Source: an uncultured Eubacteriales bacterium
GTDB taxonomy: Bacteria; Bacillota; Clostridia; Christensenellales; CAG-138
NCBI GenBank assembly: GCA_900544555.1
Contig: UQWD01000002.1
Span: forward strand, 63,471 to 127,470
Direction of reading: 5' to 3'
Length of the DNA stretch: 64,000 nucleotides
Shown here: in pieces, positions 1-64,000 of the stretch
How the letters are laid out: each line of letters starts with the position of its first letter
Position numbering within the stretch: position 1 is the stretch's first letter
Made by a program: the position numbers and the translations under genes
The notes under the pieces: model-generated
Seen by the model: the letters and a program-made list of their open reading frames with translations, nothing else
Databases searched by the model: none
What the model was told of the DNA's origin: nothing

Positions 1-374
1 CGGCAGACGCCGTAAACCTTGATTGATTCCACAGCCTTTTCAAGCAATTCGAGCGTTATGTTTGCCGGAAGACTGAACAATCCGATGAAAACCACGTTGG
101 CGCGCCTGCCCTGGGCAGCCATTTTCTCCAGCTCAGCCTTAGTAAATCCTCCGACGCCAACACTTACATAAAATTCCGGTTTCTTTTTTTCAACCGCGTT
201 TTTAGTATCCGCCGCGTGCGTATCCAGCTGCCTACGAACGGCGGACTTAATAAAATCCGACCTATTGGAATAAAAACCTTCGCTCACCAGTATGTCGATG
301 TACCCGATTTCTACAACGTTTAAATTCACTGTTATCTTTTCAACAGAGCTTTGGTCCGCCTTGCCATAATCCAT
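1..374 (-). CDS. Ribbon-helix-helix (CopG-like) domain protein, C-terminal end outside window
   Basis: Not in ORF track (no stop inside window). My translation from ATG at 374: MDYGKADQSSVEKITVNLNVVEIGYIDILVSEGFYSNRSDFIKSAVRRQLDTH... fits a strand-helix-helix DNA-binding pattern. AAGGAGG lies 7 nt upstream. The frame stays open to position 1. Confidence 0.55.
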   Translation of the reverse strand, partial: MDYGKADQSSVEKITVNLNVVEIGYIDILVSEGFYSNRSDFIKSAVRRQLDTHAADTKNAVEKKKPEFYVSVGVGGFTKAELEKMAAQGRRANVVFIGLFSLPANITLELLEKAVESIKVYGVC

Positions 375-619
375 TGCAATACCTCCTTAAAAGTTGTTAT
401 CATCCCATAACCATCCATGTGGATTCTGCACAGATGTTATCATAGCGCAAACAAAAAGTCAATCTATAATAATTCTATTTTTTTAAAGATATTCACCTCG
501 AGAAATCTTCATTTATTGTACAGCGCGAGCGCTTATGGTATCCTATAATATATAAAAGCAAGCAATAGATGATAGGCGGCGTTAATATGTATGAAAAAGT
601 CGGTTATGGAGGTTCACGT

Positions 620-1123
620 ATGAATTTAACAGTTTTAAAAGCGGTTCCAGAGGATGCGGGCGAAATAATCGAATACCTCAAAACCGTTGGAGGCGAAAGC
701 GACAACCTTCTTTTTGGTGAAGAAGGGCTTCCCATATCCATAGAGCAGGAGGAGGAGCTTATCCGCCGCGTTAACGGCGGGGAAAAAAGCGCGATGCTCC
801 TCGCAAAAACAGATAGTGAAATTGTTGGCGTTTGCCAAATGACCGGCTTTAACAGAGAGCGTATCGCCCATAGGGGGGAAATCGCGATAAGCGTTAAAAA
901 AGCGTACTGGGGTCGCGGGGTAGGCTCCAGAATGATGGAGGCGCTTTTAAGCTTCGCTAAAGAAATAGGATTGGATGTTGTTTCTCTTGAGGTAAGGTCG
1001 GATAACCTTAAAGCGATCTCCCTATACAAAAAATACGGGTTTGAATCGTTTGGTACCTTTAAAAAGTTTTTTAAAATTAATGGCCGGTATTATGACGCCG
1101 AGTTTATGAACAGATACATGTAA
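620..1123 (+). CDS. GNAT family N-acetyltransferase
   Basis: ORF 569..1123. I prefer ATG 620 (GGAGG 7 nt upstream). GNAT motif A/B-like segments: ISVKKAYWGRGVGSRMMEALLSFAKE and AISLYKKYGFE. Confidence 0.8.
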   Translation: MNLTVLKAVPEDAGEIIEYLKTVGGESDNLLFGEEGLPISIEQEEELIRRVNGGEKSAMLLAKTDSEIVGVCQMTGFNRERIAHRGEIAISVKKAYWGRGVGSRMMEALLSFAKEIGLDVVSLEVRSDNLKAISLYKKYGFESFGTFKKFFKINGRYYDAEFMNRYM

Positions 1124-1862
1124 GCGCGTTAAACGCGCCGCAAGCACTCTTGATCGGTTTTCCGTAAAGATTTTGCTTTTACGCCGTTATCCGCTGAGCG
1201 GCGCCGGCTTGCCCCGCGAATAGTATACACTATGAATTAGGCGAGGCGTATTTTAAATATAGGCGGCATACAGGCTAAGCGCGGTGCGTAGTAACTGACG
1301 TTTTAATGCGATTTGTTTCTTACCTTGCAGCGCTCAGTTTTTCCGAAACGCAAAACGGACGTCCATATTTTAAACTGAATCTTTATTGCGCCTGAGATTA
1401 TATAAACCTCAGTGAGAATATGATTCATTTTTTCAGCGTGCCGTTTTGGCAGCGGCAAAATCCAAGGCTTTTATAGCTCTAAAATTAAGCAATCTGAAAA
1501 CACTCCGCTTAAATTATGAAAAATTACGGTTATAACTAAAGCATACAGCAATTATACAATTGCTATGAAAGCCTACCGAAAGCCCGGCGTTGGTTTTACT
1601 ATATATTTATGTAGTCATCGCATTTTCAGCTTCGCCTATTGAGCATAGGGCTTAGCATTAAATTTGATGCATTAACAGTTATTGAAAAGCGCTTAACGCA
1701 AGATTTGTTTTAGCCTAACTAGTATTGTCCGTATCTATCGCCTTTTGGCGGCAAGCCCATATCTCGCGTATATCCGCTATTCTTTTCGATTGCCAGTATG
1801 CATAAACAAACGCATAATAAGCGTACGTCAATTTTACTTTAGTTCCTGGGAGGTGCTTTCAA

Positions 1863-2993
1863 ATGATGAAAAGGTGGATTTACGCAACGGTTGCCGCCGC
1901 GCTTTTTGCCGGCGCCATCCCGGGCTCGGCATGGGCGCAGGGGGATCACGACGCATGCATACATGTCGGCGGCGTATGCATGGCGATGAATAAAAACAGG
2001 CCGGTTAAGGATGGATGGGGTTGGGAGGCTAAGAGCAGTACGCTCATACTGGATAATTACGGGCGGGAGAAGGAGCCGGGGGGTGCGGTGAGCGCTCCGC
2101 GCTCCATCAGCATTTGCGTGCGGGGAGAAAACTACATAGCGTCCGATCAAGAACGCCGGGCCGCCGTATCTTGCGGGGGAAACATAACCATTTATGGCGA
2201 CGGCGAGCTCAATGTTTTCGGCGCGTTTGATCCCATCAACGAGGCGTATACCTCAATCGCTATTGCAGCGGACGGCGTTGCGTGCGTACAGGGGGCTGTT
2301 CTCAACGCGTATGGCACAAGAGCCGTTTCAACCAACGAGGGCGTAACGCTTAAGGACTGTTCATTATTGCTGTTCGGTGAAAAAACAGGCGTTTCGACGG
2401 ACGGGCCTATTATGATATCCGGCGCGGATATCGTATGCTCAGGCAATACGGCGGGTATGGAATCCGGCGGGTTCGAGATGGAAAGCGGAAGCCTGATGGT
2501 TATCGCTGAAAAGTATGGGATAACCGCAAATTGGGGGGAAAGCGTTGTCATTGGTTCAGGCGTTTCTGATCTAAGCGTACGCGCCGACGCGCCGGACGGC
2601 GCGGCGATAGTCACGCTCAATGATTTGGATGGTCAGTTAGGAGGGGCTATCCTTTTATCCGACGCGCTGTTTATGCGCCATCCTGAGGCAGGCGCCGTTG
2701 CGCATATTGCAGGTATAGGATATACGCTTGCCGCCGGAGGAGGTGAGTTACAAACGATAAATCAGGCGTCCAAGCTGGTTATGCTGCTGCAGGAGCCGTT
2801 TTCAAGCGTTTCCGCGCCAAACACCGGGGCTCCGTTTACGAGCATATCGGCAGGATGCCTGCTCATACCGCTCCCCGCATTCATTGCGGGAAGAAAGAAG
2901 AGGGCGCGGCTGAGCGCGGCTCAGTTTTGGCAGAGGCGTATGGATTACGGCGCAAAGCCGGACAGACGCCGTTCACAAGCGGAAACGCTCTAA
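1863..2993 (+). CDS. Secreted surface protein with sortase-like C-terminal sorting signal (APNTG)
   Basis: GGGAGG RBS. Signal peptide MMKRWIYATVAAALFAGAIPGSAWA/QG. Gly/Ala/Ser/Val-rich body that looks repetitive and beta-rich. C-terminus: APNTG, then a 21-aa hydrophobic segment, then RKKRAR. Confidence 0.6.
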   Translation: MMKRWIYATVAAALFAGAIPGSAWAQGDHDACIHVGGVCMAMNKNRPVKDGWGWEAKSSTLILDNYGREKEPGGAVSAPRSISICVRGENYIASDQERRAAVSCGGNITIYGDGELNVFGAFDPINEAYTSIAIAADGVACVQGAVLNAYGTRAVSTNEGVTLKDCSLLLFGEKTGVSTDGPIMISGADIVCSGNTAGMESGGFEMESGSLMVIAEKYGITANWGESVVIGSGVSDLSVRADAPDGAAIVTLNDLDGQLGGAILLSDALFMRHPEAGAVAHIAGIGYTLAAGGGELQTINQASKLVMLLQEPFSSVSAPNTGAPFTSISAGCLLIPLPAFIAGRKKRARLSAAQFWQRRMDYGAKPDRRRSQAETL

Positions 2994-3911
2994 ACCCGCG
3001 CGTCTACACCGCAAAGCCAGCGCGATAAAATGAATGCCGGCTTACAGGCATGACTAGAAGTTACATTAGAAGAATGCGCCTTATATAATGGCCTCCCATT
3101 AATAAACGCGCGTATAAAATGACTGCCGAATTAAATCGGCAGTCAATAGTATTTTATGGCATGACATGCATTTCTTAGCGATTATTCGAGCGGACTTACA
3201 ATTGTGAAACAGATATTTTCGGCGGATTTGAACCGGCTCAATACCGTTATTCGCTACCTATCCTATCTTAGCTTTAATAACTCCCGAGTCAGGTTTAAAT
3301 ATATTTTAATTTTATTTAGATATTGCGTCAATCGCGCGATGCGCATGGCCGGGGCTTGCGCGAATAATTTGAGTCATGACGTTATATAAATTAGTATTCT
3401 TATTTGGCGGTCTGCGAAACGAAAAAAATGTCAAACCCCGCATGAATACTGCGTTATTACCATTTTGTAAATTTTTAATGGTGCGAATTTAACGCTCTGG
3501 CGCCCAAATGGTGCCCGGATTCCCCTCACGGATATAAAGAGATACGAAATAATATAAGAAAAAAATTATGTTACTGCTCATCTTTTACCTGCCCATGGTC
3601 ACGCAGTAGAAACCCGCTTTAACAGGCGTGAATAAAAGCTTGACCTTATCGTTCTTGTGCCTAAAAAGCCTTGCCACAGAGAGATTTAACTGCGTCTACT
3701 TCGTGACAGTCACCATGATGTATAGAGGACGAAAGCACTCGTTGCTTTCACCCTCTTGATTACCCAACAAGTGGGGACAGACGGGGTTGTCAACGGCGGC
3801 GAAGCCGTTCATTTCATCGTTGACAAAAGCGGCTGGCTCTGCTAACTCCCTGATTGTCGTTTGCTCACACGCTCACCAACAAACCGGAATTTTACACTAT
3901 TGGTGTACTCA

Positions 3912-4370
3912 TTAGATGCGCTTAGCATATATTTCCGCATTTATATACCATTTGCCATCGTTTTTTACGGTAACATTTTGCCAGTGAAAATGATTATTCT
4001 CGATTTCGGCAAAAAACTACTTTCTTCTTTCATCATCAATGAACGTAAGAACTATGTTGTCATCTTGCTTATTTGCTTCAAGTCGTATTATTTTTCCTGC
4101 ATAACCATAAGCGACATCCCATGCGTGTGTATCAGGATTATAGATACGCAGTGATGTTCCATACTCATAATCGGGCAGGATAATAACATCCTGAATTGCC
4201 ATTCCTTCAAGAACCCATGAAAAATGCCATTCGCCTTTTATCACATGAGAGATGCTACTGTCCACATAGTCGATTTTCCAACTGCCGATAAGTTTCTCAA
4301 AATAATTAAATTCTTCAGGTATTGCTATGCTTTTTTTCGTGCTGTTTAGTGCTTCAAAAAAATCTTTCAT
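3912..4370 (-). pseudogene. Small beta-rich protein (DUF1579-like by my recollection) interrupted by an in-frame TAG
   Basis: 117-aa ORF 4017..4370 ends ...FIDDERRK-TAG. The same frame continues FFAEIENNHFHWQNVTVKNDGKWYINAEIYAKRI-TAA (3915..4016). GAGGGAG RBS and an extended -10 lie upstream. Confidence 0.5.
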
Positions 4371-4413
4371 ACATTACTCCCTCATCTAATATACCTTTCG
4401 ATTTGTTGATTTC

Positions 4414-4422
4414 ATTATACCA
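4414..4422 (-). promoter_or_regulatory. Extended -10 promoter element (TGGTATAAT) for the 4370 gene
   Basis: The minus strand reads TGTGGTATAATG about 44 nt upstream of ATG 4370. The -35 is weak. Confidence 0.4.
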
Positions 4423-5316
4423 CACATTTGCAGAATTTCTATTAACGGTTTTGGCGCAGCCATTTTATTAATCGGTAGAGGGTTTAGGACACTTCCCAGC
4501 AAGCTGTTTTTTTGAAATGTGGCCACACTTCCTATGCTTGATACGGAACTTTTAAATTTAAAATTGAAAAAATAGGTAAAAAAATTGTACGGATAGCGGC
4601 CTCTAATCATCGTATTCTTTTTGGCGCCCAAATGGGGTCCGACTATCCAAAACCACGCTGTAAAGATTTGTGGCGAGAAATAAGAAGATTTGCGAAATCT
4701 CTTGTTTTAAGCCGCTTTCAAGCACTTCCTACAAACACTTATAAAGTCTTATAAGATGTTTTGCGGCTCTAGAATCAATAAAAAATAGAAGCTTATTTAA
4801 TTGCCTGCTTGTGTGACATGGGTTACTGAACGCACCAAAAGAAAAAATGTAAGATTTATTACATACTTGAAGAACGGAACGATGCGTTGAATGTGAGATG
4901 CCGCAGGCGAAGCAGCGAGCGAGCCTGAGGGATTTTGCTCAAGCCGGATGTGACGGCTGCCGGATGACGCATATTTCAAGAAAGGTTCATCGCATGTAAT
5001 GCTTCGGGCGATCGGGCATGGCGCTCTTCCTGTTTTCGCTCGTGAACGCGTCTTGAGCAGACAAAGAGTACTCTTGAGGAACACGCTTCGTCAAGCGCGC
5101 GTGCGGTTAATCCTTAATACTTACCAATACGTCCCGGCGTCAATCCAGTTCATGCCTCCTGAACCCGGTATCAGGTATAACGCTTAAGTATCCGTTATGT
5201 AGTCTACGGCATTGCATTTTTATTGTTTGAGCGTATAGGCGCGCGGCGCTTTGGCCAAGATAGTTAAAGCCATAGCTTTGATTATATCCAAATTTTGTAT
5301 GAAAAGGAGACGAGAG

Positions 5317-5937
5317 ATGAAGAAGAAACCACTGATTGCTGTAATTGCTATTGTGACGGTTTGCCTGTTTGCGGCGGGAGGGACGCTGGCATGGCTGTTT
5401 GCCGTGTCGGGCCCGGTTGAGAACACGTTTACCGTGGGCGATATCAACATTGTATTAAACGAGGCGCTGGCGGATGAAAACGGGCAGGCCGTTCCTGACG
5501 CCGATCGCGTAACGGAAAACAGCTACCACATATATCCCGGCGCCCAGTTTGACAAGGATCCGATGGCGACTGTTCTTGAAGGAAGCGAGCCCTGCTACGT
5601 ATTCATTTGCGTGGATAACGGGCTGGTGCTTGCCGACGGAACAGAGGTGAGCGTGCTGGATATATATGACGATTGGGAGGCAATAGCCACAGATGGGAGC
5701 AAAACGCTTTATCTGTATGCGCCCGCTCAAGCCAGCGGCATTGTTAACGCAGCTGACGCCGACGTCGCCCTGCCGCCCATATTCACGCAGGTCCAAATCA
5801 GCGGCGAGCTGGTAACAAAGGAAAATATTAACGAGCTGAGCGGCAAAACCATTGTTGTTGACGCATACGCTCACCAGGCCGCCGGGCTTACCGGGGCCGA
5901 GGTTATTGCTGCGGCCGGGGAGCATTTCGGCTTTTAA
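5317..5937 (+). CDS. TasA/camelysin-like protein with SipW-type signal peptide (paralogue 1)
   Basis: ORF 5251..5937. ATG 5317 is preferred (AGGAGA 7 nt upstream). Leader MKKKPLIAVIAIVTVCLFAAGGTLAWLFA, then ENTFTVGDINIVLNE. C-terminal VDAYAHQAAG strand. Confidence 0.8.
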   Translation: MKKKPLIAVIAIVTVCLFAAGGTLAWLFAVSGPVENTFTVGDINIVLNEALADENGQAVPDADRVTENSYHIYPGAQFDKDPMATVLEGSEPCYVFICVDNGLVLADGTEVSVLDIYDDWEAIATDGSKTLYLYAPAQASGIVNAADADVALPPIFTQVQISGELVTKENINELSGKTIVVDAYAHQAAGLTGAEVIAAAGEHFGF

Positions 5938-6039
5938 CATTGCGCGCTTATTAAGCGACGTTTGAGCTTAAGCCGGAAGGTTGTTTGAAATGAAACTGCC
6001 CGGCGAAAAGATAATCAATCAATTTGGAGGTAATTACGT

Positions 6040-6654
6040 ATGAAAAAGAAGGTACTCACCATTGCCCTCTCGGTTGCACTCATTACCGCCGCCGTTACAG
6101 GCGCGACGCTTGCGTTTTTCACCGATGCGAAAACGGCTGAAAACACCTTTACCGTTGGGAATGTAGCAATAATTTTGGATGAAGCGCCGGTTGAGCGTAT
6201 CGCCGACGAATATGGCATTGCCGAATGGGTAACCGACGACGGGTCAGAACGCATCACGGCGAACACGTATGAAAAAGTATATCCCGGAGCTGTCCTGCCT
6301 AAAGATCCTATCGTTTGGAACACCGGCGCCAGCCCCGCCTATGTGCGCGTTAAGGTCGTTATCTTAAACGCCGCGCAGTGGGGCTTAGATGATGTCTCCG
6401 CAATCCTCAACGGACTTAATATGACGGATTGGACGCTGGACGGAACCCAATCGAGCGAAGGCGCCGTGACATTAACTTACAGCTACAATACTGTGCTTGC
6501 GGCTGGATCTGATACGGGCGCTTTATTTACGGCTGTGTCCATTCCCGACGAAGCCGAGGCGCTTGAGAACTTTAAAATCAACCTTATGGCTGAAGCGATT
6601 CAAGCCGAGGGCTTTGCGGACGCTGATGCGGCTTGGGCCGCGTTTGACGAGTAA
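6040..6654 (+). CDS. TasA/camelysin-like protein with SipW-type signal peptide (paralogue 2)
   Basis: GGAGG RBS. MKKKVLTIALSVALITAAVTGATLAFFTDAKTAENTFTVGNVAIILDE. C-terminal LMAEAIQAEG. Confidence 0.85.
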   Translation: MKKKVLTIALSVALITAAVTGATLAFFTDAKTAENTFTVGNVAIILDEAPVERIADEYGIAEWVTDDGSERITANTYEKVYPGAVLPKDPIVWNTGASPAYVRVKVVILNAAQWGLDDVSAILNGLNMTDWTLDGTQSSEGAVTLTYSYNTVLAAGSDTGALFTAVSIPDEAEALENFKINLMAEAIQAEGFADADAAWAAFDE

Positions 6655-6676
6655 AGAAGTCCAAACGCCGACATTT

Positions 6677-6726
6677 CCGAACCTCCGCGGAAGTTTCGTC
6701 GCCGGGGAGGTCCGGCTTTCGTTTAT
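6677..6726 (+). terminator. Terminator-like / attenuator hairpin after paralogue 2
   Basis: CCGAACCTCC (6677-6686) pairs with GGAGGTCCGG (6706-6715) with one mismatch, followed by CTTTCGTTTAT. A second hairpin ATAC(C)GGGG/CCCCGTAT follows at about 6724-6747. Confidence 0.35.
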
Positions 6727-6817
6727 ACCGGGGCGTTGACCCCGTATGAGTATGCAAACAATCCGCGGGAATTTGCGGTTATAATTACCTACTTTTACAG
6801 ATAGGCGGTGAAATTCA

Positions 6818-7366
6818 ATGAAGAAAAAGCTTTTAGTGGTCGCCCTGGCCGTCGCTTTCGCATCGATAGCGGCTTTGGGGTCGTTGGCCTATTTTACATC
6901 CAGCGGCAGCGCGCTTAACGTTATAACGGCGGGCAATATAAAGATTGAGCTGTTTGAAGATTTCCCAAGTGAGGGCATAACCGGCGTAATGCCCGGCACG
7001 GAAACGTTAAAAAAGGTGTACGTGAAAAATACAGGGGATAACGACGCGTGGATTCGCCTTAGCGTTGATACGCTTATCGAGCTGAATCCCGCTTATGCGG
7101 AGCCCGGGCAGGATGCGGACGCGGGACTGGTGGGCTTTGACGTGGATGAGGAGAACTGGCTCTATTCGGATGGCTTTTATTATTATAAATCGGCTCTGCC
7201 CGAGGGCGAGAGTACATCCCCGCTCTTTACAACAGTTAAGTTCAGCCCGGATATGGGCAACGCGTATATGGAATGCACGGTTAACGTTGATATAACGGCC
7301 GAGGCCGTGCAGGCTGCGAACAACGGAAACGAGGCGACGGAGGCTGCCGGCTGGCCGGCGCCCTGA
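6818..7366 (+). CDS. TasA/camelysin-like protein with SipW-type signal peptide (paralogue 3)
   Basis: MKKKLLVVALAVAFASIAALGSLAYFTSSGSALNVITAGNIKIELFE. KVYVKNTGDNDAWIRL beta-sandwich motif. C-terminal ITAEAVQAAN. Confidence 0.8.
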   Translation: MKKKLLVVALAVAFASIAALGSLAYFTSSGSALNVITAGNIKIELFEDFPSEGITGVMPGTETLKKVYVKNTGDNDAWIRLSVDTLIELNPAYAEPGQDADAGLVGFDVDEENWLYSDGFYYYKSALPEGESTSPLFTTVKFSPDMGNAYMECTVNVDITAEAVQAANNGNEATEAAGWPAP

Positions 7367-7383
7367 ATGGGAGGTTTATAAGC

Positions 7384-10119
7384 ATGAAAAAGAAACTTGG
7401 ATACAGGAGCGCCGCTGTTTTGTTAGGCGTTTGCATGCTGTTTGCCATCGCGACCCCGGTCAGCCTGGCGATAGCCATGAACGCGGCGGACGGCGCTCAA
7501 GCGCCTCAAGATGGCGATCAAAGCTTTGCTTTAGCGTCTCTTGACGAACAATATCAATGGCTTAAAGGGCTTGATTCCGAAGCTCAGATACAGGCGCTGC
7601 TCAATGAGCTCAGCCCTGAGCGGCTGGCGGAGCTGGAAGCTTATGCGCAACAGCTTGAAGGCTCTCAAGATCATGGCGTTGATGACGAGGCCGCGCCAGC
7701 CGCCCCTCCCGCGGCGGTGAACTTTACGGCGGCAGGCTCGCTGCTCTCGCCCATGGTTTTGCCTGGCGCTGATGAAGACGACAACGGGCTTATACTCAAT
7801 AAAACGGCCTTGCCGGACGGTAACGGCGGTTACGTTATAACCCTTGACGCCTTTACAACCGGTACGGTCACTACGGAAACTACCTCCCTGCCAACCGATG
7901 TTGTTTTGGTGCTGGATCAGTCAGGCTCAATGGCGTACGATTTTGGCAACACCACCAGGCAGGCGGCTATGAAGCAGGCGGTAACGGGTTTTATCAACAG
8001 CGTGGCGCAGAACGCCGGTGAAAACAAAGTAAACCACCATATCGGCATAGTTACCTACGGCTCCAGCTCAGCCACACTATCAGCGCTCAGGGACGTTAGC
8101 GTACAGGGAAACGCGCAGGCGCTCACACGTGCGGTGAACGACCTTCCAAGGTCGCCTTCCGGAGCTACCCGGATAGATTATGGCGTAAGCGCGGCTCAAA
8201 CGATGTTTCGCAACTTCGGTATTCCCGCGGAGGGCCGCAACCGGGTGGTTATCGTATTTACGGACGGTGTTCCGACGAGTTCCAGCGACTTTAGCACATC
8301 CGTTGCAAACAGCGCGCTGTCCACGGTAAAAGCGATGAAGTCGCAGGGGGTTACGGCTTTTTCCGTCGGTATTTTTGCCGGCGCGGACCCGGATCAGGTT
8401 CATGGGGAAAAGTATATCGAGTATTACCGTCATGGCTTTTGGGATTGGAGAGAGCGGGAAATCGTATGTACCGGCGATATAGGTAGCAAGTGGGGCTATG
8501 ACGACGGCGTAAGCTACGGCAGCCGGTTTGATGTGGACATTGCCGCGGCAAACCGATTTATGAACTATCTTTCCAGCAACTTCCCTAACGCGGGTTCGTT
8601 AGGAATCAATCACCTAACGGGATCACACAACGGCTACAGCATTACCTCAAACGCAACCCGCGCGTATGACAACTATTTCCTCACCGCGTCGGACAGCGAA
8701 TCGCTTAATAAAATTTTTGAGGAGATCTCAAACCAAATAGAAACGCCAAGCATTGAGCTTGACGGAAAAACCGTAATTCGGGATATCGTATCGCCTTATT
8801 TCACCCTGCCTGAGGGCGCTCAGGTCAGCCTTTACGAATCGGCTTACGACGGCAACTCGTTTGGCCCGCGCCTGAACACGACAGCGTCTTATCAGGTAGT
8901 GAACGGCAACACGATTGAGATAAAGGACTTTAACTTTAACGCGAACTTCGTATCGGAAAACATAAAAGAGGATGGGACATACGGTAAAAAGCTAATCGTT
9001 GAGTTTACCGTCAACCCGCGGGCGGGCTTATTCGGCGGGGCTGAGGTTCCGACGAACGGCAGAGATTCCGGCGTGTACTCCGGCGGCGAGTTGATAGAGA
9101 GCTTCCCAATTCCTACGGTTGACGTTCCAATCCGGTATGGAATATCCGCGCAGGATCAATCCGTTTTTCTGACCCAATCGGCTGATTTGGAGCAGATATT
9201 GCAATATTCCGCCGCGTTCAGGCCGAACGGAGAGAACAACGCTTATGTTACCATTGCGTATACGCTGCGCCGCGGGCAGGATGTGGTAGGAGTTTACACC
9301 ATCCCTGCAGGCCGCGCCTCGGGAAGCTGGGATGTTTCCGCTGATGAATTGAGCGTGCTAATTGAGGAGGATACGGTCTACACGCTTGAATGCGAGGTAA
9401 CAAGCGGGGACCTTACGCCATGGACAGGCTCCGAAGAAGCAACGGTTCATGTGTTTAAACCGGAGGTTACGTTTGTCGACAGCGTAATATATTATGGACA
9501 AGTTCCGAATTACGCGGATAACTTGCTGAGCGAGAATTGGGTATGCTGCTCCGCGAATGTGGAGAAGCCCGCCGGTACCGCTCCGGATCTTACCTATGCG
9601 TATGACCCGCAGCCGAAGCTGATGCTAACGGATACGCACGTGGGCGTGCAGGTTTTGTGCGGCAACGTCGATATTACGCGTCAAACCGTGATAAGCAACG
9701 ACAGGGAGGGCTGTACGCATGAGGGCTGCTCATTCGACAGCGAGCTCGGCGCGTTCATGGTACATGTCAAAACCTGCTCTCTGACCGTTACGAAAACCGG
9801 AGCAAGCGCGGCCGACGCGGGACAGAGCTTCATAATGCGGGTGCGCGGCGTGAGTGATACGAACAACGGCGTCGATCTGACCGTAGCTGTTCAAGGCAGC
9901 GGTTCCGTAACCATAGAGGGGCTTCCCACAGGCAAATACGTTGTAGAGGAAGATGAAGGCTGGTCTTGGCGTTACAGCGCGGCAGCGGCCGAAGCCGTGC
10001 TGACAGACGAGGAGCCTCAAGGTTCCGTAACGGTATCCAATACGCGCGTATTTACGCGCTGGTTAGATGGAAACAGCTGGCTTAACAACCTCTTCGGATG
10101 GTTAAGCAAGGAGGGATAA
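7384..10119 (+). CDS. Secreted von Willebrand factor A (vWA) domain protein, 911 aa, putative adhesin
   Basis: GGGAGG RBS and a signal peptide. MIDAS DVVLVLDQSGSM (D-x-S-x-S at 7914-7928), plus VVIVFTDGVPT and VTAFSVGIFAG. C-terminal CSLTVTKTG...IEGLPTGKYVVEEDEGWSWRY resembles Cna-B/prealbumin-type stalk domains. Confidence 0.85.
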   Translation: MKKKLGYRSAAVLLGVCMLFAIATPVSLAIAMNAADGAQAPQDGDQSFALASLDEQYQWLKGLDSEAQIQALLNELSPERLAELEAYAQQLEGSQDHGVDDEAAPAAPPAAVNFTAAGSLLSPMVLPGADEDDNGLILNKTALPDGNGGYVITLDAFTTGTVTTETTSLPTDVVLVLDQSGSMAYDFGNTTRQAAMKQAVTGFINSVAQNAGENKVNHHIGIVTYGSSSATLSALRDVSVQGNAQALTRAVNDLPRSPSGATRIDYGVSAAQTMFRNFGIPAEGRNRVVIVFTDGVPTSSSDFSTSVANSALSTVKAMKSQGVTAFSVGIFAGADPDQVHGEKYIEYYRHGFWDWREREIVCTGDIGSKWGYDDGVSYGSRFDVDIAAANRFMNYLSSNFPNAGSLGINHLTGSHNGYSITSNATRAYDNYFLTASDSESLNKIFEEISNQIETPSIELDGKTVIRDIVSPYFTLPEGAQVSLYESAYDGNSFGPRLNTTASYQVVNGNTIEIKDFNFNANFVSENIKEDGTYGKKLIVEFTVNPRAGLFGGAEVPTNGRDSGVYSGGELIESFPIPTVDVPIRYGISAQDQSVFLTQSADLEQILQYSAAFRPNGENNAYVTIAYTLRRGQDVVGVYTIPAGRASGSWDVSADELSVLIEEDTVYTLECEVTSGDLTPWTGSEEATVHVFKPEVTFVDSVIYYGQVPNYADNLLSENWVCCSANVEKPAGTAPDLTYAYDPQPKLMLTDTHVGVQVLCGNVDITRQTVISNDREGCTHEGCSFDSELGAFMVHVKTCSLTVTKTGASAADAGQSFIMRVRGVSDTNNGVDLTVAVQGSGSVTIEGLPTGKYVVEEDEGWSWRYSAAAAEAVLTDEEPQGSVTVSNTRVFTRWLDGNSWLNNLFGWLSKEG

Positions 10120-10122
10120 TGT

Positions 10123-10704
10123 ATGTTTAAGGATAAACGCGGAGCAACGCCAAGGGCGCAAAGGAAAGCGCTACCGTTGATTATCATTGTCGCGGGCTGC
10201 ATGCTGCTCGCCTGTACCGTAGGCGGCGCGCTGGCTTGGCTGACTACCGGCGCCGCGCTAAATAATGATTTTGGCGTTAAAGAAGTGAACTGTGCGGTAA
10301 CGGAGGGCGCTTTTAGCCAAGGCGAGAGCTTGGAGAAAACAGACGTCGCGGTTCGTAATACCGGAACGATGGATGCGTATATCCGAGTAGCGTTAATTCC
10401 GGCGGTTAAGATTGGCCAAAGCGTTTTAGCAAGCGATGTTGCCCTTGAGGATTTTACGATTGAATGGGGCGACATGACAGGCGACTGGCTCGCGGGTGAG
10501 GACGGTTACTATTATTGCAGGCTGCCTGTCGCGCCAAATGATTCGACGCCCGTGCTGATAACGCGCTGCGTTGCGCCGGAGCCGCCTGAGGGCAGACAGC
10601 TCGAGCTGCAAATTATCGCCTCCGCCATACAGGCGCTGCCTAAAGAAGCCGTTGAAGGTTCGTGGGGCGTTACGGTTAACGGCGATGGAACCATTACCAG
10701 GTAG
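10123..10704 (+). CDS. TasA/camelysin-like protein with SipW-type signal peptide (paralogue 4)
   Basis: AAGGAGGG RBS, with ATG 3 nt after the vWA stop. Leader ...LPLIIIVAGCMLLACTVGGALAWLTTGAALNNDFGV. DVAVRNTGTMDAYIRV. C-terminal IIASAIQALP. Confidence 0.75.
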   Translation: MFKDKRGATPRAQRKALPLIIIVAGCMLLACTVGGALAWLTTGAALNNDFGVKEVNCAVTEGAFSQGESLEKTDVAVRNTGTMDAYIRVALIPAVKIGQSVLASDVALEDFTIEWGDMTGDWLAGEDGYYYCRLPVAPNDSTPVLITRCVAPEPPEGRQLELQIIASAIQALPKEAVEGSWGVTVNGDGTITR

Positions 10705-10719
10705 AAAGGAGGAGCCGCA

Positions 10720-11364
10720 ATGAGAATTAAACGATTTATAAGGGCTTGCGCCGTGATGATGGCTGCGGCCGCCTGCCTCTTTACCGCAGGCGCTTTTGCG
10801 GAGGGATCCCAGATAAATTACGAGGGCGGCGCGGAGGGCTTCATATTCGTGCCTGAAAACGCCGACCTTTTCCAGAGCTTTAAAGGCGTTATGCCGGGGG
10901 ATGAGCTCGTCGAGCAAATTACGGTTAAAAACGACGCTTCTAAAGAGGTTAAGGTGAACCTTTATTTAAGCGCGCGGACTGTTGACGAAAAATACAAGGA
11001 TTTTCTTAATCAGTTTACCCTAACCGTTAAACAAGGCGACAGGACCCTGTTCCTCGCGCCCGCGGGCGAGCAGGAGGGCCTTAGCCAAAGCGTGCTGTTG
11101 GGAACCTTTTATTCCGGGGCCCAGACCCAGCTGGAGGTTACGCTTCATGCGCCTGTGACCATGGAAAATGAATACCAGAACAGCCTTGGCGTGATTGAAT
11201 GGGTATTTACAGCTGAGGAGATGCCGGTATCCCCGGACGACCCTTCCCCGCCTTCATCCGGCGGCCCGGAATATGCGGCTTACGCGTTTTGCGCTTTGGG
11301 CTTAGCGCTTATTGTTAGCGCCGCCCTAATCGGTCGCAAGAGGAAAGGCCGGATTTACGAGTAA
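10720..11364 (+). CDS. Secreted beta-sandwich protein with C-terminal transmembrane anchor
   Basis: AAGGAGGAG RBS. Classical signal peptide ...AGAFA/EGS. ITVKNDASKEVKVNLYL motif. Pro/Ser linker, then PSSGGPEYAAYAFCALGLALIVSAALIGRKRKGRIYE. Confidence 0.75.
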   Translation: MRIKRFIRACAVMMAAAACLFTAGAFAEGSQINYEGGAEGFIFVPENADLFQSFKGVMPGDELVEQITVKNDASKEVKVNLYLSARTVDEKYKDFLNQFTLTVKQGDRTLFLAPAGEQEGLSQSVLLGTFYSGAQTQLEVTLHAPVTMENEYQNSLGVIEWVFTAEEMPVSPDDPSPPSSGGPEYAAYAFCALGLALIVSAALIGRKRKGRIYE

Positions 11365-11387
11365 TCTAAGAGCATAAATCAACTTGC

Positions 11388-11422
11388 GGCAGAGGCTGTT
11401 TATTCAGCTTCTGCCATTTTTT
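11388..11422 (+). terminator. Rho-independent terminator closing the TasA-like/vWA operon
   Basis: GGCAGAGGCTG / CAGCTTCTGCC stem followed by ATTTTTT. Confidence 0.8.
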
Positions 11423-12142
11423 AGTTATTAGCAATAATGCTCATTAACTCAATAGCGGGTGTTTTTTGGTTTTTTCATCGTTTGCGGCGGGCGATTCACC
11501 CTGTTGTCTTCAATGAGCTGGTCAACGGCGACAACTATACCGACTTCGCCAGCACTCCCAGGGAGCTTGCCTTGCAGGTGGAGCCGAAATCCGGCCCGGT
11601 TGACCAATACTACCCTAACGACGTGGCGGTATCCGCTTGTTCGGCTTACATTTCATTGTTTATCGGAAAACAGGATGACAGTCACGTCGAAAAGGCGTAT
11701 AATAAGTATGCCCGCGCGGCGGTGCTGTGGTGTTGCGCGTTTAGCGGCATTTGTGGGGAAAGCAATGGGGACGTGTACGTTCGTATGTGCCGATAAATGG
11801 GAACAGAGGATAACAGCGAAAACTTATAGCCGGATGAGGTGTATATAATAAACAAAGGCTTAGGTTGAACCTCAGCCCTTACTTTTTTAACATAACATCC
11901 CGGCGTTAATTTCATGACGCGTCGTTTATGGTAATCGCGTATTTTCCTAAAGAATGCCGAGTATATTCTTCTATGAAATACAGCTATATGAATAAAGCGC
12001 TAAAAGCGCGGGAGGCTGTGTGATCAGCGGTTGGTCATAACGGATAATGCTCAATAATCGTATTATGGAGTTAAATTATAGGGTGTTTGCGCGAGTAAGC
12101 GCGCGATAAAGACAGATATGTCAAGGAGGAATAATTAAGCAC

Positions 12143-13951
12143 ATGAAAAAAATGATTAAATCAGCCGCGCTGGCGCTCGCGCTTTTAACGCTGCTTTTGT
12201 TCGCCGGGTGCTGCGTTCCCGGCAAGCCCGGGTCCACCCCCGGTTCTACGCCTGAGCCGCAGCCTGTTCATTCACCCGAACCGGGAAGCGCGCGGAGCCT
12301 GTTTGCCGAACTGGATTGGCAGATATTCGCCGATTCGGTAACTGAAAACGCGCTCACGTTCAGGCTCAGCGTCGGTTCGCCGGAGGCGTTAGGCCTTGAG
12401 TATCCGGAAAACACATGGGGCGACTTTTCTAAACAGGCCAATGACTTAGGCATAGCAAAATGCAACGAGTATCTAACAAAGCTTAATCAGATAGACAGGG
12501 AGCAGCTTTCTTACCAAGAAAAATTCTCGTACGACGTAATCCGCCAATACCTCGACGGATGCGTCGCCATGGGCGATTATTACTACTATTATGAACCGCT
12601 GACATCCCTGAATGGGGCGCATTCCTCTTTACCAATGAATCTCATGTTCTTCCCAATACAAAACGAGGGCGATTTGGATAGCTATCTGGAACTTTTATCC
12701 GATACGCCGCGTTATATCGGCCAGATCCTGGAGTTCGAGCGTGAGAAATCCGAAAAGGGCTTGTTTATGACGGAGGCGGCCTGTGAGACAGTAATCGAGC
12801 AATGCGATGATTTTATCGATAGCGGAGAAGGCTGTTTTTTAATCGCGACTTTTAACGACGCGCTCGCGGATGTCGAGGGCCTTTCCCCAGAACAGATTGC
12901 GGCTTATCAGGAGCGCAACGCAAAACTCGTAACCGTCGATTTGATAGACGCGTATAAGGAGTTGCGGGATGGCCTAGTTAAGCTCAAATCCACGGGTACC
13001 CGCGACAGGGGCATATCTACGTACGGCGATACGGACAAAAGGTATTTTGAGCTGCTTGTAAAGGAAGCGGCCAGCTCGGATATCACGATTGAAGAAGCGT
13101 ATAATATGCTTTACACGCGCATTATAAAGGAGTTTACATCGTTGGCGGGCGTCATGGCCGCTGATCCGAGCCTAGCGGGCCGATATGGCCAGACAGAACT
13201 GAGCCTGGGCTCTGTTGAGGAGAACATGGCTTACCTCAAAGAGCTTATCGCGGACGCTTATCCTTCCATACCCGAACACAACATAACCTATACGGATGTG
13301 CCTGAGGAACTGGAGGAGCAGTTCAGCCCTGCGGCTTACCTTATTCCGCCTGTGGACAGCGCGGTCGATAACCTGATTATTTTAAATGGAAAAAGCGTCG
13401 GGGAAAGCACGGATTTAATCTCAACGCTCGCGCATGAGGGCTATCCGGGGCATATGTACCAATATATCTATCAGCGCAACCTGCCCGGCTTAAGCTATAC
13501 CCAGCGCTCGCTCGGCCTTACCGCGTATTATGAGGGGTGGTCTACGCACTCTGAAAGCCATTTTGCAGCCAATAACGATAAATTCGATAACCGCTATTGT
13601 ATCATGATGTTCACGGATACCATGATCAGCGGAATACTCCTGCCCGCCGCCGTCAGTATCGGCGTAAACGGGAAGGGCTGGTCGGTTGAGGATGTTGAAG
13701 AATTCCTCTACGCCTTGGGTCTGGACGGTAACGGGCTTGACAGCGTTTACTACGATTACGCCATAACCGATCCAGACTATTTTCTTGAATACGCGATGGG
13801 ATATACCCAGCTTGAAAATCTTATTGACGGCGTAAAGAAAGACGCGAAGGATATGGAGCCTAAAGAATTCTTTAAATTCTACCTCGATTTGGGGCCGGGA
13901 TACTATAACCTCATTGAGGACAGGGTGAATGATTGGATGGCCGCGCGTTAA
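12143..13951 (+). CDS. DUF885 family lipoprotein (metallopeptidase-like)
   Basis: AAGGAGGA RBS. Lipoprotein-type leader ...LLLFAGC. HEGYPGHMYQ motif characteristic of DUF885. 602 aa. Confidence 0.8.
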   Translation: MKKMIKSAALALALLTLLLFAGCCVPGKPGSTPGSTPEPQPVHSPEPGSARSLFAELDWQIFADSVTENALTFRLSVGSPEALGLEYPENTWGDFSKQANDLGIAKCNEYLTKLNQIDREQLSYQEKFSYDVIRQYLDGCVAMGDYYYYYEPLTSLNGAHSSLPMNLMFFPIQNEGDLDSYLELLSDTPRYIGQILEFEREKSEKGLFMTEAACETVIEQCDDFIDSGEGCFLIATFNDALADVEGLSPEQIAAYQERNAKLVTVDLIDAYKELRDGLVKLKSTGTRDRGISTYGDTDKRYFELLVKEAASSDITIEEAYNMLYTRIIKEFTSLAGVMAADPSLAGRYGQTELSLGSVEENMAYLKELIADAYPSIPEHNITYTDVPEELEEQFSPAAYLIPPVDSAVDNLIILNGKSVGESTDLISTLAHEGYPGHMYQYIYQRNLPGLSYTQRSLGLTAYYEGWSTHSESHFAANNDKFDNRYCIMMFTDTMISGILLPAAVSIGVNGKGWSVEDVEEFLYALGLDGNGLDSVYYDYAITDPDYFLEYAMGYTQLENLIDGVKKDAKDMEPKEFFKFYLDLGPGYYNLIEDRVNDWMAAR

Positions 13952-14063
13952 GTTGGGTATGAGATTACCCGCCTAATTCTCCTTTGCCCCGGTAAAGCCG
14001 GCTATTCGCATGAACGCCGTTTGCGTTTACGCGTACAACCACATAAACTGAGATAAGTTTAAA

Positions 14064-14092
14064 CCCGCCGCGTTATATGCAACCGCGGCGGG
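14064..14092. terminator. GC-rich hairpin between convergent genes (probable bidirectional terminator)
   Basis: CCCGCCGCG / CGCGGCGGG stem. The minus-strand reading is followed by TTTAAACTTAT. Confidence 0.45.
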
Positions 14093-14369
14093 CGATCTTG
14101 ATAAGCGGCTAATTTACGCGCTTGCGCCGGCAAACAGCGTAGCTGTGAAACTTTCAATGTTATGCATCATTTTCACGGCACAAAAGCCGCGTTCACGATT
14201 AAAGCTGTCAACGCTTTATGAAACCGCCCTTCGCACGCAATATTGCTTTTAACAGGCTACGGCCCGCTGTTTTTACGGCGGGCCGCCATATGCTTTTATT
14301 AAATACCAAAAACATTCCCCTGCCGATAGTTTGAGCGCCGAATCAAGCGCTTTATTGGAGAAGAATGAG

Positions 14370-15554
14370 CTAAACCCGCTCAACCACGATAGCCTCTCCC
14401 ATTCCGCCTCCAATGCACAAAGCGGCCACGCCATATTTAGCTGAACGTTTTTCCATTTCATACGCGAGCGTCACCAGAATACGCGCTCCCGACGCGCCGA
14501 TCGGATGGCCGATAGCGATTGCCCCGCCGTTTACGTTTACCTTCTTATCATCCACGCCCAGCTCGCGCGCAACAGCTAAGGCCTGAGACGCAAACGCTTC
14601 GTTCAACTCAAACAGGTCTATTTTGTCCAAGTTCATCCCCGCCTTCGCGAGCGCCTTTTTTACGGAAGGCACGGGCCCCATGCCCATCAGCCTCGGATCC
14701 ACGCCCGCCGACCCGGTGGCGCATATGCGCAGCATCGGCTTAAGGCCATGCTCCTTCACAAACGATTCAGAGCATACAACCATCGCCGCGGCGCCGTCGT
14801 TAATTCCGGATGCGTTCGCTGCCGTAACGGTTCCGCCGTCGCGCTTAAACGCGGGTTTGAGCCGCGCGATGGATTCGCTGGTAACGCCCTCTTTAATATA
14901 CTCGTCCGTATCCATTATAATGGGTTCGCCCTTGCGCCTGGGTATTGAAACTGGAACGATTTCATCCTTAAAGCTGCCCGCGGCGCGCGCTGCGCATGCG
15001 CGCTGCTGGGAAAGCGCGGCGTAATCATCCTGCATTTCGCGCGTTATACCGTATTTTTCAGCTATGTTTTCAGCCGTCATGCCCATATGGTAATCGTTAA
15101 ACGCCTCCCAAAGGCCGTCGTGTATCATCGCGTCCACCATCTGCGTGTGCCCCATGCGCGCGCCCCAGCGCGCGTTATGCATCACAAACGGCGCGCCGCT
15201 CATCGATTCCATACCGCCGGCGACAACGCACCCCGCATCCCCAGCCTGAATTGCGCGGCAGGCAAGCGCTACGCTGAACAGGCCGGAGCCGCACACTTTA
15301 TTGATGGTGCTTGCCGGAACCTCAACGGGTATCCCCGCGTTTATCGCGGCCTGACGAGCCGTGTTCTGGCCCAGGCCGGCCTGCAAAACATTGCCCATGA
15401 AAACCTCGTCGACGTCGCCCGGATCTACCTTAGCGCGGCGCAGCGCCTCGCTGATAACAAGCTTCCCCAGATCCACCGCCTTTACATCCTTTAAAGCGCC
15501 GCCAAAGCTGCCGACCGGAGTGCGGCACAGGCCAATCAAGTATACGTTTTCCAT
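14370..15554 (-). CDS. Acetyl-CoA C-acetyltransferase (thiolase II)
   Basis: 394 aa. Active-site blocks [26 protein letters not shown] and CIGGGMG. Confidence 0.95.
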
Positions 15555-16340
15555 GCTTTATAACCTCCACGCTTATATGATAATCACGCAGAATCCTGCT
15601 TAGTTCAACTATACATCAAAACAGCCGGCAAGTGAAGCGGTTATATTGAATCAGGCGGAACGCCATACGATTTTTATATAGCATTAATTAAAAGCCGCGC
15701 GCAAGGAATGTTTTATCGCCAAAGTTTCCTCATCCGATAACATTAAGCGTAAGAAATGAAGAATCTGTTTAAAGCTATAAAAATACATTACGCATAATAT
15801 CGGGCTATATTATCGTACGCAAATTGGTTGATGCGCGGGCCAACCCAAAGCGCTGTCTCATAGCCGCTTACCCCATAGGCTTCACTCGCGGCGGGGTAAG
15901 CGCAACGCGAGCGGTATTCCTTTTACAGCAATTCATTTTACCTTGGGGTGCAGTTTTCCTAAACTCCTCGAATTCAACCTAAAATGACGCGGCTTTTTTC
16001 GTCGTTAAATTAAACCTCATATATCGGGTCGCAAATACGCATGCCGAAAGCTAATGTCGGTTGCGGTAGCCGGACAGCCTGTTAAAGTGGGGCGTGTTCG
16101 CTCAATGCTTATTGCGCAGCTTATTTATTTAGCTCATATAAACATGCTATTGTGCTTCGCGCCCGGCGGATACTCCGTCCACGCGAAGCCTGTTAAAGCT
16201 AATAAATCCCGCGCGAGTTGCCGCGCTGCTTTTTTTCCGCTTCGCCGCGCCCAGGGCCATGAATGGGGTTGTATGCGGCCGCGTTTCCATTGGGTGATGG
16301 TTATCATTAAACTACGGCGCGCTGAACTATCGCTGGAAAG

Positions 16341-16365
16341 GCCGCCCAGCGCCCGGCTGGGCGGC
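16341..16365 (-). terminator. Hairpin immediately downstream of the 16368 stop
   Basis: GCCGCCCAGC / GCTGGGCGGC 10-bp stem with a 5-nt loop. The minus strand is followed only by CTTTCC, a weak U-tract. Confidence 0.4.
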
Positions 16366-16367
16366 TG

Positions 16368-16997
16368 CTAAGCCGGCGGAACCGCCTGCCCTTCCGAAAC
16401 CGGTTTCTTGCCGGCCATGCCCGCAGGGGGCTTTGGCGGCCATACGGGATGCGTAGGCGGCAAGGAGGGCGCGCGCGTTATCCTCGGAGCGGGTGAAGAG
16501 GGCTCCATCCTCCTGCCTTGGACGTTGGCGCTCGGTTTGCTTTGCTGTTTGTTCATCTGCTTAGGCCCAGGCATACCGTTCTGCCTTAGCGGCAGGCCTA
16601 TGCCGGGGCCCGCGTACGCCTTTGCGTGTGCTTGTGATATCTGGTTCTGATTACCCCGACTACTACGTCCGCCGGAAACCGGCGTACTCTGCTGTTTAAT
16701 CTGTTTGGGGTGGCCTTCAGGCCGCCCTTTACTTATCGGCCCGCTGTTTCCGCTGGCTGTCCTTGGATGCGGAGCATTGGTTTTATGCGTATTAAGCTTA
16801 TGCGCGTTCTTGGGCGTACCCGACGCTTGAGAAACGCCGGAAGACTTTGAGCGGACGGGTTTATCCGTATCCGTGCGTATGGGCTTAACCGGCGGATGAA
16901 ATGGAACCGCGGGCGTACCCGCCGGATGGGATTTTTTTGCCAGTGGCCGGGCGCGGTTGCCGCCTCCCGGTTTGTTGTTAAACGTATTCATATTCAT
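16368..16997 (-). CDS. Hypothetical Pro/Gly/Lys/Ser/Gln-rich, apparently disordered basic protein
   Basis: 209-aa ORF. GGAGGG RBS 4 nt before ATGAATATGAAT, and a hairpin right after the stop. No hydrophobic segment. Low complexity means a spurious ORF cannot be excluded. Confidence 0.45.
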   Translation of the reverse strand: MNMNTFNNKPGGGNRARPLAKKSHPAGTPAVPFHPPVKPIRTDTDKPVRSKSSGVSQASGTPKNAHKLNTHKTNAPHPRTASGNSGPISKGRPEGHPKQIKQQSTPVSGGRSSRGNQNQISQAHAKAYAGPGIGLPLRQNGMPGPKQMNKQQSKPSANVQGRRMEPSSPAPRITRAPSLPPTHPVWPPKPPAGMAGKKPVSEGQAVPPA

Positions 16998-17924
16998 ACC
17001 CTCCTATACATCACAATATGTACAGGAGCGCCGGATGTGCGGGGCGAGAACACAAAAGAGACTAAAAGAGCAAAAAACGAGCCTATCAGCTTTTAATACG
17101 CCAAGCCATACTAAGCTTGGCCAGGTTCAAATCAATTGACTGGGAAAGGCTGCTTACTCGGCTGCTAAGGAGTTCACATAGCTACATGTAAATCTATGGA
17201 TTATCGGCAGCTCTCAAGCACCATATAAACGAAAAACAAATGAAAGGATGAACGCCCCATATGTCCAAACGGCTATAAGCGGGAAACTACGTAATGCTAG
17301 CAACGCCATTTAAACGCAGATATTACCTATATGCAATGCAAAAGCTGGCTAAGTTCTATCATCCAGTATTTAAATCTGCTTGAAAGACGATCGCCGCATA
17401 CCACACCTCCTAAAACATAATTGGAATCAATATGCCATACTCTTTATAAGCCCTGTTTTCGCCATGGATGCTCAGTGGGTCAGACTAAGGCGTACATTAC
17501 GAGCAATGACTAAACATATTTATAATGGGCAACTCAACATGTCGGTGAAAATTACGATTCAGGATAATACGATCAAATTATGCAAAAGTACCGAAAGCAA
17601 CCTCGCTTTGGCATGGAATAAATGTTTTTCCTTTTGTATTTATCATATTTAAGGTGTTTAAAACGATGTGAAGCGCCTCCTTTATAGGTATGTGGTTATG
17701 GCGCAATGATTCGTCAGACATAAAGCGTTTTAATTCTATCGGGCTAATGCCTTATTGCCAAAAATACTACGTTAATAAGGAATGCGCATAGCCGTAGTAT
17801 ATATGATATTTATTGTGTTGCCTGTTCGTCGCCTAATCTAGCACTATAGCTCACGTCACGCAGATATCGGCAACTTTGCCTTATTAGCCCAGCGCTTCTA
17901 TAACGAAACATACGGATGAGTATC

Positions 17925-18611
17925 TCAGCCCTGTTCAAACCCGATCAGTTCAAGAAACTCCCCGCGCATCCGGCGGTAAGCTTCAAATTCCTCCTGCGAA
18001 ACGGCGACGCAATCGTGCTCAAGCGTATCCGCATACCGCAGGGTATTTCGACGGTCATCCTCCAGAATAAGGGGTTTTTCTTGAAGCGAAACGGGGAAAG
18101 GGCCGTAATAGGGGTCGGTAAGAAGATACATCCGCTTATCCTCCTCGCTGTAGCGGTATTCTTCGGGCCGCTCAAAGAACCTGAGGGGCAAAATATAGCT
18201 GTTACCCGCGGCCATCAGATTGGACAGGCCATAAAAGTTAAAATCATACCCGACTTCGTTCGTCCCGCTTACGGTAATAGGCTCAAATATAAGAAGCGTA
18301 TCGCCCCGTTTGACCGAATCCCCTTTATACACCTGTTCTACCGTCACTTCGGAAAGGATATCGTCGTTCGTAAACGTGCGGACGCCCGTCGCCCGAACGG
18401 ATACGACGGCCTCAGAAGCATCCAATAGCTCTTGCGCGCTTTGGGAAGTCGCCTCGTAAAGGCGAATAGTACTCATACCAAACTCATAGCTTAGGATACT
18501 GCCGTTGCTAAAATCAAAAACCGGGATATTCGCGCGGAAAAAAGCGGCGAACGCGAACCCGCCCACAACAAGCGCGGCAAGAGCCGCAATATACCATCTG
18601 CGTTCTCTCAT
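17925..18611 (-). CDS. Membrane-anchored extracytoplasmic protein (last gene of ABC operon)
   Basis: ORF 17925..18674. I prefer ATG 18611 (MRERRWYIAALAALVVGGFAFAAFF), which forms an ATGA overlap with the ATPase stop. Confidence 0.65.
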   Translation of the reverse strand: MRERRWYIAALAALVVGGFAFAAFFRANIPVFDFSNGSILSYEFGMSTIRLYEATSQSAQELLDASEAVVSVRATGVRTFTNDDILSEVTVEQVYKGDSVKRGDTLLIFEPITVSGTNEVGYDFNFYGLSNLMAAGNSYILPLRFFERPEEYRYSEEDKRMYLLTDPYYGPFPVSLQEKPLILEDDRRNTLRYADTLEHDCVAVSQEEFEAYRRMRGEFLELIGFEQG

Positions 18612-19267
18612 CCCAGCGCACCTTCTTCCGCCTCGGCGCACTGCCCGTCGCGCATCAAAAACACCCGGTCGCACAGCAAACGTATATCCTCCTTTTGATG
18701 CGTTGCTATCAGGCAGGCTGCGCCCCGGGCCTTCTCCTCCAGCATCAGCTCCCGAAACGCCAGTACGCTCTCCTCGTCCATGCCGTTGGTAGGCTCGTCC
18801 AGTATCAGGATTTTTGGGCGCTCCATAATGGCCTGCGCGAGCGCGAGCTTCTGCTTCATACCCATCGAATATGCGCCGTACCTGCGCTTATCGTCTGGAT
18901 CAAGCCCCACCCTTTTCATGGCCCCCCGCTGCGCCTCCTTATCCGCGACGCCCCGGATATCCGCCAGCAGGCTCAGGTTTTCCATGCCTGTGAGGTGGTT
19001 CCACAGGCCGATATTCTCGATAATCAGGCCCATGCTCTCCGGAAAGGATTTATCCTTGGTAATGGTTTTGCCAAGCACCGTCACGCTTCCGCTATCCGGC
19101 ACGATAAGCCCGGCCACAGCCCGGAACAGCATGGTTTTCCCGGATGCGTTGCGCCCGTAAAATCCATGTATAAGCCCCTCCTCAAGGGTTAAGTTAATAT
19201 CCTTTAGCACCTGCCTGCGCTTAAGCGTTTTGTTTACATGCTCCATTACAACCGCAGCCATATCCAA
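18608..19267 (-). CDS. ABC transporter ATP-binding protein
   Basis: Walker A GRNASGKT, signature YSMGMKQKLALA, Walker B ILILDEP. Confidence 0.92.
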   Translation of the reverse strand: MDMAAVVMEHVNKTLKRRQVLKDINLTLEEGLIHGFYGRNASGKTMLFRAVAGLIVPDSGSVTVLGKTITKDKSFPESMGLIIENIGLWNHLTGMENLSLLADIRGVADKEAQRGAMKRVGLDPDDKRRYGAYSMGMKQKLALAQAIMERPKILILDEPTNGMDEESVLAFRELMLEEKARGAACLIATHQKEDIRLLCDRVFLMRDGQCAEAEEGALG

Positions 19268-19272
19268 CCTCC

Positions 19273-20757
19273 CTATAGCGTATAATCGCCGTTATCGGCC
19301 AGGCGAACGCCCACGGCCGCGACAACGGATATAAACAATATCTGATAAACAGCCGTGAATGGGATTGTGAACCCATCCAAGGCGTATTCAAAGAATTCGG
19401 GTGCGGCAAAGGCCAGCGCCGGTATATCGTGAAGAGAGCCCAACGCCTGCGCGGAAGGGTAGAGCTTTATAAGCCATCCGCCGCACGCCCCGCCTAATAT
19501 AATAAACAGCGGCTGAGCCAGCATATACGCCAGCAGCGTTATTAAAAACGCAGCGTTTTGCTTCATTCTCAGGCAAAGCGCGTTCGCCAGCGTCACAAAC
19601 CCGGCCCCGCTCAGCCCCGCCGTAAGCAGCAGCGCCCCGCACGCCGCGAGCAGCGTTTTTACCCCGGCGGCGCTTACGCCGAAAAGCAGCGGAACCGCCG
19701 CGGCAGCCAGAACCGCGGCCGCGTAAAAGAGCAGCGCGCAAAGGAACCCCGCCAAAAGCTTATGCGCCATCCAGCGTTTGCGGCTGAAAGAGCGTGTGAA
19801 AATCAGCGCGGCGGCCCTGTCTAAGTCCCTGCCGACAATGCCGGAAAAGAACATCAGCTGCCCCAGTATGGGCAGAGCAAAGAGGATAAGGCCGATTATC
19901 GAGATTTCCTCGCCCGCCAGTCCGCCCAAAGCGATAAGCACAACCTGCTCCACATTCTCCGCGCCCGCGTTGAGCGCGAAAAGCGCGGCCACAGCCCCAA
20001 ACGGCGCCCCCCATAGGCAAAGCCGATAATACGGCGCGTCCATCTTCATAAATGAAAGCGTTCGGCGGCCGCCCCTTTTGCCTGGGGCGGAGGCGGGCTG
20101 CGGGAACAGCGCCCCGCCTAACGCCAAGAGTATCAGCGCCCTCAACGCCATTTCTCCTACGGCGGGCAGCGCCTCCTTCGCGCCGCTTACCAAAAACACC
20201 CTAAACAGCGGGTAATAAAACAGATTCAACTGGAACTGAAAAAAACCGCTTGCGGACAGCCAGTCCAGCGTCAATATACAAAGCGCGGCGACCGGAGCCG
20301 CCAGACTGAGCCCCCATTTCATCCGCGCGGCGGTAACGGCGAGGCCGAGCTGAAAAAAACCCAAAAGCAGGTTCAGGCTTACGATAAGCGCGTGAGAAAA
20401 CGAATATTCCCCGCCGGACAGCGCGCACGCCAGAAACAGGAGCGCCGCCAGCGGAAGGAAGAACAGCGTGGTATCCACGCATAGGAATCGAACGCGCGCC
20501 CAGTAAGCGTGGGCCGGGCCGCCATACCGTACATAGCTGTAAACATTGCGCACATAGGTATCATGGCGCGTCGTGAAGAACAGGAAAACCGGGAACAGTA
20601 TGAACTGAAACCCCTGAAGATGGCCCAACCCCTCCCATAGCGAACCCGTATCCGCCGCGTACAGCACGGAGATAAGCGCGTAAACGCCGTATACGGCGGC
20701 CAGCCACGCCGCTTCAGATAGCCGGTACCGCGCCCTTAAGCCGCTCAGCCGCCTCAT
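19273..20757 (-). CDS. Large polytopic membrane protein (putative fused ABC-2-type permease)
   Basis: 494 aa, hydrophobic throughout with many predicted TM segments. 4-nt overlap with the upstream gene. Confidence 0.7.
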   Translation of the reverse strand: MRRLSGLRARYRLSEAAWLAAVYGVYALISVLYAADTGSLWEGLGHLQGFQFILFPVFLFFTTRHDTYVRNVYSYVRYGGPAHAYWARVRFLCVDTTLFFLPLAALLFLACALSGGEYSFSHALIVSLNLLLGFFQLGLAVTAARMKWGLSLAAPVAALCILTLDWLSASGFFQFQLNLFYYPLFRVFLVSGAKEALPAVGEMALRALILLALGGALFPQPASAPGKRGGRRTLSFMKMDAPYYRLCLWGAPFGAVAALFALNAGAENVEQVVLIALGGLAGEEISIIGLILFALPILGQLMFFSGIVGRDLDRAAALIFTRSFSRKRWMAHKLLAGFLCALLFYAAAVLAAAAVPLLFGVSAAGVKTLLAACGALLLTAGLSGAGFVTLANALCLRMKQNAAFLITLLAYMLAQPLFIILGGACGGWLIKLYPSAQALGSLHDIPALAFAAPEFFEYALDGFTIPFTAVYQILFISVVAAVGVRLADNGDYTL

Positions 20758-21587
20758 AGCAGAAAATCCCTGCCCTTTTTCACCTTATAAAGCACGGCCC
20801 CAAGGCCGATGGCCAAAAGCGCGCCCACAAACGCAAGGTACGGATAAATGCTGCGCGTGCTAGGCATAGTGACAGTTTGCAGGTAATCGTATACGACAAG
20901 CCAATCATACCCGGAGGAATTGAGCAGCAGGCAGGCCGCAAAGGTCGCCACGGTGGGCCCAGCCAACGCGATAAAGGCGTTTTTACGGTAAAAGAGCGTC
21001 ACGGCATAGGCGCAAAGCCCCAGCGCCATGCCTAAAAGCCCCGCCAGCCCCGTATGGGCGAGCGCGTCGAGCATGGGGCTGTTGAAATACAGGCCCGGGA
21101 AAAGCGCGTAAGCCGAATCGTAGGCGAAACTGACCGTATAATAAACGCTTCCATCAGGCAAAAGGGCATGACGGGGAAGCGCGGCAAGGCATAACGCCTG
21201 ATTGAATAAAAAGGGCAGCATGGCGATTACGGCCGAAAACAGCATCACCGCAGCGGCCTTGCTCCAGTAATACCGGGCGACGCCCGCCTTAGCTACGAGC
21301 AGGGCGGCGGAGCGGTTTTTACATTCCCGCAGATACGTATCGGCGCAAGGCAGCGCCGCCGCGAGCGGTACGTAAAGCAAAATCGCAAACTTACCAAAAC
21401 CGGAGCCGCCTCTGTTCATGGCCGCCTCAGCCGGCGAAAGAATGGTGCGCGCGTCCTCAATCCACGGTTTATTGAACAGCACCTCCGCCAACGCTGCTAC
21501 GGCGATGGCCGCGCCCGCAATCAGCACAAGCCATGTAATCCGCCTCGACGTCAGCTTTTTAAGTTCATATTGAAACAGTTTAAGCAC
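20754..21587 (-). CDS. ABC-2-type permease-like membrane protein
   Basis: ORF 20754..21611 (TTG). I prefer GTG 21587 (GGAGG 7 nt upstream), giving (M)LKLFQYELKKL..., a typical ABC-2 permease N-terminus. Confidence 0.7.
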   Translation of the reverse strand: MLKLFQYELKKLTSRRITWLVLIAGAAIAVAALAEVLFNKPWIEDARTILSPAEAAMNRGGSGFGKFAILLYVPLAAALPCADTYLRECKNRSAALLVAKAGVARYYWSKAAAVMLFSAVIAMLPFLFNQALCLAALPRHALLPDGSVYYTVSFAYDSAYALFPGLYFNSPMLDALAHTGLAGLLGMALGLCAYAVTLFYRKNAFIALAGPTVATFAACLLLNSSGYDWLVVYDYLQTVTMPSTRSIYPYLAFVGALLAIGLGAVLYKVKKGRDFLL

Positions 21588-21628
21588 AGCGCAACCTCCA
21601 GCAACCGACAAGTACGTTGGGCAGCGTT

Positions 21629-22024
21629 TTATCTGAAATCGATTTCACCAACAACCCTTTCCCCTCCAAATATAGAAACAGCTTGGCTGCGCAGCCGTAC
21701 AGGTGTACCGTCTCTCGGAATCGCCTCTTGATATAACATAAGGATTGATTTGTTTGAGTAAGCCGTGTAATTACTAGTCATAGGCAGCCAGGTCTTTGAA
21801 ATATAAGCATCTATCCAGCAGATAAACTTCACATCGCAGTTGCCCGGGGAATTTATCGCATGGGACGTATCTGATTTTTTAGTGCTTTGAACCAGCGTAA
21901 TATGCGCGCCAAATCCCGGCAGCCTTTTATCATAATTTACATAGTCGTCTTTCGCCGCCGAAGCTCCGGCAATCAATACGCAAAACGCCCCCAGCGCAAC
22001 CGCTAAATATAAAAACCTTTTCAT
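21629..22024 (-). CDS. Small secreted protein (131 aa), first gene of ABC operon
   Basis: AAGGAGG RBS. Signal peptide MKRFLYLAVALGAFCVLIAGASA/AKDD. Two Cys in the mature part (GNCDVKFIC). Confidence 0.7.
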   Translation of the reverse strand: MKRFLYLAVALGAFCVLIAGASAAKDDYVNYDKRLPGFGAHITLVQSTKKSDTSHAINSPGNCDVKFICWIDAYISKTWLPMTSNYTAYSNKSILMLYQEAIPRDGTPVRLRSQAVSIFGGERVVGEIDFR

Positions 22025-22112
22025 AGCGAAACCTCCTTATTTTTTGATGTGCGTTCATTCCTCATAGCTGTTACTCATACTTGCTCAGACAATATATCTT
22101 TGTCATATTTAT

Positions 22113-22141
22113 ATTATACAGTGCCGGTATATCCTTGTCAA
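22113..22141 (-). promoter_or_regulatory. Consensus sigma-A promoter (TTGACA-17-TATAAT) of the 22024 operon
   Basis: The minus strand reads TTGACAAGGATATACCGGCACTGTATAAT. Spacer counted as 17 nt. It sits about 85 nt upstream of ATG 22024. Confidence 0.75.
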
Positions 22142-22269
22142 CCAAATTTTACTAAACGCTTTTTCTGGCGCGTGTCACCAGGGGTTCGGTATTTTTTAAC
22201 TCTCATTCTATAGCACATTTATAGCCCATCAAGCCGCCGTGGCGGCCGCGGCTTTGCATGATGATGCAA

Positions 22270-22298
22270 TTGCTATTTACGGCTCCCTCTGATATAAT
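22270..22298 (+). promoter_or_regulatory. Sigma-A type promoter (TTGCTA-17-TATAAT) for the ComB-like gene
   Basis: TTGCTATTTACGGCTCCCTCTGATATAAT, about 58 nt upstream of ATG 22356. Confidence 0.6.
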
Positions 22299-22355
22299 CA
22301 GAGAATCATATTAATTGTTAGACGGCCGCTGAATATGCGGTGCGATGGAGGGAAC

Positions 22356-23063
22356 ATGCGCGTAGACGTAATATACACTTTTGGCCGCTTGCTGGATAAC
22401 CAGATAAGCAACCACACTGTTATTGTGGTAGACGCGCTGCGCGCGACAAGCTGCATCGTCTGGGCCGTAAAAAACGGGGCGGCCAAAGTAATACCGACGC
22501 AGGATCCGGGAGACGCGGTGGCTGTGGCGGGAAGACTCGGCATACAGGACTGCGTGCTGGCGGGCGAACGCGGCGGGCTCCCCATACCCGGTTTTAACAT
22601 TGGCAACTCCCCTCATGAATTCGGCCCTGAAACGGTGCGGAACAAAACCGTTATCATCAGCACCACCAACGGCACGGCGGCCCTTTACGGCGCGCGCAAC
22701 GCGAAAAAGGCGCTGGTGGGCGCGATGATCAACCGTACCGCCGCAGGCGTGCGCGCCGCGGAGGAGGGTAATGATATCATCGTGCTTTGCGCGGGTACCG
22801 CCGGGCAGGTTTCCGCGGAAGATATCGTTGCCGCCGGCGCGATTGCCGAAGCTGTATGTGCGCATTCCCAAGCAGAGCTGACCGACGCGGCGATAATCAG
22901 CATGGCGACGTTTCAGAATTACCTGGACGGCCGGCTGGACATGGCGCTTACCGGCCATTACCGGGCGCTCACGGCGCTGGGTTTTGAAAAAGACGTTGAG
23001 TTCTGTCTGACGCAGGATTTGACCGATGTGGTACCTTGCTATGATAACGGGGTTATACGATAA
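22356..23063 (+). CDS. comB: 2-phosphosulfolactate phosphatase (ComB) family protein
   Basis: ORF 22335..23063. ATG 22356 is preferred (GGAGGG RBS). Blocks VVDALRATS, LAGERGG..IPGFNIGNSP and ISTTNGT typical of the ComB family. Confidence 0.75.
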   Translation: MRVDVIYTFGRLLDNQISNHTVIVVDALRATSCIVWAVKNGAAKVIPTQDPGDAVAVAGRLGIQDCVLAGERGGLPIPGFNIGNSPHEFGPETVRNKTVIISTTNGTAALYGARNAKKALVGAMINRTAAGVRAAEEGNDIIVLCAGTAGQVSAEDIVAAGAIAEAVCAHSQAELTDAAIISMATFQNYLDGRLDMALTGHYRALTALGFEKDVEFCLTQDLTDVVPCYDNGVIR

Positions 23064-23394
23064 GGGAACGCTAAATGCGCGTTAGGCGCTGCGCGTCAAG
23101 CCGCCTGACTCTTACATTACGTCCGCCTGGTCTTGCGGCAATCATATCATAACCAAAAGAACATACCCGGGCCGTACTATCCATGATGGTGCGCATCAAC
23201 GTCTTTTTCATCGCGCGCCACAATACTGATGGGTTTTTCATAGCGGCATGCTTTTCAAATATGGATATCGGTATTCTTCTGCCGGCGAACCCAAACCGGT
23301 TCAGGTCCGCGACTTCAAGTTTATACGCGGCCGAACGGAGAATGAGCGCCGTGTGATGAAAGTAAAGCAGGATTTTAAGTTCTGCGCGGCAGGT

Positions 23395-23425
23395 TGAAAA
23401 AAGCGGCTGCGCCGCTATTTTGAGT
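23395..23425. terminator. Bidirectional rho-independent terminator
   Basis: AAAAAAGCGGC-TGC-GCCGCTATTTTGAGTTT. The stem AGCGGC/GCCGCT is flanked by an A-run and a T-run. Confidence 0.6.
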
Positions 23426-23823
23426 TTACGTGGGGCGCTTGCGCCGTTGCGCGTATCGCCGCGCTATTTAAAAAAAGCCTTACGGCAGAACGCTTACCGT
23501 TTTCGGGGCATATGTAGCCGCGCCTGTATATGAAAGTATTCTTGCTAGTACTCATAAATGAATCGAATTTTGCAAGGGTTGGCAGAAGTATATCTCCCCT
23601 GGACGATATTTAAACCCAAAGGCTAATAAACTATAGTTAAAAAGATTCGCTTCCGCGTTTTTATAGCTATGACCAAGCGGCATCCTTCTCAACCCAAAGA
23701 TAGGGTCAACCGGCGATATTACAGACAAAGTAGTGTAAATTTGTTCCAATATAAAACGGACAGTGAATTACTCATTACCATCCGGCAGGTAAAAAACATA
23801 ATAAAAATAAACTAATTGTTTAT

Positions 23824-24549
23824 TTATGCAGCCTTATTCTGATACGCGCCCGCGCTGCCCATCCAAACCATCAACACGCAGCCCGCCTGGCTGTCAATGG
23901 CGATAACCGCCGTATCCGAACGCACAGCCTTTACAAGCGCCCCGGAAATGATCCACGCGCCGGCCTCTTCGTTATATTTTACGAATACGGTATTATCGAT
24001 CCACTTTTGCCCGGCTACGTCGCTGACCACCTTAGCCGCGGCCGTCTTCGCCTCGCCTTCATCCGCAATCCGCCCGAATTCCCCCGTATACTTGAGCACG
24101 CTCTCACCCTCAAGCTGCTGCCTGCTCATCTTCAAGAAATCCTTCGGCTCAACACAATTAAGCCCCGGGCTGCCTTTAGGATCCGTATTTTTAAATGGCT
24201 TTTCGCCTTCCTCTATACCTATGCCGCCGGGGGTCGCTTCCGGCGCGTTGGTGTTGACAGCGCGCGGGTCGGTTGTTTTGCCGTCATAACCATATGCGGA
24301 TGGATTTGCCGAACTATCGGGCGGGGATTGGCGTAAAAACAGCGTTCCCGCTCCGACAAGTATAACCAGCACGGCCGCCGCGCTCAACATGCGCACCGCC
24401 GCGTCCTGCCTGCGCCGCCTAACGTCCCGCCGCTTTTGAAGCACGGCGCGCTTGATAAGGGCGTACGGTACGGCTGCGTCCGCCTCATCCGCAATGGAGC
24501 TGAGCAGATTATCCAGTTCATCATATGTCTGTTTTATCATCGTAGCCAC
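23824..24549 (-). CDS. Anti-sigma factor-like single-pass membrane protein
   Basis: Overlaps the end of the ECF sigma gene. Cytoplasmic N-domain, RR-rich stop-transfer plus TM (AVRMLSAAAVLVILVGAGTLFL), then an extracellular domain. Confidence 0.65.
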   Translation of the reverse strand: MATMIKQTYDELDNLLSSIADEADAAVPYALIKRAVLQKRRDVRRRRQDAAVRMLSAAAVLVILVGAGTLFLRQSPPDSSANPSAYGYDGKTTDPRAVNTNAPEATPGGIGIEEGEKPFKNTDPKGSPGLNCVEPKDFLKMSRQQLEGESVLKYTGEFGRIADEGEAKTAAAKVVSDVAGQKWIDNTVFVKYNEEAGAWIISGALVKAVRSDTAVIAIDSQAGCVLMVWMGSAGAYQNKAA

Positions 24550-25048
24550 GACCTTTCAATATACGGGCAAGCTGGTTTTTCGCTCTAAGCATCCGGGACT
24601 TTACCGTGCCAACGCTCACGTTCATTGCCGACGCTATTTCCTCGTAACTTAATTGGGAAAAGTAATGAAGCAGCACGGTTTGCCGGTATATATCCGGCAT
24701 CTCGTCAATGGCCTGCCTGAGCGCTTCCTTCCGTTCCGTATCGTCATAAGCGGATTCCGGCTGGTCGCTCCGGCTGCATAGCGCCGTGTCGGACGGCGCG
24801 TCCGTAAGAACCTCACGCTTATTCCTGCGCAAAACATCTACCGCAGCGTTAACGCTGACGCGGTATAGCCAGTTTTTAATCTGGCCGTCGTTCATGGAGG
24901 AGAGCTGTTTCATATGCCGGTAAGCCTTCAAAAACACCTCCTGCGATAAATCCATCGCGGCGGCAGGGTTCTTTATTACGCTGTATGCGGCCCAGTAAAC
25001 CATACGGCTGTAACCCGCATAGATTGAATCGAAGTCCCGGCCGGTCAT
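24521..25048 (-). CDS. ECF-family RNA polymerase sigma-70 factor
   Basis: 175 aa. Region 2 (VYWAAYSVIKNPAAAMDLSQEVFLKAY) and region 4 HTH (LSYEEIASAMNVSVGTVKSRMLRAKNQL). Confidence 0.9.
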   Translation of the reverse strand: MTGRDFDSIYAGYSRMVYWAAYSVIKNPAAAMDLSQEVFLKAYRHMKQLSSMNDGQIKNWLYRVSVNAAVDVLRRNKREVLTDAPSDTALCSRSDQPESAYDDTERKEALRQAIDEMPDIYRQTVLLHYFSQLSYEEIASAMNVSVGTVKSRMLRAKNQLARILKGRGYDDKTDI

Positions 25049-25106
25049 AGAAAGCCCTCCGTAGCTTCATAATAATATACGGCTAAAAAGGGAAAAAGGT
25101 TGCAAA

Positions 25107-25133
25107 GACGGCTTATATCATACCCGTGTTCCC
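25107..25133 (-). promoter_or_regulatory. ECF-type (auto-regulatory) promoter GGGAAC-N17-CGTC
   Basis: The minus strand reads TGGGAACACGGGTATGATATAAGCCGTCTT, about 55 nt upstream of the sigma gene start. Confidence 0.5.
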
Positions 25134-25238
25134 ATAAATCGCCGTTCCTAAATGAAGCGGCCTTCGGCGCCCCATCACAAAAAACACTTCATTATATAGA
25201 GAAATTATATCATACGCGCTGCGTTAGAGGCAAACTCG

Positions 25239-25267
25239 TTGACGCTCATTGAAAAAAACAGTATGAT
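25239..25267 (+). promoter_or_regulatory. Sigma-A type promoter (TTGACG-17-TATGAT)
   Basis: TTGACGCTCATTGAAAAAAACAGTATGAT, 27 nt before ATG 25294 (GGAAAGGAG RBS in between). Confidence 0.5.
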
Positions 25268-25293
25268 GAAGTGTATGTGGAAAGGAGTATACT

Positions 25294-26781
25294 ATGCCTA
25301 GCCGTATTGGATTTGACAATAAGCGTTATGTAAAGATGCAGTCCGAGCATATCCGCCAGCGCATTGAGCGCTTTGGCGGCAAATTGTATCTGGAGTTCGG
25401 CGGCAAGCTGTTCGACGATTATCACGCTTCCCGGGTGCTACCCGGTTTTTTGCCGGACAGCAAGGTCAAAATGCTGCTTCAGCTTAGGGATCAAGTAGAA
25501 ATCATCATTGCGATTAACGCGTCGGATATTGAAAAAAGTAAGATGCGTGGCGATCACGGCATAACCTATGATCAGGATGTGCTGCGTTTAATCGACGCAT
25601 TTCGTTCAATCGGCCTGATGGTCGGCAGCGTGGTTATCACCATGTACCGTGCCCAAGCCGCCGCCGACGCGTTTAGGGACAGGCTTACGCGGCTGGGCAT
25701 GCCCGTGTATTTGCATTACCCCATACCCGGCTATCCATCCAACATACCGCTCATCGTCAGCGACGAGGGGTATGGCAGGAATGAATATATCCCCACAACC
25801 CGGCAGCTCTCGGTTGTAACCGCCCCGGGGCCGGGCAGCGGGAAAATGGCCGTTTGCCTGTCTCAGCTTTATCATGAGTATAAAAGAGGCGTTCGGGCGG
25901 GTTACGCGAAGTTTGAGACGTTCCCCATCTGGAACCTACCGCTTTCGCACCCGGTAAACATCGCATACGAGAGCGCGACGGCGGATCTCAACGATGTGAA
26001 TATGATAGATCCTTTTCATCTGGACGCTTACGGCGTAACCGCCGTTAACTATAACCGCGACGTAGAGATATTCCCTGTTCTAAACGCGATATTTGAAAAA
26101 ATTGCGGGCGAATCGCCATACCGCTCACCCACGGATATGGGGGTAAATATGGTCGGCAACTGCCTTATCGACGACGAAGCGTGCGAACAGGCGTCCCGCC
26201 AGGAGATACTGCGGCGCTATTATCATGCGCTGTGCTGCCAGCGCCGGGGGTTGGCCTCGGAGGACGAGGTTTATAAGCTGGAGTGGCTCATGGCGCGATG
26301 CGGCGTAAGCGACGATAACCGGCCCGTCATCGCGGCCGCGCGGCATGTCGCTCAAAGCACGGGAGAACCCGCCGCCGCGCTGGAGCTTCCCGACGGGCGG
26401 ATAGTAACCGGCAAAACATCCGGCCTGCTGGGGGCGTCCGCGGCCATGCTGTTGAACGCGCTTAAAGCGCTTGGCGGCATTCATCAGGATATCCATCTGA
26501 TTTCCCCCATTGTTATCGAGCCGATTCAAAGGCTCAAAACACAGCATCTTGGTAACAAAAACCCGCGCCTTCATACGGACGAGATACTCATCGCCCTCTC
26601 AATATGCGCCGCCACAAATCCCACGGCAGAGCTGGCCATGCGGCAGCTGAACCGTTTGCGGGACGCGGAGGCGCATTCCACCGTTATGCTCTCAGCCGTG
26701 GACAGCGGCATGATGGGCAGGCTCGGGATCCGGCTTACCTGCTGCCCCAATCACCAGGCGGGAAAGCTGTTCTGCAAATAA
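25294..26781 (+). CDS. DUF1846 (UPF0371) family protein
   Basis: 495 aa. N-terminus GFDNKRYVKMQSEHIRQRIERFGGKLYLEFGGKLFDDYHASRVLPGF matches the conserved UPF0371 N-terminal block as I recall it. Confidence 0.8.
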   Translation: MPSRIGFDNKRYVKMQSEHIRQRIERFGGKLYLEFGGKLFDDYHASRVLPGFLPDSKVKMLLQLRDQVEIIIAINASDIEKSKMRGDHGITYDQDVLRLIDAFRSIGLMVGSVVITMYRAQAAADAFRDRLTRLGMPVYLHYPIPGYPSNIPLIVSDEGYGRNEYIPTTRQLSVVTAPGPGSGKMAVCLSQLYHEYKRGVRAGYAKFETFPIWNLPLSHPVNIAYESATADLNDVNMIDPFHLDAYGVTAVNYNRDVEIFPVLNAIFEKIAGESPYRSPTDMGVNMVGNCLIDDEACEQASRQEILRRYYHALCCQRRGLASEDEVYKLEWLMARCGVSDDNRPVIAAARHVAQSTGEPAAALELPDGRIVTGKTSGLLGASAAMLLNALKALGGIHQDIHLISPIVIEPIQRLKTQHLGNKNPRLHTDEILIALSICAATNPTAELAMRQLNRLRDAEAHSTVMLSAVDSGMMGRLGIRLTCCPNHQAGKLFCK

Positions 26782-26812
26782 ATCCTATCAATAATCTACG
26801 GAGGCGGCACAT

Positions 26813-27451
26813 ATGGTAATCGTAGGCATATGCGGCGCGAGCGGAAGCGGGAAAAGTACGCTGGCGCAGGAGATTAAAGATTCCCTTACATGCAGCGCCG
26901 TCATAATCGGGCAGGATTGTTATTATAAAAATCAGGCGTTCCTGCCCTTTGAGGAGCGCAAGCGTATTAATTACGACAAGCCGGATATATTTGATTACAG
27001 TGAGCTGCTTTCAGATATCGCGCTGCTCGCTTCGGGGGAGCCGGTTACGCAAAAGGGCTATGATTACGCGCAGCATATACGCGCGGATTCGGATACGCTC
27101 ATTTATCCGCCGGACGTGCTGATTCTTGAGGGAATCCATATCTTCCACGACGACCGCCTGAAAAAGGCCATGAGCCTTAAGGTGTATATGCATGTGGATG
27201 TGGACGTTTGCCTTCTAAGGCGCATACAGCGCGATATAACGCAAAGGGGCCGCAGCATAAACAGCATCGCGGACCAGTATATGGCCACGGTAAAGCCCAT
27301 GTATGAGGAATACGTGAGCAAATATATACGGGACGCGGACTTCGCAGTTATGCGCGGAGGGCGTAACCGCATGGCAATCGACGCTATCAGCGCTTACATC
27401 TCCGCAAAGCTACTTGCGGAAAAGTTCGTCATGGAGGATGGGCTTGAGTAA
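26813..27451 (+). CDS. udk: Uridine kinase
   Basis: P-loop GICGASGSGKST, plus YDKPDIFD and ILEGIH blocks. Confidence 0.9.
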   Translation: MVIVGICGASGSGKSTLAQEIKDSLTCSAVIIGQDCYYKNQAFLPFEERKRINYDKPDIFDYSELLSDIALLASGEPVTQKGYDYAQHIRADSDTLIYPPDVLILEGIHIFHDDRLKKAMSLKVYMHVDVDVCLLRRIQRDITQRGRSINSIADQYMATVKPMYEEYVSKYIRDADFAVMRGGRNRMAIDAISAYISAKLLAEKFVMEDGLE

Positions 27452-28589
27452 ATTTAAGAACCTCTGGCAGTACGCGCGCAAATACGTGCTCGCCATCATC
27501 ATTGCCATCGTTTTATACGAGGCGTTGGAGAATATCGATAACGTTCTAGCGGCGTTTAAAAAGGTAATGGGGATTTTTTCACCCCTGATTACCGGGCTGT
27601 GCATTGCTTTTGTTGTGAACATGCCGATGTCCTTTATTGAAAGGCACGCGCCAAAACGCCTTAGGGTTAAAGCATGGTCCAAGCGCCTTAGGGTCGCTTC
27701 AATGGCGGCGGCTTACCTTTTAGTTGCGGCGCTGCTGTTCCTGTTCGTTCTGATGGTTATCCCCAGCATGACGGAAAGCTTAAAAAGCCTCATCGAGAAC
27801 CTGGATACTTATGTAGAACAGGCCAGCGGATGGTTTGACGGGATTTGGCGGAATCTTCAAGTAAACGACGCCGTCACCGAGCGCCTTCAACAGCTTGGCA
27901 AGTTGATTTTTGAATGGATGGATACCGTCCTTACAGGCGTGGTGAGCGGCGCGCTCAACTTCACTATCGGCCTGGTAACGGGCGTATTCAATACGCTTAT
28001 AGCCGTGATGCTGAGCATATTCGCGCTCTATAATAAAGAAAAGCTGCTGCGGCAAACCCGCAAGATGCTTTATGCCGTGCTAAAGCCCGAGCGCGCGAAG
28101 CGTTATGAAAAAATCGCCGCACGATCAAACCTTGTATTCCACAAATACATCCTTGGGCAGTTTTTGGATTGCTTTATACTGGGGGTGCTGTGCTTTATCG
28201 GGATGAGCTTATTCTCCATGCCGTACGCGGTGCTTATAAGCGTTATCATCGGCGTAACGCAGCTGGTACCCATAGTAGGCCCCTGGATAGGGACCGTGCC
28301 TTCCGCTTTTATCATTCTTATGGTCAATCCGGTACAGGCAATTTGGTTCGTGGTGTTCATCCTCATACTTCAGCAGCTTGAGGGGAACCTGATTTACCCC
28401 AGGGTGGTTGGCAACGCAGTGGGCCTTTCCGGTTTATGGGTGCTGATAGCCATCATCGTGGGCGGAGGCTTTTTCGGGCTGGTCGGTATCCTGTTCTCCG
28501 TGCCTATTATGGCCGTTTTATACACCGTCGTTTCCGATTGGGTAAATACCCGGCTCAGGAATAAAGAGATTAAGGCCTTGAGCGAATGA
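27414..28589 (+). CDS. AI-2E family transporter (PerM/YhhT-like permease)
   Basis: About 8 TM segments. Conserved C-terminal block IPIVGPWIGTVPSAFI...LEGNLIYPRVVG. The start is uncertain (TTG 27414 or ATG 27438). Confidence 0.8.
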   Translation: MRKSSSWRMGLSKFKNLWQYARKYVLAIIIAIVLYEALENIDNVLAAFKKVMGIFSPLITGLCIAFVVNMPMSFIERHAPKRLRVKAWSKRLRVASMAAAYLLVAALLFLFVLMVIPSMTESLKSLIENLDTYVEQASGWFDGIWRNLQVNDAVTERLQQLGKLIFEWMDTVLTGVVSGALNFTIGLVTGVFNTLIAVMLSIFALYNKEKLLRQTRKMLYAVLKPERAKRYEKIAARSNLVFHKYILGQFLDCFILGVLCFIGMSLFSMPYAVLISVIIGVTQLVPIVGPWIGTVPSAFIILMVNPVQAIWFVVFILILQQLEGNLIYPRVVGNAVGLSGLWVLIAIIVGGGFFGLVGILFSVPIMAVLYTVVSDWVNTRLRNKEIKALSE

Positions 28590-28725
28590 ACGGCGCATCG
28601 CTGCCCTTTGCCGATATTCCGCCCGCCGCCGGCTCCAAACGTGACAACAATGTATTTAACCAGTTTCAGCCCTTATAGCGGCCGGACGGTACAGCTAACG
28701 TAACGCGCTTGTAAGGAGTAATTAT

Positions 28726-29292
28726 ATGGTAATGACCGAGTTGCCCGCTGTGATAGTAACGCCCAGATTGCTCCTGCGCCAATTCAATTCGGAGGATGCG
28801 CCGGGCGTTTTGGCATTCGCGGGCGATCCGGAGGCAATAAGGCACTTAATATGGCGGGGCGTTACGAATTTGGATGAAGCGCGCAACGTTATAGATTTCT
28901 ATTACCGCCCGAAGGGGGTATATGCGCTTGTATTAAGAGAAACCGGCATGTGTATCGGCAGCTTTGCGCTGAATCTGGATGCAGAGAATGAGAAAGCCAC
29001 GTTTGGCTATGTGCTTAACCGTGATTATTGGAATAAGGGGTATATGACCGAGGCGCTTAGGGCGGTTATTAGCATGTGCTTTGAGCAGCTTGCGATAAAC
29101 CGGGTTGAGTCTTCACATTTTATCGGGAATGAGGCCTCCGGAAGGGTAATGGAGAAGTGCGGTATGCGTAAGGAAGGGCTGTGTTTGCAGGAGTTCAAGG
29201 TGAAGGGCGCATTTCGGGACGCGGTGCATTACGGAATTACGCGCGGCCAATATCTTAGGCTGTTAAGCGGTGAAACCGCTAATGATGGGTAA
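28726..29292 (+). CDS. GNAT acetyltransferase (RimJ/RimL-like)
   Basis: RLLLRQFNSEDAPGV N-terminus, YWNKGYMTEALRAVI, SGRVMEKCGMRKEG. Confidence 0.85.
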   Translation: MVMTELPAVIVTPRLLLRQFNSEDAPGVLAFAGDPEAIRHLIWRGVTNLDEARNVIDFYYRPKGVYALVLRETGMCIGSFALNLDAENEKATFGYVLNRDYWNKGYMTEALRAVISMCFEQLAINRVESSHFIGNEASGRVMEKCGMRKEGLCLQEFKVKGAFRDAVHYGITRGQYLRLLSGETANDG

Positions 29293-29511
29293 AGGCGCGC
29301 TGCACCGCCAATCGTCAGGCCAGGTTCTATTTCCTACCCTCAAGCAGGCTTTGGCCGCAACGATAGGAATTGGCCGCGCGTAGTCAGGTTAATTGCTCTA
29401 AAGTTCTTTACTTGTTAATAGCGGGAACCGGGAAATATGGACTGCTTCGACACGGAAGAACAGTTAGGTTCAAACCCATAAACGATGAAAAATGATATGA
29501 GGAGGTGTCAT

Positions 29512-29724
29512 ATGAAATACAAATGCCCAATATGTGAGGCCGAGCTGAAAGAATGCGAATCCTGCGGTTCAGGAATCGGCGCCTTCGCGACCAAGAAAAA
29601 CGCGCTGAATATGAGTATTTTGGGCCGGAACATCACGATTGGCAATACCAATCATGCCGAACTGGAGTCGGCGCACGTTTGCGAAAACTGCGGGCGTTAT
29701 TTTGAGTTTTTCAAGATAAAGTAG
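29512..29724 (+). CDS. Small zinc-ribbon protein (70 aa)
   Basis: ORF 29485..29724. ATG 29512 is preferred (GAGGAGG RBS). CPIC...CESC...CENC cysteine pairs. Confidence 0.55.
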   Translation: MKYKCPICEAELKECESCGSGIGAFATKKNALNMSILGRNITIGNTNHAELESAHVCENCGRYFEFFKIK

Positions 29725-29931
29725 CTTAATTTATGTGCTAAAACCAGGTTGTTTTATCCCCATGCCCGCGCGTTGCGTTACGGTATAATCATGGGTTATT
29801 ATACCGTGCCGGGCGGCGAAACGAATAAATGCGGCGGTCTTATGAGCGTGTGCTGCCGATGAATTTCTATATCGATAGCACATGCCCCGCGAGAGCGTAT
29901 AAAACTCATGTAGGGTGTATGCGTATTATCC

Positions 29932-29960
29932 TTGACATAATGTATCTGTTCGCGTATGTT
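29932..29960 (+). promoter_or_regulatory. Sigma-A type promoter (TTGACA-17-TATGTT)
   Basis: TTGACATAATGTATCTGTTCGCGTATGTT, 28 nt upstream of ATG 29988. Confidence 0.5.
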
Positions 29961-29987
29961 TATCATTAAAAACAGGAGTAAACAAAC

Positions 29988-30869
29988 ATGTTTCGTACGA
30001 AGAACGGAAAACTCTCAGCGATTAAGCTCATATCATTCATATTCATCGTCATAATCGCCTTGAGCGTTGTATTTGGGAGCTTTACAGTAATACCCGCAGG
30101 CCACACCGGCGTTGTGGTTACGCTAGGCAAGGTCAGCGATACCGTGCTTCAGGAGGGCATGCATTTTAAAATACCGTTTGTACAGCAAATTGTCCAAATC
30201 GATAATAGGGTTGTGAAGCTTGAGGTATCCACGGAGGCGTTCAGCCGGGATTTGCAGACTGTTTCCACCGTGCTTGCGGTCAACTACCGCATCAGCACAA
30301 GCCAGAGCTATTCCATCTACAAAAACGTTGGCCCGGGCTTTGAGGATGTGCTCGTACGCCCCGCCGTGAACGAGGTGCTAAAAGCCGTAGTCGCCCAGTA
30401 TACCGCCAGCGAACTTGTTTCCACAAGAAGCGAGGTCAGTATTAAGCTGGATGAGGATCTCAACGGCAAGCTAAACCCGAACGGTATATTTGTAGAGGAT
30501 ATTAACATTATTGATTGGGATTTCTCCGAGGAATATATCGCTGCAATCGAGCAGAAGCAGGTTGCGGAGCAGAACCTGATAAAAACGCGTACGGAGCAGG
30601 AGCAGCAGGTAGTAATCGCTGAAGCGGGAGCGAAACAAAAGGTTATCGCGGCCGAGGCGGAGGCGGAGAGCGCGCTGATAGCGGCGGAAGCGGAAGCGCA
30701 GCGTATAACGCTGGAGGCGCAGGCGCAGGCGGATGCGAACAGGCTGCTCTCCGAATCGCTTACCGCGCTATTGATTGAATATCAGTCGATTCAGCGTTGG
30801 GATGGAAAGCTTCCGTTGATTACGGGCGGCGCGACCCCGTTTGTGGATTTGAACAATCTACCAGAGTAG
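29988..30869 (+). CDS. SPFH/band-7 (prohibitin-like) membrane protein
   Basis: N-terminal TM, then the GHTGVVVTLGKV...GMHFKIPFVQ SPFH core, then a C-terminal Ala/Glu-rich coiled coil. Confidence 0.88.
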   Translation: MFRTKNGKLSAIKLISFIFIVIIALSVVFGSFTVIPAGHTGVVVTLGKVSDTVLQEGMHFKIPFVQQIVQIDNRVVKLEVSTEAFSRDLQTVSTVLAVNYRISTSQSYSIYKNVGPGFEDVLVRPAVNEVLKAVVAQYTASELVSTRSEVSIKLDEDLNGKLNPNGIFVEDINIIDWDFSEEYIAAIEQKQVAEQNLIKTRTEQEQQVVIAEAGAKQKVIAAEAEAESALIAAEAEAQRITLEAQAQADANRLLSESLTALLIEYQSIQRWDGKLPLITGGATPFVDLNNLPE

Positions 30870-30933
30870 TATACTGTATGAGAACATTGTTTCTGGAATA
30901 GTTTAATTCATACACAAGCTGATATGAATATAA

Positions 30934-30976
30934 GGCCGCAGTCCCTTGAGAATCGGACTGCGGCCGTTTTTGTTTT
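30934..30976 (+). terminator. Rho-independent terminator
   Basis: GGCCGCAGTCC / GGACTGCGGCC 11-bp stem followed by GTTTTTGTTTT. Confidence 0.85.
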
Positions 30977-31148
30977 CAGAGTATTTAACGCGGGTTTTAG
31001 TTCGAGTATCCGCCTGAAGAAGGTGAAGTTTAATTTGTGGAATGATTGGGTCCCTTTTGCTCACTGTGATTATAACAACCCATGCAAGCTCGGGCAAATC
31101 CGCATCCCTCCCGCATTATATGAGTCTTACAAATTCTGGTGAAACTCA

Positions 31149-32006
31149 TCATTTTTTCTTTACCGGGATCCAGATCTCACTGTGATAGCTTTCATCTTCA
31201 GTCCCTTTAGCAAAATCGCTGGGGTTTGAATACATTTCAATATTATAGCCGCCCGCTATCTCATAATCCCTGCAATTGGGCAGCCATTCGGAAAAGATTT
31301 TTTTATTCACATCCTGCATCGCGCCGGGCAATGCGCCTTTGCAGAGGAATACGGCCCAGGTATGCTTGGGAATGGTAACCGCCTTAAACCCTTCCGGCAC
31401 GTCGTTCCATGGTATATAGTTGTCCGCTATCAGGTACTCAAAGTCCTTGGAATTATCATCCCCCTCAATACAAATGCCGTATGTTCCGCATACGGTTTTA
31501 GACTTTTCCGTTTGGTAATGCTCGCGCCAAAACTTTGGAATATCCGAGAACGCGCTGTCCATATTAAACCTTTTGGCAACGCCCACTACGGTAAACGCCT
31601 CTTTTTCAACAATTTTGTAATTCATAATCGATCCGCCTTTCAAAGTAAAATGGATTTGAATCGGCGCAAACGATTTTATCATCGCGCCGTTTTTTCTTAC
31701 GGACGCGGGGGTTACGCCATGAAAGCGGGTAAACGCTTTTGTAAAGCTGTCGGGAGATTCATACCGGTATCTTACGGCGATATCAATAATTCTGGCATCG
31801 GTCGATACCAACTCGCTCCCGGCAAGCGTCAGCCTGCGGCGGCGTATGTACTCGCCCACAGTGAACCCACAGAGCATACTGAACGCCTTTTGAAAGTAAA
31901 AGCTTGACACTAAAGCTTGGCTTGCCGCTTCATCAGCACCGATATCATTCGTTAGATTATCTTCGATATAGCGTATAGCTTTGCTCATCCCATCTACCCA
32001 ATTCAT
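31149..32006 (-). CDS. AraC-family transcriptional regulator with GyrI-like effector-binding domain
   Basis: AraC HTH (FYFQKAFSMLCGFTVGEYIRRRRL ... YESPDSFTKAFTRFHGVTP). The C-terminal half looks GyrI/SOUL-like. Confidence 0.85.
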   Translation of the reverse strand: MNWVDGMSKAIRYIEDNLTNDIGADEAASQALVSSFYFQKAFSMLCGFTVGEYIRRRRLTLAGSELVSTDARIIDIAVRYRYESPDSFTKAFTRFHGVTPASVRKNGAMIKSFAPIQIHFTLKGGSIMNYKIVEKEAFTVVGVAKRFNMDSAFSDIPKFWREHYQTEKSKTVCGTYGICIEGDDNSKDFEYLIADNYIPWNDVPEGFKAVTIPKHTWAVFLCKGALPGAMQDVNKKIFSEWLPNCRDYEIAGGYNIEMYSNPSDFAKGTEDESYHSEIWIPVKKK

Positions 32007-32267
32007 TCCGTACCTCCTGCCGTATTAATAGCATATCAAATTCTAGTCGGCCGTACCCGATTAACTTTGCTTAATTTTGTCTGAGAGAAAATATTCCATC
32101 AATATACCTATTCTAGCACATATACTTCGCTGTCATGCGACTTTCTCCAATTAAACGTCATTGCTGTTTTGGATGTTACCTATTTATCTGTTAATTTCAT
32201 GCATACATCGACCCAAATATCGTTCGCAGCCCGTAAACGGGTATGCTTACCTATCCAATGAATAACA

Positions 32268-32296
32268 CAGCGGCATAGCCGTTGGCTATGCCGCTG
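32268..32296 (-). terminator. Terminator of the ribosomal alpha operon (after rplQ)
   Basis: CAGCGGCATAGCC / GGCTATGCCGCTG 13-bp stem. The minus strand is followed by TGTTATTCATT. Confidence 0.7.
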
Positions 32297-32347
32297 TCAT
32301 ATAAAGCCTTTCCTTCCTTAATAAAGAGGCCGTTATATCAACCAAAA

Positions 32348-32839
32348 CTAAACCAGCTCGATAAGGGCCATCTCGGACGCGTCGCCCCGGCGCGGCCCCA
32401 TCTTTACGATGCGCGTATAGCCGCCGACCCGCCCTTCACATTTGGGCGCTATTTCACGGAACAGCTTTTCCACAACAGGATGATTGTTCGCGCGGGTGCG
32501 TTCATGGTATTCCTTCTTGCTTTCCTTATGCTTTTTGGGCTCAGGAACATCGTATAGATACGACATTATCTGCCTTCTCGCATGAAGCTTGGAAGGCGCG
32601 TCGTTAATGAATTCAGCCTCAACGACCTGATTCTTGTCATTCTTGGTCTTTTTGGTTACGGTTACGGTGTTGTTATATTCAGCAACGGCAAGGGTAATCA
32701 GTTTTTCAGCTATCGGGCGCACTTCCTTGGCGCGCGCTTCCGTCGTGACAATCCTGCCGTTCCAGATAAGCGCGGTGGTCAGGTTACGCAGTATCGCCCT
32801 GCGCTGATCGCCGGCCCTGCCCAGTTTACGGTTTGGCAT
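32348..32839 (-). CDS. rplQ: 50S ribosomal protein L17 (long form with insertions)
   Basis: [20 protein letters not shown]...[25 protein letters not shown]. Confidence 0.95.
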
Positions 32840-32857
32840 CTGCTTTTCCTCCTCCTG

Positions 32858-33799
32858 TTAGTCTTCGCTGTCTCGCAAGTTAAGGCCCAGCGCGGCCAGT
32901 TTCTGCTGCACTTCCTCAAGGGATTTGCGGCCAAGGTTACGAACCTTCATCATCTCTTCCTCATTTTTTTGCACAAGCTCATCAACCGTGTTGATGCCCG
33001 CGCGCTTGAGGCAATTGTAGGATCGAACGGAGAGATCGAGCTCTTCAATGGTCATCTCCAGGATCTTCTCCTTTTTATCCTCTTCCTTCTCCACCATAAT
33101 CTCTACGCCCTGAACGTGCTCAGTCAAGTTGATGAACAGCGATAGGTGCTCCGTAAGGATTTTGGAAGCAAGGCTTACCGCCTCGTCGGGTTTAATGCTT
33201 CCGGTGGTCCAAACCTCCAAGGTTAGCATGTCATAGTCGGTTATCTGTCCAACACGTGTATTATCTACGTGGAAATTAACCTTAGTGATCGGGGTAAAGA
33301 TGGAATCGACCGCTATCTGACCGATGGGCATGCCTGGCTTTTTGTTCCTTTCAGCGGAAACATAGCCTCGGCCATGATCCAGCATTATTTCCATATAAAG
33401 CTTAGCGTTCTCACCAAGCGTTGCGATATGTAAATCTGGATTTACAATTTCTACGTCCGCATCGGCAATGATGTCCCGGGCCGTAACCTCGCAGGGGCCT
33501 TTAGCGTCAACCGTAATTTTTTTCGCGCCGTCGCTGTGAAGCCTGCAGCAAAGCTCTTTAAGGTTCAGGATGATTTCGGTCACATCCTCCTTAACGCCCT
33601 CGATAGTGGAAAACTCGTGCAGTACGCCGTCAATTTTAATGGAGGTTACCGCAACGCCCGGCAGCGATGAGAGCAGCACCCGCCTGAGCGAATTTCCCAG
33701 CGTGGTGCCAAATCCGCGCTCCAGCGGTTCAACCACAAACTTTCCGTAGTTGTCCGTTGTTTCCACACGTTCGATTCTGGGTCTTTCAATCTCTATCAT
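32858..33799 (-). CDS. rpoA: DNA-directed RNA polymerase subunit alpha
   Basis: 313 aa. [18 protein letters not shown], and a C-terminal domain with [16 protein letters not shown]. Confidence 0.97.
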
Positions 33800-33851
33800 T
33801 TACGTTCCCCTCTCTTGATTTATCGAAGGTCGATCAGGGCCTAAGAAGCGA

Positions 33852-34481
33852 TTACCTTGAGTAGTACTCGACGATAAGATGCTCCTCGATGGTAAGGTCA
33901 ATATCGTCGCGCTGCGGCATGGCAGCGATTTTACCCGTAAGGTTTTCGGTATCAAGCTCCAGCCACTTGGGAACGGGCTTGTTTACACCCTGCTCGCGCA
34001 GTTCTTTGAAGTTGGGCATATCCCGGCTCGTATCGCGTATGCTTACGACCTGACCCGGCTTAACAAGGTAGGATGCGATATCCACCTTTTGGCCGTCGAC
34101 CCGTATATGTCCGTGGTTTACAATCTGCCGCGCCATGGGGCGGCTCAGGCCGAAGCCCAAGCGGTATACGACGTTATCAAGCCTGCGCTCCAAAAGGCAG
34201 AGCATGTTCTCGCCGGTGACTCCACGCATATTCGCGGCCATTGTATAGTATTTCCTGAATTGGGATTCTGATACTCCGTAAGCCCTGCGGCATTTCTGCT
34301 TTTCTCGTAGCTGCATGCCGTAATCGGACTGCTTCCTGGCGCGCGCCTGGCCATGCTGCCCCGGGGGGGTATGGCGCTTGGTTACGGCGCACTTGGCGGT
34401 ATAGCAGCGATCCCCCTTAAGGAACAGCTTAACGCCCTCCCTACGGCACTGCCTGCAAACGGAATCTGTATATCTAGCCAT
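33852..34481 (-). CDS. rpsD: 30S ribosomal protein S4
   Basis: [26 protein letters not shown]... plus an S4 RNA-binding domain. Confidence 0.97.
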
Positions 34482-34495
34482 AATCGTTTGCCTCC

Positions 34496-34897
34496 TTACA
34501 CTCTTCTGCGTTTAGGCGGACGGCATCCATTATGCGGGATGGGCGTCACGTCCTTTATCATGTTAACCTCAAGCCCGGCGGCCTGAAGCGCGCGGATAGC
34601 GGCCTCGCGGCCGGAGCCCGGCCCTTTGACGTAAACCTCAACGGTACGCAGCCCATGCTCCATAGCGGATTTCGCCGCGGTTTCGGCAGCCATCTGGGCC
34701 GCGAAAGGCGTGCTTTTCCTGGAGCCGCGGAACCCAAGCCCTCCGGCGGACGCCCAGGACAGCGCGTTGCCCTGCAGATCCGTAATAGTCACCATGGTAT
34801 TGTTGAAGGATGAGCGGATGTGCGCCGCGCCGCGTTCAATATTTTTTTTCTCACGGCGTTTACGAACGGTTTTCTTTGTAGTTCTAGCCTTTGCCAT
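34496..34897 (-). CDS. rpsK: 30S ribosomal protein S11
   Basis: [18 protein letters not shown]...[18 protein letters not shown]. Confidence 0.97.
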
Positions 34898-34912
34898 TTG
34901 TGCTTATCCTCC

Positions 34913-35281
34913 TTACTTCTTTCTTCCGCCGACGGAACGCTTGGGGCCTTTGCGCGTGCGCGCGTTCTGCTTAGTGCTCTGTCCGCGTACGGGCAGGCCC
35001 TTGCGGTGGCGAACGCCCCTGTAACTGCCTATTTCAATAAGCCGCTTGATGTTCATGGAAACTTCGCGCCTGAGATCGCCTTCCACCTTAACGTTGCGGT
35101 CTATGTACTCTCTCAGTTTGTTGACGTCTGCTTCCGAAAGATCCCGAACCCGGATATCCGGATTTACTCCGGTAGCGGTCAGGATGTTCGTCGCGGTCTT
35201 ACGGCCGATACCGTAGATATATGTAAGACCGATTTCGACCCGTTTATCCCTGGGCAGGTCCACGCCAGAAATACGTGCCAT
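34913..35281 (-). CDS. rpsM: 30S ribosomal protein S13
   Basis: [26 protein letters not shown]... Confidence 0.97.
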
Positions 35282-35399
35282 ATAATTTCTGCACCTCCGT
35301 AAATAATGGTAAAATGTATTATTGATCCCGCCGGTTCCGCGCTTTTATGGCGGCAGCCGCTCCGGCAGGGTGCTTCCGTTTCCCCTTTTGGCGCGGGGC

Positions 35400-35513
35400 T
35401 TAGCCCTGCTTCTGCTTATGCTTGGGGTTTTCGCAAATAATCATGATCCGGCCCTTGCGCTTAATGATCTTGCATTTCTCGCAAATTGGCTTCACTGAAG
35501 GCCTGATTTTCAT
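35400..35513 (-). CDS. rpmJ: 50S ribosomal protein L36
   Basis: Below the ORF-track size cut-off. My translation: [49 protein letters not shown]. Confidence 0.93.
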
Positions 35514-35534
35514 CGCAATTTCCTCCTGTTGTTG

Positions 35535-35756
35535 TCAGTTCTTGCCGCGCCATGTAATGCGGCCGCGTGTTAAGTCATAGGGGGACAGCTCCACTGTCAC
35601 CTTATCTCCCGGCAGAATACGGATAAAATTCATCCGCAGCTTGCCGGAAATATGTGCAAGTATCTTATGCCCGTTCTCCAACTGCACTTCAAACATGGCA
35701 TTTGGAAACGAATCGGATACAATGCCTTCCACCTCAATTACATCCTGTTTAGACAA
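35535..35756 (-). CDS. infA: Translation initiation factor IF-1
   Basis: ORF 35535..35789. I prefer TTG 35756 (AAGGAGGG 5 nt upstream), giving (M)[12 protein letters not shown]...RITWRGKN. Confidence 0.93.
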
Positions 35757-35757
35757 G

Positions 35758-36054
35758 CTATCCCTCCTTAGTTTCAGGTTCCTGATCATATCCCAGCTTC
35801 CTCAGGCTTTTTCGGATATCCGCATCCAGCACCCGTTCGCCTCTCAGAAGCGCTTCCTTAATCCGCTCGTCAAACGCGTTCTCAATGCGGATATGCTTAC
35901 GCTTTTTTTTCTTAGGCCGTTCAATCTTTCTCAGTTTCCCATCGGCGACTGCCAGATGTTCGGCGTCGATTGCCGCAACGGCCATAAAGCTCCGCCCCGC
36001 GTCTCTTCCCGCGAGTGAAACAACCACGCGGCCAATGATTTCATCGCCCTGCAT
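35758..36054 (-). CDS. KOW-domain RNA-binding protein (Clostridia-type gene between map and infA)
   Basis: 98 aa. [23 protein letters not shown]-like motif, followed by a KKKKRK basic tract. Confidence 0.75.
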
Positions 36055-36066
36055 TCAGGCGCCTCC

Positions 36067-36819
36067 TCACAGCATAGTAAGAATCACCGGTTCCGTATCC
36101 GTTACCGCGATCGTATTTTCATAGTGCGCGCTGGGCTTGTTGTCCCTTGTTTCAACAGTCCAGCCGTCCTTTAAGAGCACGCACGCCGCCGTACCGAGAT
36201 TGATCATGGGCTCTATGGCCAAAGTCATCCCGGGCGCCAGCCTCGGGCCGCGGCCTCTTCTGCGGTCAACGAAGTTCGGCACTTCCGGATCCTCATGAAG
36301 GTTCAGGCCAATGCCATGCCCTACCAGCTCGCGTACTACGCCGTACCCGTGCTTAAGGGCGTGCGACTCAATCGCCGAAGAAATATCAGATAAGTGATAC
36401 CCCGGCCGGGCGAATTTGATACCTTCGAAAAAGCACTCTCTCGTTACGTCAACCAGCCGGCGGGTTTCCTCGCTTACGCGGCCGATAAGGAACGTTCGCG
36501 CGGCATCGCCGTGCCAGCCGTTAAGCTGCGCTCCGACGTCTACGCTGAGTATGTCTCCGTCGCGCAGCAGATAACTGCCGGGTATGCCGTGAACAATCTG
36601 CTGGTTAACGGATGTGCAGATGCTTTTGGGGAAGCCCCGGTAGTTCAAAAAAGAAGGTTCCGCGCCATGGCTCCGAATAAGCTTTGCTGCGGCTGAGTCC
36701 AGCTCGTCCGTAGTAATTCCCGCCTTCGCCATGCTCTCTATAAGCTGAAGCGTTTTAGCCACAACGGCTCCCGCATCGCGCATCTTTTCAATCTGATCCG
36801 CTGTTTTAATGGTTATCAT
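36067..36819 (-). CDS. map: Type I methionine aminopeptidase
   Basis: 250 aa. Metal-ligand blocks DILSVDVGAQLNGWHGD, VGHGIG and LAIEPM. Confidence 0.95.
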   Translation of the reverse strand: MITIKTADQIEKMRDAGAVVAKTLQLIESMAKAGITTDELDSAAAKLIRSHGAEPSFLNYRGFPKSICTSVNQQIVHGIPGSYLLRDGDILSVDVGAQLNGWHGDAARTFLIGRVSEETRRLVDVTRECFFEGIKFARPGYHLSDISSAIESHALKHGYGVVRELVGHGIGLNLHEDPEVPNFVDRRRGRGPRLAPGMTLAIEPMINLGTAACVLLKDGWTVETRDNKPSAHYENTIAVTDTEPVILTML

Positions 36820-37442
36820 AAGCTTTTCTCCAGAAGCGAAGCTATTTTAGCTGTCACCTCGCCGGCTGACCGGCTGCCATCTACCTTCTTTAGCAGACCC
36901 ATCCGCTCATAAAAAGCGATCAGGGGAGCGGTACGCCGTTCATAGATGGCTATGCGTTTATGCACAGTCTCCGGTTTATCATCGTCACGAATATACAGTT
37001 GAGAACCGCATACGTCGCAAACCGGCTTAGGATGGCTGCTTACGTGGTAGGCCGTATCGCAATGAGGGCATACGCGGCGCCCGCTTATCCGTTCGACAAG
37101 CACGTTCGCGGGAACCTCAAGATCAATTACCATATCGACGTCGGCAAATCGCATAAGCGCTTCCGCCTGGGGTATTGTTCGCGGAAAACCGTCAAGCAAA
37201 TACCCCGCGGCGCAATCCCGCGCTTGAATGCGCGATTTTACCATCTCAATAATAACATCATCAGGCACAAGCTCGCCCCTGTCAATACGTGATTTAGCGG
37301 CAAGCCCCAAATGCGTTCCAAGCCAAATCTCATGGCGCAGCATGTCGCCGGTTGAAATATGATTCAGCCCATACCTCTCGCATATCGCCGCCGCCTGGGT
37401 GCCTTTACCGGCGCCCGGCGGCCCCACTAAAATCAGAATCAT
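36816..37442 (-). CDS. adk: Adenylate kinase
   Basis: GPPGAGKGTQ P-loop. Zn lid CPHC...CDVCG. Confidence 0.96.
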   Translation of the reverse strand: MILILVGPPGAGKGTQAAAICERYGLNHISTGDMLRHEIWLGTHLGLAAKSRIDRGELVPDDVIIEMVKSRIQARDCAAGYLLDGFPRTIPQAEALMRFADVDMVIDLEVPANVLVERISGRRVCPHCDTAYHVSSHPKPVCDVCGSQLYIRDDDKPETVHKRIAIYERRTAPLIAFYERMGLLKKVDGSRSAGEVTAKIASLLEKSL

Positions 37443-37458
37443 TCAAACCATCCTAAGG

Positions 37459-38727
37459 CTATCCCAGGAACCCCTTATAGTGTCTCATCAACATCATGGA
37501 TTCAAGCTGGGACGCGGTTTCTAGCGCAACGCTTACCATAATCAGTACGCTTGTAGGCCCAAACATAGAAGTTAAACCAAACGCGCCCAGTAAAACGGTA
37601 GGTATAATCGCGACGCACATTAAGAACAGCGCGCCAAAAAGCGTAAGGCGCTTGCTTATTCTGCCGAGATACTCACCCGTTGGCTTGCCGGGACGTATGC
37701 CCGGAATAAATCCGCCGTTCTGCTGCAGGTTTTTGCTTATCTCAACAGGGTTGAAGGAGATCAGCGTGTAGAAATAAGCAAATCCCAGTATAAGAAGCGC
37801 GTAAAGCAGATAATACACAATCTGGCCGCCCGTCGTATTCGTTATGAAGGTATTGTACGCCTCATACGATTTACTCCAGAATACCTGAATGATCATCGCC
37901 GGGAAATTAATGATGGTCATGGCGAAAATCAGCGGCATAACGCCGTTAGCGTTGACCTTCATCGGAATATGCGTTGATTGGCCTCCGTAAAGCTTGCGCC
38001 CTACTACGCGCTTCGCGTATTGTACGGGTACCCTGCGCACGGCCCTGTCAACAAACACAACGCCGGCGATAAGGAACAGCACCAGCACGGCAAGCACCGG
38101 AAGAATCCACCACTTGTAAGCGGCTGTTACGAAAACGCCCTCGAAGAAGCTGATAACCACCTTCGGCACTGTCGCGACGATGGACGCGAAGATGATAAAG
38201 GATACGCCGTTGCCAACGCCCTTCTCCGTTATTCGCTCGCCCATCCACATAAGGAACGCCGTGCCCGCCGTGCAAACGATACCAATGGTCAGATACGTGA
38301 AGATACTGGTGTCCACAACCGCGCCGGTACCCAGGCTCAGCACGATGCCAACGCTCTGTACAGCCGCGAGGCCGATACCGACAAAGCGAGTGATGCGCTC
38401 GATTTTCTGCCTACCGTCCTCTTCCTTTGACAGCCTCTCCAGCGAAGGGATGGCAATCGTGAGGAGCTGCATGATAATCGAACCCGTAATGTAAGGGGAG
38501 ATGCCCATCGCAAAAATGGTAAACTGACCGAACGCGCCGCCGGATAACATATTCAAAAACGTCAATATGTCATACTGCGAGGCTTGCTGCGCGATGAACT
38601 CAGCGTTAACCCCCGGTACGGGAATAAAGGAGCCAAGGCGGTAAACCAGCACCAGAAGCATGGTATAGAGTATCTTGGTGCGGATGTCCTTAAGCTTCCA
38701 TGCGTTTATCAGAGTCTTAAACATCAA
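37459..38727 (-). CDS. secY: Preprotein translocase subunit SecY
   Basis: 422 aa, 10-TM pattern. [15 protein letters not shown] and [10 protein letters not shown] blocks. Confidence 0.97.
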
Positions 38728-39164
38728 ACCACCTCAGCAGTTCCGCCCGCGGCCTCAATGGCTTTTTGAGCTGTCTCGGAGAATTTCGCAGCCTTAACGT
38801 CCAAACGCTTGGTCAGCTCGCCGCGGCCCAAAACCTTGAGGCCGTCCTTTTCAATTTTTCTGATAACGCCCGTTTGCTTGAGCGATTCAGCAGTGATTAC
38901 CGCGCCATCTTCAAACCGGTTCAGATCCGAGATGTTTATGACGGTATAAACCTTCGCAAAAATATTGGTGAAACCACGTTTAGGCAGGCGGCGGGCCAAA
39001 GGCATCTGACCGCCTTCAAAACCGTTTTTCTTGCTGCCGCTACGGGCTTTCTGGCCCTTATGGCCCTTGCCGGACGTTTTCCCGAGGCCAGAACCTGTTC
39101 CGCGACCGACGCGTTTTCTGGCAAAGGTTGAACCTTCGGCGGGCCTTAACTCATGTAGCTTCAT
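38724..39164 (-). CDS. rplO: 50S ribosomal protein L15
   Basis: [43 protein letters not shown]... Confidence 0.96.
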
Positions 39165-39178
39165 TGTGCACCTCCCGC

Positions 39179-39358
39179 TTATACTTCTTCCACCTTAATC
39201 AGGTGCTTAACTTTAAAAATCATGCCTCGAATACATTCGTTATCGGGCTTGACCACCGTGCTGTTAATCTTTCTCAGGCCGAGCGCCTGTATGGTCGCCA
39301 GCTGGTCCTTGAGGGCGCCAATGGTGCTCTTGACGAGCGTAATTTTCAGGTTTGCCAT
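39179..39358 (-). CDS. rpmD: 50S ribosomal protein L30
   Basis: Below the ORF-track cut-off. My translation: [59 protein letters not shown]. Confidence 0.92.
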
Positions 39359-39372
39359 ATTCGCTTCCTCCG

Positions 39373-39876
39373 TTAATCCAGAATTTCCGCCACGGTTTTC
39401 CCCCGCAGGCGGGCAACCTCTTCGGCGGTCCTGAGCTGCTTAAGTCCCTCTATGGTAGCCTTAACGCAGTTGGCGGGGTTGTTGGAGCCGTAGCTCTTGG
39501 TTCGGATATCCTTTACGCCCACCAGCTCAAGAACCGCGCGGGCGGGGCCGCCGGCGATTACGCCCGTGCCCTCCTCAGCGGGAAGCAGCCGAACATGCCC
39601 CCTGCCGTATTTCCCTTCAATGGGATGCGGGATGGTCGTACCCTTAAGCGAAACCTCGACTAGGTTGCGTTTGGCGTCCTCAATCCCCTTGCGCACGGCC
39701 TCCGGTATTTCAACGGCCTTGCCCATTCCAACGCCTACGTGCCCGTTTTCGTCGCCCACGACCATTAGCGCGCTGAACCGGAAGTTGCGCCCGCCCTTTA
39801 CGACCTTGGCAACGCGGTTGATGGAAACAAGCCTTTCTTTCAAATCCAATGTGGTCGGATCAATACGCTTCTGCAT
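39373..39876 (-). CDS. rpsE: 30S ribosomal protein S5
   Basis: [22 protein letters not shown]... Confidence 0.97.
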
Positions 39877-39887
39877 CTTCTACCTCC

Positions 39888-40256
39888 TTAGAAATCCAGT
39901 CCGGCCTTACGGGCTCCGGCGGCTAATTCAGCGACGCGGCCCGTATACAGATAACCGCCCCTGTCGAAAACGACCTTGGTTATCCCCTTGTCCACAGCGC
40001 GTCGGCCGATGGTTTCTCCAACCAGCAGAGCGGCCTGCTTCTTGTTTTTGCCTTCAAGTTTGCCCTTGACCTCCGCATCTAGCGTAGACGCGGCAACAAG
40101 GGTTTTTCCGGCTGTATCATTAATAATCTGCGCGTAGATATGGTTCAGGCTGCGGTATACGTTAAGCCTTGGCCTGGACGCGTTGCCGATAATGTGCCTG
40201 CGGGCACGGTTATGGCGGGCTTTACGCACAGCGTTTTTATCTAGTTTGGCAATCAT
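39888..40256 (-). CDS. rplR: 50S ribosomal protein L18
   Basis: [20 protein letters not shown]...[14 protein letters not shown]. Confidence 0.97.
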
Positions 40257-40277
40257 ACTGTCTCTCCTCTCTACGCA

Positions 40278-40817
40278 TTACTTACCGGTCTTGCCTTCCT
40301 TGCGGCGAACGACCTCATAATCATACTTGATGCCCTTGCCCTTATAAGGCTCGGGAGGTCTTACCACGCGGATATTAGCGGCTATTTGCCCGACAAGCTG
40401 CTTGCTGATGCCTTTGACGGTGATCTTGTTCGGGGTAGGCACGTCAAAAGTAATGCCGTCCGGCTCCACAAACTCCACAGGGTGCGAATACCCTACGTTA
40501 AGCACCAGCTTATTTCCCTGTTTTTGAGCCCTGTAACCAACTCCGACAATATCCAGCTTTTTTTCAAACCCGTTGGTTACGCCGGTTACCATGTTGTTGA
40601 TAAGCGAACGGGAAAGCCCATGCAGCGCGCGGTGCTCCTTCGCGTCGCTCGGGCGTTTGACGGTGAAAACCCCATTTTCCTGTTCAAGGATCATCTCCGA
40701 GGAGATCTTTTCACTTAACCGGCCCTTAGGGCCGGTCACAGTCACGGTGTTGCCGTCGCCAACCGTGATTGTCACTCCGCCGGGAATGTTGATCGGAAGT
40801 TTTCCGATTCGTGACAT
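40278..40817 (-). CDS. rplF: 50S ribosomal protein L6
   Basis: [19 protein letters not shown]...[11 protein letters not shown]. Confidence 0.97.
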
Positions 40818-40869
40818 GTTTCACACCTCCATATACTTTTATCAATAAGCTTGGGATAGCCCCAAGTCT

Positions 40870-41268
40870 TTACCAGATATAGGCCAATACCTCTCCGCCA
40901 ATGGCCTGCTTGCGCGCCTCGCGGTCCGTCATAACACCGCGTGAGGTGGAAAGTATGGCGATGCCCAGGCCGCTCAGCACCTTGGGTATATTGTCCTTGC
41001 GGGCATAAACGCGCAAACCCGGTTTGGAAATGCGCTTGAGTCCGGTGATGACCCGCTGGCGGTTCGCTCCATACTTGAGGGTAATATGTATGGTGGAGAT
41101 AATGCCCTCCTGCTTTATTTCAAAGCCCTTGATGTAGCCTTCGCTAAGCAAAATGCCGGCTATGGCCTTTTTCATGTTGGACGCGGGCACGTCCACGCTG
41201 TCGTGCTTGGCAACGAGCGCGTTGCGTATGCGTGTGAGCATATCGGCGATGGGATCAGTTACGTGCAT
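40870..41268 (-). CDS. rpsH: 30S ribosomal protein S8
   Basis: [13 protein letters not shown]...GGEVLAYIW. Confidence 0.97.
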
Positions 41269-41281
41269 TTGTATTCCCTCC

Positions 41282-41467
41282 TTACCAGCTTGCTTTGCGT
41301 ACGCCGGGTATCTCGCCCTTGTACGCCAACTCGCGGAAGCAGATACGGCAGATGCCGTACTTCCTCAGCACGGAGTGCGGGCGGCCGCAGATGCGGCAGC
41401 GGGTATACGCTCGGGTGCTGAACTTGGGCTCGCGCGACTGCTTTATTTTCATGCTTGTTTTTGCCAC
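41282..41467 (-). CDS. rpsN: 30S ribosomal protein S14 type Z (zinc form)
   Basis: 61 aa. [20 protein letters not shown]. Confidence 0.96.
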
Positions 41468-41483
41468 TTGCTTATCCTCCTAA

Positions 41484-42110
41484 TCAGTCCTGTACAAAGG
41501 GCATGCCCAACAGCCTGAGCAGTTCCTTCGCTTCTTCGTCCGTTTTGGCAGTTGTGACGAACACGATGTCCATGCCGCGAACCTTATCGACGTCATCATA
41601 ATTGATTTCAGGGAATATAAGCTGCTCCTTGAGACCCATGGCGTAATTGCCCCGGCCGTCGAAGCTCTTGTCCGACAATCCCCTGAAGTCACGCACGCGG
41701 GGGATAACGATGTTCATAAGCTTATCGGCGAAATAATACATCCTGTCGCCGCGAAGCGTTACCTTTGCGCCGATGTTCATGCCCTGGCGGACTTTGAAGT
41801 TAGCGACTGATTTTTTAGCCTTGGTAACAACCGGCCTCTGGCCGGCGATGAGGGAAAGCTCCTCTACCGCGGAGTCGATACCCTTTGGGTTGTCTTTCTC
41901 GGAACCAAGGCCCATGTTAAGAACGATTTTTACCAGCCTGGGCGTTTCCATCACGTTCTTATATTGGAACTTTTCCTGAAGTTGCTTGGCAACTTCTTCT
42001 TTGTACTTAATCTTCAGGCGCGCGGGCTCGGTAAATGCCTTGGCTTCCTGAGTTACCTTCTTCTTCTTGGCCGGGGCCTCGGAAGCTGCGTTTTTCTTAG
42101 CCACTTTCAC
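41484..42110 (-). CDS. rplE: 50S ribosomal protein L5 (with about 28-aa Lys-rich N-terminal extension)
   Basis: Canonical L5 begins at [11 protein letters not shown]. There is no ATG/GTG/TTG near that point. GTG starts at 42110 and 42104 lie behind GAGGAGG. Confidence 0.93.
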
Positions 42111-42122
42111 TTACCTCCTCGC

Positions 42123-42461
42123 TCAATCGATGTTTTTGCCGCACTTTTTGCATGCGCGGACTTTCTTGGGCTTTGCGCCCTCTCCCTTACCCGCGGTAAA
42201 AGCGTGGCCGATGCGGGTAGGCTTCTTGCAATGCGGGCAAACGAGCATGACGTTGGAAATGTGAAGCTTGCCCTCCTGCTTGATGCGGCCGCCCTGCTCA
42301 CCCTGTTTACGGGGCTTTTTATGCCTTGTAACCATATTGACGTTTTGAACGACCACCCGCTTCTCCTCAGGATAGGCTACAAGAACCTTGCCCTGCTCGC
42401 CCTCGTTGGTTCCGGAGATTACCAAAACGGTATCGTCCTTTTTAATGTTCATCTTGTTCAT
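42123..42461 (-). CDS. rplX: 50S ribosomal protein L24 (Cys4 variant)
   Basis: KKDDTVLVISGTNEGEQGKV KOW motif. C-terminal CPHC...CKKC. Confidence 0.95.
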   Translation of the reverse strand: MNKMNIKKDDTVLVISGTNEGEQGKVLVAYPEEKRVVVQNVNMVTRHKKPRKQGEQGGRIKQEGKLHISNVMLVCPHCKKPTRIGHAFTAGKGEGAKPKKVRACKKCGKNID

Positions 42462-42475
42462 AGCGTATGTCCTCC

Positions 42476-42844
42476 TTAGAGCACTTCAGGCGCGAGCGAT
42501 ACAATTTTCATATAATCCTTCTCGCGCAGCTCCCTGGCGACGGGCCCAAAGATACGGGTGCCGCGGGGCTGCTTCTGGTCGTTGATGATAACCGCCGCGT
42601 TATCGTCAAAACGGATATGGCTGCCGTCCGGCCTGTGGGTCCCGGAAACGGTGCGTACAACGACCGCTTTTACAACATCCTTTTTCTTAACGGCGCCGCC
42701 GGGCGAAGCCGACTTAACGGAAGCAACGATTACATCGCCTATGTTTGCGCTTCTGCGGAACGAACCGCCCAGTACGCGAATGCACATAATCTCCTTCGCG
42801 CCGCTGTTGTCCGCAACCTTTAATCTGGTCTGTGGCTGAATCAT
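42476..42844 (-). CDS. rplN: 50S ribosomal protein L14
   Basis: [28 protein letters not shown]... Confidence 0.97.
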
Positions 42845-42865
42845 GCTCGGGTCCTCCTTTCAGGC

Positions 42866-43126
42866 TTACTTGGCCTTTTCAATTATCTCAACCATACGCC
42901 AGCGCTTATCCTTTGAAAGCGGGCGGGTTTCCATTATTTTTATGGTATCTCCAATGCCGCATGCGTTTTCTTCGTCATGGGCCTTAAACTTGCGCGTCCG
43001 GTTGACCATCTTGCCGTAGAGGGGATGGCGAACCTTGGTTTTAATGGCGACAACGACGGTTTTATCCATCTTATCGCTCACGACTACGCCAATACGTGTT
43101 TTACGATAACCTCTGGTCTGCTGCAT
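42866..43126 (-). CDS. rpsQ: 30S ribosomal protein S17
   Basis: ORF 42866..43141. ATG 43126 is preferred (AAGGAGGAG RBS). [19 protein letters not shown]. Confidence 0.95.
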
Positions 43127-43140
43127 ATGCTCCTCCTTCA

Positions 43141-43344
43141 TTATTCGGCAAGGGCCGCTCTCTCACGCTCGGCGATGAGCGTCTTTACACGGGCGATGTC
43201 CTTCTTCGTCTCACTAATCCGCTGGGAATTACTGAGCTGTCCGGTGGCCAACTGAAAGCGGAGATTAAACAGCTCTTCCTTAAGCTCCTTTTCGCGCTTA
43301 AAAAGCTCTTCCATGGAAAGTTTTCTAAATTCATTAGCCTTCAT
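43141..43344 (-). CDS. rpmC: 50S ribosomal protein L29
   Basis: ORF 43141..43356. ATG 43344 gives [31 protein letters not shown]. Confidence 0.95.
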
Positions 43345-43774
43345 CGCTCTCACCACCTACTGATTCAATTTCTCTCTTGGCGACCTTGCATTTAAGCGGA
43401 AGCTTATGCATTGCAAGGCGCAGCGCTTCCTTGGCCGTAGCCTCTTCCACGCCAGCTATCTCGAACATAACGCGGCCCGGCTTTACGACGGCTACCCAGT
43501 ATTCCGGCGAGCCCTTACCGCTGCCCATTCGGGTCTCGGCCGGCTTCTCGGTAACGGGCTTATCCGGGAAGATCTTGATCCAAACGCGCCCTCCGCGTTT
43601 GATGTAACGCGTCATTGCGATACGAGCGGCTTCGATCTGGTTGCTGGTAACCCATGCCGGCTCCATGGCCACAAGGCCGTATTCGCCGTAATTGATTTTA
43701 TTTCCGCGCTGGGCCGTGCCCTTCATACGGCCGCGGTGAACTCTTCTGCGTTTAACTCTCTTTGGCATCAACAT
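43334..43774 (-). CDS. rplP: 50S ribosomal protein L16
   Basis: [19 protein letters not shown]... Confidence 0.97.
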
Positions 43775-43787
43775 AGCACTTGCCTCC

Positions 43788-44432
43788 TTACGCCTTTCTG
43801 GCCCTCGTGAGCACTTCGCCCTTGTAGATCCACACCTTTACGCCGATACGGCCGTAGGTGGTATGCGCCTCCGTGAAACCGTACTCGATATCCGCGCGCA
43901 TGGTCTGAAGGGGGATGGAACCGTCGTGATATCCTTCACTGCGGGCGATTTCCGCACCGCCGAGGCGGCCGGAGCATTTTATTTTTACGCCCTTGGCTCC
44001 GGCTTTCATAGCGCGGCCCATCGCCTGCTTCATGGCCCGGCGGAAGGATATGCGCTTTTCAAGCTGTGCGGCGATGCTTTCAGCCACGAGCTGCGCGTTT
44101 GAATCCGGGCTGCGTACCTCTAATATATTCACGTTAACGGGTTTCCCTACGAGGCGGCTCACGTCCGCCTTGATGGCGTCCACTCCCACGCCGCCTTTTC
44201 CGATAAGCATGCCCGGCCGGGCGGTATGGATGCTGACCGTAACTTTATTGGCGGCCCGCTCAATATCTATTTTGGAAACGCTTGCGCCGTAATGCACCCT
44301 TTTGAGGTGATCCCTTATCTTCTTATCCTCGATCAGGTAATCGGCGAATTCCTTCTTGGAGGCATACCAACGGGTATTCCAGTCTCTGATGACGCCAACG
44401 CGGAAGCCGTTCGGATTAACTTTTTGTCCCAT
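43788..44432 (-). CDS. rpsC: 30S ribosomal protein S3
   Basis: [24 protein letters not shown]... Confidence 0.97.
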
Positions 44433-44444
44433 ATCTTCTCCTCC

Positions 44445-44831
44445 TTACTTTGCCTGATCCAGGATTATTGTAATGTGGCTGGTGCGCTTGCGTATATGCG
44501 TCGCCCTGCCCTGCGCGCGGGGACGGTATCGTTTAAGCGTTGGGCCCTGGTTTGCGTAAACCTCGGCGACGTACAGGCCGTCGGCGGGGAGATTAGCGTT
44601 GTTCTCCGCATTGGCGACGGCGGATTTTAAGAGCTTGAGCACCGGCTCGCTGGCGGCTTTGGGCGTGAACCGCAAAATCGCCTCAGCCTCCGCCACGCTC
44701 TTTCCGCGTATGAGATCGATAACGATCTTAACCTTGCGGGAGCTAATCCTGATGTACCGCGCTATCGCGTGCGGCCGTTTATCCGCGTTTTCGCGGCGCG
44801 CCGCGGTTTTTTCCTTCATTCTTGTTGCCAT
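44445..44831 (-). CDS. rplV: 50S ribosomal protein L22
   Basis: [21 protein letters not shown]... Confidence 0.96.
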
Positions 44832-44849
44832 AGTTCGCTCCTCCTTCTC

Positions 44850-45131
44850 TTATCTTCCGCCGGAGGACTTTTCAGAGCCCTTGTGGCCGCGGAAAGTGCG
44901 GGTGGGCGCAAACTCGCCCAGCTTATGGCCGACCATCTCCTCGGTGATATAAACCGGAACATGCTTTCTTCCGTCGTGTACGGCGATGGTGTGCCCGACC
45001 ATATCGGGGAAGATGGTGGACGCGCGGGACCATGTTTTAATAACGGTCTTTTTGCCGCTGGTATTCATATTCATGATGCGCTCAAGCAAGCGCTCACTGA
45101 CAAAAGGGCCTTTTTTGATTGACCTGCTCAT
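44850..45131 (-). CDS. rpsS: 30S ribosomal protein S19
   Basis: [16 protein letters not shown]...[16 protein letters not shown]. Confidence 0.97.
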
Positions 45132-45149
45132 GGTTTACTCCTTTCCCAA

Positions 45150-45983
<834 letters not shown>

Positions 45984-45994
45984 TGTATACCTCC

Positions 45995-46288
45995 TTACTG
46001 CACCATGCTGTCAAAGAATTCAATGCCCTTGGAATCCTTTTTCAGCTTGACATAGGCCTTTTTAACGGATGGGCGGCGGCCTTGCGTACGACCCTGCCGC
46101 TTCATCTTGCCCAGCGTATTGAGCGTATTCACCTTGTCGACCTTGACGCCGAAAATCTCCTCAACCGCCTGCCTTATCTGTATTTTGTTCGCCCTTTTGT
46201 CAACCACGAAAGTATAGGTTCTTTCGGCCAGATGATCATAGCTTTTTTCAGTAAGCACGGGCTTAATAATAATATCGTGCGCGTTCAT
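45995..46288 (-). CDS. rplW: 50S ribosomal protein L23
   Basis: [29 protein letters not shown]. Confidence 0.96.
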
Positions 46289-46908
46289 CAGCAGTACACC
46301 TCCTCGACCTTGGCGAGCGCATCCCTGGTCAGGATGAGCGTATCGTACTTTAAAATCTCATAAGCGTTGAGCGTGCCTACCAGCGTAGTTTTAACATTGG
46401 GTATATTGTGGGCGGCCCGCTCCACGGTTTCATTCTTCCCGGGAAGGACGATGAGCGCTTTTTTCACGTTGACGGCGTTGAGCGCCTTAATCATTTCCTT
46501 GGTTTTTGGGGCCGCGATATTCAATTCGTCAAATATAATGATTTCATTCGCGTTAACCTTACCCGACAAAGCGCTCTTCATGGCGATGCGCTTTACCTTT
46601 TTGTTCACGCTTTGGCGGTAATCCCTGGGCTTGGGCGCAAACACCACGCCGCCGTGCGTCCACTGCGGGGCGCGGATGGAACCCTGGCGCGCGCGGCCTG
46701 TACCCTTCTGTTTCCAGGGCTTGATGCCGCCGCCGCGAACCTCTGAGCGTGTCAGCGCGCTCTGCGTTCCCTGGCGCTGGTTTGCCAGATAAGCCTTCAC
46801 AACCGAATGCAAGACCGCGCTGTTGACCTCCTGGCCAAACACGCCCTCGCTCAGTTCGATTTCGCCGATGCTTTCCCCGGCGATATTGTATAATGCAACC
46901 TTAGGCAT
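46288..46908 (-). CDS. rplD: 50S ribosomal protein L4
   Basis: [33 protein letters not shown]. Confidence 0.97.
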
Positions 46909-46933
46909 TTTGCTTCCTCCTCTCCGATTCGGC

Positions 46934-47560
46934 TTACTTTACGGTGTTCCTGACCATGACAAGGCCGCCCTTGGCTCCGGGAACGGCGCCCTTGACAAGG
47001 AGCAGATTGCGGTCGGCGTCTACCCGAACCACCTCAAGGTTCTGTATCGTTACGCGCTCCGAACCCATATGGCCGGGCAGATGCTTGGTCTTAAACACCT
47101 CGCCCGGGTACGTGCACGCGCCCATTGAACCGGCGACCCTGTAAGAGTGCGAACCGTGCGTTTTCCTTCCCCGCGCCTGGTTCCAGCGCTTAATAGTGCC
47201 CTGGAAACCCTTGCCCTTGCTCACGCCGGTTACGTCCACGCGATCCCCGGGAACAAACGCATCCGCCTTTATCGCCTGGCCTACCTCGTAAGAGGAGGCG
47301 TTATCCAGCTTAAACTCCCTAAGGTACCGGTGCGCGCCCAGGCCCGCTTTCTTTAAATGGCCAAGTTCAGGCTTGTTTAACAGCCTTTCCCGTATTTCAG
47401 AGAAAGCCACCTGAACGGCGTCATAGCCGTCGTGCTCAACGGTCTTTTTCTGAACAACGGGGCAGGGCCCGGCCAAAACCACAGTAACCGGAATCATGGT
47501 TCCGTCTTCTCTGAACATCTGGGTCATTCCGACCTTTTTGCCCAAAATCGCTTTTTTCAT
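46934..47560 (-). CDS. rplC: 50S ribosomal protein L3
   Basis: ORF 46934..47596. ATG 47560 is preferred (GGAGGTGG RBS). [16 protein letters not shown]. Confidence 0.96.
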
Positions 47561-47579
47561 ATTAAATCCACCTCCGTTA

Positions 47580-47888
47580 TCACAGCTTGATCTCAATGTC
47601 CACTCCGGCGGGGAGATCGAGCTTCATCAGCGCGTCCACGGTCTTCGCCGAGGGCTGAAGGATATCGATCAGGCGTTTGTGGGTCCGCATTTCGAACTGT
47701 TCTCTGGAATCCTTGTACTTATGGGGCGAACGGAGTATGGTGACAATCTCCTTCTCCGTCGGCAGGGGGATGGGGCCTGATACGCGGGCTCCCGTCCTTT
47801 TGGCCGTTTCAACAATCTTTTCAGAACTCTGGTCGATAAGAATGTGTTCATAGGCCTTGAGCTTAATTCGGATCTTCTGGTTTGCCAT
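47580..47888 (-). CDS. rpsJ: 30S ribosomal protein S10
   Basis: ORF 47580..47924. ATG 47888 is preferred (AAAGGAGGA RBS). [15 protein letters not shown]. Confidence 0.96.
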
Positions 47889-48088
47889 GTTATTTCGTCC
47901 TCCTTTTTGTATCGGGCTGTACACTTGGCCGTGTGTTTCCTTATTTAAAGAAACGGCCGGGCGCGTGCCCGTTGCCCTGTCGTGGGCCGTCCGCTGGAAT
48001 TACCCGGATGGCAGAGCCGGCAACCTCCCGCGGAACGCCGCGCGGCAACATGCTATTGCATGAATGTCCCATTTGCGCAGCATGGATT

Positions 48089-48117
48089 ATAATACAGTAA
48101 AAAAAGCTGCATTGCAA
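48089..48117 (-). promoter_or_regulatory. Sigma-A type promoter of the S10 operon (TTGCAA-17-TATTAT)
   Basis: The minus strand reads TTGCAATGCAGCTTTTTTTACTGTATTATAAT. It is followed by a GC-rich leader of roughly 195 nt before rpsJ. Confidence 0.55.
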
Positions 48118-48296
48118 GGCTTTTTTTATAAAAAATATAATAAAGTGGATTAAATTTATCTTCAATCAACGCGCCCGTGCGTTTCCAACGTGTTTTTCAG
48201 GGTTTGAGGCGTTTTTTTCAGCGCAGTTCCATTCCTGGGCGCTCCTGTGAAATATAAAGTATACGAGCTGAGCGTTTAGGCGCGGCGCGCCCGCCT

Positions 48297-48914
48297 CTAA
48301 ACGCTGATTTCATTTATGCGATGCGGATCTGCGTAGCGAAACGACGGCGCGTTGAACACCCCGTTTTCACATATCACCATATCCATGATTAAATCGTGCG
48401 GCTCCACAGGTATATCGTCCCTTATCATCTTCCCGCGGCACAGCATCGCCTTGATGCAATTTGTTTTGATTAAATATCTATCGTAAAACCCGCCCCCAAA
48501 GCCTATCCTTTCACCCTTGATCCCGCCAGCAAGGCAGGGGATGAGCGCCAAATCGATTTCCTCAGCGCGCAGTTCCGAATTCCCGGCGGGAGGCTCCAAT
48601 ATGCCGTAGGCGCCCGGCCTGAGCTCCCCGGCCGAACGGATTATTTTAGCCTGCATTTCACCCTTCCCGACACAGAGCGGAACGGCCACGGTTTTGCCTT
48701 CACATAGCGCGCTTTCAATTATGGGCATGGTATTGATTTCACGCGCCGTACCAACATAACAAAAGATACAGCGCGCGCGCCGGTAAGCAGGAAGATTAAA
48801 AACAGCCTCGCGTATCGCGGCGTCGGCCCAACGGCAATAATCCGCGTCCATCGCAGCGGCGATGCGAAGCGCTTCCCGGCGCACGGCTTTTTTCAGCATA
48901 CAAATCTCTTCCAT
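48297..48914 (-). CDS. 5-formyltetrahydrofolate cyclo-ligase
   Basis: About 200 aa. Blocks CIFCYVGTAREINT, GAYGILEP and GERIGFGGGFYDRYL typical of the MTHFS family. The start is ATG 48914 or 48899. Confidence 0.85.
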   Translation of the reverse strand: MEEICMLKKAVRREALRIAAAMDADYCRWADAAIREAVFNLPAYRRARCIFCYVGTAREINTMPIIESALCEGKTVAVPLCVGKGEMQAKIIRSAGELRPGAYGILEPPAGNSELRAEEIDLALIPCLAGGIKGERIGFGGGFYDRYLIKTNCIKAMLCRGKMIRDDIPVEPHDLIMDMVICENGVFNAPSFRYADPHRINEISV

Positions 48915-48952
48915 TATAATATCCTGCTTCCGCTATAATATCCTGCTTCCGC
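48915..48952. repeat. Perfect 19-bp tandem duplication (TATAATATCCTGCTTCCGC x2)
   Basis: Read directly: copy 1 at 48915-48933, copy 2 at 48934-48952, in the folD / cyclo-ligase intergenic spacer. Confidence 0.95.
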
Positions 48953-48962
48953 ACTTCCCAAC

Positions 48963-49829
48963 TTACCGCTCACTCATGATACCATTTAGGCGCTCGGCGG
49001 CCAGCGTAACGTTGTGAGCAAGCACCGAGGTTGTAACCGCCCCTACGCCGCCGGGGACCGGGGTAATCGCGCCGGCAACGGCGACCGCGCTTTCAAAATC
49101 CACGTCGCCGCTCAAGCTTCCGTCCGCGGCCACGTTGATGCCCACATCGATAACCGTCTGGCCCGGGCGAAGGTGCTCGGCGCTGACGACGCCGGCTTTT
49201 CCCGCCGCGGCTATGAGGATATCCGCCCCGCGGCACACGGCGGCGAGATCCCGAGTTTTGGTATGGCATACGGTAACGGTCGCGTTGCGCTTTAACAGCA
49301 TCATGGCGACCGGTTTCCCGATAACGGCGCTTCGGCCGATCACAACCGCTGACTTCCCGGCCGGATCAACCCCGTAATAATCCAGCAACTCCATACAAGC
49401 CTGGGCCGTACAGGGGGCAAACCCGCGTTCAACGCCGAGGAAAACGCCGGCCATCGAACCATGCGTCATTCCATCGACGTCCTTATCCGGGGAGAGCGCG
49501 CTCATCACCGCGTTCTCGTCAAAACCGCGGGGCAGCGGGCGGAAAAGCAGCGCGCCGTGTATGGAGGCGTCCTGATTCACTCGGTTGATCTGAGCCATCA
49601 GCTTCTCCTGCGAATCATCCTCCCTGAGCGTTACCGCCTCAGCTTCCACTCCGGTTTTCGCTAAGCGCCTCATCGCATTGCGCTCATAAGCCGCGTCGTC
49701 CGGCCTATCTCCAACGCGGATTATTAAAAGTTTCGGGGTTATTCCCCGTGCCCTTAGCGCATCCGCGCGCGCGGATGCGCGTTTGCTTACAACCGCCGCG
49801 ACCGGCGCGCCCCTTAAAATATCAGCCAT
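48963..49829 (-). CDS. folD: Bifunctional methylene-THF dehydrogenase / methenyl-THF cyclohydrolase
   Basis: 288 aa. GDRPDDAAYERN, VIGRSAVIGKPVAMMLL and ITPVPGGVGAVT blocks. Confidence 0.95.
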   Translation of the reverse strand: MADILRGAPVAAVVSKRASARADALRARGITPKLLIIRVGDRPDDAAYERNAMRRLAKTGVEAEAVTLREDDSQEKLMAQINRVNQDASIHGALLFRPLPRGFDENAVMSALSPDKDVDGMTHGSMAGVFLGVERGFAPCTAQACMELLDYYGVDPAGKSAVVIGRSAVIGKPVAMMLLKRNATVTVCHTKTRDLAAVCRGADILIAAAGKAGVVSAEHLRPGQTVIDVGINVAADGSLSGDVDFESAVAVAGAITPVPGGVGAVTTSVLAHNVTLAAERLNGIMSER

Positions 49830-49855
49830 TTTTCATCTCCACAGCACTGTTATAA

Positions 49856-51133
49856 TCATTCGGCGCCAAAATACCGCCTGATATCCCCGGACATATAAAG
49901 CGACCCGAGCGCGCACACGACCCCGTCCGGCCCCGCCTTGCGCACAGCGAGTTTAACGCCTTCCTCCGCCGAATCCGCGGCGACGGCGGGCGCTCCCGCC
50001 GCTTGTATCAGCCCTGCAAGCTCTTTTGCCGGCATTGCCCGGTAAAAATCAGGACGAACCGCAATGAATTCCGAAGCCAGCGGCAAAATCGGCGGCAACA
50101 TCCCTTTTATATCCTTATCCGCCATCACCCCGATAACGAAAGTCACGGGCTTTCCTGGGAAATAGCGCCGCAAGCTCTCCGCCGTTGCGTTAACGCCATG
50201 CGGGTTATGTCCGCCGTCCACAATCACAATCGGGCGGCGCCCGACCACCTCGAACCGCGCCGGCCAGAACGCGCGGGCAAGGCCGCGCTTAATCGCGCCC
50301 TCATCAATGTTCCAACCCTTTTCGACCAGCACCTCGGCCGTTTTTATGGCTACTGCCGCGTTTTTTAGCTGATAAGCGCCAATAAGAGGTATGCGCAGCC
50401 CAATATGGCTTCCATAGTCAAAAGTCTGCCCATCCAAATCGTACCTCGTCAGCCTAAGCGCGCTAAAATCCGGCTTGTGCAGCCTGCCCCCGTGCGTTTG
50501 CGCCGCGCTCTCGAAAACGGCTTCCGCATCGGTGTTCTCGCCGTATATCACCACATCCCCGCCCCGCTTGATAATACCGGCTTTAGCCTTTGCTATCTCA
50601 TTCATGCTGCCGCCCAGCTGCTTGGTATGGTCAAAGCCCATCGCCGTAATCACGGCGGCCTCCGGCGTTGATATAATATTCGTGGAATCCCGCTCCCCGC
50701 CGAGGCCAACCTCCAGTACTACGATATCGCACGCCTTAAGCTTATAGTACATAAAAGCGACGGCCGTTATCATTTCAAACTCCGTGGGCGGGTCTTCCAT
50801 CCCCTCGGCTATTGGCCGGAGCATGGTGGTTATACGAGCCAGCTCCTCGTCCGCAATCGGCTCGTTATTCAACTGTATCCGCTCGTTAAACCGGTTGACG
50901 AACGGGGATATGAATAGGCCCGTCCGGTATCCCGCCTCGCACAATACGCTTGAGAGCATGGCGCAGGTTGAGCCCTTTCCGTTCGTTCCGGCGACATGCA
51001 CAAACTTCAGTCCATCCTGAGGCTCGCCCGCCAGCCTGAGCAGCTCGCGGATACGCTCCAGGCCCGGCCTGCTGCCGCTCCAGGAAACCTTGTGGATATA
51101 TTGAAGCGTTTCTTCGTAATTCATATCACGCAC
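49856..51133 (-). CDS. folC: Folylpolyglutamate synthase / dihydrofolate synthase
   Basis: HVAGTNGKGST P-loop, Mur-ligase-like layout. The start is ambiguous (GTG 51133 or ATG 51124). Confidence 0.92.
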   Translation of the reverse strand: MRDMNYEETLQYIHKVSWSGSRPGLERIRELLRLAGEPQDGLKFVHVAGTNGKGSTCAMLSSVLCEAGYRTGLFISPFVNRFNERIQLNNEPIADEELARITTMLRPIAEGMEDPPTEFEMITAVAFMYYKLKACDIVVLEVGLGGERDSTNIISTPEAAVITAMGFDHTKQLGGSMNEIAKAKAGIIKRGGDVVIYGENTDAEAVFESAAQTHGGRLHKPDFSALRLTRYDLDGQTFDYGSHIGLRIPLIGAYQLKNAAVAIKTAEVLVEKGWNIDEGAIKRGLARAFWPARFEVVGRRPIVIVDGGHNPHGVNATAESLRRYFPGKPVTFVIGVMADKDIKGMLPPILPLASEFIAVRPDFYRAMPAKELAGLIQAAGAPAVAADSAEEGVKLAVRKAGPDGVVCALGSLYMSGDIRRYFGAE

Positions 51134-51658
51134 CTAGCCCGCCAGATATTTGGGCTTTATTCCAACACGTCTAAAAACAATAAACAGAACCGTAGCGTCC
51201 ACCGCGGCCATGCCAAGCGCCATTGGAGCGCGTATTATGAAAAGCTCCCAGAAAGCGCCGCCCCCGTTGATGACGGTGATGCAGAACGTCGTCCAGAACA
51301 TGTTAGAAACGATATAACACACAAGCGTCATAATACCTACGCGGGGCCAGCTGATTTTTTGGAGCAGCATTTTTTTAAAGAACCAGGGCATAACGCCCAT
51401 AAGAATCGGCGAAATAGTGAAGATGGGCATGTAAGCGCCTTGTATAGGGAAAAGCACCGTACCGAGAAAATCCGACGCGAACCCGATAACGGCCCCGGCA
51501 AGGGGGCCGAACCAAACGCCGGACAGCAATATGGGGATATTGCCTAACGTAAAGCGCAGGCTTGTGCCGATTGGAAGGACAAGCAAGCGGGTGAAGACAA
51601 TGCTCAGGGCGACGAACACGCCCATGAGCGCTAAAGAAGCGATATTCCGTTTATTCAT
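51134..51658 (-). CDS. folT: ECF transporter S component, folate-specific (FolT family)
   Basis: ORF 51134..51685. ATG 51658 is preferred (GGAGGAGGAAAAATG). About 6 TM segments. It lies directly behind a THF riboswitch. Confidence 0.8.
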   Translation of the reverse strand: MNKRNIASLALMGVFVALSIVFTRLLVLPIGTSLRFTLGNIPILLSGVWFGPLAGAVIGFASDFLGTVLFPIQGAYMPIFTISPILMGVMPWFFKKMLLQKISWPRVGIMTLVCYIVSNMFWTTFCITVINGGGAFWELFIIRAPMALGMAAVDATVLFIVFRRVGIKPKYLAG

Positions 51659-51825
51659 TTTTCCTCCTCCTCTCCCGTATACCACACTAAAGAGGAGGTT
51701 CCAAGACTCTCTTCAATGGGGTAGCGGATGCAGCGCCTTACCGCAACCCGCATCCTGTGCGGGTTTTCGTGCAAGGGCAACTTCCCATCCCCTGCCACTT
51801 AACGCGCGGCGCCTACTCTACCATG
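51659..51825 (-). promoter_or_regulatory. THF (tetrahydrofolate) riboswitch with SD-sequestering expression platform
   Basis: Minus-strand RNA: GGUAGAGUAGGCGCCGCGCGUUAAGUGGCAGGGGAUGGGAAGUUGCCCUUGCACGAAAACCCGCACAGGAUGCGGGUUGCGGUAAGGCGCUGCAUCCGCUACC. It matches the known THF aptamer block by block (AGAGUAG, GCGUUAAGUG, AUGGGA, ACGAA, GCGGU, UGCAUCCGCU). Downstream CCUCCUCU (51691-51698) can pair with the SD AGAGGAGG. Confidence 0.9.
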
Positions 51826-51860
51826 ATGTTTTTCGTCCGTTTTTGCCGTACGGCGTTCCC

Positions 51861-51895
51861 ATTATACGACGCTTTCCCCCCGCCGCACAAGCCGC
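51861..51895 (-). promoter_or_regulatory. Candidate promoter of the riboswitch-folT operon (TTGTGC-18-TATAAT)
   Basis: Minus-strand TATAAT at 51861-51866 overlaps the stop codon of the upstream gene. The -35 is weak. Confidence 0.4.
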
Positions 51896-52929
51896 TCAAG
51901 TATCGATTCAGAATATATTTTTATCCTGTCACCGACGCCCGGCAGCGCCATCGCCGCGCCGGGGTCGTTGGCCGTTTCCAGCATGCAGAACCGCGGCGGG
52001 AGGATAAACGTTTTGTTCAGGCACAGGCTGCCCAGTATCTGCCCGGCTACAATATCCCCGCCGCTGTACCCGGATACCACGACGCCGTAAAGGTAAGTAT
52101 CAAAGAACGTATGCTGGATAAGCAGCGACGTAAGCCTGTTGATGCACGCGGATATGTTCGCGCCCACTGCGTCGTTGTAATTGGGGCACAGTAGCATTAA
52201 GGCGTCGCATTCAAGCAGCGCGGGGTACACCTCCTGAACCACGACGCCGCCGTAGAAACAGTTCCCCTGTTCGGAAAAATGCGTGCAGGTTTTAAACGAG
52301 CAGCCCCGGCAATCGTAAACCGTACCGTTCTGAAGCGATATTTCCGTTATATCGCATTTCTTCTCCAATATGGAGCAGACCGCCGCGCCAAGCTGGAGCG
52401 TGTTGGATGTGGCGCGATTTGACGCGTGCAGGGTCAGCACCTTCGGGCGCGCATGAAGGATGGGTTGAAACCCGCTTACGCGCTCGGCCATCTCCCGCGC
52501 CGCGCGCCGGTAAGCACCCATTAAATCCGTTCCAAAGTTTGACGCTAGGGTTTTGAAGTTATAAAGCGAACCCGTACCCTCTACCAGCGGCTTGCCAGGG
52601 AAAAGGCACCCCGCCATGTTCGCGGCCAGAACCAGCTCCCGCGCGAGCGACTTGGTGTACAGCTCGCTCTCGCCGTCTACAATCACGCCGCCCACGCATC
52701 CTTCCAATGCGCCGGGATGACTGCGCAGCCACATAAGCGTTTTATAATATTCCGGCTCAACGCCCCATTTCCCGCATGATAGCGCGAACAGCAGGCGTTT
52801 ATCCTTAAGGCAGGCGAGCTCCCCGCGCCCCGCCGAAACCATTTCACAGCGTTCTCCGGCAAGGGCGTATTTAAGTACGCCCTCAAGCCGCTTATGCGTA
52901 CCCATTGAAATCACCGTGAAACCGTTCAT
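51862..52929 (-). CDS. Two-domain flavodoxin-fold protein; C-terminal NADPH-dependent FMN reductase / iron-sulfur flavoprotein-like domain
   Basis: 355 aa. The C-half has KVLTLHASNRATSNT, CRGCSFKTC and DALMLLCPNYNDAVGANISACINR, typical of the FMN-reductase/Isf family. ATGA overlap with the upstream gene. Confidence 0.75.
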   Translation of the reverse strand: MNGFTVISMGTHKRLEGVLKYALAGERCEMVSAGRGELACLKDKRLLFALSCGKWGVEPEYYKTLMWLRSHPGALEGCVGGVIVDGESELYTKSLARELVLAANMAGCLFPGKPLVEGTGSLYNFKTLASNFGTDLMGAYRRAAREMAERVSGFQPILHARPKVLTLHASNRATSNTLQLGAAVCSILEKKCDITEISLQNGTVYDCRGCSFKTCTHFSEQGNCFYGGVVVQEVYPALLECDALMLLCPNYNDAVGANISACINRLTSLLIQHTFFDTYLYGVVVSGYSGGDIVAGQILGSLCLNKTFILPPRFCMLETANDPGAAMALPGVGDRIKIYSESILERLVRRGESVV

Positions 52930-54179
52930 AATATGCTGCTCTCCTCAATGAGCCGCGCGTACGCGCAGCCGATTCTTTCTTGGAGCGCCGGGTTTAGGGG
53001 GAGCGCCTCCACTTCCAGCCCCATAGCCGATTCGCGGTTGCGGCAGCCCATATACGCGCCGCCAAGCGGAACCGCGCTGTCCTGCCACCTTCCGCTTAAC
53101 AGCCTTAAAATCCCTATGCACGCCGAGGAAACGCCCGGCGCGAGATACGGCTTAAACCCCGTTTCCCGAACGCGCAAGTTCGCCTCAACCGTGTATTTCG
53201 TCAACAAGTCCGACCGCGCTCCGTCATAGCCGTCCCCGGTATCGTTGGCGATTACAAGCCCGCCGCCATGCGGACCGTACGCCCGGCCGCGCGCGGCAAA
53301 GTCCGGGCATAACCCGCTCTTATCCCCCCAATATGCCGCCCGCGCGCTCATCACGCCGAGGCCGAACCCCCGAATCTGCTCAGGGCGTAGGCCGAGATAA
53401 TCCATATTCCCGTTCTCATCGCGGTTGCTGTATACAAATACGCACCGGCACAACAGGTCGACCGGGTCCGACACCTGAGCAAACAGACCTTTAAACCCCT
53501 TTTCCCTCGCCATTCGCGCATAGGGCGCGATGATTTCCATATTGGATTTAAGCTGAGCCATGCGAACATCGAGATCCCCGCCGCCCGGCTCGGGTACGCC
53601 GCGCGAGGCCGCGAACGCGAATACGTCGCAATCGAAAAGACAGTCCGTCTCTACAATCCTCACCTGCGGCACTCTTGCATTGGGTTCGAGAGGGAGCATC
53701 TGGTTGATCTCCTGCTCGTACCGCTCGGCAAGCGTTCTGTTCGGATCGTAGATCCCGATCTCGCTGATTAGGCCGCCCCCCAGCAGCCTGAGCCCCATGA
53801 GCATAGCCCCGCCGACGTCTCCCAGCCCGGCGAGGTTTATACGCGCCTGCGCTGGCCGCAAGGGCGGGGCGAGCAGATCCTCGTATCCGGGCCAGGCGGC
53901 GTTTACCGCGCGCGCACCGCCGTTTAAAATGATATCTTGAAGCTCGCGCGGCGCGCCGGACTCATACGCAGTATCCAGGCTGAGCGCGTGCGTATCCTCT
54001 GGCCCTAAGGCCTGCTTAAGCGTACGCGGGGAAAACGCCGCGCGCGCGTTGAGAGGATCCCGATTGAGCAGGAACACCAGCGGGGCAAAGGGCGCCGCTA
54101 CCCGCCGCGCGCCCGCCGGAGGCTCCGCCTCAACCGGGCAAACAGAGAGCTTCCCGTGCCTGTAAAACTCCAGCCTCAC
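52926..54179 (-). CDS. Lactate/malate dehydrogenase-family NAD-dependent oxidoreductase with about 110-aa N-terminal extension
   Basis: 417 aa. Rossmann INLAGLGDVGGAMLMG plus IGIYD. QVSDPVDLL (like VSNPVD). MSARAAY and YGPHGGG (like GEHGDS). The GTG start overlaps the upstream TGA (GTGA). Confidence 0.75.
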   Translation of the reverse strand: MRLEFYRHGKLSVCPVEAEPPAGARRVAAPFAPLVFLLNRDPLNARAAFSPRTLKQALGPEDTHALSLDTAYESGAPRELQDIILNGGARAVNAAWPGYEDLLAPPLRPAQARINLAGLGDVGGAMLMGLRLLGGGLISEIGIYDPNRTLAERYEQEINQMLPLEPNARVPQVRIVETDCLFDCDVFAFAASRGVPEPGGGDLDVRMAQLKSNMEIIAPYARMAREKGFKGLFAQVSDPVDLLCRCVFVYSNRDENGNMDYLGLRPEQIRGFGLGVMSARAAYWGDKSGLCPDFAARGRAYGPHGGGLVIANDTGDGYDGARSDLLTKYTVEANLRVRETGFKPYLAPGVSSACIGILRLLSGRWQDSAVPLGGAYMGCRNRESAMGLEVEALPLNPALQERIGCAYARLIEESSIL

Positions 54180-57100
54180 TCGATCACCGCCTTCATGCGC
54201 AAAAGCGCCTCCATATCATTTCTTATATAGCTTGACGCGGGCAGGCTGTAATCATACTGCATAGCCCCCCCCTTATCGGGGCGGCGGGGCCAAAGCAGCG
54301 CTTCGCCCAGGCGCCCCAGCGTCAGGCTTTGCTCAAACATCGCCTGGTGTTCCTGTTCAAGCGCCTGAAGAATGTCGTAAGCGTTCTCCAGAGCCGTATA
54401 CGAAAGCGCGAAAATGCTCCGCCTTTCCGCCTCACAAATAAACGGCGGTGCCGCGTACGGCAGAACCATGTTGACCGACGGCGGCAGGTATCCGCCCCGC
54501 CGCGCCCCCCTGTCCACGCTGTCACCGCCTATAAACGGGTAGAGCATGCTTTCGGTAAACCAGTGCCGCAGGTTGGGTATGAAGTATACGCATTGGGCGT
54601 CCCTGCCCTGCACGCGCATCAGATCCCTGCCTCTCCCCGAAAGGATACCGGCAAAAATCCTGCGTATTTCCACGCCCTCTTCCCGAAAGATGGGGTCGAG
54701 CGCTTCAATCCTGTACCCTTTATGGAGCAGATCGTCCACAAGCAGCACGGGCCGGCGGAATGATCGCAGCGTGCGCACCTGATTGGACAGCGGCGAATAC
54801 CCGGGGTATTCGGTTATGGAAAAGCTCTTTAGATCCGGCGCGTAGGTCTTTTCAGCATGGAGCGTCTTGGTCACCGTGTTGGGAATGACCGAATCCGATA
54901 ATATCCGTCCGTAAGGGACGCACATATTACCGGCCAGCCGCCGCCCGCCCGAGGCGCCGGGGGCTCCGTTAAAGCGGATGATCTCGCTGGTAAGCTCATG
55001 ATCAAGCATATCCGCGTCAAACGAAAGCGTGAGCGTCCCTGGATACAGCCCGGTCATCGCCTCTTCCAGCCGGCTTCTCGACCGTTCAATGGCCTCCGCT
55101 ACCTTTTTGGCGCTCCTGTGAGGCTCCTTAACGGCTTGAGCCACGTCTTCAATCAATACGATGGGGAAGCGCATATCGACGTACATCACCCCGTCCTCAC
55201 CTCCGGGAATATCCCGAAAGCCCTTGCGCTTAAAAAGTGCGCGCGCGGGATCCTCCGCGCCCTGCGCGCGGTATAGAGCATAGGTGTTGTCCTCGCCCAG
55301 CGCGTCGGCCAGCGCCTTATTGAGCAGCATCTGCTTGATCCGTTCCTCCCGGGCGTAGACCCCGTCAATGACCAGCACTCGCCCGGAGGTGTGCCCGCGG
55401 ATGTATTGCGCCGAATCCATGCTTCGCGTTTCATCGTACATGCCCGCGGCGTTGGTGCTGTGGAAGCATACCCCGCCAAGCGGGGACGGCTCGCCTTCAC
55501 GATAAAGGGCCACCGCCTGCACGCCCGGCCTGTTCAGGCGCGCGGCGGCCTCGCCGCCGCTGAGCCCCGAATCCAGCGCGAGCCGCGCAAACTCGCCTGT
55601 GAGATGCTCGTTTAACGAAACATGCCGTCGATACTCCAGCGTATCCAGGCGCAAAACGGTTTTATACTGGGGCGCGCGCAGGTACAGGCCGTTGATGTAC
55701 ACATACTCCTGCACCAGAGGATCCACGAGCATGGAAATATCCAGATCCTTATCTATATACTCGCGTATGCGCGATGAGCTAACGTCCTCCAGATAGACCG
55801 GCAGCGAAAGGCGTATTATCCTGCCCATAACCTTTTCCTTAGCGAGGCCCGTCTCCCCCTCATCCTCGCCGCCGCTTCGCGCGAATACAATGTGGCCGAA
55901 ATGATGTATGGAATCGGGCGTGGGAGCGGCCCGGTAGGCGGAAGCGTTTTCAATCACGTCGCTCCCCGTCACAATATATACTTCGCGGTTAGCAAACAGC
56001 TCCCTCAGCGCCTTTAAATCCTCGGGAGCGGCCAGATTTACAGGCCTGTCGTCCGGGAACAGAAAAACATCCGGCGCGTCCGCCACGCTCATGTTGACTA
56101 TTCCTCGCCGCACAAGCTTGGGCTGCGTCCGTTTGCTCCATGAAAATTCATCCACCGCAAGATAAACCTCCATACCCAGATTGCGTATTTCATCCACAAT
56201 ACCCCTGTGCCCCGTCGAAAACGGATCGAAGGTTCCGGGGAAAAACGCGGCGTCAGGCTGGGGAGCGAACTTTATCGGGCCAAAACGCGCGTTCGCGTCG
56301 GTTATAAAACGGTACAGATGATTGAGCATCGCGGCGGTATTAAAAAACATCAGCCTTCCACCGCTCTGCTCATGGATAAGCGTGAGGAGCTTCTTGTGAA
56401 TTTTCTTAAACAGCCGGAGCTTCTTCGCAAACCCCATATCCTCGCTTCCAAACAGCCCTCGCCCTATTACCTGCAGCGCCTCCTGCCGAACGCCTTCCGC
56501 ATAATGGGTCAGCCCCAAAAGCAGCAGCCCGGCGGCGCGCATGCGCCTGCTCTCAACCGTGCCGGCCGGTTCCCCGGCGTTTTGCGCATAGGTATCATAA
56601 TGCGCCAGCAGCACGCCGAGTGTATGGAGCGTCATGCACGCGGCGCGTTCATTGGCGGATTTGATATGCCGTTCAAAATCGTCGAGCACCTCGTCAAGCT
56701 CCTTATGCGGGAGGAAAAGCGCCAGCCGGCCAAGGCAGGGCGGTATGTACCGGGAAAACTCATAGCGGGCCGTTTCAAGACCCCTCGTAAGCTCAACGGC
56801 TATTTCGTTGCACTGATCGACCGAGAGCATCGGCGCAATGGTGATAAGCGCGTCGCCGGCATGCTCTCTCACCGTCAGGTGCTCGCTTACGCGTACGAGA
56901 TTGGACAGGTGCGTCGCCACATGGAAAGCCTGCGCGGCGTCGCTCCTCGTCAGCTCCGTAAGCCAATCGATATTCGTCACCTTCATTATCCAGGGCGTCG
57001 CGGATTTGAGGTTTTCAAGAAAGAGCTCAGACGGCTCCTGCTTCTCAAGCCGGCCGGAATACTTCTTAACTAGCTCCGTACCGCCTGCGAGCCGCAGCGC

Positions 57101-58996
57101 CTTGTTCAATAAATAGATAACCGTGATATCCGCCGTTTCGTCAATTGCAGCTGCGGCGCTCAGCGCCGCTTCGTTCCATGGCCCCTCGCGCCCGTCCATG
57201 ACCCTTATCATGAATCTGAGCGCGCACGACTGAAGCCTTCTCTCCCCGCTATCTAAAAGGCGGGCGCAATACCCTATGAGCATAGCGATTTCCTCATCGC
57301 TAAGCAGGCCAAGCTCAATGCCGAAAAGCGTATCGACCAGCGCGAAGCGATCCTCCAAAGCGGGGTTTTCTTCGCGAAAACGCGCAAGTAGCGGATCGAG
57401 ATAGACCCGCGCGCCGTCCCGAGCGCAATTAGCCAGTACGGCCTTGGCCACCACCTTTAACGAGCCAGTTACCCTTGAACGGTGTTTAGGTGAAATCTTG
57501 TGATCCGGGTGCAATATCAGTTCCAGGTATTCTTCAAACAGGGCCGCGCGTTCATTCAGGCTCTCCTCAAGGGCCGGGGGGATAGCGGAGGCCGGGGCGT
57601 GAGCTGGCAGCTCCTTACGGTACTGCGCTGCGCTGTTTGCCAGTATAGCGCCCATCAGCCTGCCCGCCTTGCGCCTGATATCCCCTTCCGGGTGCATCAA
57701 AAGCTCGTATAAAAAGCGGAGCGTCATAACTTTTTGGCGCCGGGTCATATAAGTGAAATACTCCTCGAATATATTCAGGTATGTGCGGATGTGGCTCCGG
57801 TTCCGCTCGCCCCTCGCGTGCTCAAGCAGATCCCCGAACGATTCTTCCGAGCTTATGGAGCGCATCAGCCTGAGGTTATGCTCCACAGTCAAGCGCTTAA
57901 GCGCCCTTACCGCGCCTTCGGGAGATAAAAGAGCGGGAGCCGCTTGAAACGCCGGCACGGGCGTTTCGTCCCACGGATCCGTATTCACGCCTTTGGAGAC
58001 AAGGTAATCCTCAAAATCCTTGAGCTTTAGGTAAACGCGCTCGTAACGATCCCGTTTTGTCTCATCCACGTTATCAAGCTTTCCGAGTATCACGTCATAG
58101 GATTCTGCAAGCGAAAAGATTCTCGTCCGCTCGAAACCGGTTTCGTCTCTGGCGCTTTTTACCCGGAAATCGGCGTAGATGAGCAGCAGCGACTCAACGG
58201 GAAGGTTTTCAAGCTCAAGATCCCAGGTGGAATGATTGGCCGAGATATGCGCAATATCCGGCGCCCCCTCCCTGCGCAGCCATTGATCCGTATAAAAATA
58301 ATGCAGGTAGGGTATGCGGCGCGTGTCCACGCCCCGGCAGCCGAATTTGCCGATATCATGCGCGGCCGCGGCCGCGCTTACAAGGGGCAGATCGACGGCT
58401 ATCCCCGCCATATTCGCCTGTTTCGCCGCATGCATCGCCATATGATGGACGCACGCCGTATGCGAAAGCGCGTCGAACGGGCGAAGCTCCCGGCTCAGGC
58501 GGAACATTTCCAGCACGTACAGCCTGTCCATAGCGTCAAGGAAACGTTCATACTGCTCAGTTACCCGGCTGTTTGTGCATTCCTCCGGCGTTAGAAGGGC
58601 CATATCCGTAAAGGGGTTAAACCCTCTCGCGGCCTTTTCCTCATTTAGCGCGCGGCGCAGGCAGCGCAAGGCGAAACAAAACGCGCGCTCATGCTCCTTG
58701 TCGCGCGGCGGCCTTCCCTCCTCAGGGAAGACGCCGTGAAGAAGCTCCCCGTAGATATATTCCGCCCAGCCCTCCTCCGGCTCGGGGCAGATTTCCGCCA
58801 TTACGGGGATGCAGGCCGCAAGCACCTTCATACAGGAAACCGGCTGCTCCAGCGCCGCCTCCATACCCACGCGGAACCCCAGCTCCTCGAGAATTGCTTT
58901 CATAACGCGCTTGGGCATATTTTCGTCCAAAGCGCATTGGGCGTAAAGCTCCTCCGCCAACGCGCGGTAAAAATCCTGAAAAGCTCTTTTGCGCAT
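54176..58996 (-). CDS. Giant multidomain protein: HD phosphohydrolase + helical repeats + NadD-like nucleotidyltransferase + GNAT-like + PRTase-like
   Basis: ORF 54176..59008. ATG 58996 is preferred (GGGAGG RBS). Motifs: HTACVHH...AAHDIGKFG...IYADF (HD). FPGTFDPFSTGH and VSSSRIREY (HxGH / ISSTxxR nucleotidyltransferase). ALFKRKGFRDI (GNAT-like). RPVLLVDDLLHKGYR (PRPP-loop-like). Confidence 0.8.
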   Translation of the reverse strand: MRKRAFQDFYRALAEELYAQCALDENMPKRVMKAILEELGFRVGMEAALEQPVSCMKVLAACIPVMAEICPEPEEGWAEYIYGELLHGVFPEEGRPPRDKEHERAFCFALRCLRRALNEEKAARGFNPFTDMALLTPEECTNSRVTEQYERFLDAMDRLYVLEMFRLSRELRPFDALSHTACVHHMAMHAAKQANMAGIAVDLPLVSAAAAAHDIGKFGCRGVDTRRIPYLHYFYTDQWLRREGAPDIAHISANHSTWDLELENLPVESLLLIYADFRVKSARDETGFERTRIFSLAESYDVILGKLDNVDETKRDRYERVYLKLKDFEDYLVSKGVNTDPWDETPVPAFQAAPALLSPEGAVRALKRLTVEHNLRLMRSISSEESFGDLLEHARGERNRSHIRTYLNIFEEYFTYMTRRQKVMTLRFLYELLMHPEGDIRRKAGRLMGAILANSAAQYRKELPAHAPASAIPPALEESLNERAALFEEYLELILHPDHKISPKHRSRVTGSLKVVAKAVLANCARDGARVYLDPLLARFREENPALEDRFALVDTLFGIELGLLSDEEIAMLIGYCARLLDSGERRLQSCALRFMIRVMDGREGPWNEAALSAAAAIDETADITVIYLLNKALRLAGGTELVKKYSGRLEKQEPSELFLENLKSATPWIMKVTNIDWLTELTRSDAAQAFHVATHLSNLVRVSEHLTVREHAGDALITIAPMLSVDQCNEIAVELTRGLETARYEFSRYIPPCLGRLALFLPHKELDEVLDDFERHIKSANERAACMTLHTLGVLLAHYDTYAQNAGEPAGTVESRRMRAAGLLLLGLTHYAEGVRQEALQVIGRGLFGSEDMGFAKKLRLFKKIHKKLLTLIHEQSGGRLMFFNTAAMLNHLYRFITDANARFGPIKFAPQPDAAFFPGTFDPFSTGHRGIVDEIRNLGMEVYLAVDEFSWSKRTQPKLVRRGIVNMSVADAPDVFLFPDDRPVNLAAPEDLKALRELFANREVYIVTGSDVIENASAYRAAPTPDSIHHFGHIVFARSGGEDEGETGLAKEKVMGRIIRLSLPVYLEDVSSSRIREYIDKDLDISMLVDPLVQEYVYINGLYLRAPQYKTVLRLDTLEYRRHVSLNEHLTGEFARLALDSGLSGGEAAARLNRPGVQAVALYREGEPSPLGGVCFHSTNAAGMYDETRSMDSAQYIRGHTSGRVLVIDGVYAREERIKQMLLNKALADALGEDNTYALYRAQGAEDPARALFKRKGFRDIPGGEDGVMYVDMRFPIVLIEDVAQAVKEPHRSAKKVAEAIERSRSRLEEAMTGLYPGTLTLSFDADMLDHELTSEIIRFNGAPGASGGRRLAGNMCVPYGRILSDSVIPNTVTKTLHAEKTYAPDLKSFSITEYPGYSPLSNQVRTLRSFRRPVLLVDDLLHKGYRIEALDPIFREEGVEIRRIFAGILSGRGRDLMRVQGRDAQCVYFIPNLRHWFTESMLYPFIGGDSVDRGARRGGYLPPSVNMVLPYAAPPFICEAERRSIFALSYTALENAYDILQALEQEHQAMFEQSLTLGRLGEALLWPRRPDKGGAMQYDYSLPASSYIRNDMEALLRMKAVIE

Positions 58997-59281
58997 ATAA
59001 CCTCCCAATAAATCCGTCTGGCTTTATTATACCGCGCGGCGGCGCTCCATGCCATCTAAAAGCGCTGTCAATACGTTTCTGGAACGCTGCAACTCGTGCT
59101 GAGCACATATTACATTATCAGCCTGGCTGGTTTGGCGTGCGTTTAGCATAAACTCCATAAACAGCCTGCTTTAATTGTTAAAGAGACGAAAATAATAGCA
59201 TCTTAAAAAAAATGATGCTATACTAAATTGAATAAATTGTAGATATAATGTGTCAATTATGTAAAGGGGGAATGATACTTA

Positions 59282-60166
59282 ATGGAGGTCAGAAAGCGCC
59301 GCTGGGGCGACCGCAGGGACGGGTACCGTCTCCGGCCGGGGGAGATAGACGGATTTCACACCTTTTTGCCGTACTTGCTCCTCAACAGAGCCGACTGCGA
59401 AGCATTTATCAGCGAGCAGATCGATCTAACAAACATCACGGCGTATCTGGAACGGAAAAACGCGGATAACCCGCAATACAAGTACACGTTTTTCCACGTA
59501 ATCGCCGCCGCGCTGGTTAAAACCATCGTGCACCGCCCGTTAATGAACCGCTTTATTCAAGGCAAACGTTTTTATCAACGCAATTATTTATCTTTAGCAT
59601 TTGTCGCCAAAAAGCAGTTCAAGGACGACGGCGCCGAAGGGCTTTTGTTTTTAAAGTTCGGCGAGGATACAACCATTGATTCGCTTCACGACCGGATCTG
59701 GAAAGAGGTCGGCGAGGTGCGGGGCGGTAAGGTGGATAACACCACCGGCGCCATGGATACTTTAGCCAAGCTTCCAAGGTGGCTGCTTCGCATTGTGATG
59801 TTTGCGCTTATGAAGCTGGACTTTTATGGAAAGATGCCATATTCGCTGTCCAAGGAGGACCCTTATTATTCCACCGTGTTTATGAGCAACCTTGGCTCCA
59901 TCAAGCTCAACGCGGGCTATCACCACCTGACAAATTGGGGAACATGCTCCCTTTTCGTCGTGATAGGCGAAAAGCGCCTCGCGCCCAAATACGATGAAAG
60001 CGGCCGGGTGGAAACGATGCGGCCGGTCCTGGATCTGGGCATCACGCTCGATGAGCGGCTAGCGGACGGTTATTATTATTCCAAAACGATTCATTTGCTC
60101 AAGCATCTGCTTGAAAACCCCGAGCTGCTTGAGCGGCCGGCGAAGGAGGCCGTTAATTATGAATAG
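59282..60166 (+). CDS. 2-oxoacid dehydrogenase E2-type acyltransferase catalytic-domain protein (stand-alone)
   Basis: 294 aa. VFMSNLGS and ITLDERLADGYYYSKTIHLLKHLLENPELL align with the E2 SNLG and DHRxxDG...LE.P..L blocks. Confidence 0.7.
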   Translation: MEVRKRRWGDRRDGYRLRPGEIDGFHTFLPYLLLNRADCEAFISEQIDLTNITAYLERKNADNPQYKYTFFHVIAAALVKTIVHRPLMNRFIQGKRFYQRNYLSLAFVAKKQFKDDGAEGLLFLKFGEDTTIDSLHDRIWKEVGEVRGGKVDNTTGAMDTLAKLPRWLLRIVMFALMKLDFYGKMPYSLSKEDPYYSTVFMSNLGSIKLNAGYHHLTNWGTCSLFVVIGEKRLAPKYDESGRVETMRPVLDLGITLDERLADGYYYSKTIHLLKHLLENPELLERPAKEAVNYE

Positions 60167-61880
60167 CATAAAAGCGCCGTGGCTCAACTATTACGGCGTT
60201 GTTAAACCAACCCTTGATTATCCTGAATGCGCTATGTGGCGGGTGGTGGAACGCGCGGCGAAGCTCTATCCCGATCTGCTTTCTTATGACTTTATGGGGA
60301 CGTCCTGCACCTATAAGAAGATGATGAAGGATATCCATCTTTGCGCCAGGGGCCTAAAGGCCATGGGCATTAAGGAAAACGACCGCGTTACGGTATGCAT
60401 GCCGAACTCCCCGCAGGCGGTCGCGTTCTTTTACGCTATCAACATGATGGGGGCCGTGGCCAATATGATCCACCCCCTGTCCAGCGAGAAGGAAATTGAA
60501 TTTTATCTGCGTGATTCCAAAAGCGTAGCCGCGCTCACGCTGGATCAGTTTTATTCCAAATTCGCCCGCATACGCAGGGAGGTCGACCTGCCCAAGCTGA
60601 TAATTACCAGCGTAAAGGATGCGCTTAACCCGGTGATGAAGCTGGGCTACGCGCTTACCGAGGGGCGCAAAATTGAGAAAATACCGGCGGACGCGGAAAT
60701 TGTTTCCTGGCAGAGCTTTTTAAAGGAGGCGGCCGATTACGGCGGCGAGTATATCGCGCCGCGCGCCGCTCTTGACCCGGCCGTTATCCTTTACAGCGGC
60801 GGCACAACCGGCACAACCAAGGGCATCCTACTGTCAAACCTCAACTTTAACGCGCTTGCCATGCAGATTGACGAGATGAGCAACTGCCTTGTTCCGGGGA
60901 AATCCATGCTCGCCATCATGCCCATGTTTCATGGGTTCGGGCTTGGCGTATGCATCCATTCCATGCTCGCGGGCGGGTGCAAATGCATACTCGTCCCCCG
61001 GTTCACGTCAAAATCCTACGCCCAGCTGTTAAAAAAGCGCAAACCAAACTATATCGCGGGCGTTCCGTCGCTTTATGAAACACTGCTCAGGAACCCGGAT
61101 ATGGACGGCGTGGATCTTTCCTGCCTAATGGGTGTGTTCTCGGGAGGGGACTCGCTTTCCGTCGAGCTCAAAAAGCGTTTCGATAAATTTCTCAAAGAGC
61201 ATAACGCGCGCATAGAGATACGCGAGGGCTACGGCACGACGGAATGCGTTACGGCAAGCTGCCTGACCCCGTACAATATGTCCCGTGAAGGCAGTATCGG
61301 CGTGCCGTTCCCGGACACGTACTATAAGATCGTCGCGGTGGGTACCGAAAATGAGGTTCCCTACGGCGTTGAAGGGGAAATCACGCTTTCCGGCCCGTCC
61401 GTAATGATAGAATATGTCAACCAGCCCGAGGAAACCGCGCAGGCTCTTCGCACGCACGCGGATGGACGCGTATGGCTGCACACGGGCGATCTGGGAACAA
61501 TGGATGAAGACGGCTTCATCTATTTCCGCCAGCGCATAAAACGCATGATAGTAACAAACGGGTATAACGTGTATCCTTCGCAGCTGGAGAATATTTTGGA
61601 CGCGCACGATTACGTGCATATGAGCTGCGTAATCGGAGTCCCCGATCCGGTAAAGATACAAAAGGTCAAGGCTTTTGTTATGCTCAAGCCCGGCATACCG
61701 GCGGACGGGCAGACCAGCAGGGAGCTTTTCGACCACTGCAAAAAACACATTGCGAAATACGCCATGCCGTACGATATTGAAATACGCGATCAACTTCCAA
61801 AAACGCTTGTCGGCAAGGTAGCGTTCCGGGAGCTTGAACAGGAGGAATTGGAGAAAACCTCGGCTTCCGGCGCAATGTAA
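60159..61880 (+). CDS. AMP-dependent acyl-CoA synthetase/ligase (ANL family)
   Basis: ORF 60111..61880. ATG 60159 is preferred (AAGGAGG RBS; overlaps the upstream stop as ATGAATAG). LYSGGTTGTTKG, REGYGTTE, HTGDLG and GKVAFREL blocks. Confidence 0.9.
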   Translation: MNSIKAPWLNYYGVVKPTLDYPECAMWRVVERAAKLYPDLLSYDFMGTSCTYKKMMKDIHLCARGLKAMGIKENDRVTVCMPNSPQAVAFFYAINMMGAVANMIHPLSSEKEIEFYLRDSKSVAALTLDQFYSKFARIRREVDLPKLIITSVKDALNPVMKLGYALTEGRKIEKIPADAEIVSWQSFLKEAADYGGEYIAPRAALDPAVILYSGGTTGTTKGILLSNLNFNALAMQIDEMSNCLVPGKSMLAIMPMFHGFGLGVCIHSMLAGGCKCILVPRFTSKSYAQLLKKRKPNYIAGVPSLYETLLRNPDMDGVDLSCLMGVFSGGDSLSVELKKRFDKFLKEHNARIEIREGYGTTECVTASCLTPYNMSREGSIGVPFPDTYYKIVAVGTENEVPYGVEGEITLSGPSVMIEYVNQPEETAQALRTHADGRVWLHTGDLGTMDEDGFIYFRQRIKRMIVTNGYNVYPSQLENILDAHDYVHMSCVIGVPDPVKIQKVKAFVMLKPGIPADGQTSRELFDHCKKHIAKYAMPYDIEIRDQLPKTLVGKVAFRELEQEELEKTSASGAM

Positions 61881-61891
61881 GGCTTATTCCG

Positions 61892-61935
61892 GGCCGTGGA
61901 AAAAACGTTTCCACGGCCTCGAGCTATTTTATCGC
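61892..61935 (+). terminator. Hairpin terminator after the ligase gene
   Basis: GGCCGTGGAAA / TTTCCACGGCC 11-bp stem. The T-tract (CTATTTTAT) is offset by 8 nt. Confidence 0.55.
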
Positions 61936-62018
61936 ATTTGGCACGCCCGTTTTGTGGCCTGGGATGACGTAGAGGCCGCGCGGTTCGTAGTTTTTTAAAG
62001 GGGGAGTTCGCGTATATC

Positions 62019-62564
62019 ATGATATTAAATACGGACAGGCTTACGTTAAGGCTTCTCGAGCAGACCGATTACGGCGCGCTTACAAAGATTTTGCAGGATT
62101 CCGAGGTCATGGCCGCCTACGAGCATGCGTTCAGCGACGGTGAGGTTCAAACGTGGCTGGACCGGCAGATAGCGCGTTATCAAGCCGACGGCGTTGGGCT
62201 GTGGGCTGTTTGCCTTATGCAAACGGGAGAGGTTATCGGTCAATGCGGGCTAACCATGCAGGATTGCTTCGGAAGGAAGGTGCTGGAGGTGGGTTATCTC
62301 TTTCAAAAGGCGTTTTGGCGGCGGGGATTTGCGACTGAGGCCGCCAGAGCGTGCAGGGATTATGCGTTCGAGCGTCTAAACGCAAGCGAAGTGTATTCCA
62401 TCATACGCGATACCAACAAAGCCTCAAGAAGCGTCGCGCTTCGCAACGGCATGTCCGTATGCGGCGAATTTGTCAAGCATTACTACGGCGTGGATATGCC
62501 CCATATCGTTTACCGCATTCTCCGCGGGGAGTGGGAAAGCATCCGCGGTACGCGAGATGCTTAA
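62019..62564 (+). CDS. GNAT acetyltransferase (RimJ/RimL-like)
   Basis: TDRLTLRLLEQTDYGAL, FWRRGFATEAARA, SRSVALRNGM. Confidence 0.85.
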   Translation: MILNTDRLTLRLLEQTDYGALTKILQDSEVMAAYEHAFSDGEVQTWLDRQIARYQADGVGLWAVCLMQTGEVIGQCGLTMQDCFGRKVLEVGYLFQKAFWRRGFATEAARACRDYAFERLNASEVYSIIRDTNKASRSVALRNGMSVCGEFVKHYYGVDMPHIVYRILRGEWESIRGTRDA

Positions 62565-62973
62565 CCCACTAATTCTTAACCCAATGGAAAAGAGCGCCGC
62601 AGCATTTTGTTTTTAGCGAAATTTGGTTCGTACCGCGAATAAGCTTGATTGTCAGGCCGCTTATATTTACCCGATAGGCTGACGATGTTGTGATGTAGTC
62701 AATTATGTCGTCAGTTGGGCATAACCGACACTTGGAGAAAACTTCGAGGCCAAGCCATTATCTCAAAGTTGTTTAAAACGTTGCCCTACTCATTCTCGCT
62801 CTTTTTTAATCCTCCCTTTTCACAACATTTGCCAGCATCCCTAGTGGTTTTTATATATGCCATTCCCCCAAGAGAAAGTATAATTCCCGGCATTATGCAA
62901 TTTGCGTAATTATTCAGAACATATTTATTTTGATTGAGCATGTTTAAAATGCCAAACATCCATGTTCAAACTC

Positions 62974-64000
62974 TTACAGCTTTAACACACCAGCCATGTA
63001 TCCCAGGAAAGAGTCATAAGAGAGCGTCCACTGATAAACATCTTCCGCAATTTGTTTAACCTGCCATCTATTCAAATTTTCTCTGCGGATGGATACGGAG
63101 CATCTCTGCACTTCCCGCCAACTCCCATAGCCATGTCTAATCTGCTCTGCCAAAGCTGCATTCACAATCACCGGTATCGTATCGCTTTCAATTACATGAA
63201 ATTGGTCATTAACCGTTTGAAAGCTTAAATTCGTTTCAGCCTCCAACAGAGCCTGTATCTGTTTTGCTTCACTCTTACCTCTATGCAACTCATCACTGAT
63301 CGATTTTGTGCTCAGCTTAGGCGTGATTTCCATATTATCGCGCAGATACTCTTCGAGCAGGCCCGCGCTTATTTTTATTTCCGGATTGGAAGTGAGCATC
63401 TTATCATCCTGCATGCTGAAGCTCCACATCTCCGCATCTTTAGAAAGCCCGTTACGATTAACTCTTCCCGCTGTCTGTATCAGTGACAAAACGGAAGCCA
63501 GCTCTCTGAATCCATTACGGAACGAAAAATCCATGCCGGCTTCCGCACAGGATGTCGCCACCAAAACCCAGTTTGTATCCGTCGAATCCGCCAAACGTTT
63601 TTTTACCGCTTTAATTGTTTGCTCGCGATCCTCCGGCGTAAGCGCAGTTGAGAGATGCTCCACGCATACCTTACCATATTTTTTACGGATGTCATCGGCA
63701 ATTACCGCCGCATTTTGTACGGTATTCATGACTACAATTCGTGGTCCTGGTTTTTCCATGACCCAGTCTGTCAATTCCGCCCGGCTCAGTGAAAGTGAAT
63801 TCCAACGAAACCGGATTCTATTTTTCTCATAGCCAAGCAATGCGCTGCGCAAATTTTTGTTCACCATTTCCGGGATCTGCTTCACCTCAGTTCCAACCAA
63901 CTCCGGAATCCGCCAAAAACGAACCAGCGATCCTGAGGCCAAAATCCAGTAACAGCCCCACTCCTCTTCCAATACTTTCATCCAGTTCCACGCAAGCGGG
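62974..64000 (-). CDS. Cas3-like SF2 helicase, C-terminal half (N-terminus outside window)
   Basis: The frame is open to the window edge (…PLAWNW precedes the listed Met). IVVMNTVQNAAVIADDI, VLVATSCAEAGMDFSF and LIQTAGRVNRNG correspond to helicase motifs IV-VI in the Cas3 arrangement. Confidence 0.5.
   Translation of the reverse strand, partial: PLAWNWMKVLEEEWGCYWILASGSLVRFWRIPELVGTEVKQIPEMVNKNLRSALLGYEKNRIRFRWNSLSLSRAELTDWVMEKPGPRIVVMNTVQNAAVIADDIRKKYGKVCVEHLSTALTPEDREQTIKAVKKRLADSTDTNWVLVATSCAEAGMDFSFRNGFRELASVLSLIQTAGRVNRNGLSKDAEMWSFSMQDDKMLTSNPEIKISAGLLEEYLRDNMEITPKLSTKSISDELHRGKSEAKQIQALLEAETNLSFQTVNDQFHVIESDTIPVIVNAALAEQIRHGYGSWREVQRCSVSIRRENLNRWQVKQIAEDVYQWTLSYDSFLGYMAGVLKL

Follow-up and report, generated by a model that had tools for sequence, protein, structure and literature searches.

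The locus consists of six intact open reading frames (g1 through g6) that follow one another on the forward strand from nucleotide 5317 to 11364 of the window, by which we mean the whole 64-kb stretch of DNA analysed (Table 1). The gaps between consecutive genes are 102, 163, 17, 3 and 15 nucleotides, and the last gene is followed by a hairpin (11388-11415) with an 11-bp stem that includes 7 G-C pairs, a 6-nt loop and a run of T nucleotides, which is the best-scoring terminator of the region. The co-directional genes and strong closing terminator described in a first-pass annotation of this DNA are thus borne out. Its additional statement that each gene has a ribosome binding site holds clearly for five genes, as evident by the Shine-Dalgarno sequences AAGGAGA, GGAGG, GGGAGG, AAGGAGGG and AAGGAGGAG, but the site of g3 is weaker (GGCGGTG). 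Direct reading of the sequences reveals that the ~65 nucleotides preceding the g1 ATG are near-identical in the window and in a related locus (L010), for coding regions that are 77-89% identical. We conclude that these six genes form a genuine operon for a surface fibre of the TasA/BsaA type, which includes a vWA protein that resembles tip adhesins.

Table 1. Features of the operon, in coordinates of the window.
Feature	Coordinates	Strand	Basis
Conserved upstream leader and RBS of g1, putative promoter-proximal region	5250..5316	+	Window compared with L010
g1, t1-type TasA-like pilin, 206 aa, SipW-type leader, candidate shaft subunit	5317..5937	+	Paralogy with g2, t1 position
g2, t2-type TasA-like pilin, 204 aa, candidate shaft subunit	6040..6654	+	PF12389, TIGR04088
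g3, t3-type TasA-like pilin, candidate minor subunit, 182 aa	6818..7366	+	TIGR04090 and TIGR04088 scores, conserved position
g4, putative vWA adhesin, 911 aa	7384..10119	+	PF00092, AF2 model, Foldseek
g5, t5-type TasA-like pilin, candidate minor subunit, 193 aa	10123..10704	+	hhalign, conserved position
g6, proposed base subunit, 214 aa	10720..11364	+	hhalign, homologue tails
Intrinsic terminator, operon end	11388..11422	+	Hairpin followed by T-run

TasA-like pilins

The products of g1, g2, g3 and g5 carry the leader motifs GGTLAWLFA, GATLAFFTD, LGSLAYFTS and GGALAWLTT that had been noted earlier, and all four have the C-terminal AxAxQA strand, for which the first-pass annotation had used a gene order different from its leader order. 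Because BLASTP comparisons among these paralogues return E-values of 2e-19 (g1-g2), 4e-17 (g2-g3), 2e-9 (g3-g5) and 1e-6 (g1-g5), their likeness exceeds what is expected by chance. Alignments of the t3 and t5 types match each other in hhalign with 99.8% probability.

Membership of the four proteins in the TasA/camelysin superfamily with SipW-type leaders, as previously proposed, is upheld by profile searches in which g2 exceeds family cutoffs and by a profile of the paralogues themselves. The g2 protein scores 24.7 bits with PF12389 (Peptidase_M73; gathering score 22.5) in a match confined to residues 1-51, g3 scores 14.4 bits, and g1 and g5 have no match to this family. With TIGR04088 (cognate_SipW; cutoff 19), the scores are 33.5 for g2, 19.2 for g3 and 10.9 for g1, and g5 is below threshold; g1 and g5 still show the G-x-[TA]-L-A-[WFY] motif of g2 and g3. 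Scores with TIGR04090 (BsaA family) all fall short of the cutoff of 60 (g3 57.1, g5 24.1, g2 23.2). With a profile built from the four paralogues, 1920 proteins are retrieved, of which the majority carry PF12389 and whose source names include ‘TasA family protein’ and ‘SipW-dependent-type signal peptide-containing protein’. Taken singly, g1 and g5 lie under the curated family cutoffs.

AF2 models g2 with confidence (pLDDT 84) as a beta-sandwich in which residues 26-43 are unstructured. A Foldseek search of this model against the PDB yields weak matches, among them cohesins and integrin beta-sandwiches with E-values of at least 2e-3 and AbpA (7UEG) at rank 22 (0.012), and TasA is not among them. 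When the pilin sequence profile is compared with PDB chains, AbpX and TasA rank first, with E-values of only 0.1-0.2.

The predicted mature N-terminus of g1 is WLFAVSGPVENTF. A donor-strand Asn, a strand-end Glu and a Lys after a PG motif are each ~90% conserved in every one of the four pilin types, and a conserved Cys lies in the donor strand of g5 and its t5 relatives. The isopeptide lock of BsaA is formed by an N-E-K triad (N35, E56 and K74). We take the TasA sequence to have an equivalent of the Lys that follows this motif in the pilins. No isopeptide forms in TasA (PMC11580942). A division of the four proteins into major and minor subunits is plausible.

The putative vWA adhesin and the proposed base protein

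The g4 protein begins with a Sec signal peptide and a helical N-domain, continues with a vWA domain (PF00092, 3e-18) and four beta-sandwich domains, and ends in a tail, WLDGNSWLNNLF, that is conserved and disordered. Public gene calls start this gene at 7420, which gives 899 amino acids. Its AF2 model (pLDDT 82; C-terminal tail unstructured) finds SpaC (6M3Y, 5.7e-25) as the best Foldseek match, followed by PitA, RrgA and GBS104, all of them tip adhesins. The MIDAS site is intact, with D178, S180, S182, T262 and D294 invariant among 83 homologues. The tail is common to relatives whose heads vary from 700 to 2374 amino acids. As modelled, g4 is like a SpaC-type vWA adhesin and resembles the tip adhesins of sortase pili.

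The g6 protein has an ordinary Sec signal peptide, a TasA-like domain, a Pro-rich stalk, the sequence PPSSGG, a transmembrane helix and a basic tail (RKRKGR). No Pfam family matches g6, and source names for its family are ‘hypothetical’ or ‘LPXTG-motif cell wall-anchored protein’. Alignments of the base and t3 families match in hhalign with 97.7% probability (E 2e-12, 112 columns), and this comparison of profiles indicates that g6 is a distant, fifth member of the TasA-like paralogues. This refines the original description of g6 as an anchored beta-sandwich protein.

A stalk, transmembrane helix and basic tail are conserved in the base subunit of every locus, and 76 of 84 tails of g6 homologues carry PxTG (as xPxTG[DE]). 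Substrates of class B sortases show xPxTG, a transmembrane helix and a basic tail in that order, and g6 departs from this pattern in having PPSSGG at the position of the motif. This degenerate form is limited to the lineage of the window copy and its ~83% relative. With the sorting motif decayed in this way, the base predicted from g6 probably remains in the membrane and not in the cell wall.

Conservation of the operon and the absence of sipW

When one genome was scanned for each species, 448 related loci came to light, of which 80 were fetched and examined. Their canonical order is sipW, one or two t1 genes, t2, t3, adhesin, t5 and base, with or without a sortase gene, and two to five pilins precede the adhesin. 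The t1 orthologue is the first pilin behind sipW in every relative, the t3 gene is always directly upstream of the adhesin gene and the t5 gene always lies between the adhesin and base genes. The unit, with its vWA gene, TasA-like genes and anchored base, is strongly conserved, and this operon type is widespread yet uncharacterised in gut Clostridia.

Values of dN/dS relative to L010 are 0.19-0.24 over all six genes (g1 0.19) at about 15-25% nucleotide divergence, and this purifying selection indicates a functional operon. Residues of the SipW-type leader and of the donor strand are kept between the window and L010, and identical or near-identical proteins occur on 19-40 contigs from many samples.

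Neither a SipW nor a sortase gene was found in the window by tblastn with the SipW proteins of relatives, HMM searches and six-frame motif scans, in agreement with the first-pass annotation, and the same is true of a further 4 kb upstream in the public contig. In relatives, SipW scores 92 bits with TIGR02228, and a sortase that scores 163 bits with TIGR03064 (class B) is encoded after the base in 18 of 72 loci. Given this gene and the xPxTG[DE] motif of most homologous bases, the earlier label of a non-sortase fibre does not hold as a trait of the family. The sipW gene heads 47 of the 49 related loci that could be determined, where the second exception, beside the window copy, is probably truncated. 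It was not seen upstream of the window copy (5.2 kb available) or of the ~83% relative (about 0.4 kb only), and the two nearest outgroup operons both have it. We rejected the explanation that a different system accounts for the missing gene. Its absence is a loss, specific to this lineage, of the first gene of an operon that encodes the same system as in relatives. The window copy is unusual in that two things carried by its relatives, a signal peptidase gene and a sortase motif, have been lost.

A proposed fibre and its alternatives

The first-pass annotation was aware of no characterised arrangement of several TasA-like pilins with a vWA protein. Its claim to novelty does not hold in view of the C. 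perfringens sipW-bsaA-bsaB-bsaC operon, in which TasA-like paralogues are encoded with the vWA protein BsaC (Obana 2020, PMC7395162; PMC11580942). BsaA polymerisation depends on SipW, BsaA oligomers are membrane-anchored in strain HN13, and in most C. perfringens strains one paralogue has LPXTG with a class B sortase gene nearby (PMC7395162, PMC11580942). A survey in preprint form also finds multi-paralogue operons adjoining LPXTG proteins, SpaA domains, signal peptidases and sortases (Kivimaki/Melville 2025, PMC11580942). Both systems include several SipW-leader TasA-like paralogues and a large secreted vWA protein, where the comparison of g4 with BsaC covers the vWA domain. In contrast to bsa, from which it differs in gene order and number, the window operon has four pilins at fixed positions, a dedicated base as the last structural gene and an adhesin that is SpaC-like in its model and combines four stalk domains with a conserved tail; neither sipW nor a two-component regulator is present in cis, and the sorting motif is in a decayed form.

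The tapA-sipW-tasA operon of B. subtilis and sipW-tasA-calY of B. cereus share the Peptidase_M73/TasA fold family, the SipW-dependent leader and the donor-strand N-terminus, and TasA fibres assemble by donor-strand exchange (PMC9674648). These systems likewise use an accessory protein for nucleation or anchoring of the fibre (TapA, PMC10151520), but their fibres are made of one or two subunits, their operons always include sipW, and they lack both a vWA adhesin and an anchor of the sortase type. A strand is donated by TapA, whereas g6, which lacks the donor motif, is proposed to accept one. Archaeal bundling pili and AbpX/cannulae (PMC9245690, PMC12518558) also consist of TasA-like subunits joined by donor-strand complementation, but are homopolymers without an adhesin or base subunit.

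We consider it likely that the locus encodes a cell-anchored heteropolymeric TasA/BsaA-type fibre with the following roles and polarity. The four pilins would be exported via their SipW-type leaders and cut after the conserved L-A, exposing an N-terminal donor strand ([WFY][LF]...N-x-F-x-x-G) that, by analogy with TasA and BsaA, would enter the beta-sandwich of the neighbouring subunit; we infer this donor-strand exchange, the subunit order and the polarity. The shaft would be formed by g1 and g2, and g3 and g5, whose genes flank the adhesin gene, may serve as position-specific minor subunits. The C-terminal tail of g4, the SpaC-like vWA adhesin with its intact MIDAS, would mimic a mature pilin N-terminus and occupy the groove of the pilin at the distal end. 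From there, every pilin would donate its strand cellward until the final strand fills g6, the putative cell-proximal base with a TasA-like domain and no donor-strand motif. In relatives, SipW is encoded by the first gene and the base, through its xPxTG, is a substrate of class B sortase, and in the lineage of the window, from whose operon sipW is gone, SipW from another genomic place is presumably used.

A clue to the polarity is a single motif, composed after viewing the sequences, that occurs in the N-termini of 74/78 t1, 47/50 t2, 58/83 t3 and 61/72 t5 pilins. This same post hoc motif is present in 51 of 65 adhesin C-tails and in one of 83 bases, relative to a background of 0.02-0.04 per 40 amino acids. 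Monomer models show no structure for the adhesin tail or for the donor strand of g2, and the latter is compatible with donor-strand exchange. A donor-strand HMM places its best match in the tail for no more than 7-9 of the roughly 40 adhesins, and these scores are negligible.

It is unlikely that the products instead form a released biofilm-matrix scaffold like TasA and most BsaA, with the vWA protein secreted independently. Such an arrangement would parallel C. perfringens, where BsaA polymers are mostly extracellular and BsaC is a free secreted protein (PMC7395162, PMC11580942), and would suit a g6 that lacks a canonical sortase motif. However, the anchoring elements retained by the base in every locus, the PxTG of most homologues and the resemblance of g4 to pilus tip adhesins all oppose this interpretation, and a tail conserved across adhesin heads of such different size argues for attachment to a fibre.

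Lower still is the probability we assign to a genome without SipW, in which the pilins would remain uncleaved and N-terminally membrane-anchored and, instead of polymerising, would join g4 and g6 in a surface complex. The failure to find sipW in the window or just upstream is consistent with this arrangement. Moreover, the TasA site, with its aromatic P2', is reported to be cleaved poorly by E. coli LepB, a general signal peptidase I (PMC10269814), and the leaders of this operon have aromatic residues at P1'/P2'. However, leader and donor-strand residues are kept between the window and L010, dN/dS is about 0.2, and because both nearest outgroup operons carry sipW, a SipW acting in trans is the simpler reading.

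The absence of two near-universal features of relatives, namely sipW and the sorting-motif Thr, could also indicate a decaying remnant that has lost processing and anchoring functions, but the six intact reading frames, the low dN/dS and the recurrence of these proteins in many samples make this highly improbable. A classical pilus in which a pilin-specific sortase joins the pilins covalently, as might be suggested by the SpaC, RrgA and PitA matches of the adhesin fold and by the frequent sortase gene of relatives, can be dismissed almost entirely, since the sorting signal is on the base only, the pilins and adhesin lack LPXTG or a transmembrane tail, the sortase is class B and not class C, and the pilins are TasA-like rather than CnaA/CnaB.

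What the cell-anchored TasA/BsaA-type fibre would share with the SpaCBA (L. rhamnosus GG), RrgABC (S. pneumoniae) and PitA pili is the plan of tip adhesin, shaft and base as cell-wall anchor. It differs from them in its TasA-like shaft, in pilins and an adhesin without LPXTG and in the lack of a class C sortase; g1 through g5 carry no sorting signal and a soluble tail terminates the adhesins of relatives, which sets the operon apart from sortase pili. Polymerisation presumably proceeds by non-covalent or isopeptide-locked strand exchange and not by transpeptidation.

To our knowledge, the TasA/BsaA fibres described to date are scaffolds of the biofilm matrix in Bacillus and C. perfringens. The fixed gene order in hundreds of gut Clostridia species points to a widespread, experimentally untouched adhesive organelle, which in commensals (among them Oscillospiraceae, Acutalibacteraceae and Christensenellales-like organisms) could bind host or mucus. 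The adhesin tail motif offers a testable rule for loading a non-pilin protein onto a donor-strand fibre, and the window copy is a natural variant in which to ask if a cis-encoded SipW and anchoring to the cell wall are required. We raise tentatively, at somewhat below an even chance, the idea of a third architectural class of Gram-positive adhesive pilus that is common in gut Clostridia, with a shaft of TasA-like subunits processed by SipW and linked through donor-strand exchange, a SpaC-like tip attached not by a sortase but by a C-terminal tail resembling the N-terminus of a mature pilin, and a TasA-like, acceptor-only base as the sole sortase substrate. If this is true, the lineage of the window would show such a system running with SipW in trans and with a membrane anchor replacing the cell-wall anchor.

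Operon layout and conservation in related Clostridia

The six-gene unit proposed in the first-pass annotation is borne out by its parts: all six ORFs are real, the closing terminator is present, and both the leader motifs and the C-terminal AxAxQA strands ascribed to the small proteins are found in the sequence. Four genes encode TasA-like pilins (g1, g2, g3 and g5), one encodes a vWA adhesin (g4) and the last encodes a base protein (g6). From g1 to g6 the intergenic gaps measure 102, 163, 17, 3 and 15 nt, and Shine-Dalgarno sites are strong for five of the six genes and weaker for g3. Hairpins at 6701-6716, considered as an internal terminator after g2, are no better than those of shuffled sequences (z = -0.5) and were dropped as evidence for differential expression. 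No Rfam match to a riboswitch or other RNA was obtained upstream of the operon, and no repeats or mobile-element ends were found at its flanks.

Features of the window, in order of position
Feature	Position	Strand	Description
Upstream gene	1863-2993	+	Secreted protein, 376 aa, no family match; 2.3 kb upstream of operon
Short ORF	4017-4370	-	Contains the contig-end site
Contig-end site	~4207-4236		In AT-rich stretch, GC 36-44%
g1	5317-5937	+	ORF, TasA-like pilin
g2	6040-6654	+	ORF, TasA-like pilin
g3	6818-7366	+	ORF, TasA-like pilin
g4	7384-10119	+	ORF, vWA protein
g4 segment	7708-7764		Second conserved segment, residues 109-127
g5	10123-10704	+	ORF, TasA-like pilin
g6	10720-11364	+	ORF, last gene
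Closing hairpin	11388-11415		11-bp G+C-rich stem and T-run
DUF885 gene	12143-13951	+	Lipoprotein with HEGYPGH motif; ~0.7 kb downstream of operon
Membrane protein gene	51134-51685		Preceded by THF riboswitch
THF riboswitch	51720-51822	-	RF01831, 72 bits
Long ORF	54176-59008	-	1610 aa, after ribosomal and folate gene region

In several independent Logan assemblies, contigs end or start at the site shortly before the operon with ~30 bp of overlap, which suggests an assembly-graph branch (a repeat or a strain-variable junction). The DUF885 lipoprotein gene follows the operon in public contigs as well, and is probably unrelated to it because no such gene was found beside related operons. Near the THF riboswitch, and likewise on the reverse strand, are genes that from their translations putatively encode proteins like bifunctional methylenetetrahydrofolate dehydrogenase/cyclohydrolase and folylpolyglutamate synthase.

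To survey related operons, one genome per species was scanned with an alignment of g6, yielding 448 loci. The best 80 of these were fetched, their ORFs were called and classified by purpose-built HMMs, and pilins were typed by the best-matching window paralogue (t1, t2, t3 and t5 for g1, g2, g3 and g5, respectively). These 80 loci derive from Oscillospiraceae, Acutalibacteraceae, Faecousia, Ruminococcaceae, Lachnospiraceae, Solibaculum intestinale, Hespellia stercorisuis and many Clostridia MAGs. The window itself comes from an uncultured Clostridia member, whose ribosomal protein L2 falls in a 90%-identity cluster that includes a sequence with a Christensenellales label. The unit with its adhesin is kept across the best 80 of 448 loci in a near-invariant order: the signal peptidase gene sipW, t1 (often duplicated), t2, t3, adhesin, t5, base and sometimes a sortase gene. 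Complete operons carry two to five pilin genes ahead of the adhesin, most often three. Adhesin heads differ in length (700-2374 aa) and contain vWA or MucBP/Flg_new domains, while t3, t5 and base keep their fixed positions.

Where enough upstream sequence is available, sipW is the first gene in 47 of 49 loci; the window and one contig that is probably truncated are the exceptions. The relatives' sipW products score 84-92 bits against TIGR02228 (archaeal-type signal peptidase I; cutoff 52), and their downstream sortase scores 163 bits against TIGR03064 (class B; cutoff 154). Of 72 loci, 18 have a sortase gene no more than 2 kb downstream. At the C-terminus of 76 of 84 base proteins a PxTG motif, in most cases PPxTG[DE], precedes a transmembrane helix and a basic tail. 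In about one quarter of the relatives (L011, L013, L015, L020, L022, L023, L094 and others) the class B sortase gene is directly 3′ of the base gene. Individual loci depart from this plan: L049 has its sortase gene ahead of sipW, L088 carries two sipW copies, and L076 has nine pilin genes with no adhesin detected.

TasA-like pilins and base protein

The four small proteins match one another by BLASTP (g1-g2, 2e-19; g2-g3, 4e-17; g3-g5, 2e-9; g1-g5, 1e-6), and hhalign with deep alignments gives 99-100% probability among them; judged by these comparisons, they are true paralogues. Against curated family models, g2 exceeds the cutoffs of both Pfam PF12389 (24.7 bits, cutoff 22.5; N-terminal part only) and NCBIfam TIGR04088, "SipW-dependent-type signal peptide" (33.5 bits, cutoff 19). 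For g3 the TIGR04088 score is 19.2 bits, and the 57.1 bits obtained with the BsaA family TIGR04090 fall below the required 60. Individually, g1 and g5 are below the curated Pfam and NCBIfam cutoffs. A profile of all four paralogues retrieves 1920 proteins, most of which carry PF12389 and a few of which bear a name, either "TasA family protein" or "SipW-dependent-type signal peptide-containing protein". The notion that camelysin is a metalloprotease was rejected, as the literature regards the peptidase assignment as a likely misidentification (PMC11580942).

For g2, AF2 predicts a beta-sandwich with confidence (pLDDT 84) and leaves the presumed donor strand (residues 26-43) unstructured; monomers of BsaA show the same behaviour (Kivimaki et al., PMC11580942). 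A Foldseek search of the PDB with this model returns cohesins and integrin beta-sandwiches at the top, all weak (E >= 2e-3); AbpA, an archaeal bundling pilin (7UEG), ranks 22nd, and TasA is absent from the matches. When a 117-sequence profile was compared with 177,635 PDB sequences, AbpX and TasA (8AUR) ranked first at non-significant E values of 0.1-0.2; a shallow four-sequence profile gave a chance match only. Because the structure search was not decisive, membership of the pilins in the TasA/camelysin superfamily rests on sequence, the predicted fold being compatible with it and not an independent confirmation.

The Asn, Glu and Lys positions of a putative BsaA-like isopeptide are ~90% conserved across all four pilin types. 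We take the candidate Lys to occur in TasA as well. TasA forms no Asn-Lys isopeptide (PMC11580942). The t5-type pilins (g5 and its orthologues in L003-L091) carry a donor-strand Cys (V.C.V.E) that is ~80% conserved, and many of the relatives' adhesin tails also contain a Cys (WLDGDSWCNNIF) that the window's tail lacks. These two residues could possibly form a disulfide or provide a clue to pairing.

The base protein g6 has an ordinary AxA-type signal peptidase site and matches neither Pfam nor NCBIfam models. When profiles built from 83 g6 homologues and from 83 t3-type pilins are compared, the probability is 97.7% (E 2e-12, 112 columns), a match that identifies g6 as a distant fifth TasA-like domain. 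Its C-terminus proceeds from a Pro-rich stalk through PPSSGG and a hydrophobic helix to RKRKGR. The family comprises 1484 clusters at 50% identity (E <= 1e-3), is annotated solely by occasional "LPXTG-motif cell wall-anchored protein" labels, and yielded no homologues on plasmids.

The vWA adhesin and proposed fibre polarity

Full-length homologues of g4 number more than 2900 (~40% identity over 88-98% of length). Its AF2 model (pLDDT 82) begins with a Sec signal peptide and a small helical domain (residues 47-94); a disordered linker leads to the vWA domain (136-460), which is followed by four beta-sandwich domains (464-888) and a disordered 20-residue tail. The MIDAS residues D178, S180, S182, T262 and D294 are invariant among 83 homologues, and the PDB entries that match best are tip adhesins of sortase pili, namely SpaC (6M3Y, 5.7e-25), PitA (7W6B), RrgA (2WW8) and GBS104 (3TXA). 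The protein has neither an LPXTG motif nor a transmembrane tail. A second conserved segment (PAAVNFTAAGSLLSPMVL; family consensus TVxFTxAGPFxPPVxV), disordered in the model, resembles a pilin donor strand and is present only in some vWA-headed adhesins (9 of 65).

TasA fibres are built by donor-strand exchange through an N-terminal strand (PMC9674648), and TapA acts by strand complementation (PMC10151520). BsaA requires SipW and self-polymerises to very stable oligomers that are perhaps locked by Asn-Lys isopeptides (PMC7395162, PMC11580942). A regular expression for the mature pilin N-terminus, [WFY][LIVF]x[GDSTNA]x(4-7)Nx[FYILV], designed post hoc from the inspected sequences, matches 74/78 t1, 47/50 t2, 58/83 t3 and 61/72 t5 N-termini as well as 51/65 adhesin C-terminal tails (last 40 aa) and 1/83 base proteins, with a background of 0.02-0.04 per 40 residues. 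The window's own g4 tail, WLDGNSWLNNLF, is comparable to the g5 N-terminus WLTTGAALNNDF. Unbiased donor-strand HMMs give negligible scores against the adhesins, with a modest enrichment at the C-terminal tail (7-9 of ~40), a far less distinct contrast than the regular expression shows.

The conservation of the tail across unrelated heads, together with its disorder in the g4 monomer model, suggests that it acts as a donor-strand mimic within a pilin groove. We infer the subunit roles and polarity of the fibre as follows. The g4 tail would fill a pilin groove and so place the adhesin at the tip, strand donation by the pilins would run toward the cell, and g6, which would offer a groove and has no donor motif, would serve as the acceptor-only base.

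Processing, anchoring and relation to known systems

The first-pass annotation noted no signal peptidase or sortase gene in the window, and this absence was confirmed. The 5.2 kb of window sequence upstream of g1 contains no sipW, tblastn with three relatives' SipW proteins finds nothing in the window, and neither HMMs nor motif scans, run over its 64 kb in all six frames, reveal a SipW, sortase or SPase I box. A further 4 kb of the public contig upstream is equally devoid of these and of any remnant; no sipW relic upstream of g1 was found at the protein level. Among 84 base proteins, the sorting motif PPSSGG (Thr to Ser) is confined to the window and its ~83%-identical relative, L010. Both of the nearest outgroup operons, whose bases share 49-54% identity with g6, begin with sipW and carry DPDTGD or IPKTGD. 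Measured against these outgroups, the absence of sipW and the altered motif are recent changes specific to this lineage.

The operon is not decaying, as all six genes are under purifying selection (dN/dS between window and L010 of 0.19-0.24 per gene; nucleotide identity 77-89%), and its proteins recur on 19-40 contigs from many samples. The window leaders retain aromatic residues at P1′/P2′. This aromatic feature is reported to render the TasA site a poor substrate for a general signal peptidase I, E. coli LepB (PMC10269814). Most simply, SipW is presumably encoded at another site in the genome. The secreted protein encoded upstream of the operon ends in SAPNTG, a hydrophobic (transmembrane) helix and RKKRAR, a canonical (S/P)PxTG-type sortase signal, which suggests that a sortase recognising xPxTG exists elsewhere in this organism. 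The Thr-to-Ser change in g6 therefore looks meaningful, and g6 probably stays in the membrane; BsaA oligomers are membrane-anchored in C. perfringens HN13 (PMC11580942).

Among known systems, the bsa operon of C. perfringens comes closest; it consists of sipW, bsaA, bsaB and the vWA gene bsaC with srtB adjacent; most strains have two bsaB-like genes, one with an LPXTG motif (PMC7395162, PMC11580942). A 2025 preprint also describes BsaA/TasA family genes as often sharing putative operons with genes for LPxTG, fibronectin, SpaA and choice-of-anchor A proteins, for signal peptidases and for sortases, and notes that several paralogues per operon suggest heteropolymers (PMC11580942). Given these precedents, the earlier statement that no TasA-like and vWA arrangement had been characterised is incorrect; the observation of the operon stands, and the first-pass interpretation of it was partly right. 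What appears to be new is the fixed architecture of seven or eight genes, in which a SpaC-like adhesin lies between two minor pilins dedicated to these places and the base is both TasA-like and anchored by sortase, along with the tail motif common to adhesins and pilins and the spread of this architecture across gut Clostridia, of which the window copy is a derived variant.

Follow-up and report, generated by a model that had tools for sequence, protein, structure and literature searches.

In NadD-YqeK fusions and gene clusters of Firmicutes and Mycoplasma, a NaMN adenylyltransferase is combined with an HD diphosphatase that hydrolyses the dinucleotide products of NadD, a logic of dinucleotide synthesis plus hydrolytic editing (PMC9426524). 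The largest protein of the locus we describe here, which lies in a 64,000-nucleotide stretch of DNA from an uncultured Eubacteriales bacterium (the window), likewise holds a NadD-like transferase of the HxGH class and an HD domain in one protein. It differs, however, in that the HD domain precedes the transferase and is separated from it by a linker and HEAT-like repeats that together span about 570 residues, and in that GNAT and phosphoribosyltransferase (PRTase) folds are added. In addition, its transferase falls short of the NadD equivalog cutoffs, its HD domain fits no YqeK model, and it comes with obligatory lactate dehydrogenase (LDH)-like and flavoprotein partners.

NAD salvage of the NadV/NadM-Nudix and NadR types uses a PRTase and then an NMNAT to which a hydrolase or kinase is attached. 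The giant protein has the same three types of reaction available, namely transfer of a phosphoribosyl group, transfer of an adenylyl group and hydrolysis of pyrophosphate, although its PRTase fold is type I (UPRT/XPRT-like) rather than type II as in NAPRT/NAMPT, its hydrolase is an HD domain rather than a Nudix domain, and everything is fused into a single 1,606-aa protein. It also resembles the "writer plus HD-eraser" regulators GlnD, GlnE and RelA-SpoT, being one large protein with a transferase, an HD (or reverse-reaction) domain and sensor domains, but its transferase belongs to the HxGH class instead of the Pol-beta or RelA type, and it has no ACT or PII partners.

The giant gene is the first of three minus-strand genes in the open reading frame list, followed by an LDH-like gene (gene 2) and a flavoprotein gene (gene 3; Table 1). 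Its reading frame runs from 54176 to 59008 or 58996, and we place the start codon at the ATG at 58996. An earlier note on this sequence had described the genes as overlapping by 4 nt each, and the junctions, read directly, agree: ...ATC GAG TGA of the giant gene lies over GTG AGG of gene 2 (GTGA, 54176-54179), and ...TTA TGA of gene 2 over ATG AAC of gene 3 (ATGA, 52926-52929). The same products (1606, 417 and 355 aa), again from genes overlapping by 4 nt, were called independently on two metagenome contigs.

Table 1. Features of the three-gene locus, in window positions
Feature	Position	Strand	Basis or remarks
Promoter-like site ATGGCA-18-TATAAT	59026..59055	-	~30 nt upstream of giant start codon; consensus match alone (scan, 10/12 matches)
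Giant gene, 1606 aa, multi-domain	54176..58996	-	ORF; GGGAGG-ATG start; identical 1606-aa product on other contigs
Giant residues 1-160, N-terminal region, little conserved	58517..58996	-	2% invariant columns
Giant residues 161-335, HD-type phosphohydrolase domain	57992..58516	-	H179, H213-D214, H232, H255, D276; 25% invariant columns
Giant residues 391-905, HEAT/ARM-like helical repeats	56282..57826	-	Weak HEAT matches, window protein and homologues; 6-8% invariant columns
Giant residues 906-1112, NadD/NMNAT-like (HxGH-class) nucleotidyltransferase	55661..56281	-	Motifs FFPGTFDPFSTGH, DEFSWSK, SSSRIR; 22% invariant columns
Giant residues 1113-1290, GNAT-fold domain, weakly conserved	55127..55660	-	AF2 model pLDDT 84; 2% invariant columns
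Giant residues 1291-1606, type I PRTase-like domain (RPVLLVDDLLHKGYR), helical N- and C-terminal additions	54179..55126	-	21% invariant columns in PRTase core
Gene 2, 417 aa, divergent LDH/MDH-superfamily NAD-dependent dehydrogenase	52926..54179	-	
Gene 2 residues 1-110, N-terminal extension, lineage-variable	53850-54179	-	
Gene 3, 355 aa, alpha/beta domain plus FMN-reductase/Isf-like domain	51862..52929	-	
Gene 3 residues 1-155, N-terminal alpha/beta domain	52465-52929	-	AF2 pLDDT 84.6 (gene 3 model)
Gene 3 residues 162-347, C-terminal FMN-reductase/Isf-like domain		-	FMN_red; Foldseek
Gene 3 residues 207-224, candidate [4Fe-4S] site	52258..52311	-	C207-x2-C210-x4-C215-x8-C224 plus H217

The association of these genes extends well beyond the window. 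The order giant gene, gene 2, gene 3 persists across deeply diverged Clostridia: order and strand were kept at 61 of the 65 loci anchored on the giant gene and, with all three genes present, at 67 of 73 loci anchored on gene 3, and the giant gene lay upstream of gene 2 at each of four loci anchored on the latter, at identities of only about 40-57%. Junctions between the genes overlap or are short in many lineages, genes 2 and 3 also accompany shortened giants from which the HD part is missing, and one chromosome bears a duplication of the complete triad. Five loci have the pair of genes 2 and 3 without an adjacent giant gene, and at three loci an adjacent gene 3 is absent. The single unit proposed earlier therefore stands, and the cases that would speak against it, independently occurring genes or an ordinary LDH, were not what we found: we read the triad as a single conserved operon with translational coupling. 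Every host that the locus records name belongs to the Clostridia, and the family occurs in only part of that class, the C-terminal part of the giant forming just 403 clusters at 50% identity.

Only the three gene families recur in the neighbourhood, with no further neighbour conserved. The earlier note had also described flanking elements, and these are present: a THF riboswitch lies at 51720-51822 (72 bits), and a divergent acyl-activation pair starts at 59282, beyond 285 nt of intergenic DNA. The candidate -10 element of the folate operon (TATAAT, 51861-51866) does overlap the gene 3 stop codon as described, but its -35 matches at only 3/6 positions. Since neither the folate operon nor the acyl-activation pair is conserved beside the triad in 85 other loci, we do not regard them as part of the system or as a guide to its function. 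Immediately upstream of the triad and on its strand, 8 loci of a single clade carry pncB, a weak hint in favor of the reading we prefer below. Upstream of the triad we found no riboswitch or shared regulatory motif that would hint at a ligand; the triad is not accounted for by any equivalog in Pfam or NCBIfam, by a defence model or by a riboswitch, and in the literature no paper explains it and no described pathway matches it.

The giant protein has more than 7,400 homologues at E <= 0.001, almost all of the best 120 being of full length, and it consists of six parts whose invariant columns cluster in the HD domain, the transferase and the PRTase core, as opposed to the GNAT fold. The N-terminal region, presumed to be helical, gave no match in a family-model search. 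The Pfam HD model matches the window protein at E 0.0045, under its cutoff, while PF01966 is precomputed for several homologues, one of them named "HD domain-containing protein". This part, which has no sequence match in the PDB and no match to any YqeK model, is lineage-variable, being absent from the short variants. The repeat region is matched by designed repeats and CAND when the family profile is used.

The earlier domain assignments are upheld: NMNAT-like and PRTase-like in the giant (AF2 models and Foldseek), LDH-like for gene 2 and FMN-reductase/Isf-like for gene 3. The transferase scores 26 bits against Pfam CTP_transf_like, over the cutoff of 21, and matches NMNAT, NadD and PPAT in the PDB; against the NCBIfam NadD models it reaches 40 bits, where the cutoffs are 150-315. 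Its NaMN-binding motif is altered as well, reading SWSK where NadD has PPHK. The GNAT fold resembles GCN5/Naa60 (Foldseek, E ~2e-6); no conserved CoA-binding loop was seen in the consensus by eye, and the domain looks non-catalytic from its sequence. The PRTase-like domain matches UPRT (6wn8) and XPRT (1y0b) at E ~1e-5, and one homologue matches Pfam Pribosyltran at E 0.0011 (18.7 bits, short of the 26.3 cutoff). Because HKGYR replaces the canonical T-G-x-T in its PRPP loop, catalysis by this domain is not assured.

Gene 2 shares with L-lactate/malate dehydrogenases (Ldh_1_N/Ldh_1_C) the Rossmann GxGxxG, an Asp ending beta-2, the equivalents of Arg109, Arg171 and His195, and an xDPVD motif. 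The motifs read earlier (GLGDVGG, IGIYD, SDPVD, MSARAAY and YGPHGGG) are conserved across the family in our alignment, and the Rossmann site is of the NAD type. In contrast to those enzymes, the position of LDH Asp168 is an invariant Met, SDPVD stands in place of NPVD, and scores fall under the Pfam and NCBIfam cutoffs (Ldh_1_N, 21 bits against 27; L-LDH model, 25.8 against 303), with no match to Ldh_1_C. The best LDH match of the family profile in the PDB is at about E 1e-5. Gene 2 is thus as atypical as had been claimed, and by sequence it is a distinct family of the LDH superfamily. Its N-terminal extension of about 110 aa, earlier called unique, is confirmed and most homologues share it (98% query coverage), but it varies with lineage and is missing from a minority class whose members have about 330 aa, such as that of Anoxybacterium hadale.

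Iron-sulfur flavoproteins (Isf) have a compact motif with Cys spacing CX2CX2CX4-7C. Gene 3 shares with Isf and NADPH-dependent FMN reductases (PF03358) an FMN_red match (residues 162-320, 45 bits, over cutoff), the FMN phosphate loop, a PNYND motif and a four-Cys motif close to the domain start, although its spacing is Cx2Cx4Cx8C and it has an extra 155-aa N-terminal alpha/beta domain. The four cysteines are invariant in 55 locus-derived and 24 database homologues, the FMN-binding loops are retained, and the SNRATSNT, CRGCSFKTC and CPNYNDAVGAN motifs singled out earlier are conserved. The proposed double flavodoxin fold is upheld only in part: two alpha/beta domains are seen in the AF2 secondary-structure pattern, its sole basis, but the best Foldseek matches, which align over about 190-240 columns, are to FMN reductases of one domain; NQO1 is matched as well. 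Profile-profile comparison found no homology between the two halves, the N-terminal domain has no family match, and the protein has no sequence match in the PDB.

Several explanations could account for such a locus. That an ordinary LDH and a WrbA-type flavodoxin merely follow a large hypothetical gene, as the database names "lactate dehydrogenase" and "multimeric flavodoxin WrbA" might suggest, is extremely improbable, given that synteny persists in >90% of loci while all other neighbours change, that gene 2 is so far below the LDH equivalog cutoff and has Met for Asp168, and that gene 3 carries a Cys cluster and a domain beyond the FMN-reductase one; the linkage counts effectively refute chance adjacency. 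Housekeeping of the NAD pool deserves more weight, yet we consider it unlikely. The giant would then be a NaMN/NMN adenylyltransferase with a YqeK-like HD proofreader, its PRTase- and GNAT-like domains regulatory ligand sensors, and genes 2 and 3 NADH- or NAD(P)H-consuming oxidoreductases that balance pyridine-nucleotide redox, with no new compound made. NadD models are the best family matches of the transferase, the association of HD with NadD is documented (PMC9426524), and pncB linkage, the NAD-type site of gene 2 and the NADPH-dependent reductase family of gene 3 all fit. The sub-cutoff NadD score and altered NaMN-binding motif argue against it, however, as do the restriction of pncB linkage to one clade and of the family to part of the Clostridia, whereas an essential NadD would be universal; moreover, a PRTase core as constrained as the transferase fits catalysis better than sensing.

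A regulatory switch, in which the transferase nucleotidylylates a target protein (the product of gene 2, of gene 3 or of some other gene) that docks on the HEAT scaffold, the HD domain reverses this, and the GNAT- and PRTase-like domains serve as sensors of acyl-CoA, PRPP or (p)ppGpp, appears quite unlikely. It would suit a polypeptide that combines transferase and HD domains with a long scaffold of repeats and a pair of ligand-binding folds that look degenerate, the strict co-occurrence of the partners, and a Foldseek match to XPRT with bound ppGpp (6w1i), PRTase folds being able to bind alarmones. HxGH-class (NMNAT/PPAT-type) transferases use small phosphate esters, however, whereas the protein-modifying GlnD and GlnE have the Pol-beta fold; the HD "eraser" is missing from short variants, and the PRTase core is highly constrained. 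Very unlikely, in our judgment, is a module against oxidative or redox stress, with gene 3 reducing O2 or H2O2 like methanogen iron-sulfur flavoproteins, gene 2 supplying or recycling reducing equivalents, and the giant repairing or sanitising damaged nucleotides by HD diphosphatase action and re-synthesis. The Isf-like Cys motif and FMN loops are consistent with this, as is the membership of every named host in the Clostridia, which are strict anaerobes. The YqeK HD domain, too, has 8-oxo-GTP and dinucleotide diphosphatase activity (PMC9426524). Against it, no peroxidase, rubrerythrin or other stress gene is co-conserved near triad loci, no upstream regulatory motif is shared, and such a module gives no reason for the conservation of the PRTase and transferase sites.

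The reading we favor, tentatively and with a confidence somewhat short of even, is that the triad is a dedicated enzyme system joining nucleotide to redox chemistry, in which a PRTase, adenylyltransferase and HD-editing machine for a NAD-like dinucleotide is served by two redox partners. The PRTase-like domain would convert PRPP and a base or acid to a ribotide, which the NMNAT-like domain would adenylylate to a dinucleotide, NAD-like or an analogue, and the HD domain, as a diphosphatase, would trim or edit the product, for which YqeK's action on NadD products is a precedent. The HEAT region may be a scaffold for the two partners, with the gene 2 enzyme catalyzing a NAD(H)-linked 2-hydroxy/2-oxo-acid step and gene 3 feeding or removing low-potential electrons via [4Fe-4S] and FMN. 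Weighing against this reading are the transferase's distance from the NadD cutoffs and its SWSK, the HKGYR loop and seemingly non-catalytic GNAT fold, the HD domain that is sub-cutoff in the window protein and dispensable in the short variants, the loci where the giant gene or gene 3 is not adjacent, and the lack of a riboswitch or shared upstream motif pointing to a ligand. Nevertheless, a redox-coupled pathway of nucleotide or cofactor modification can reasonably be inferred from the domain content, and since their adjacency is kept in hundreds of Clostridia species, the three proteins probably work together.

Three long minus-strand ORFs occupy 51862-59008 of the window: the giant gene, the LDH-like gene 2 and the flavoprotein gene 3, together referred to as the triad. 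The giant most likely starts at the ATG at 58996, which is preceded by GGGAGG and, about 30 nt 5' of the start codon, by a promoter-like site. The 4-nt overlaps described in the earlier note can be read in the sequence at both junctions, where the TGA of the giant falls within the GTGA at 54176-54179 that starts gene 2, and the TGA of gene 2 falls within the ATGA at 52926-52929 that starts gene 3. The same products (1606, 417 and 355 aa) and the same overlaps are called on two independent metagenome contigs.

The earlier note had called for a check of whether the three genes stay adjacent across genomes, and we found that they do. A scan anchored on gene 2 returned four relatives, with the giant upstream in all four and gene 3 downstream in each of the three contigs that reached far enough. 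A C-terminal alignment of the giant yielded at least 576 relatives, from which 80 loci were fetched; among the 65 that had enough flanking DNA, 61 kept the triad, with order and strand identical in all 61. Anchoring on gene 3 gave a similar picture (67 of 73 loci with enough flanking DNA). Homologues were 37-57% identical to the window proteins, and an exhaustive search with the C-terminal 492 residues of the giant returned 403 clusters (50% identity), almost all of them full length. The hosts include Oscillospiraceae, Christensenellaceae, Anaerovoracaceae, Anaerotignum, Tyzzerella, Clostridium aminobutyricum, Clostridium sp. ASF356, Tissierellales and their relatives. Complete genomes that carry the triad include those of Anoxybacterium hadale (CP042469), Clostridium sp. 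ASF356 (CP097810) and a member of the Christensenellaceae (OY762936). We conclude that the three genes form a genuine functional unit, widespread and as yet uncharacterised.

Departures from this arrangement were few. The giant-anchored exceptions were three loci without gene 3 and one without both gene 2 and gene 3, and the gene-3-anchored exceptions were five loci with only the gene 2-gene 3 pair and one with gene 3 alone. Using L numbers for the relatives' loci fetched around giant or gene 3 homologues, pairs without an adjacent giant occur at L128, L136, L144, L156 and L161, the last four in Oscillibacter or Dysosmobacter MAGs. A 1060-aa ORF upstream of the L128 pair was considered as a cryptic giant and found to be unrelated; we take it to be, probably, carB. 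The operons of L008, L012 and L017 lack gene 3. A convergent DUF3810 gene lies 3' of gene 2 in L008, with a similar-sized convergent ORF in L012 and L017, and in L170, another Feifaniaceae MAG, gene 3 is present directly behind a truncated upstream gene. We also observed a distinct short form of the giant (1065-1270 aa), which lacks the HD part and is still followed 3' by the LDH-like and then the FMN_red gene. In two such loci, the LDH-like partners are 349 aa (L086) and 311 aa (L087) long, without the N-terminal extension, and the FMN_red gene is present. Chromosome OY762290.1, a Christensenellaceae MAG, carries two complete triads (L094 and L122) with 83-91% amino acid identity between copies, which represent either duplication of the whole unit or an assembled mixture of strains.

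A wider conserved gene cluster was rejected, as clustering of the ORFs flanking 86 loci gave nothing beyond the triad: only its three families recurred (in 86, 68 and 63 loci), the next family by size, present at 18 loci, seemed to consist of spurious antisense ORFs, and all remaining families occurred in 10 loci or fewer. The recurrent neighbours that were checked, namely lgt, pncB and genes for a lipoprotein, glutamate dehydrogenase, DUF3810 and PGI, are each confined to small groups of loci. The acyl-activation genes that diverge from the triad in the window were not found beside it in the 85 other loci. Because neither these acyltransferase, AMP-binding and GNAT genes nor the THF-riboswitch folate operon is conserved at other loci, we rejected a functional tie to either; both are local coincidences, and the use the earlier note made of them as context for the triad falls away. 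Its candidate -10 for the folate operon fared partly better, in that a TATAAT does overlap the gene 3 stop codon, but the accompanying -35 matches at just 3/6 positions. No terminator-like sites were found in the window between the triad genes or 3' of gene 3, so read-through from the triad into the folate operon is possible. Only 34 nt separate the aptamer from the start of folT, which suggests that the THF riboswitch acts at the level of translation. In a Tissierellales MAG (L015), a cobalamin riboswitch lies just 3' of gene 3 (12324-12506, plus strand), outside the triad; like the THF riboswitch of the window, it heads the operon that follows. GC content peaks within the triad, at 52000-56000, where it reaches 0.59-0.60 (0.44-0.56 in the rest of the window), and no mobile-element genes were seen beside this GC-rich stretch. 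Farther out, a 335-aa minus-strand ORF at 62974-63981 has matches to the Cas3 C-terminal domain and the helicase C domain, and may mark the border of a CRISPR-Cas locus that runs on toward the window end.

Features of the window, of two short-form loci and of the giant protein (nucleotide positions unless residues are stated)
Feature	Location	Strand	Remarks
Folate operon: folT-like ECF S-component, folC, folD, 5-formyl-THF cyclo-ligase	48297-51685	-	Headed by THF riboswitch
THF riboswitch	51720-51822	-	72 bits; 40 nt past gene 3 stop
2-Oxoacid-dehydrogenase-type acyltransferase catalytic fragment (294 aa), AMP-binding acyl-activating enzyme (589 aa), GNAT (181 aa)	59282-62564	+	Divergent; 285 nt from giant
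Short giant, L086 (1266 aa)	8001-13855		HEAT, transferase and PRTase kept; N-terminal HD part absent
Short giant, L087 (1075 aa)	8001-13124		HEAT, transferase and PRTase kept; N-terminal HD part absent
Giant, poorly conserved part	residues 1-160		2% invariant columns
Giant, HD-type domain	residues 161-335		25% invariant columns
Giant, HEAT-like repeats	residues 391-905		6-8% invariant columns
Giant, NMNAT-like transferase	residues 906-1112		22% invariant columns; motifs FDPFSxGH, DEFSWSK, SSTRIR
Giant, GNAT fold	residues 1113-1290		2% invariant columns; 4/178 columns invariant
Giant, PRTase-like domain	residues from 1291		21% invariant columns in core; with RPVLLVDDLLHKGYR

Family models matched the giant only as a cytidylyltransferase-like domain (918-1079) and as weak NadD hits (917-1106). 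Its parts were delimited by a 26-sequence alignment and per-domain conservation, and the GNAT and PRTase assignments are based on a Foldseek search with an AF2 model that covers residues 1115-1606 (pLDDT 84, pTM 0.86); no PDB sequence relatives were found for the HD region or the C-terminal part. The HD metal ligands H...HD...D are present, with H179, H213-D214, H232, H255 and D276 invariant in the 26 sequences, two histidines being extra. The Pfam HD model scores 17.7 bits on the window giant, under its gathering cutoff of 22, and a PF01966 match is precomputed for several homologues. In the transferase, the (H/T)xGH and ISSTxxR ATP-binding motifs are present as FDPFS-x-GH (H930) and as S1073, S1074, I1077 and R1078, all five residues invariant. 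The best NadD model reaches 39.9 bits against a cutoff of 150, short of equivalog level, and DEFSWSK stands where NadD sequences carry the NaMN-binding PPHK-type motif.

Foldseek placed the GNAT fold with GCN5, PCAF and Naa60 (E 2e-6 to 1e-5), and inspection by eye of the consensus of this region found no conserved acyl-CoA pyrophosphate-binding loop (Q/R-x-x-G-x-G/A). The PRTase core matched UPRT and XPRT (E ~1e-5, TM ~0.45-0.5 on the target). Compared with the PRPP-loop pattern of four hydrophobic residues, two acidic residues, xx and then T/S-G-x-T, the candidate loop conserves VLLVDD, and its phosphate-binding end is an invariant H-K/N-G-Y-R; Pfam Pribosyltran covers the loop weakly and in a single homologue (18.7 bits, below its cutoff of 26.3; E 0.0011). 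Taken together, domain assignments and conservation point to three candidate active sites under strong constraint and to three parts under weak constraint, the latter probably structural or regulatory. As the PRPP loop is divergent (HKGYR), the NadD motif altered and the GNAT fold degenerate, no activity should be assumed.

Gene 2 bears out its earlier description as atypical. It scores under the family cutoffs with Ldh_1_N (Pfam; 21 bits against 27), the L-LDH equivalog TIGR01771 (25.8 against 303.55) and NF000824 (24 against 339), and its best PDB LDH match, confined to the NAD domain, has an E value of 2.7e-4 by sequence and ~1e-5 by family profile. The family alignment retains much of the LDH core: the Rossmann loop G118-L-G-D-V-G-G is invariant, the IGIYD and SDPVD motifs are conserved, and D145, the acidic residue ending beta-2 that is associated with NAD preference, is conserved in at least 90% of sequences. 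R206, R280 and H304 are invariant; phmmer alignments to PDB LDHs put R206 at the position of LDH Arg109, and by motif match to LDH we take R280 and H304 to be Arg171 and His195. M277 (GLGVM-x-AR), invariant in 23 of 23 family sequences, presumably occupies the position of Asp168, the partner of His195, again by motif alignment. The family scores and this Asp168-to-Met change led us to rule out an ordinary LDH/MDH, and gene 2 belongs to the LDH/MDH superfamily, at a distance from the working enzymes. The N-terminal extension, which the earlier note had regarded as unique, is conserved (PLVFLxxRDPLxxR, GAxVxN) in a majority class of 395-430 aa, but is absent from a class of ~330 aa (e.g., A. hadale) and from the partners of short giants.

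For gene 3, FMN_red (PF03358) matches residues 162-320 with 45.3 bits against a cutoff of 24, and the FMN-binding loops HAS-xx-ATSNT and PNYND are conserved in the family, as are C207, C210, C215, C224 and H217, all invariant. The four cysteines lie together in a short motif close to the N-terminal end of the FMN domain, an arrangement reminiscent of iron-sulfur flavoproteins, and are a candidate [4Fe-4S] site; their spacing departs from the Isf motif. No PDB sequence relatives of the C-terminal domain were found. An AF2 model (pLDDT 84.6) has two alpha/beta domains, and its best Foldseek matches (FMN reductases of a single domain, NQO1 and azoreductases) align over ~190-240 columns. The N-domain (1-155) shows a (beta-alpha)5 pattern and a conserved patch of its own (ELYTK, FPGKPLVE), and it matched no family model. 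An internal duplication was rejected, with an hhalign probability of 0.2% between the N- and C-domain profiles. The "double flavodoxin" of the earlier note is thus plausible from the two modelled domains but, with similarity between their profiles absent, not established. An ordinary WrbA was rejected together with the ordinary LDH/MDH, on family scores.

What might such a unit do? The constrained sites of the giant would supply phosphoribosyl transfer, adenylyl transfer and phosphoanhydride hydrolysis, and in NadD-YqeK an HD domain hydrolyses the dinucleotide products of the transferase to which it is fused (PMC9426524). Gene 2 appears to retain the residues that would place a 2-oxo or 2-hydroxy carboxylate beside NAD(H), gene 3 resembles an Fe-S/FMN electron module of the ferredoxin type, and the HEAT region may act as a scaffold. 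On these grounds, we favor a machine that would build and edit a dinucleotide-like compound and couple this to two redox steps. A more specific version, possible but doubtful, is biosynthesis or salvage of an undescribed nucleotide-type redox cofactor or metabolite in anaerobic Clostridia: the type I PRTase and NMNAT-like adenylyltransferase would together convert a base or acid into a non-canonical dinucleotide, the binuclear HD site would edit it, and the LDH-like dehydrogenase and ferredoxin-type Fe-S flavoprotein would tailor or use the product, held on the HEAT scaffold. The earlier observation is confirmed and its interpretation partly supported: the conserved functional unit stands, on the linkage, and the neighbors as context do not.

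The reaction set is equivalent to that of NAD-type salvage, but the giant assembles it from non-orthologous folds, and we consider housekeeping of the NAD pool rather unlikely. In its favor, pncB (nicotinate phosphoribosyltransferase) lies ~0.5-2 kb upstream of the giant on the same strand at eight loci (L006-L009, L011, L012, L017 and L023), with a small lipoprotein gene between the two in six of the eight and lgt preceding pncB in six of the eight. Since all eight loci fall in one clade, this is only a weak hint towards pyridine nucleotides. A GlnD-like nucleotidylylation switch, which would use the same transferase and HD sites for regulation, seems quite unlikely. An oxidative-stress module is very unlikely; searches of 67 upstream regions found no shared DNA motif or Rex box. 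No riboswitch or leader was found upstream of the giant in the window or at 16 other loci. Anti-phage defence was ruled out, since PADLOC defence-protein models gave no match to the three triad proteins. Full-text literature searches found no paper on the triad family or operon, and DVU1551 was not found in the D. vulgaris fitness paper.

The triad thus consists of parts from known superfamilies whose combination and chemistry match no described system, and the database names of these parts ("hypothetical", "NadD", "lactate dehydrogenase", "WrbA") are likely wrong or incomplete. Its conserved proteins total ~2,400 residues and contain at least five candidate active sites, and it is carried by several hundred Clostridia species, including the common gut genera Oscillibacter, Dysosmobacter, Lawsonibacter, Christensenella, Anaerotignum and Anaerovorax. 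With a fixed three-gene layout, catalytic motifs that can be mutated and natural variants with and without the HD part or the gene 2 extension, it is a well-defined target for function discovery. Should the triad prove to make or edit an NAD-like compound, the pyridine-nucleotide metabolism of anaerobes would gain a new branch; should it prove to be a nucleotidylylation switch, it would represent a new class of regulator built on an HxGH transferase.

Follow-up and report, generated by a model that had tools for sequence, protein, structure and literature searches.

A 1606-residue clostridial protein with HD, NadD-like nucleotidyltransferase and phosphoribosyltransferase-fold modules heads a conserved three-gene cassette

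Within the window (the whole 64,000-nucleotide stretch of DNA that was analysed), one gene encodes a 1606-aa protein in which an HD module, a HEAT-like repeat region, a NadD-like nucleotidyltransferase, a GNAT fold and a type I phosphoribosyltransferase (PRTase) fold follow one another from the N- to the C-terminus. Three of these modules (HD, transferase and PRTase-like) have intact, strongly conserved catalytic signatures, and the three-gene cassette is itself conserved. The three are apparently active nucleotide-handling enzyme modules borne on a helical scaffold. As to their joint function, we lean tentatively towards a nucleotide enzyme with several active sites on one scaffold, acting together with two co-translated redox proteins.

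Results

A single gene encodes five modules

Read from a TTG codon, the open reading frame spans 54176..59008 on the minus strand; the ATG at 58996 gives the 1606-aa product, whose numbering is used throughout. Residue numbers in the sequence-only reading that preceded this analysis count from the TTG and are higher by 4. The gene and its parts are as follows.

54176..58996, minus strand: whole gene, 1606 aa plus stop codon; full-length homologues exist
59001..59006, minus strand: Shine-Dalgarno GGGAGG, 5 nt 5' of the ATG at 58996, read from the sequence
59026..59055, minus strand: promoter-like site ATGGCA-18-TATAAT, a consensus match only
57812..58996, minus strand: N-terminal all-helical HD module, residues 1-395 (motif residues, Pfam matches in homologues)
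58097-58501, minus strand: HD core, residues 166-300
56282..57808, minus strand: HEAT-like helical-repeat scaffold, residues 397-905 (Pfam HEAT in homologues, weak PDB profile matches)
55673..56263, minus strand: NadD-like HIGH-type nucleotidyltransferase, residues 912-1108 (Pfam, NadD models, motifs)
55142..55654, minus strand: GNAT-fold domain, residues 1115-1285 (fold matches; poorly conserved)
54179..55141, minus strand: linker helices, type-I-PRTase-fold module and C-terminal helices, residues 1286-1606
54407-54961, minus strand: PRTase-fold core, residues 1346-1530

Recomputation agrees with the sequence-only reading that this is a single intact gene, and returns every motif to the coordinates given there: the H213-D214 codons at 58355-58360, FPGTFDPFSTGH at residues 919-930 (nt 56207-56242), VSSSRIREY at residues 1072-1080 (nt 55757-55783) and RPVLLVDDLLHKGYR at residues 1415-1429 (nt 54710-54754). 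More than 80 co-linear full-length homologues, each of 1550-1630 aa, show that the fusion is no assembly artefact. The five module calls of that reading also hold, three at the level of sequence and two at the level of fold. When the conservation of catalytic residues was checked, as it had proposed, signatures were found to be kept in the HD, transferase and PRTase-like modules; invariant columns account for 24% of the HD module, 18% of the PRTase module, 17% of the transferase, 5% of the HEAT region and 3% of the GNAT domain.

An HD module precedes a HEAT-like scaffold

The H...HD...D metal ligands of the HD superfamily (PF01966), here H179, H213, D214 and D276, are all invariant, as are two extra histidines of the module, H232 and H255. 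H250 does not vary in the alignments of 30 and 25 sequences, and in that of 50 sequences it is conserved to 90% or more. The window protein scores 15.6 bits against Pfam HD, below the cut-off of 22, and 19 of 30 homologues match the family at E <= 0.01 (best 1.2e-6). Foldseek returned HD proteins as the top matches of the module, the best at a non-significant E of 0.44. An HD-less paralogue, P0244, is alignable from residue 397 onward only. A YqeK-type HD domain, suggested by the known proximity of NadD and YqeK, was not recovered: no model for YqeK (COG1713) is among the NCBIfam matches at E <= 1, and neither PDB profile search nor Foldseek returned a YqeK structure for the module. In the scaffold that follows, Pfam HEAT is matched by 7 of 30 homologues (best 8e-7), and PDB profiles match weakly to a designed repeat protein and to CAND2.

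The nucleotidyltransferase is closest to NadD/NMNAT

By its motifs and profile matches the transferase module is assigned to the HIGH-signature nucleotidyltransferase superfamily, closest to NadD/NMNAT. Pfam CTP_transf_like (PF01467) matches residues 918-1079 with 26.2 bits against a gathering score of 21, and is found in 30 of 30 homologues; NadD models align end to end with the module (residues 917-1106, E 3e-10), and both superfamily motifs are conserved. The first of these reads PGTFDPFSxGH, with G921, D924 and H930 invariant in 50 sequences. Where NadD/NMNAT has HxGH, the family has SxGH or SxSH; the Ser at the first position is comparable to the TxGH of PPAT, in agreement with the (H/T)xGH signature of the superfamily. 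The second motif, SS(T/S)RIR, agrees with the ISxxxxR signature: S1073, I1077 and R1078 are invariant, and S1074 shows no variation among 30 aligned sequences and is conserved to at least 90% among 50. The module nevertheless lies well below the NCBIfam equivalog cut-offs for NadD (EC 2.7.7.18), which range from 112 to 187 bits, its scores being 3-5 times under them (best 39.9 bits against 150; TIGR00482, 32.3 against 112), and in contrast to NadD/NMNAT it is embedded in a 1606-aa protein.

The C-terminal half has GNAT and PRTase folds

The GNAT and PRTase assignments are made from predicted fold; neither segment has a sequence-level match to any Pfam family or PDB chain. An AlphaFold2 model of residues 1108-1606 (pLDDT 88, pTM 0.89) predicts that the two form a rigid C-terminal unit. 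This model matches GCN5, PCAF and Naa60 (E 1e-6 to 1e-5, TM about 0.6-0.66) and also B. subtilis xanthine PRTase (1y0b; E 7e-5, probability 1.0, TM 0.46). Its fold matches in BFVD include viral GNATs together with the PRTases HGPRT, Prs and UMPS, the PRTase fold being recovered in two structure libraries.

Only 3% of its columns are invariant and it has no acetyl-CoA loop that is conserved, so the GNAT-like domain is probably structural. Its beta4-alpha3 loop, the usual site for the acetyl-CoA pyrophosphate, is constant neither in length nor in sequence and has no conserved Q/RxxGxG/A; only 11 of 50 sequences contain that pattern at any point of the segment, and Pfam GNAT models match neither the window protein nor its 30 homologues. 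The sequence-only reading had envisaged a polypeptide that could make, modify and hydrolyse a nucleotide. The three enzyme-type modules with their catalytic signatures uphold part of that picture, but the 'modify' step finds no support, the GNAT-like domain being the least conserved part of the protein and variable in the very loop concerned.

The PRTase module carries the conserved motifs CVPxG, PNTVTK, LLVDDLLHKGYR, SGRGxD and YPFIGGD. An invariant acidic pair, D1421-D1422, follows a hydrophobic strand at the position of the PRPP loop, and the predicted fold, strand and acidic pair are all shared with type I PRTases (B. subtilis XPRT 1y0b, HGPRT, OPRT). Unlike these, the module has no sequence match to Pfam Pribosyltran (in the window protein) or to any PDB PRTase, shows H-K/N-G-Y-R in place of the phosphate-binding T/S-G-x-T, has large conserved loops peculiar to the family and is joined to a GNAT-fold domain. 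The exact PRPP-binding signature (PROSITE PS00103) is found in 0 of 50 sequences, and a relaxed pattern with two positions freed in 43 of 50. PRTase folds also act as pure ligand sensors, as in PurR and PyrR.

Two redox-type genes complete the cassette

The large gene is followed by an LDH-like dehydrogenase gene and then by an iron-sulfur-flavoprotein-like gene, with stop and start codons overlapping between successive genes.

52926..54179, minus strand: partner gene 1, 417 aa, LDH/MDH-like Rossmann dehydrogenase; GTG start overlaps the large-gene stop
51862..52929, minus strand: partner gene 2, 355 aa, Fe-S-flavoprotein-like; ATG overlaps the partner gene 1 stop

Partner 1 retains GxGxxG, R206, R280 and GPHG (H304), that is, the Rossmann motif and equivalents of LDH Arg109, Arg171 and His195. 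It differs from LDH/MDH in an N-terminal extension of ~110 aa, in lacking an Asp168 equivalent and in its score of 26 bits against a cut-off of 304. Partner 2 resembles iron-sulfur flavoproteins (Isf) in its FMN_red (flavodoxin-like) domain at residues 162-320 and its invariant, compact 4-Cys motif (C207/C210/C215/C224), and departs from them in an extra N-terminal region of ~160 aa. Of 71 related loci, 66 have both partner genes and 65 have them in the same order; 5 loci have intact motifs without adjacent partner genes. A neighbourhood survey of family loci revealed no recurrent neighbour besides these two genes, and no PADLOC anti-phage defence model matches any of the three cassette proteins. 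The gene pncB lies directly upstream in two closely related loci (L004 and L005) of 84.

The family is widespread and its catalytic motifs vary

The family has members in at least 568 species genomes, almost all of them from Clostridia. Neither this breadth nor the variants described below, nor the two partner genes, figured in the sequence-only reading. Among 150 listed representatives the PRTase motifs persist in nearly all, while those of the HD and transferase modules have been lost or mutated, or are missing, in subsets. An HD-less clade often has dead transferase motifs; directly upstream, in 5 of 5 loci checked, lies the gene for a PPDK_N ATP-grasp protein of 850-899 aa, which has only the ATP-grasp domain of PEP synthase/PPDK-type dikinases. 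Some full-length copies carry dead HD and transferase motifs; the two examined both lack the LDH and Isf genes, and in one case a hybrid histidine kinase and a response regulator come next, with overlap. Other members keep the HD motifs and have H930 replaced by Q, so the HD and transferase modules are not strictly coupled.

Discussion

Relation to known proteins

The sequence-only reading knew of no characterised protein with this architecture, and our searches of Pfam, NCBIfam, the PDB, PADLOC and the literature likewise found neither such a protein nor a characterised orthologue. Among the closest known systems are the mycoplasma NadD-YqeK fusions (JCVISYN3A_0380; NF005519/PRK07152), which also join a HIGH nucleotidyltransferase and an HD phosphohydrolase in one chain. 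In the characterised fusion the YqeK HD domain hydrolyses the transferase's own dinucleotide products and analogues, NaAD analogues among them (PMC9426524); it also cleaves Ap4A and, in one species, c-di-AMP. Those proteins, however, are ~360 aa long with NadD before HD, whereas the HD module here is N-terminal, is not YqeK-like by sequence or fold, and has ~500 aa of HEAT-like repeats between it and the transferase. The window protein also contains two modules that the fusions lack and is accompanied by two dedicated partner genes; its NF005519 score is 17.9 bits against a cut-off of 315. The earlier analogy to CitC-type ligases found no support: no CitC/Citrate_ly_lig model is among the matches at E <= 1, and the domain order is reversed, the GNAT-like domain preceding the transferase in CitC and following it here.

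In Rel/SpoT and GlnD a single chain contains ligand-binding domains as well as an HD hydrolase and a transferase for nucleotidyl or pyrophosphoryl groups. The layout here follows the same logic, but their transferases are of the pol-beta or RelA type and this one is HIGH-type, and no sequence relationship of the large protein to Rel/SpoT or GlnD was detected.

Proposed function and alternatives

In the multi-active-site enzyme that we tentatively prefer, the PRTase-like module, kept in nearly every member, would convert PRPP and a base to a ribonucleoside 5'-monophosphate, or at least bind one. The NadD-like module would adenylylate this mononucleotide in the way that NadD adenylylates NaMN, giving a dinucleotide, and the HD module could cleave the dinucleotide or wrongly made analogues, in turnover or in proofreading of the kind that the YqeK HD performs for NadD in mycoplasmas. 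The GNAT-fold domain would pack on the PRTase module as an adaptor, structural or ligand-binding, and is probably no acetyltransferase. The HEAT region may serve as a platform holding the dehydrogenase and the Fe-S flavoprotein, whose redox substrate would be the base, the product or a linked 2-hydroxy/2-oxo acid.

We consider it rather unlikely, though worth serious weight, that the protein is a regulatory hub or second-messenger enzyme. Transferase and HD modules would then be the synthetase and hydrolase of a nucleotide used in signalling, for example Ap4A or a different dinucleoside polyphosphate, the PRTase-like and GNAT-like modules would be non-catalytic PRPP or nucleotide sensors, and the HEAT region would recruit the controlled clients, by analogy with the HD, synthetase and regulatory-domain layout of Rel/SpoT or GlnD. 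In its favour, the protein starts with the HD module, continues with the transferase and ends in folds of ligand-binding type, and the GNAT-like domain is missing its cofactor motifs. Partners differ by clade (LDH and Isf; PPDK_N; histidine kinase and response regulator in one copy), full-length pseudo-enzyme versions persist, which fits a scaffold or sensor, and Ap4A and c-di-AMP are substrates of fused NadD-HD proteins. Against this, the PRTase-like module is conserved like a true enzyme module, its 18% invariant columns being spread across many loops, a pattern seen more often in active sites than in binding pockets; the main clade has no signalling output domain; and the transferase is nearest to NadD/NMNAT rather than to any known messenger synthetase.

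All of the best family matches are to NadD/NMNAT, and public databases label homologues NadD or hypothetical (WP_027398808.1, for example, is named nicotinate-nucleotide adenylyltransferase). These matches, the NadD-HD pairing known in Firmicutes and the upstream pncB in L004 and L005 would suit a large NadD/NMNAT paralogue of ordinary NAD metabolism, its PRTase making NaMN/NMN from nicotinate or nicotinamide, its transferase making NaAD/NAD, its HD module trimming excess or erroneous product and its partners being co-expressed NAD(H) consumers. We regard this as improbable: the PRTases known for nicotinate, nicotinamide and quinolinate belong to type II, not type I; the NadD scores fall far under the equivalog thresholds; the pncB adjacency is confined to the two related loci; members with dead transferase motifs are maintained; and the ~500-aa scaffold and the LDH-like and Fe-S flavoprotein partners are left unexplained. 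More doubtful still, and in our judgement very improbable, is a PRTase-fold module that is PRPP-synthetase-like, or performs another phosphoryl or pyrophosphoryl transfer, and does not ribosylate a base; the family as a whole would then activate a sugar phosphate or acid with ATP, helped in the use of ATP by the fused transferase or a separate PPDK_N protein. Base PRTases (xanthine PRTase, HGPRT) head the PRTase fold matches of the module, and Pfam and PDB searches show no sequence similarity to Prs, although ribose-phosphate diphosphokinase is among the fold matches. The basis of this last reading is genomic context: the HD-less clade, with its often dead transferase, has the lone dikinase-type ATP-grasp domain encoded directly upstream in every locus checked.

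The large gene and its product

The longest open reading frame of the region (window 54176-59008, minus strand) contains an ATG at 58996 that is preceded, at a spacing of 5 nt, by the Shine-Dalgarno-like sequence GGGAGG. Translation from this ATG gives the 1606-residue protein that a sequence-only reading had proposed as a multi-module nucleotide enzyme. The motif coordinates of that reading were all correct on recomputation, its residue numbers being shifted by +4 because they were counted from an upstream TTG. A fusion or assembly artefact was excluded, since more than 80 full-length co-linear homologues exist; the gene is thus neither a chance open reading frame nor an assembly fusion. It forms a cassette with two genes downstream:

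54176-58996, minus strand: large gene, 1606 aa (HD, HEAT-like, NadD-like nucleotidyltransferase, GNAT-fold and PRTase-fold modules)
52926-54179, minus strand: LDH-like gene, 417 aa
51862-52929, minus strand: iron-sulfur-flavoprotein-like gene, 355 aa

Each module is a member of a known superfamily, and the pairing of the transferase with an HD domain is already known. The novelty lies in how the five modules are ordered, in an HD clade that is not related to YqeK, in a PRTase-fold module for which neither Pfam nor the PDB contains a sequence relative, in the dedicated partner genes and in the rewired sister clades. The family is covered by no Pfam or NCBIfam model, and our literature search found no paper on it. 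Public databases name its members hypothetical, HD domain-containing, or NadD/nicotinate-nucleotide adenylyltransferase, the last an automatic label that is likely misleading for metabolic reconstructions.

Conservation and structure of the modules

The share of invariant columns sets the modules clearly apart, and three of them carry intact signatures.

Invariant columns by module
HD core: 24%
PRTase-like module: 18%
Nucleotidyltransferase: 17%
HEAT-like region: 5%
GNAT-like domain: 3%

In our protein the HD module (residues 1-395) scores under the threshold of the Pfam HD model, which matches 19 of 30 homologues (best 1.2e-6). Residues H179, H213-D214 and D276 are invariant, as are H232 and H255, while H250 shows no variation in the alignments of 30 and 25 sequences and 90% or higher conservation in that of 50; the extra histidines may form a binuclear metal site. 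The AlphaFold2 model of residues 1-430 is confident (pLDDT 88.9) and all-helical, and its top Foldseek matches are HD proteins (1xx7, SP1746 and the HD-GYP protein Bd1817), none of them significant. A YqeK-type HD domain was rejected, having been recovered in neither NCBIfam, PDB profile nor Foldseek searches.

The nucleotidyltransferase module (residues 912-1108) scores above the cut-off of Pfam CTP_transf_like, and NadD models align to it over their whole length (E 3e-10), yet far under their equivalog cut-offs. PDB searches returned PPAT, NadD and NMNAT as the sole matches. The superfamily motifs read PGTFDPFSxGH and SS(T/S)RIR, with H930, S1073 and R1078 invariant across 50 homologues. The alignment of 30 sequences shows S1074 without exception, that of 50 at 90% or more. 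As for a CitC-like ligase, no model matched and the domain order is reversed.

Between these two modules, Pfam HEAT models match residues 397-905 in 7 of 30 homologues, and in a PDB profile search a designed repeat protein and CAND2 matched weakly. The C-terminal 500 residues have no sequence-level match in Pfam or in the PDB profile search, the GNAT and PRTase modules remaining without a PDB profile match with both the full-length and the C-terminal alignment. The AlphaFold2 model of this unit (pLDDT 88, pTM 0.89) divides into a GNAT fold, matching GCN5/PCAF/Naa60 (E about 1e-6, TM 0.63-0.66), and a type-I-PRTase fold, matching B. subtilis XPRT (E 7e-5); independently, a viral structure library returned GNATs, HGPRT, Prs and UMPS. 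As modelled, the two modules appear as one rigid unit. The GNAT beta4-alpha3 loop, which usually bears the acetyl-CoA-binding Q/RxxGxG/A, is variable here in length and sequence. The PRPP-loop region of the PRTase-like module reads LLVDDLLH(K/N)GYR with an invariant acidic pair; the exact PROSITE PRPP signature is found in none of 50 sequences because H-K/N stands in place of the usual small or hydroxyl residues.

Two redox partners form a fixed pair

Both downstream genes lie on the strand of the large gene, each start codon overlapping the preceding stop codon. The 417-residue product has an LDH/MDH-type NAD-binding domain; across 56 orthologues GxGxxG and the equivalents of LDH Arg109, Arg171 and His195 are kept, and that of Asp168 is not. 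The 355-residue product has a C-terminal FMN_red domain and four invariant cysteines in a compact DCxGCx4CxHx6C motif, which is the hallmark of iron-sulfur flavoproteins. Among 84 related loci, the sequence downstream of the large gene spans 2.5 kb or more in 71; both partners are present in 66 of these, with order and strand alike in 65, and the two constitute a fixed pair. No other neighbour recurs beyond single lineages among the related loci: glutamate dehydrogenase, asparagine synthase, glutamine synthetase, MgtE and a histidine kinase were considered, each being confined to one lineage.

Distribution and natural variants

A protein search with our sequence returned more than 7,400 clusters (90% identity) at E <= 1e-5. 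Most of the best 120 measure 1550-1630 aa (range 1512-1721), and for the 119 of them that came with an alignment, identity is 42-51% over 96-100% of the query. With one genome scanned per species, relatives turn up in at least 568 genomes. Carriers include the cultured Anaerovorax odorimutans, Anaerotignum neopropionicum, Sedimentibacter saalensis and Hominibacterium faecale, as well as MAGs placed in Oscillibacter, Dysosmobacter, Blautia and other gut genera. The sole non-Bacillota record among the 80 best loci, a Spirochaetes MAG (L063, WQTU01000107.1), has the large and LDH-like genes, the flavoprotein gene being oppositely oriented; horizontal transfer or a binning error could explain this record.

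Searching 1.84 billion representative proteins with a C-terminal-unit profile gave 569 clusters (50% identity) at E <= 0.001 (234 at E <= 1e-30), and catalytic motifs were mapped on the best 150 of the 569. Among these, the PRTase-like motifs (DD, YPFIGGD) are kept almost everywhere. An HD-less clade of 1050-1310 aa, whose alignment with our protein begins only at residue 397, has many members with H930 replaced by D and the ISST motif lost; some full-length members lack both HD and transferase motifs, and others have an intact HD with H930 replaced by Q.

Gene context suggestively tracks variant type. The LDH-like and flavoprotein genes accompany one HD-less protein whose transferase is intact. 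In the other HD-less type both are absent in 5 of 5 loci, and a protein of 850-899 aa, its sole recognisable domain a PPDK_N ATP-grasp, is encoded directly upstream in all five:

L085, 3365-5989: PPDK_N-protein gene
L087, 4317-7004: PPDK_N-protein gene
L088, 866-3418: PPDK_N-protein gene
L091, 3297-5996: PPDK_N-protein gene
L092, 110-2683: PPDK_N-protein gene

This gene overlaps the HD-less gene or sits a few bases away, and the pair has the appearance of another conserved two-gene module that builds on the PRTase-like core. The ATP-grasp is central in the protein, flanked by about 300 N-terminal and about 190 C-terminal residues with no recognisable domain; homology of the N-terminal flank to the HD module was not found (hhalign probability 0.04).

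Two full-length proteins with dead HD and transferase motifs have neither the LDH-like/flavoprotein nor the PPDK_N partners and may be pseudo-enzyme sensor versions:

L090, 7001-15928: stretch with a dead-motif member, downstream of carD and a PIN/TRAM gene
L093, 6001-10776: dead-motif member, downstream of carD and a PIN/TRAM gene

The next genes in L090 encode an overlapping hybrid histidine kinase and then a response regulator with a BTAD domain. Strict co-variation of partners with catalytic motifs is only partly true: adjacent partners are missing in five loci despite intact motifs and the sample is small, so we regard the co-variation as suggestive only.

Proposed function

We tentatively postulate, as a possible rather than probable mechanism, that a mononucleotide made in a PRPP-dependent step would be adenylylated by the NadD-like module, that the HD module would cleave the product or mis-made analogues, and that the HEAT platform would couple these steps to the LDH-like and Fe-S flavoprotein partners. 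The sole experimental precedent is the mycoplasma NadD-YqeK fusion, whose HD domain acts as a hydrolase on NaAD analogues (PMC9426524) and, in one species, also on c-di-AMP (PMC12879401). A hub for regulation or second messengers, its C-terminal domains being of sensor type, is favoured by partners that change and pseudo-enzyme copies that persist; we consider it rather unlikely. Plain NAD salvage is distinctly improbable: pncB lies upstream in only 2 of the 84 loci, which are closely related, and the link is not conserved. That the PRTase fold performs phosphoryl or pyrophosphoryl transfer in cooperation with ATP-using partners is highly doubtful.

We give a low probability to the idea that the cassette by itself provides a whole pathway for a dinucleotide not yet described, in anaerobic Clostridia with many gut species among them. 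Its product could be a cofactor or signalling nucleotide with a base other than nicotinate or nicotinamide; the base would be ribosylated from PRPP by a divergent type-I PRTase and adenylylated by the NadD-like module, hydrolysis would be controlled by the new HD clade, and the dedicated LDH-like enzyme and Fe-S flavoprotein would do the redox processing. In sister clades, this PRTase core would have been coupled anew, either to a PPDK_N ATP-grasp protein or to two-component signalling. Since three nucleotide-handling sites are apparently active and two redox partners are fixed, the family may conceal a part of the nucleotide, cofactor or signalling metabolism of anaerobes that has so far gone unrecognised. 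Variants that occur naturally, be it without the HD module, with a dead transferase or with other partners, offer ready predictions on which modules cooperate.

Genomic surroundings

A THF riboswitch (RF01831, 72 bits; window 51720-51822, minus strand), directly upstream of a folT-family gene, begins the next unit, which places the adjacent folate genes outside the cassette:

51134-51685: folT-family ECF S-component gene
49856-51133: FolC-like Mur ligase gene
48963-49829: folD
48297-48914: 5-formyl-THF cyclo-ligase gene

Together these look like a single riboswitch-controlled folate salvage operon. We rejected a functional link to the cassette, as the unit is separate and its genes are not neighbours in other genomes. 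Window 32000-48000, of strongly negative AT skew (about -0.2), harbours rpoA (32858-33799) and secY (37459-38727) and is thus the ribosomal-protein/secY/rpoA cluster, whose proximity marks the cassette's surroundings as core chromosomal. An anti-phage defence system was rejected on this location and because no PADLOC model matches any of the three cassette proteins.

Unmatched by Pfam at E <= 1e-5 are ORFs of 494 and 285 aa (window 19273-21611, minus strand), which sit in strongly positive AT skew (about 0.09 at 18-20 kb and 0.22 at 20-22 kb), and one of 376 aa (1863-2993, plus strand). Divergently transcribed from the cassette is a cluster at window 59282-62564 (plus strand), comprising:

294-aa protein with a 2-oxoacid-dehydrogenase-type acyltransferase domain
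589-aa AMP-binding (acyl-CoA synthetase-like) enzyme, its ORF overlapping that of the 294-aa protein
GNAT (Acetyltransf_3) protein

An AMP-binding homologue follows the large gene in one related locus only (L056). At the window edge (62974-63981, minus strand), a 335-aa ORF, in which Cas3 C-terminal and helicase C domains are recognised, probably belongs to a cas3 gene; the remainder of any CRISPR-Cas locus would lie outside the window.
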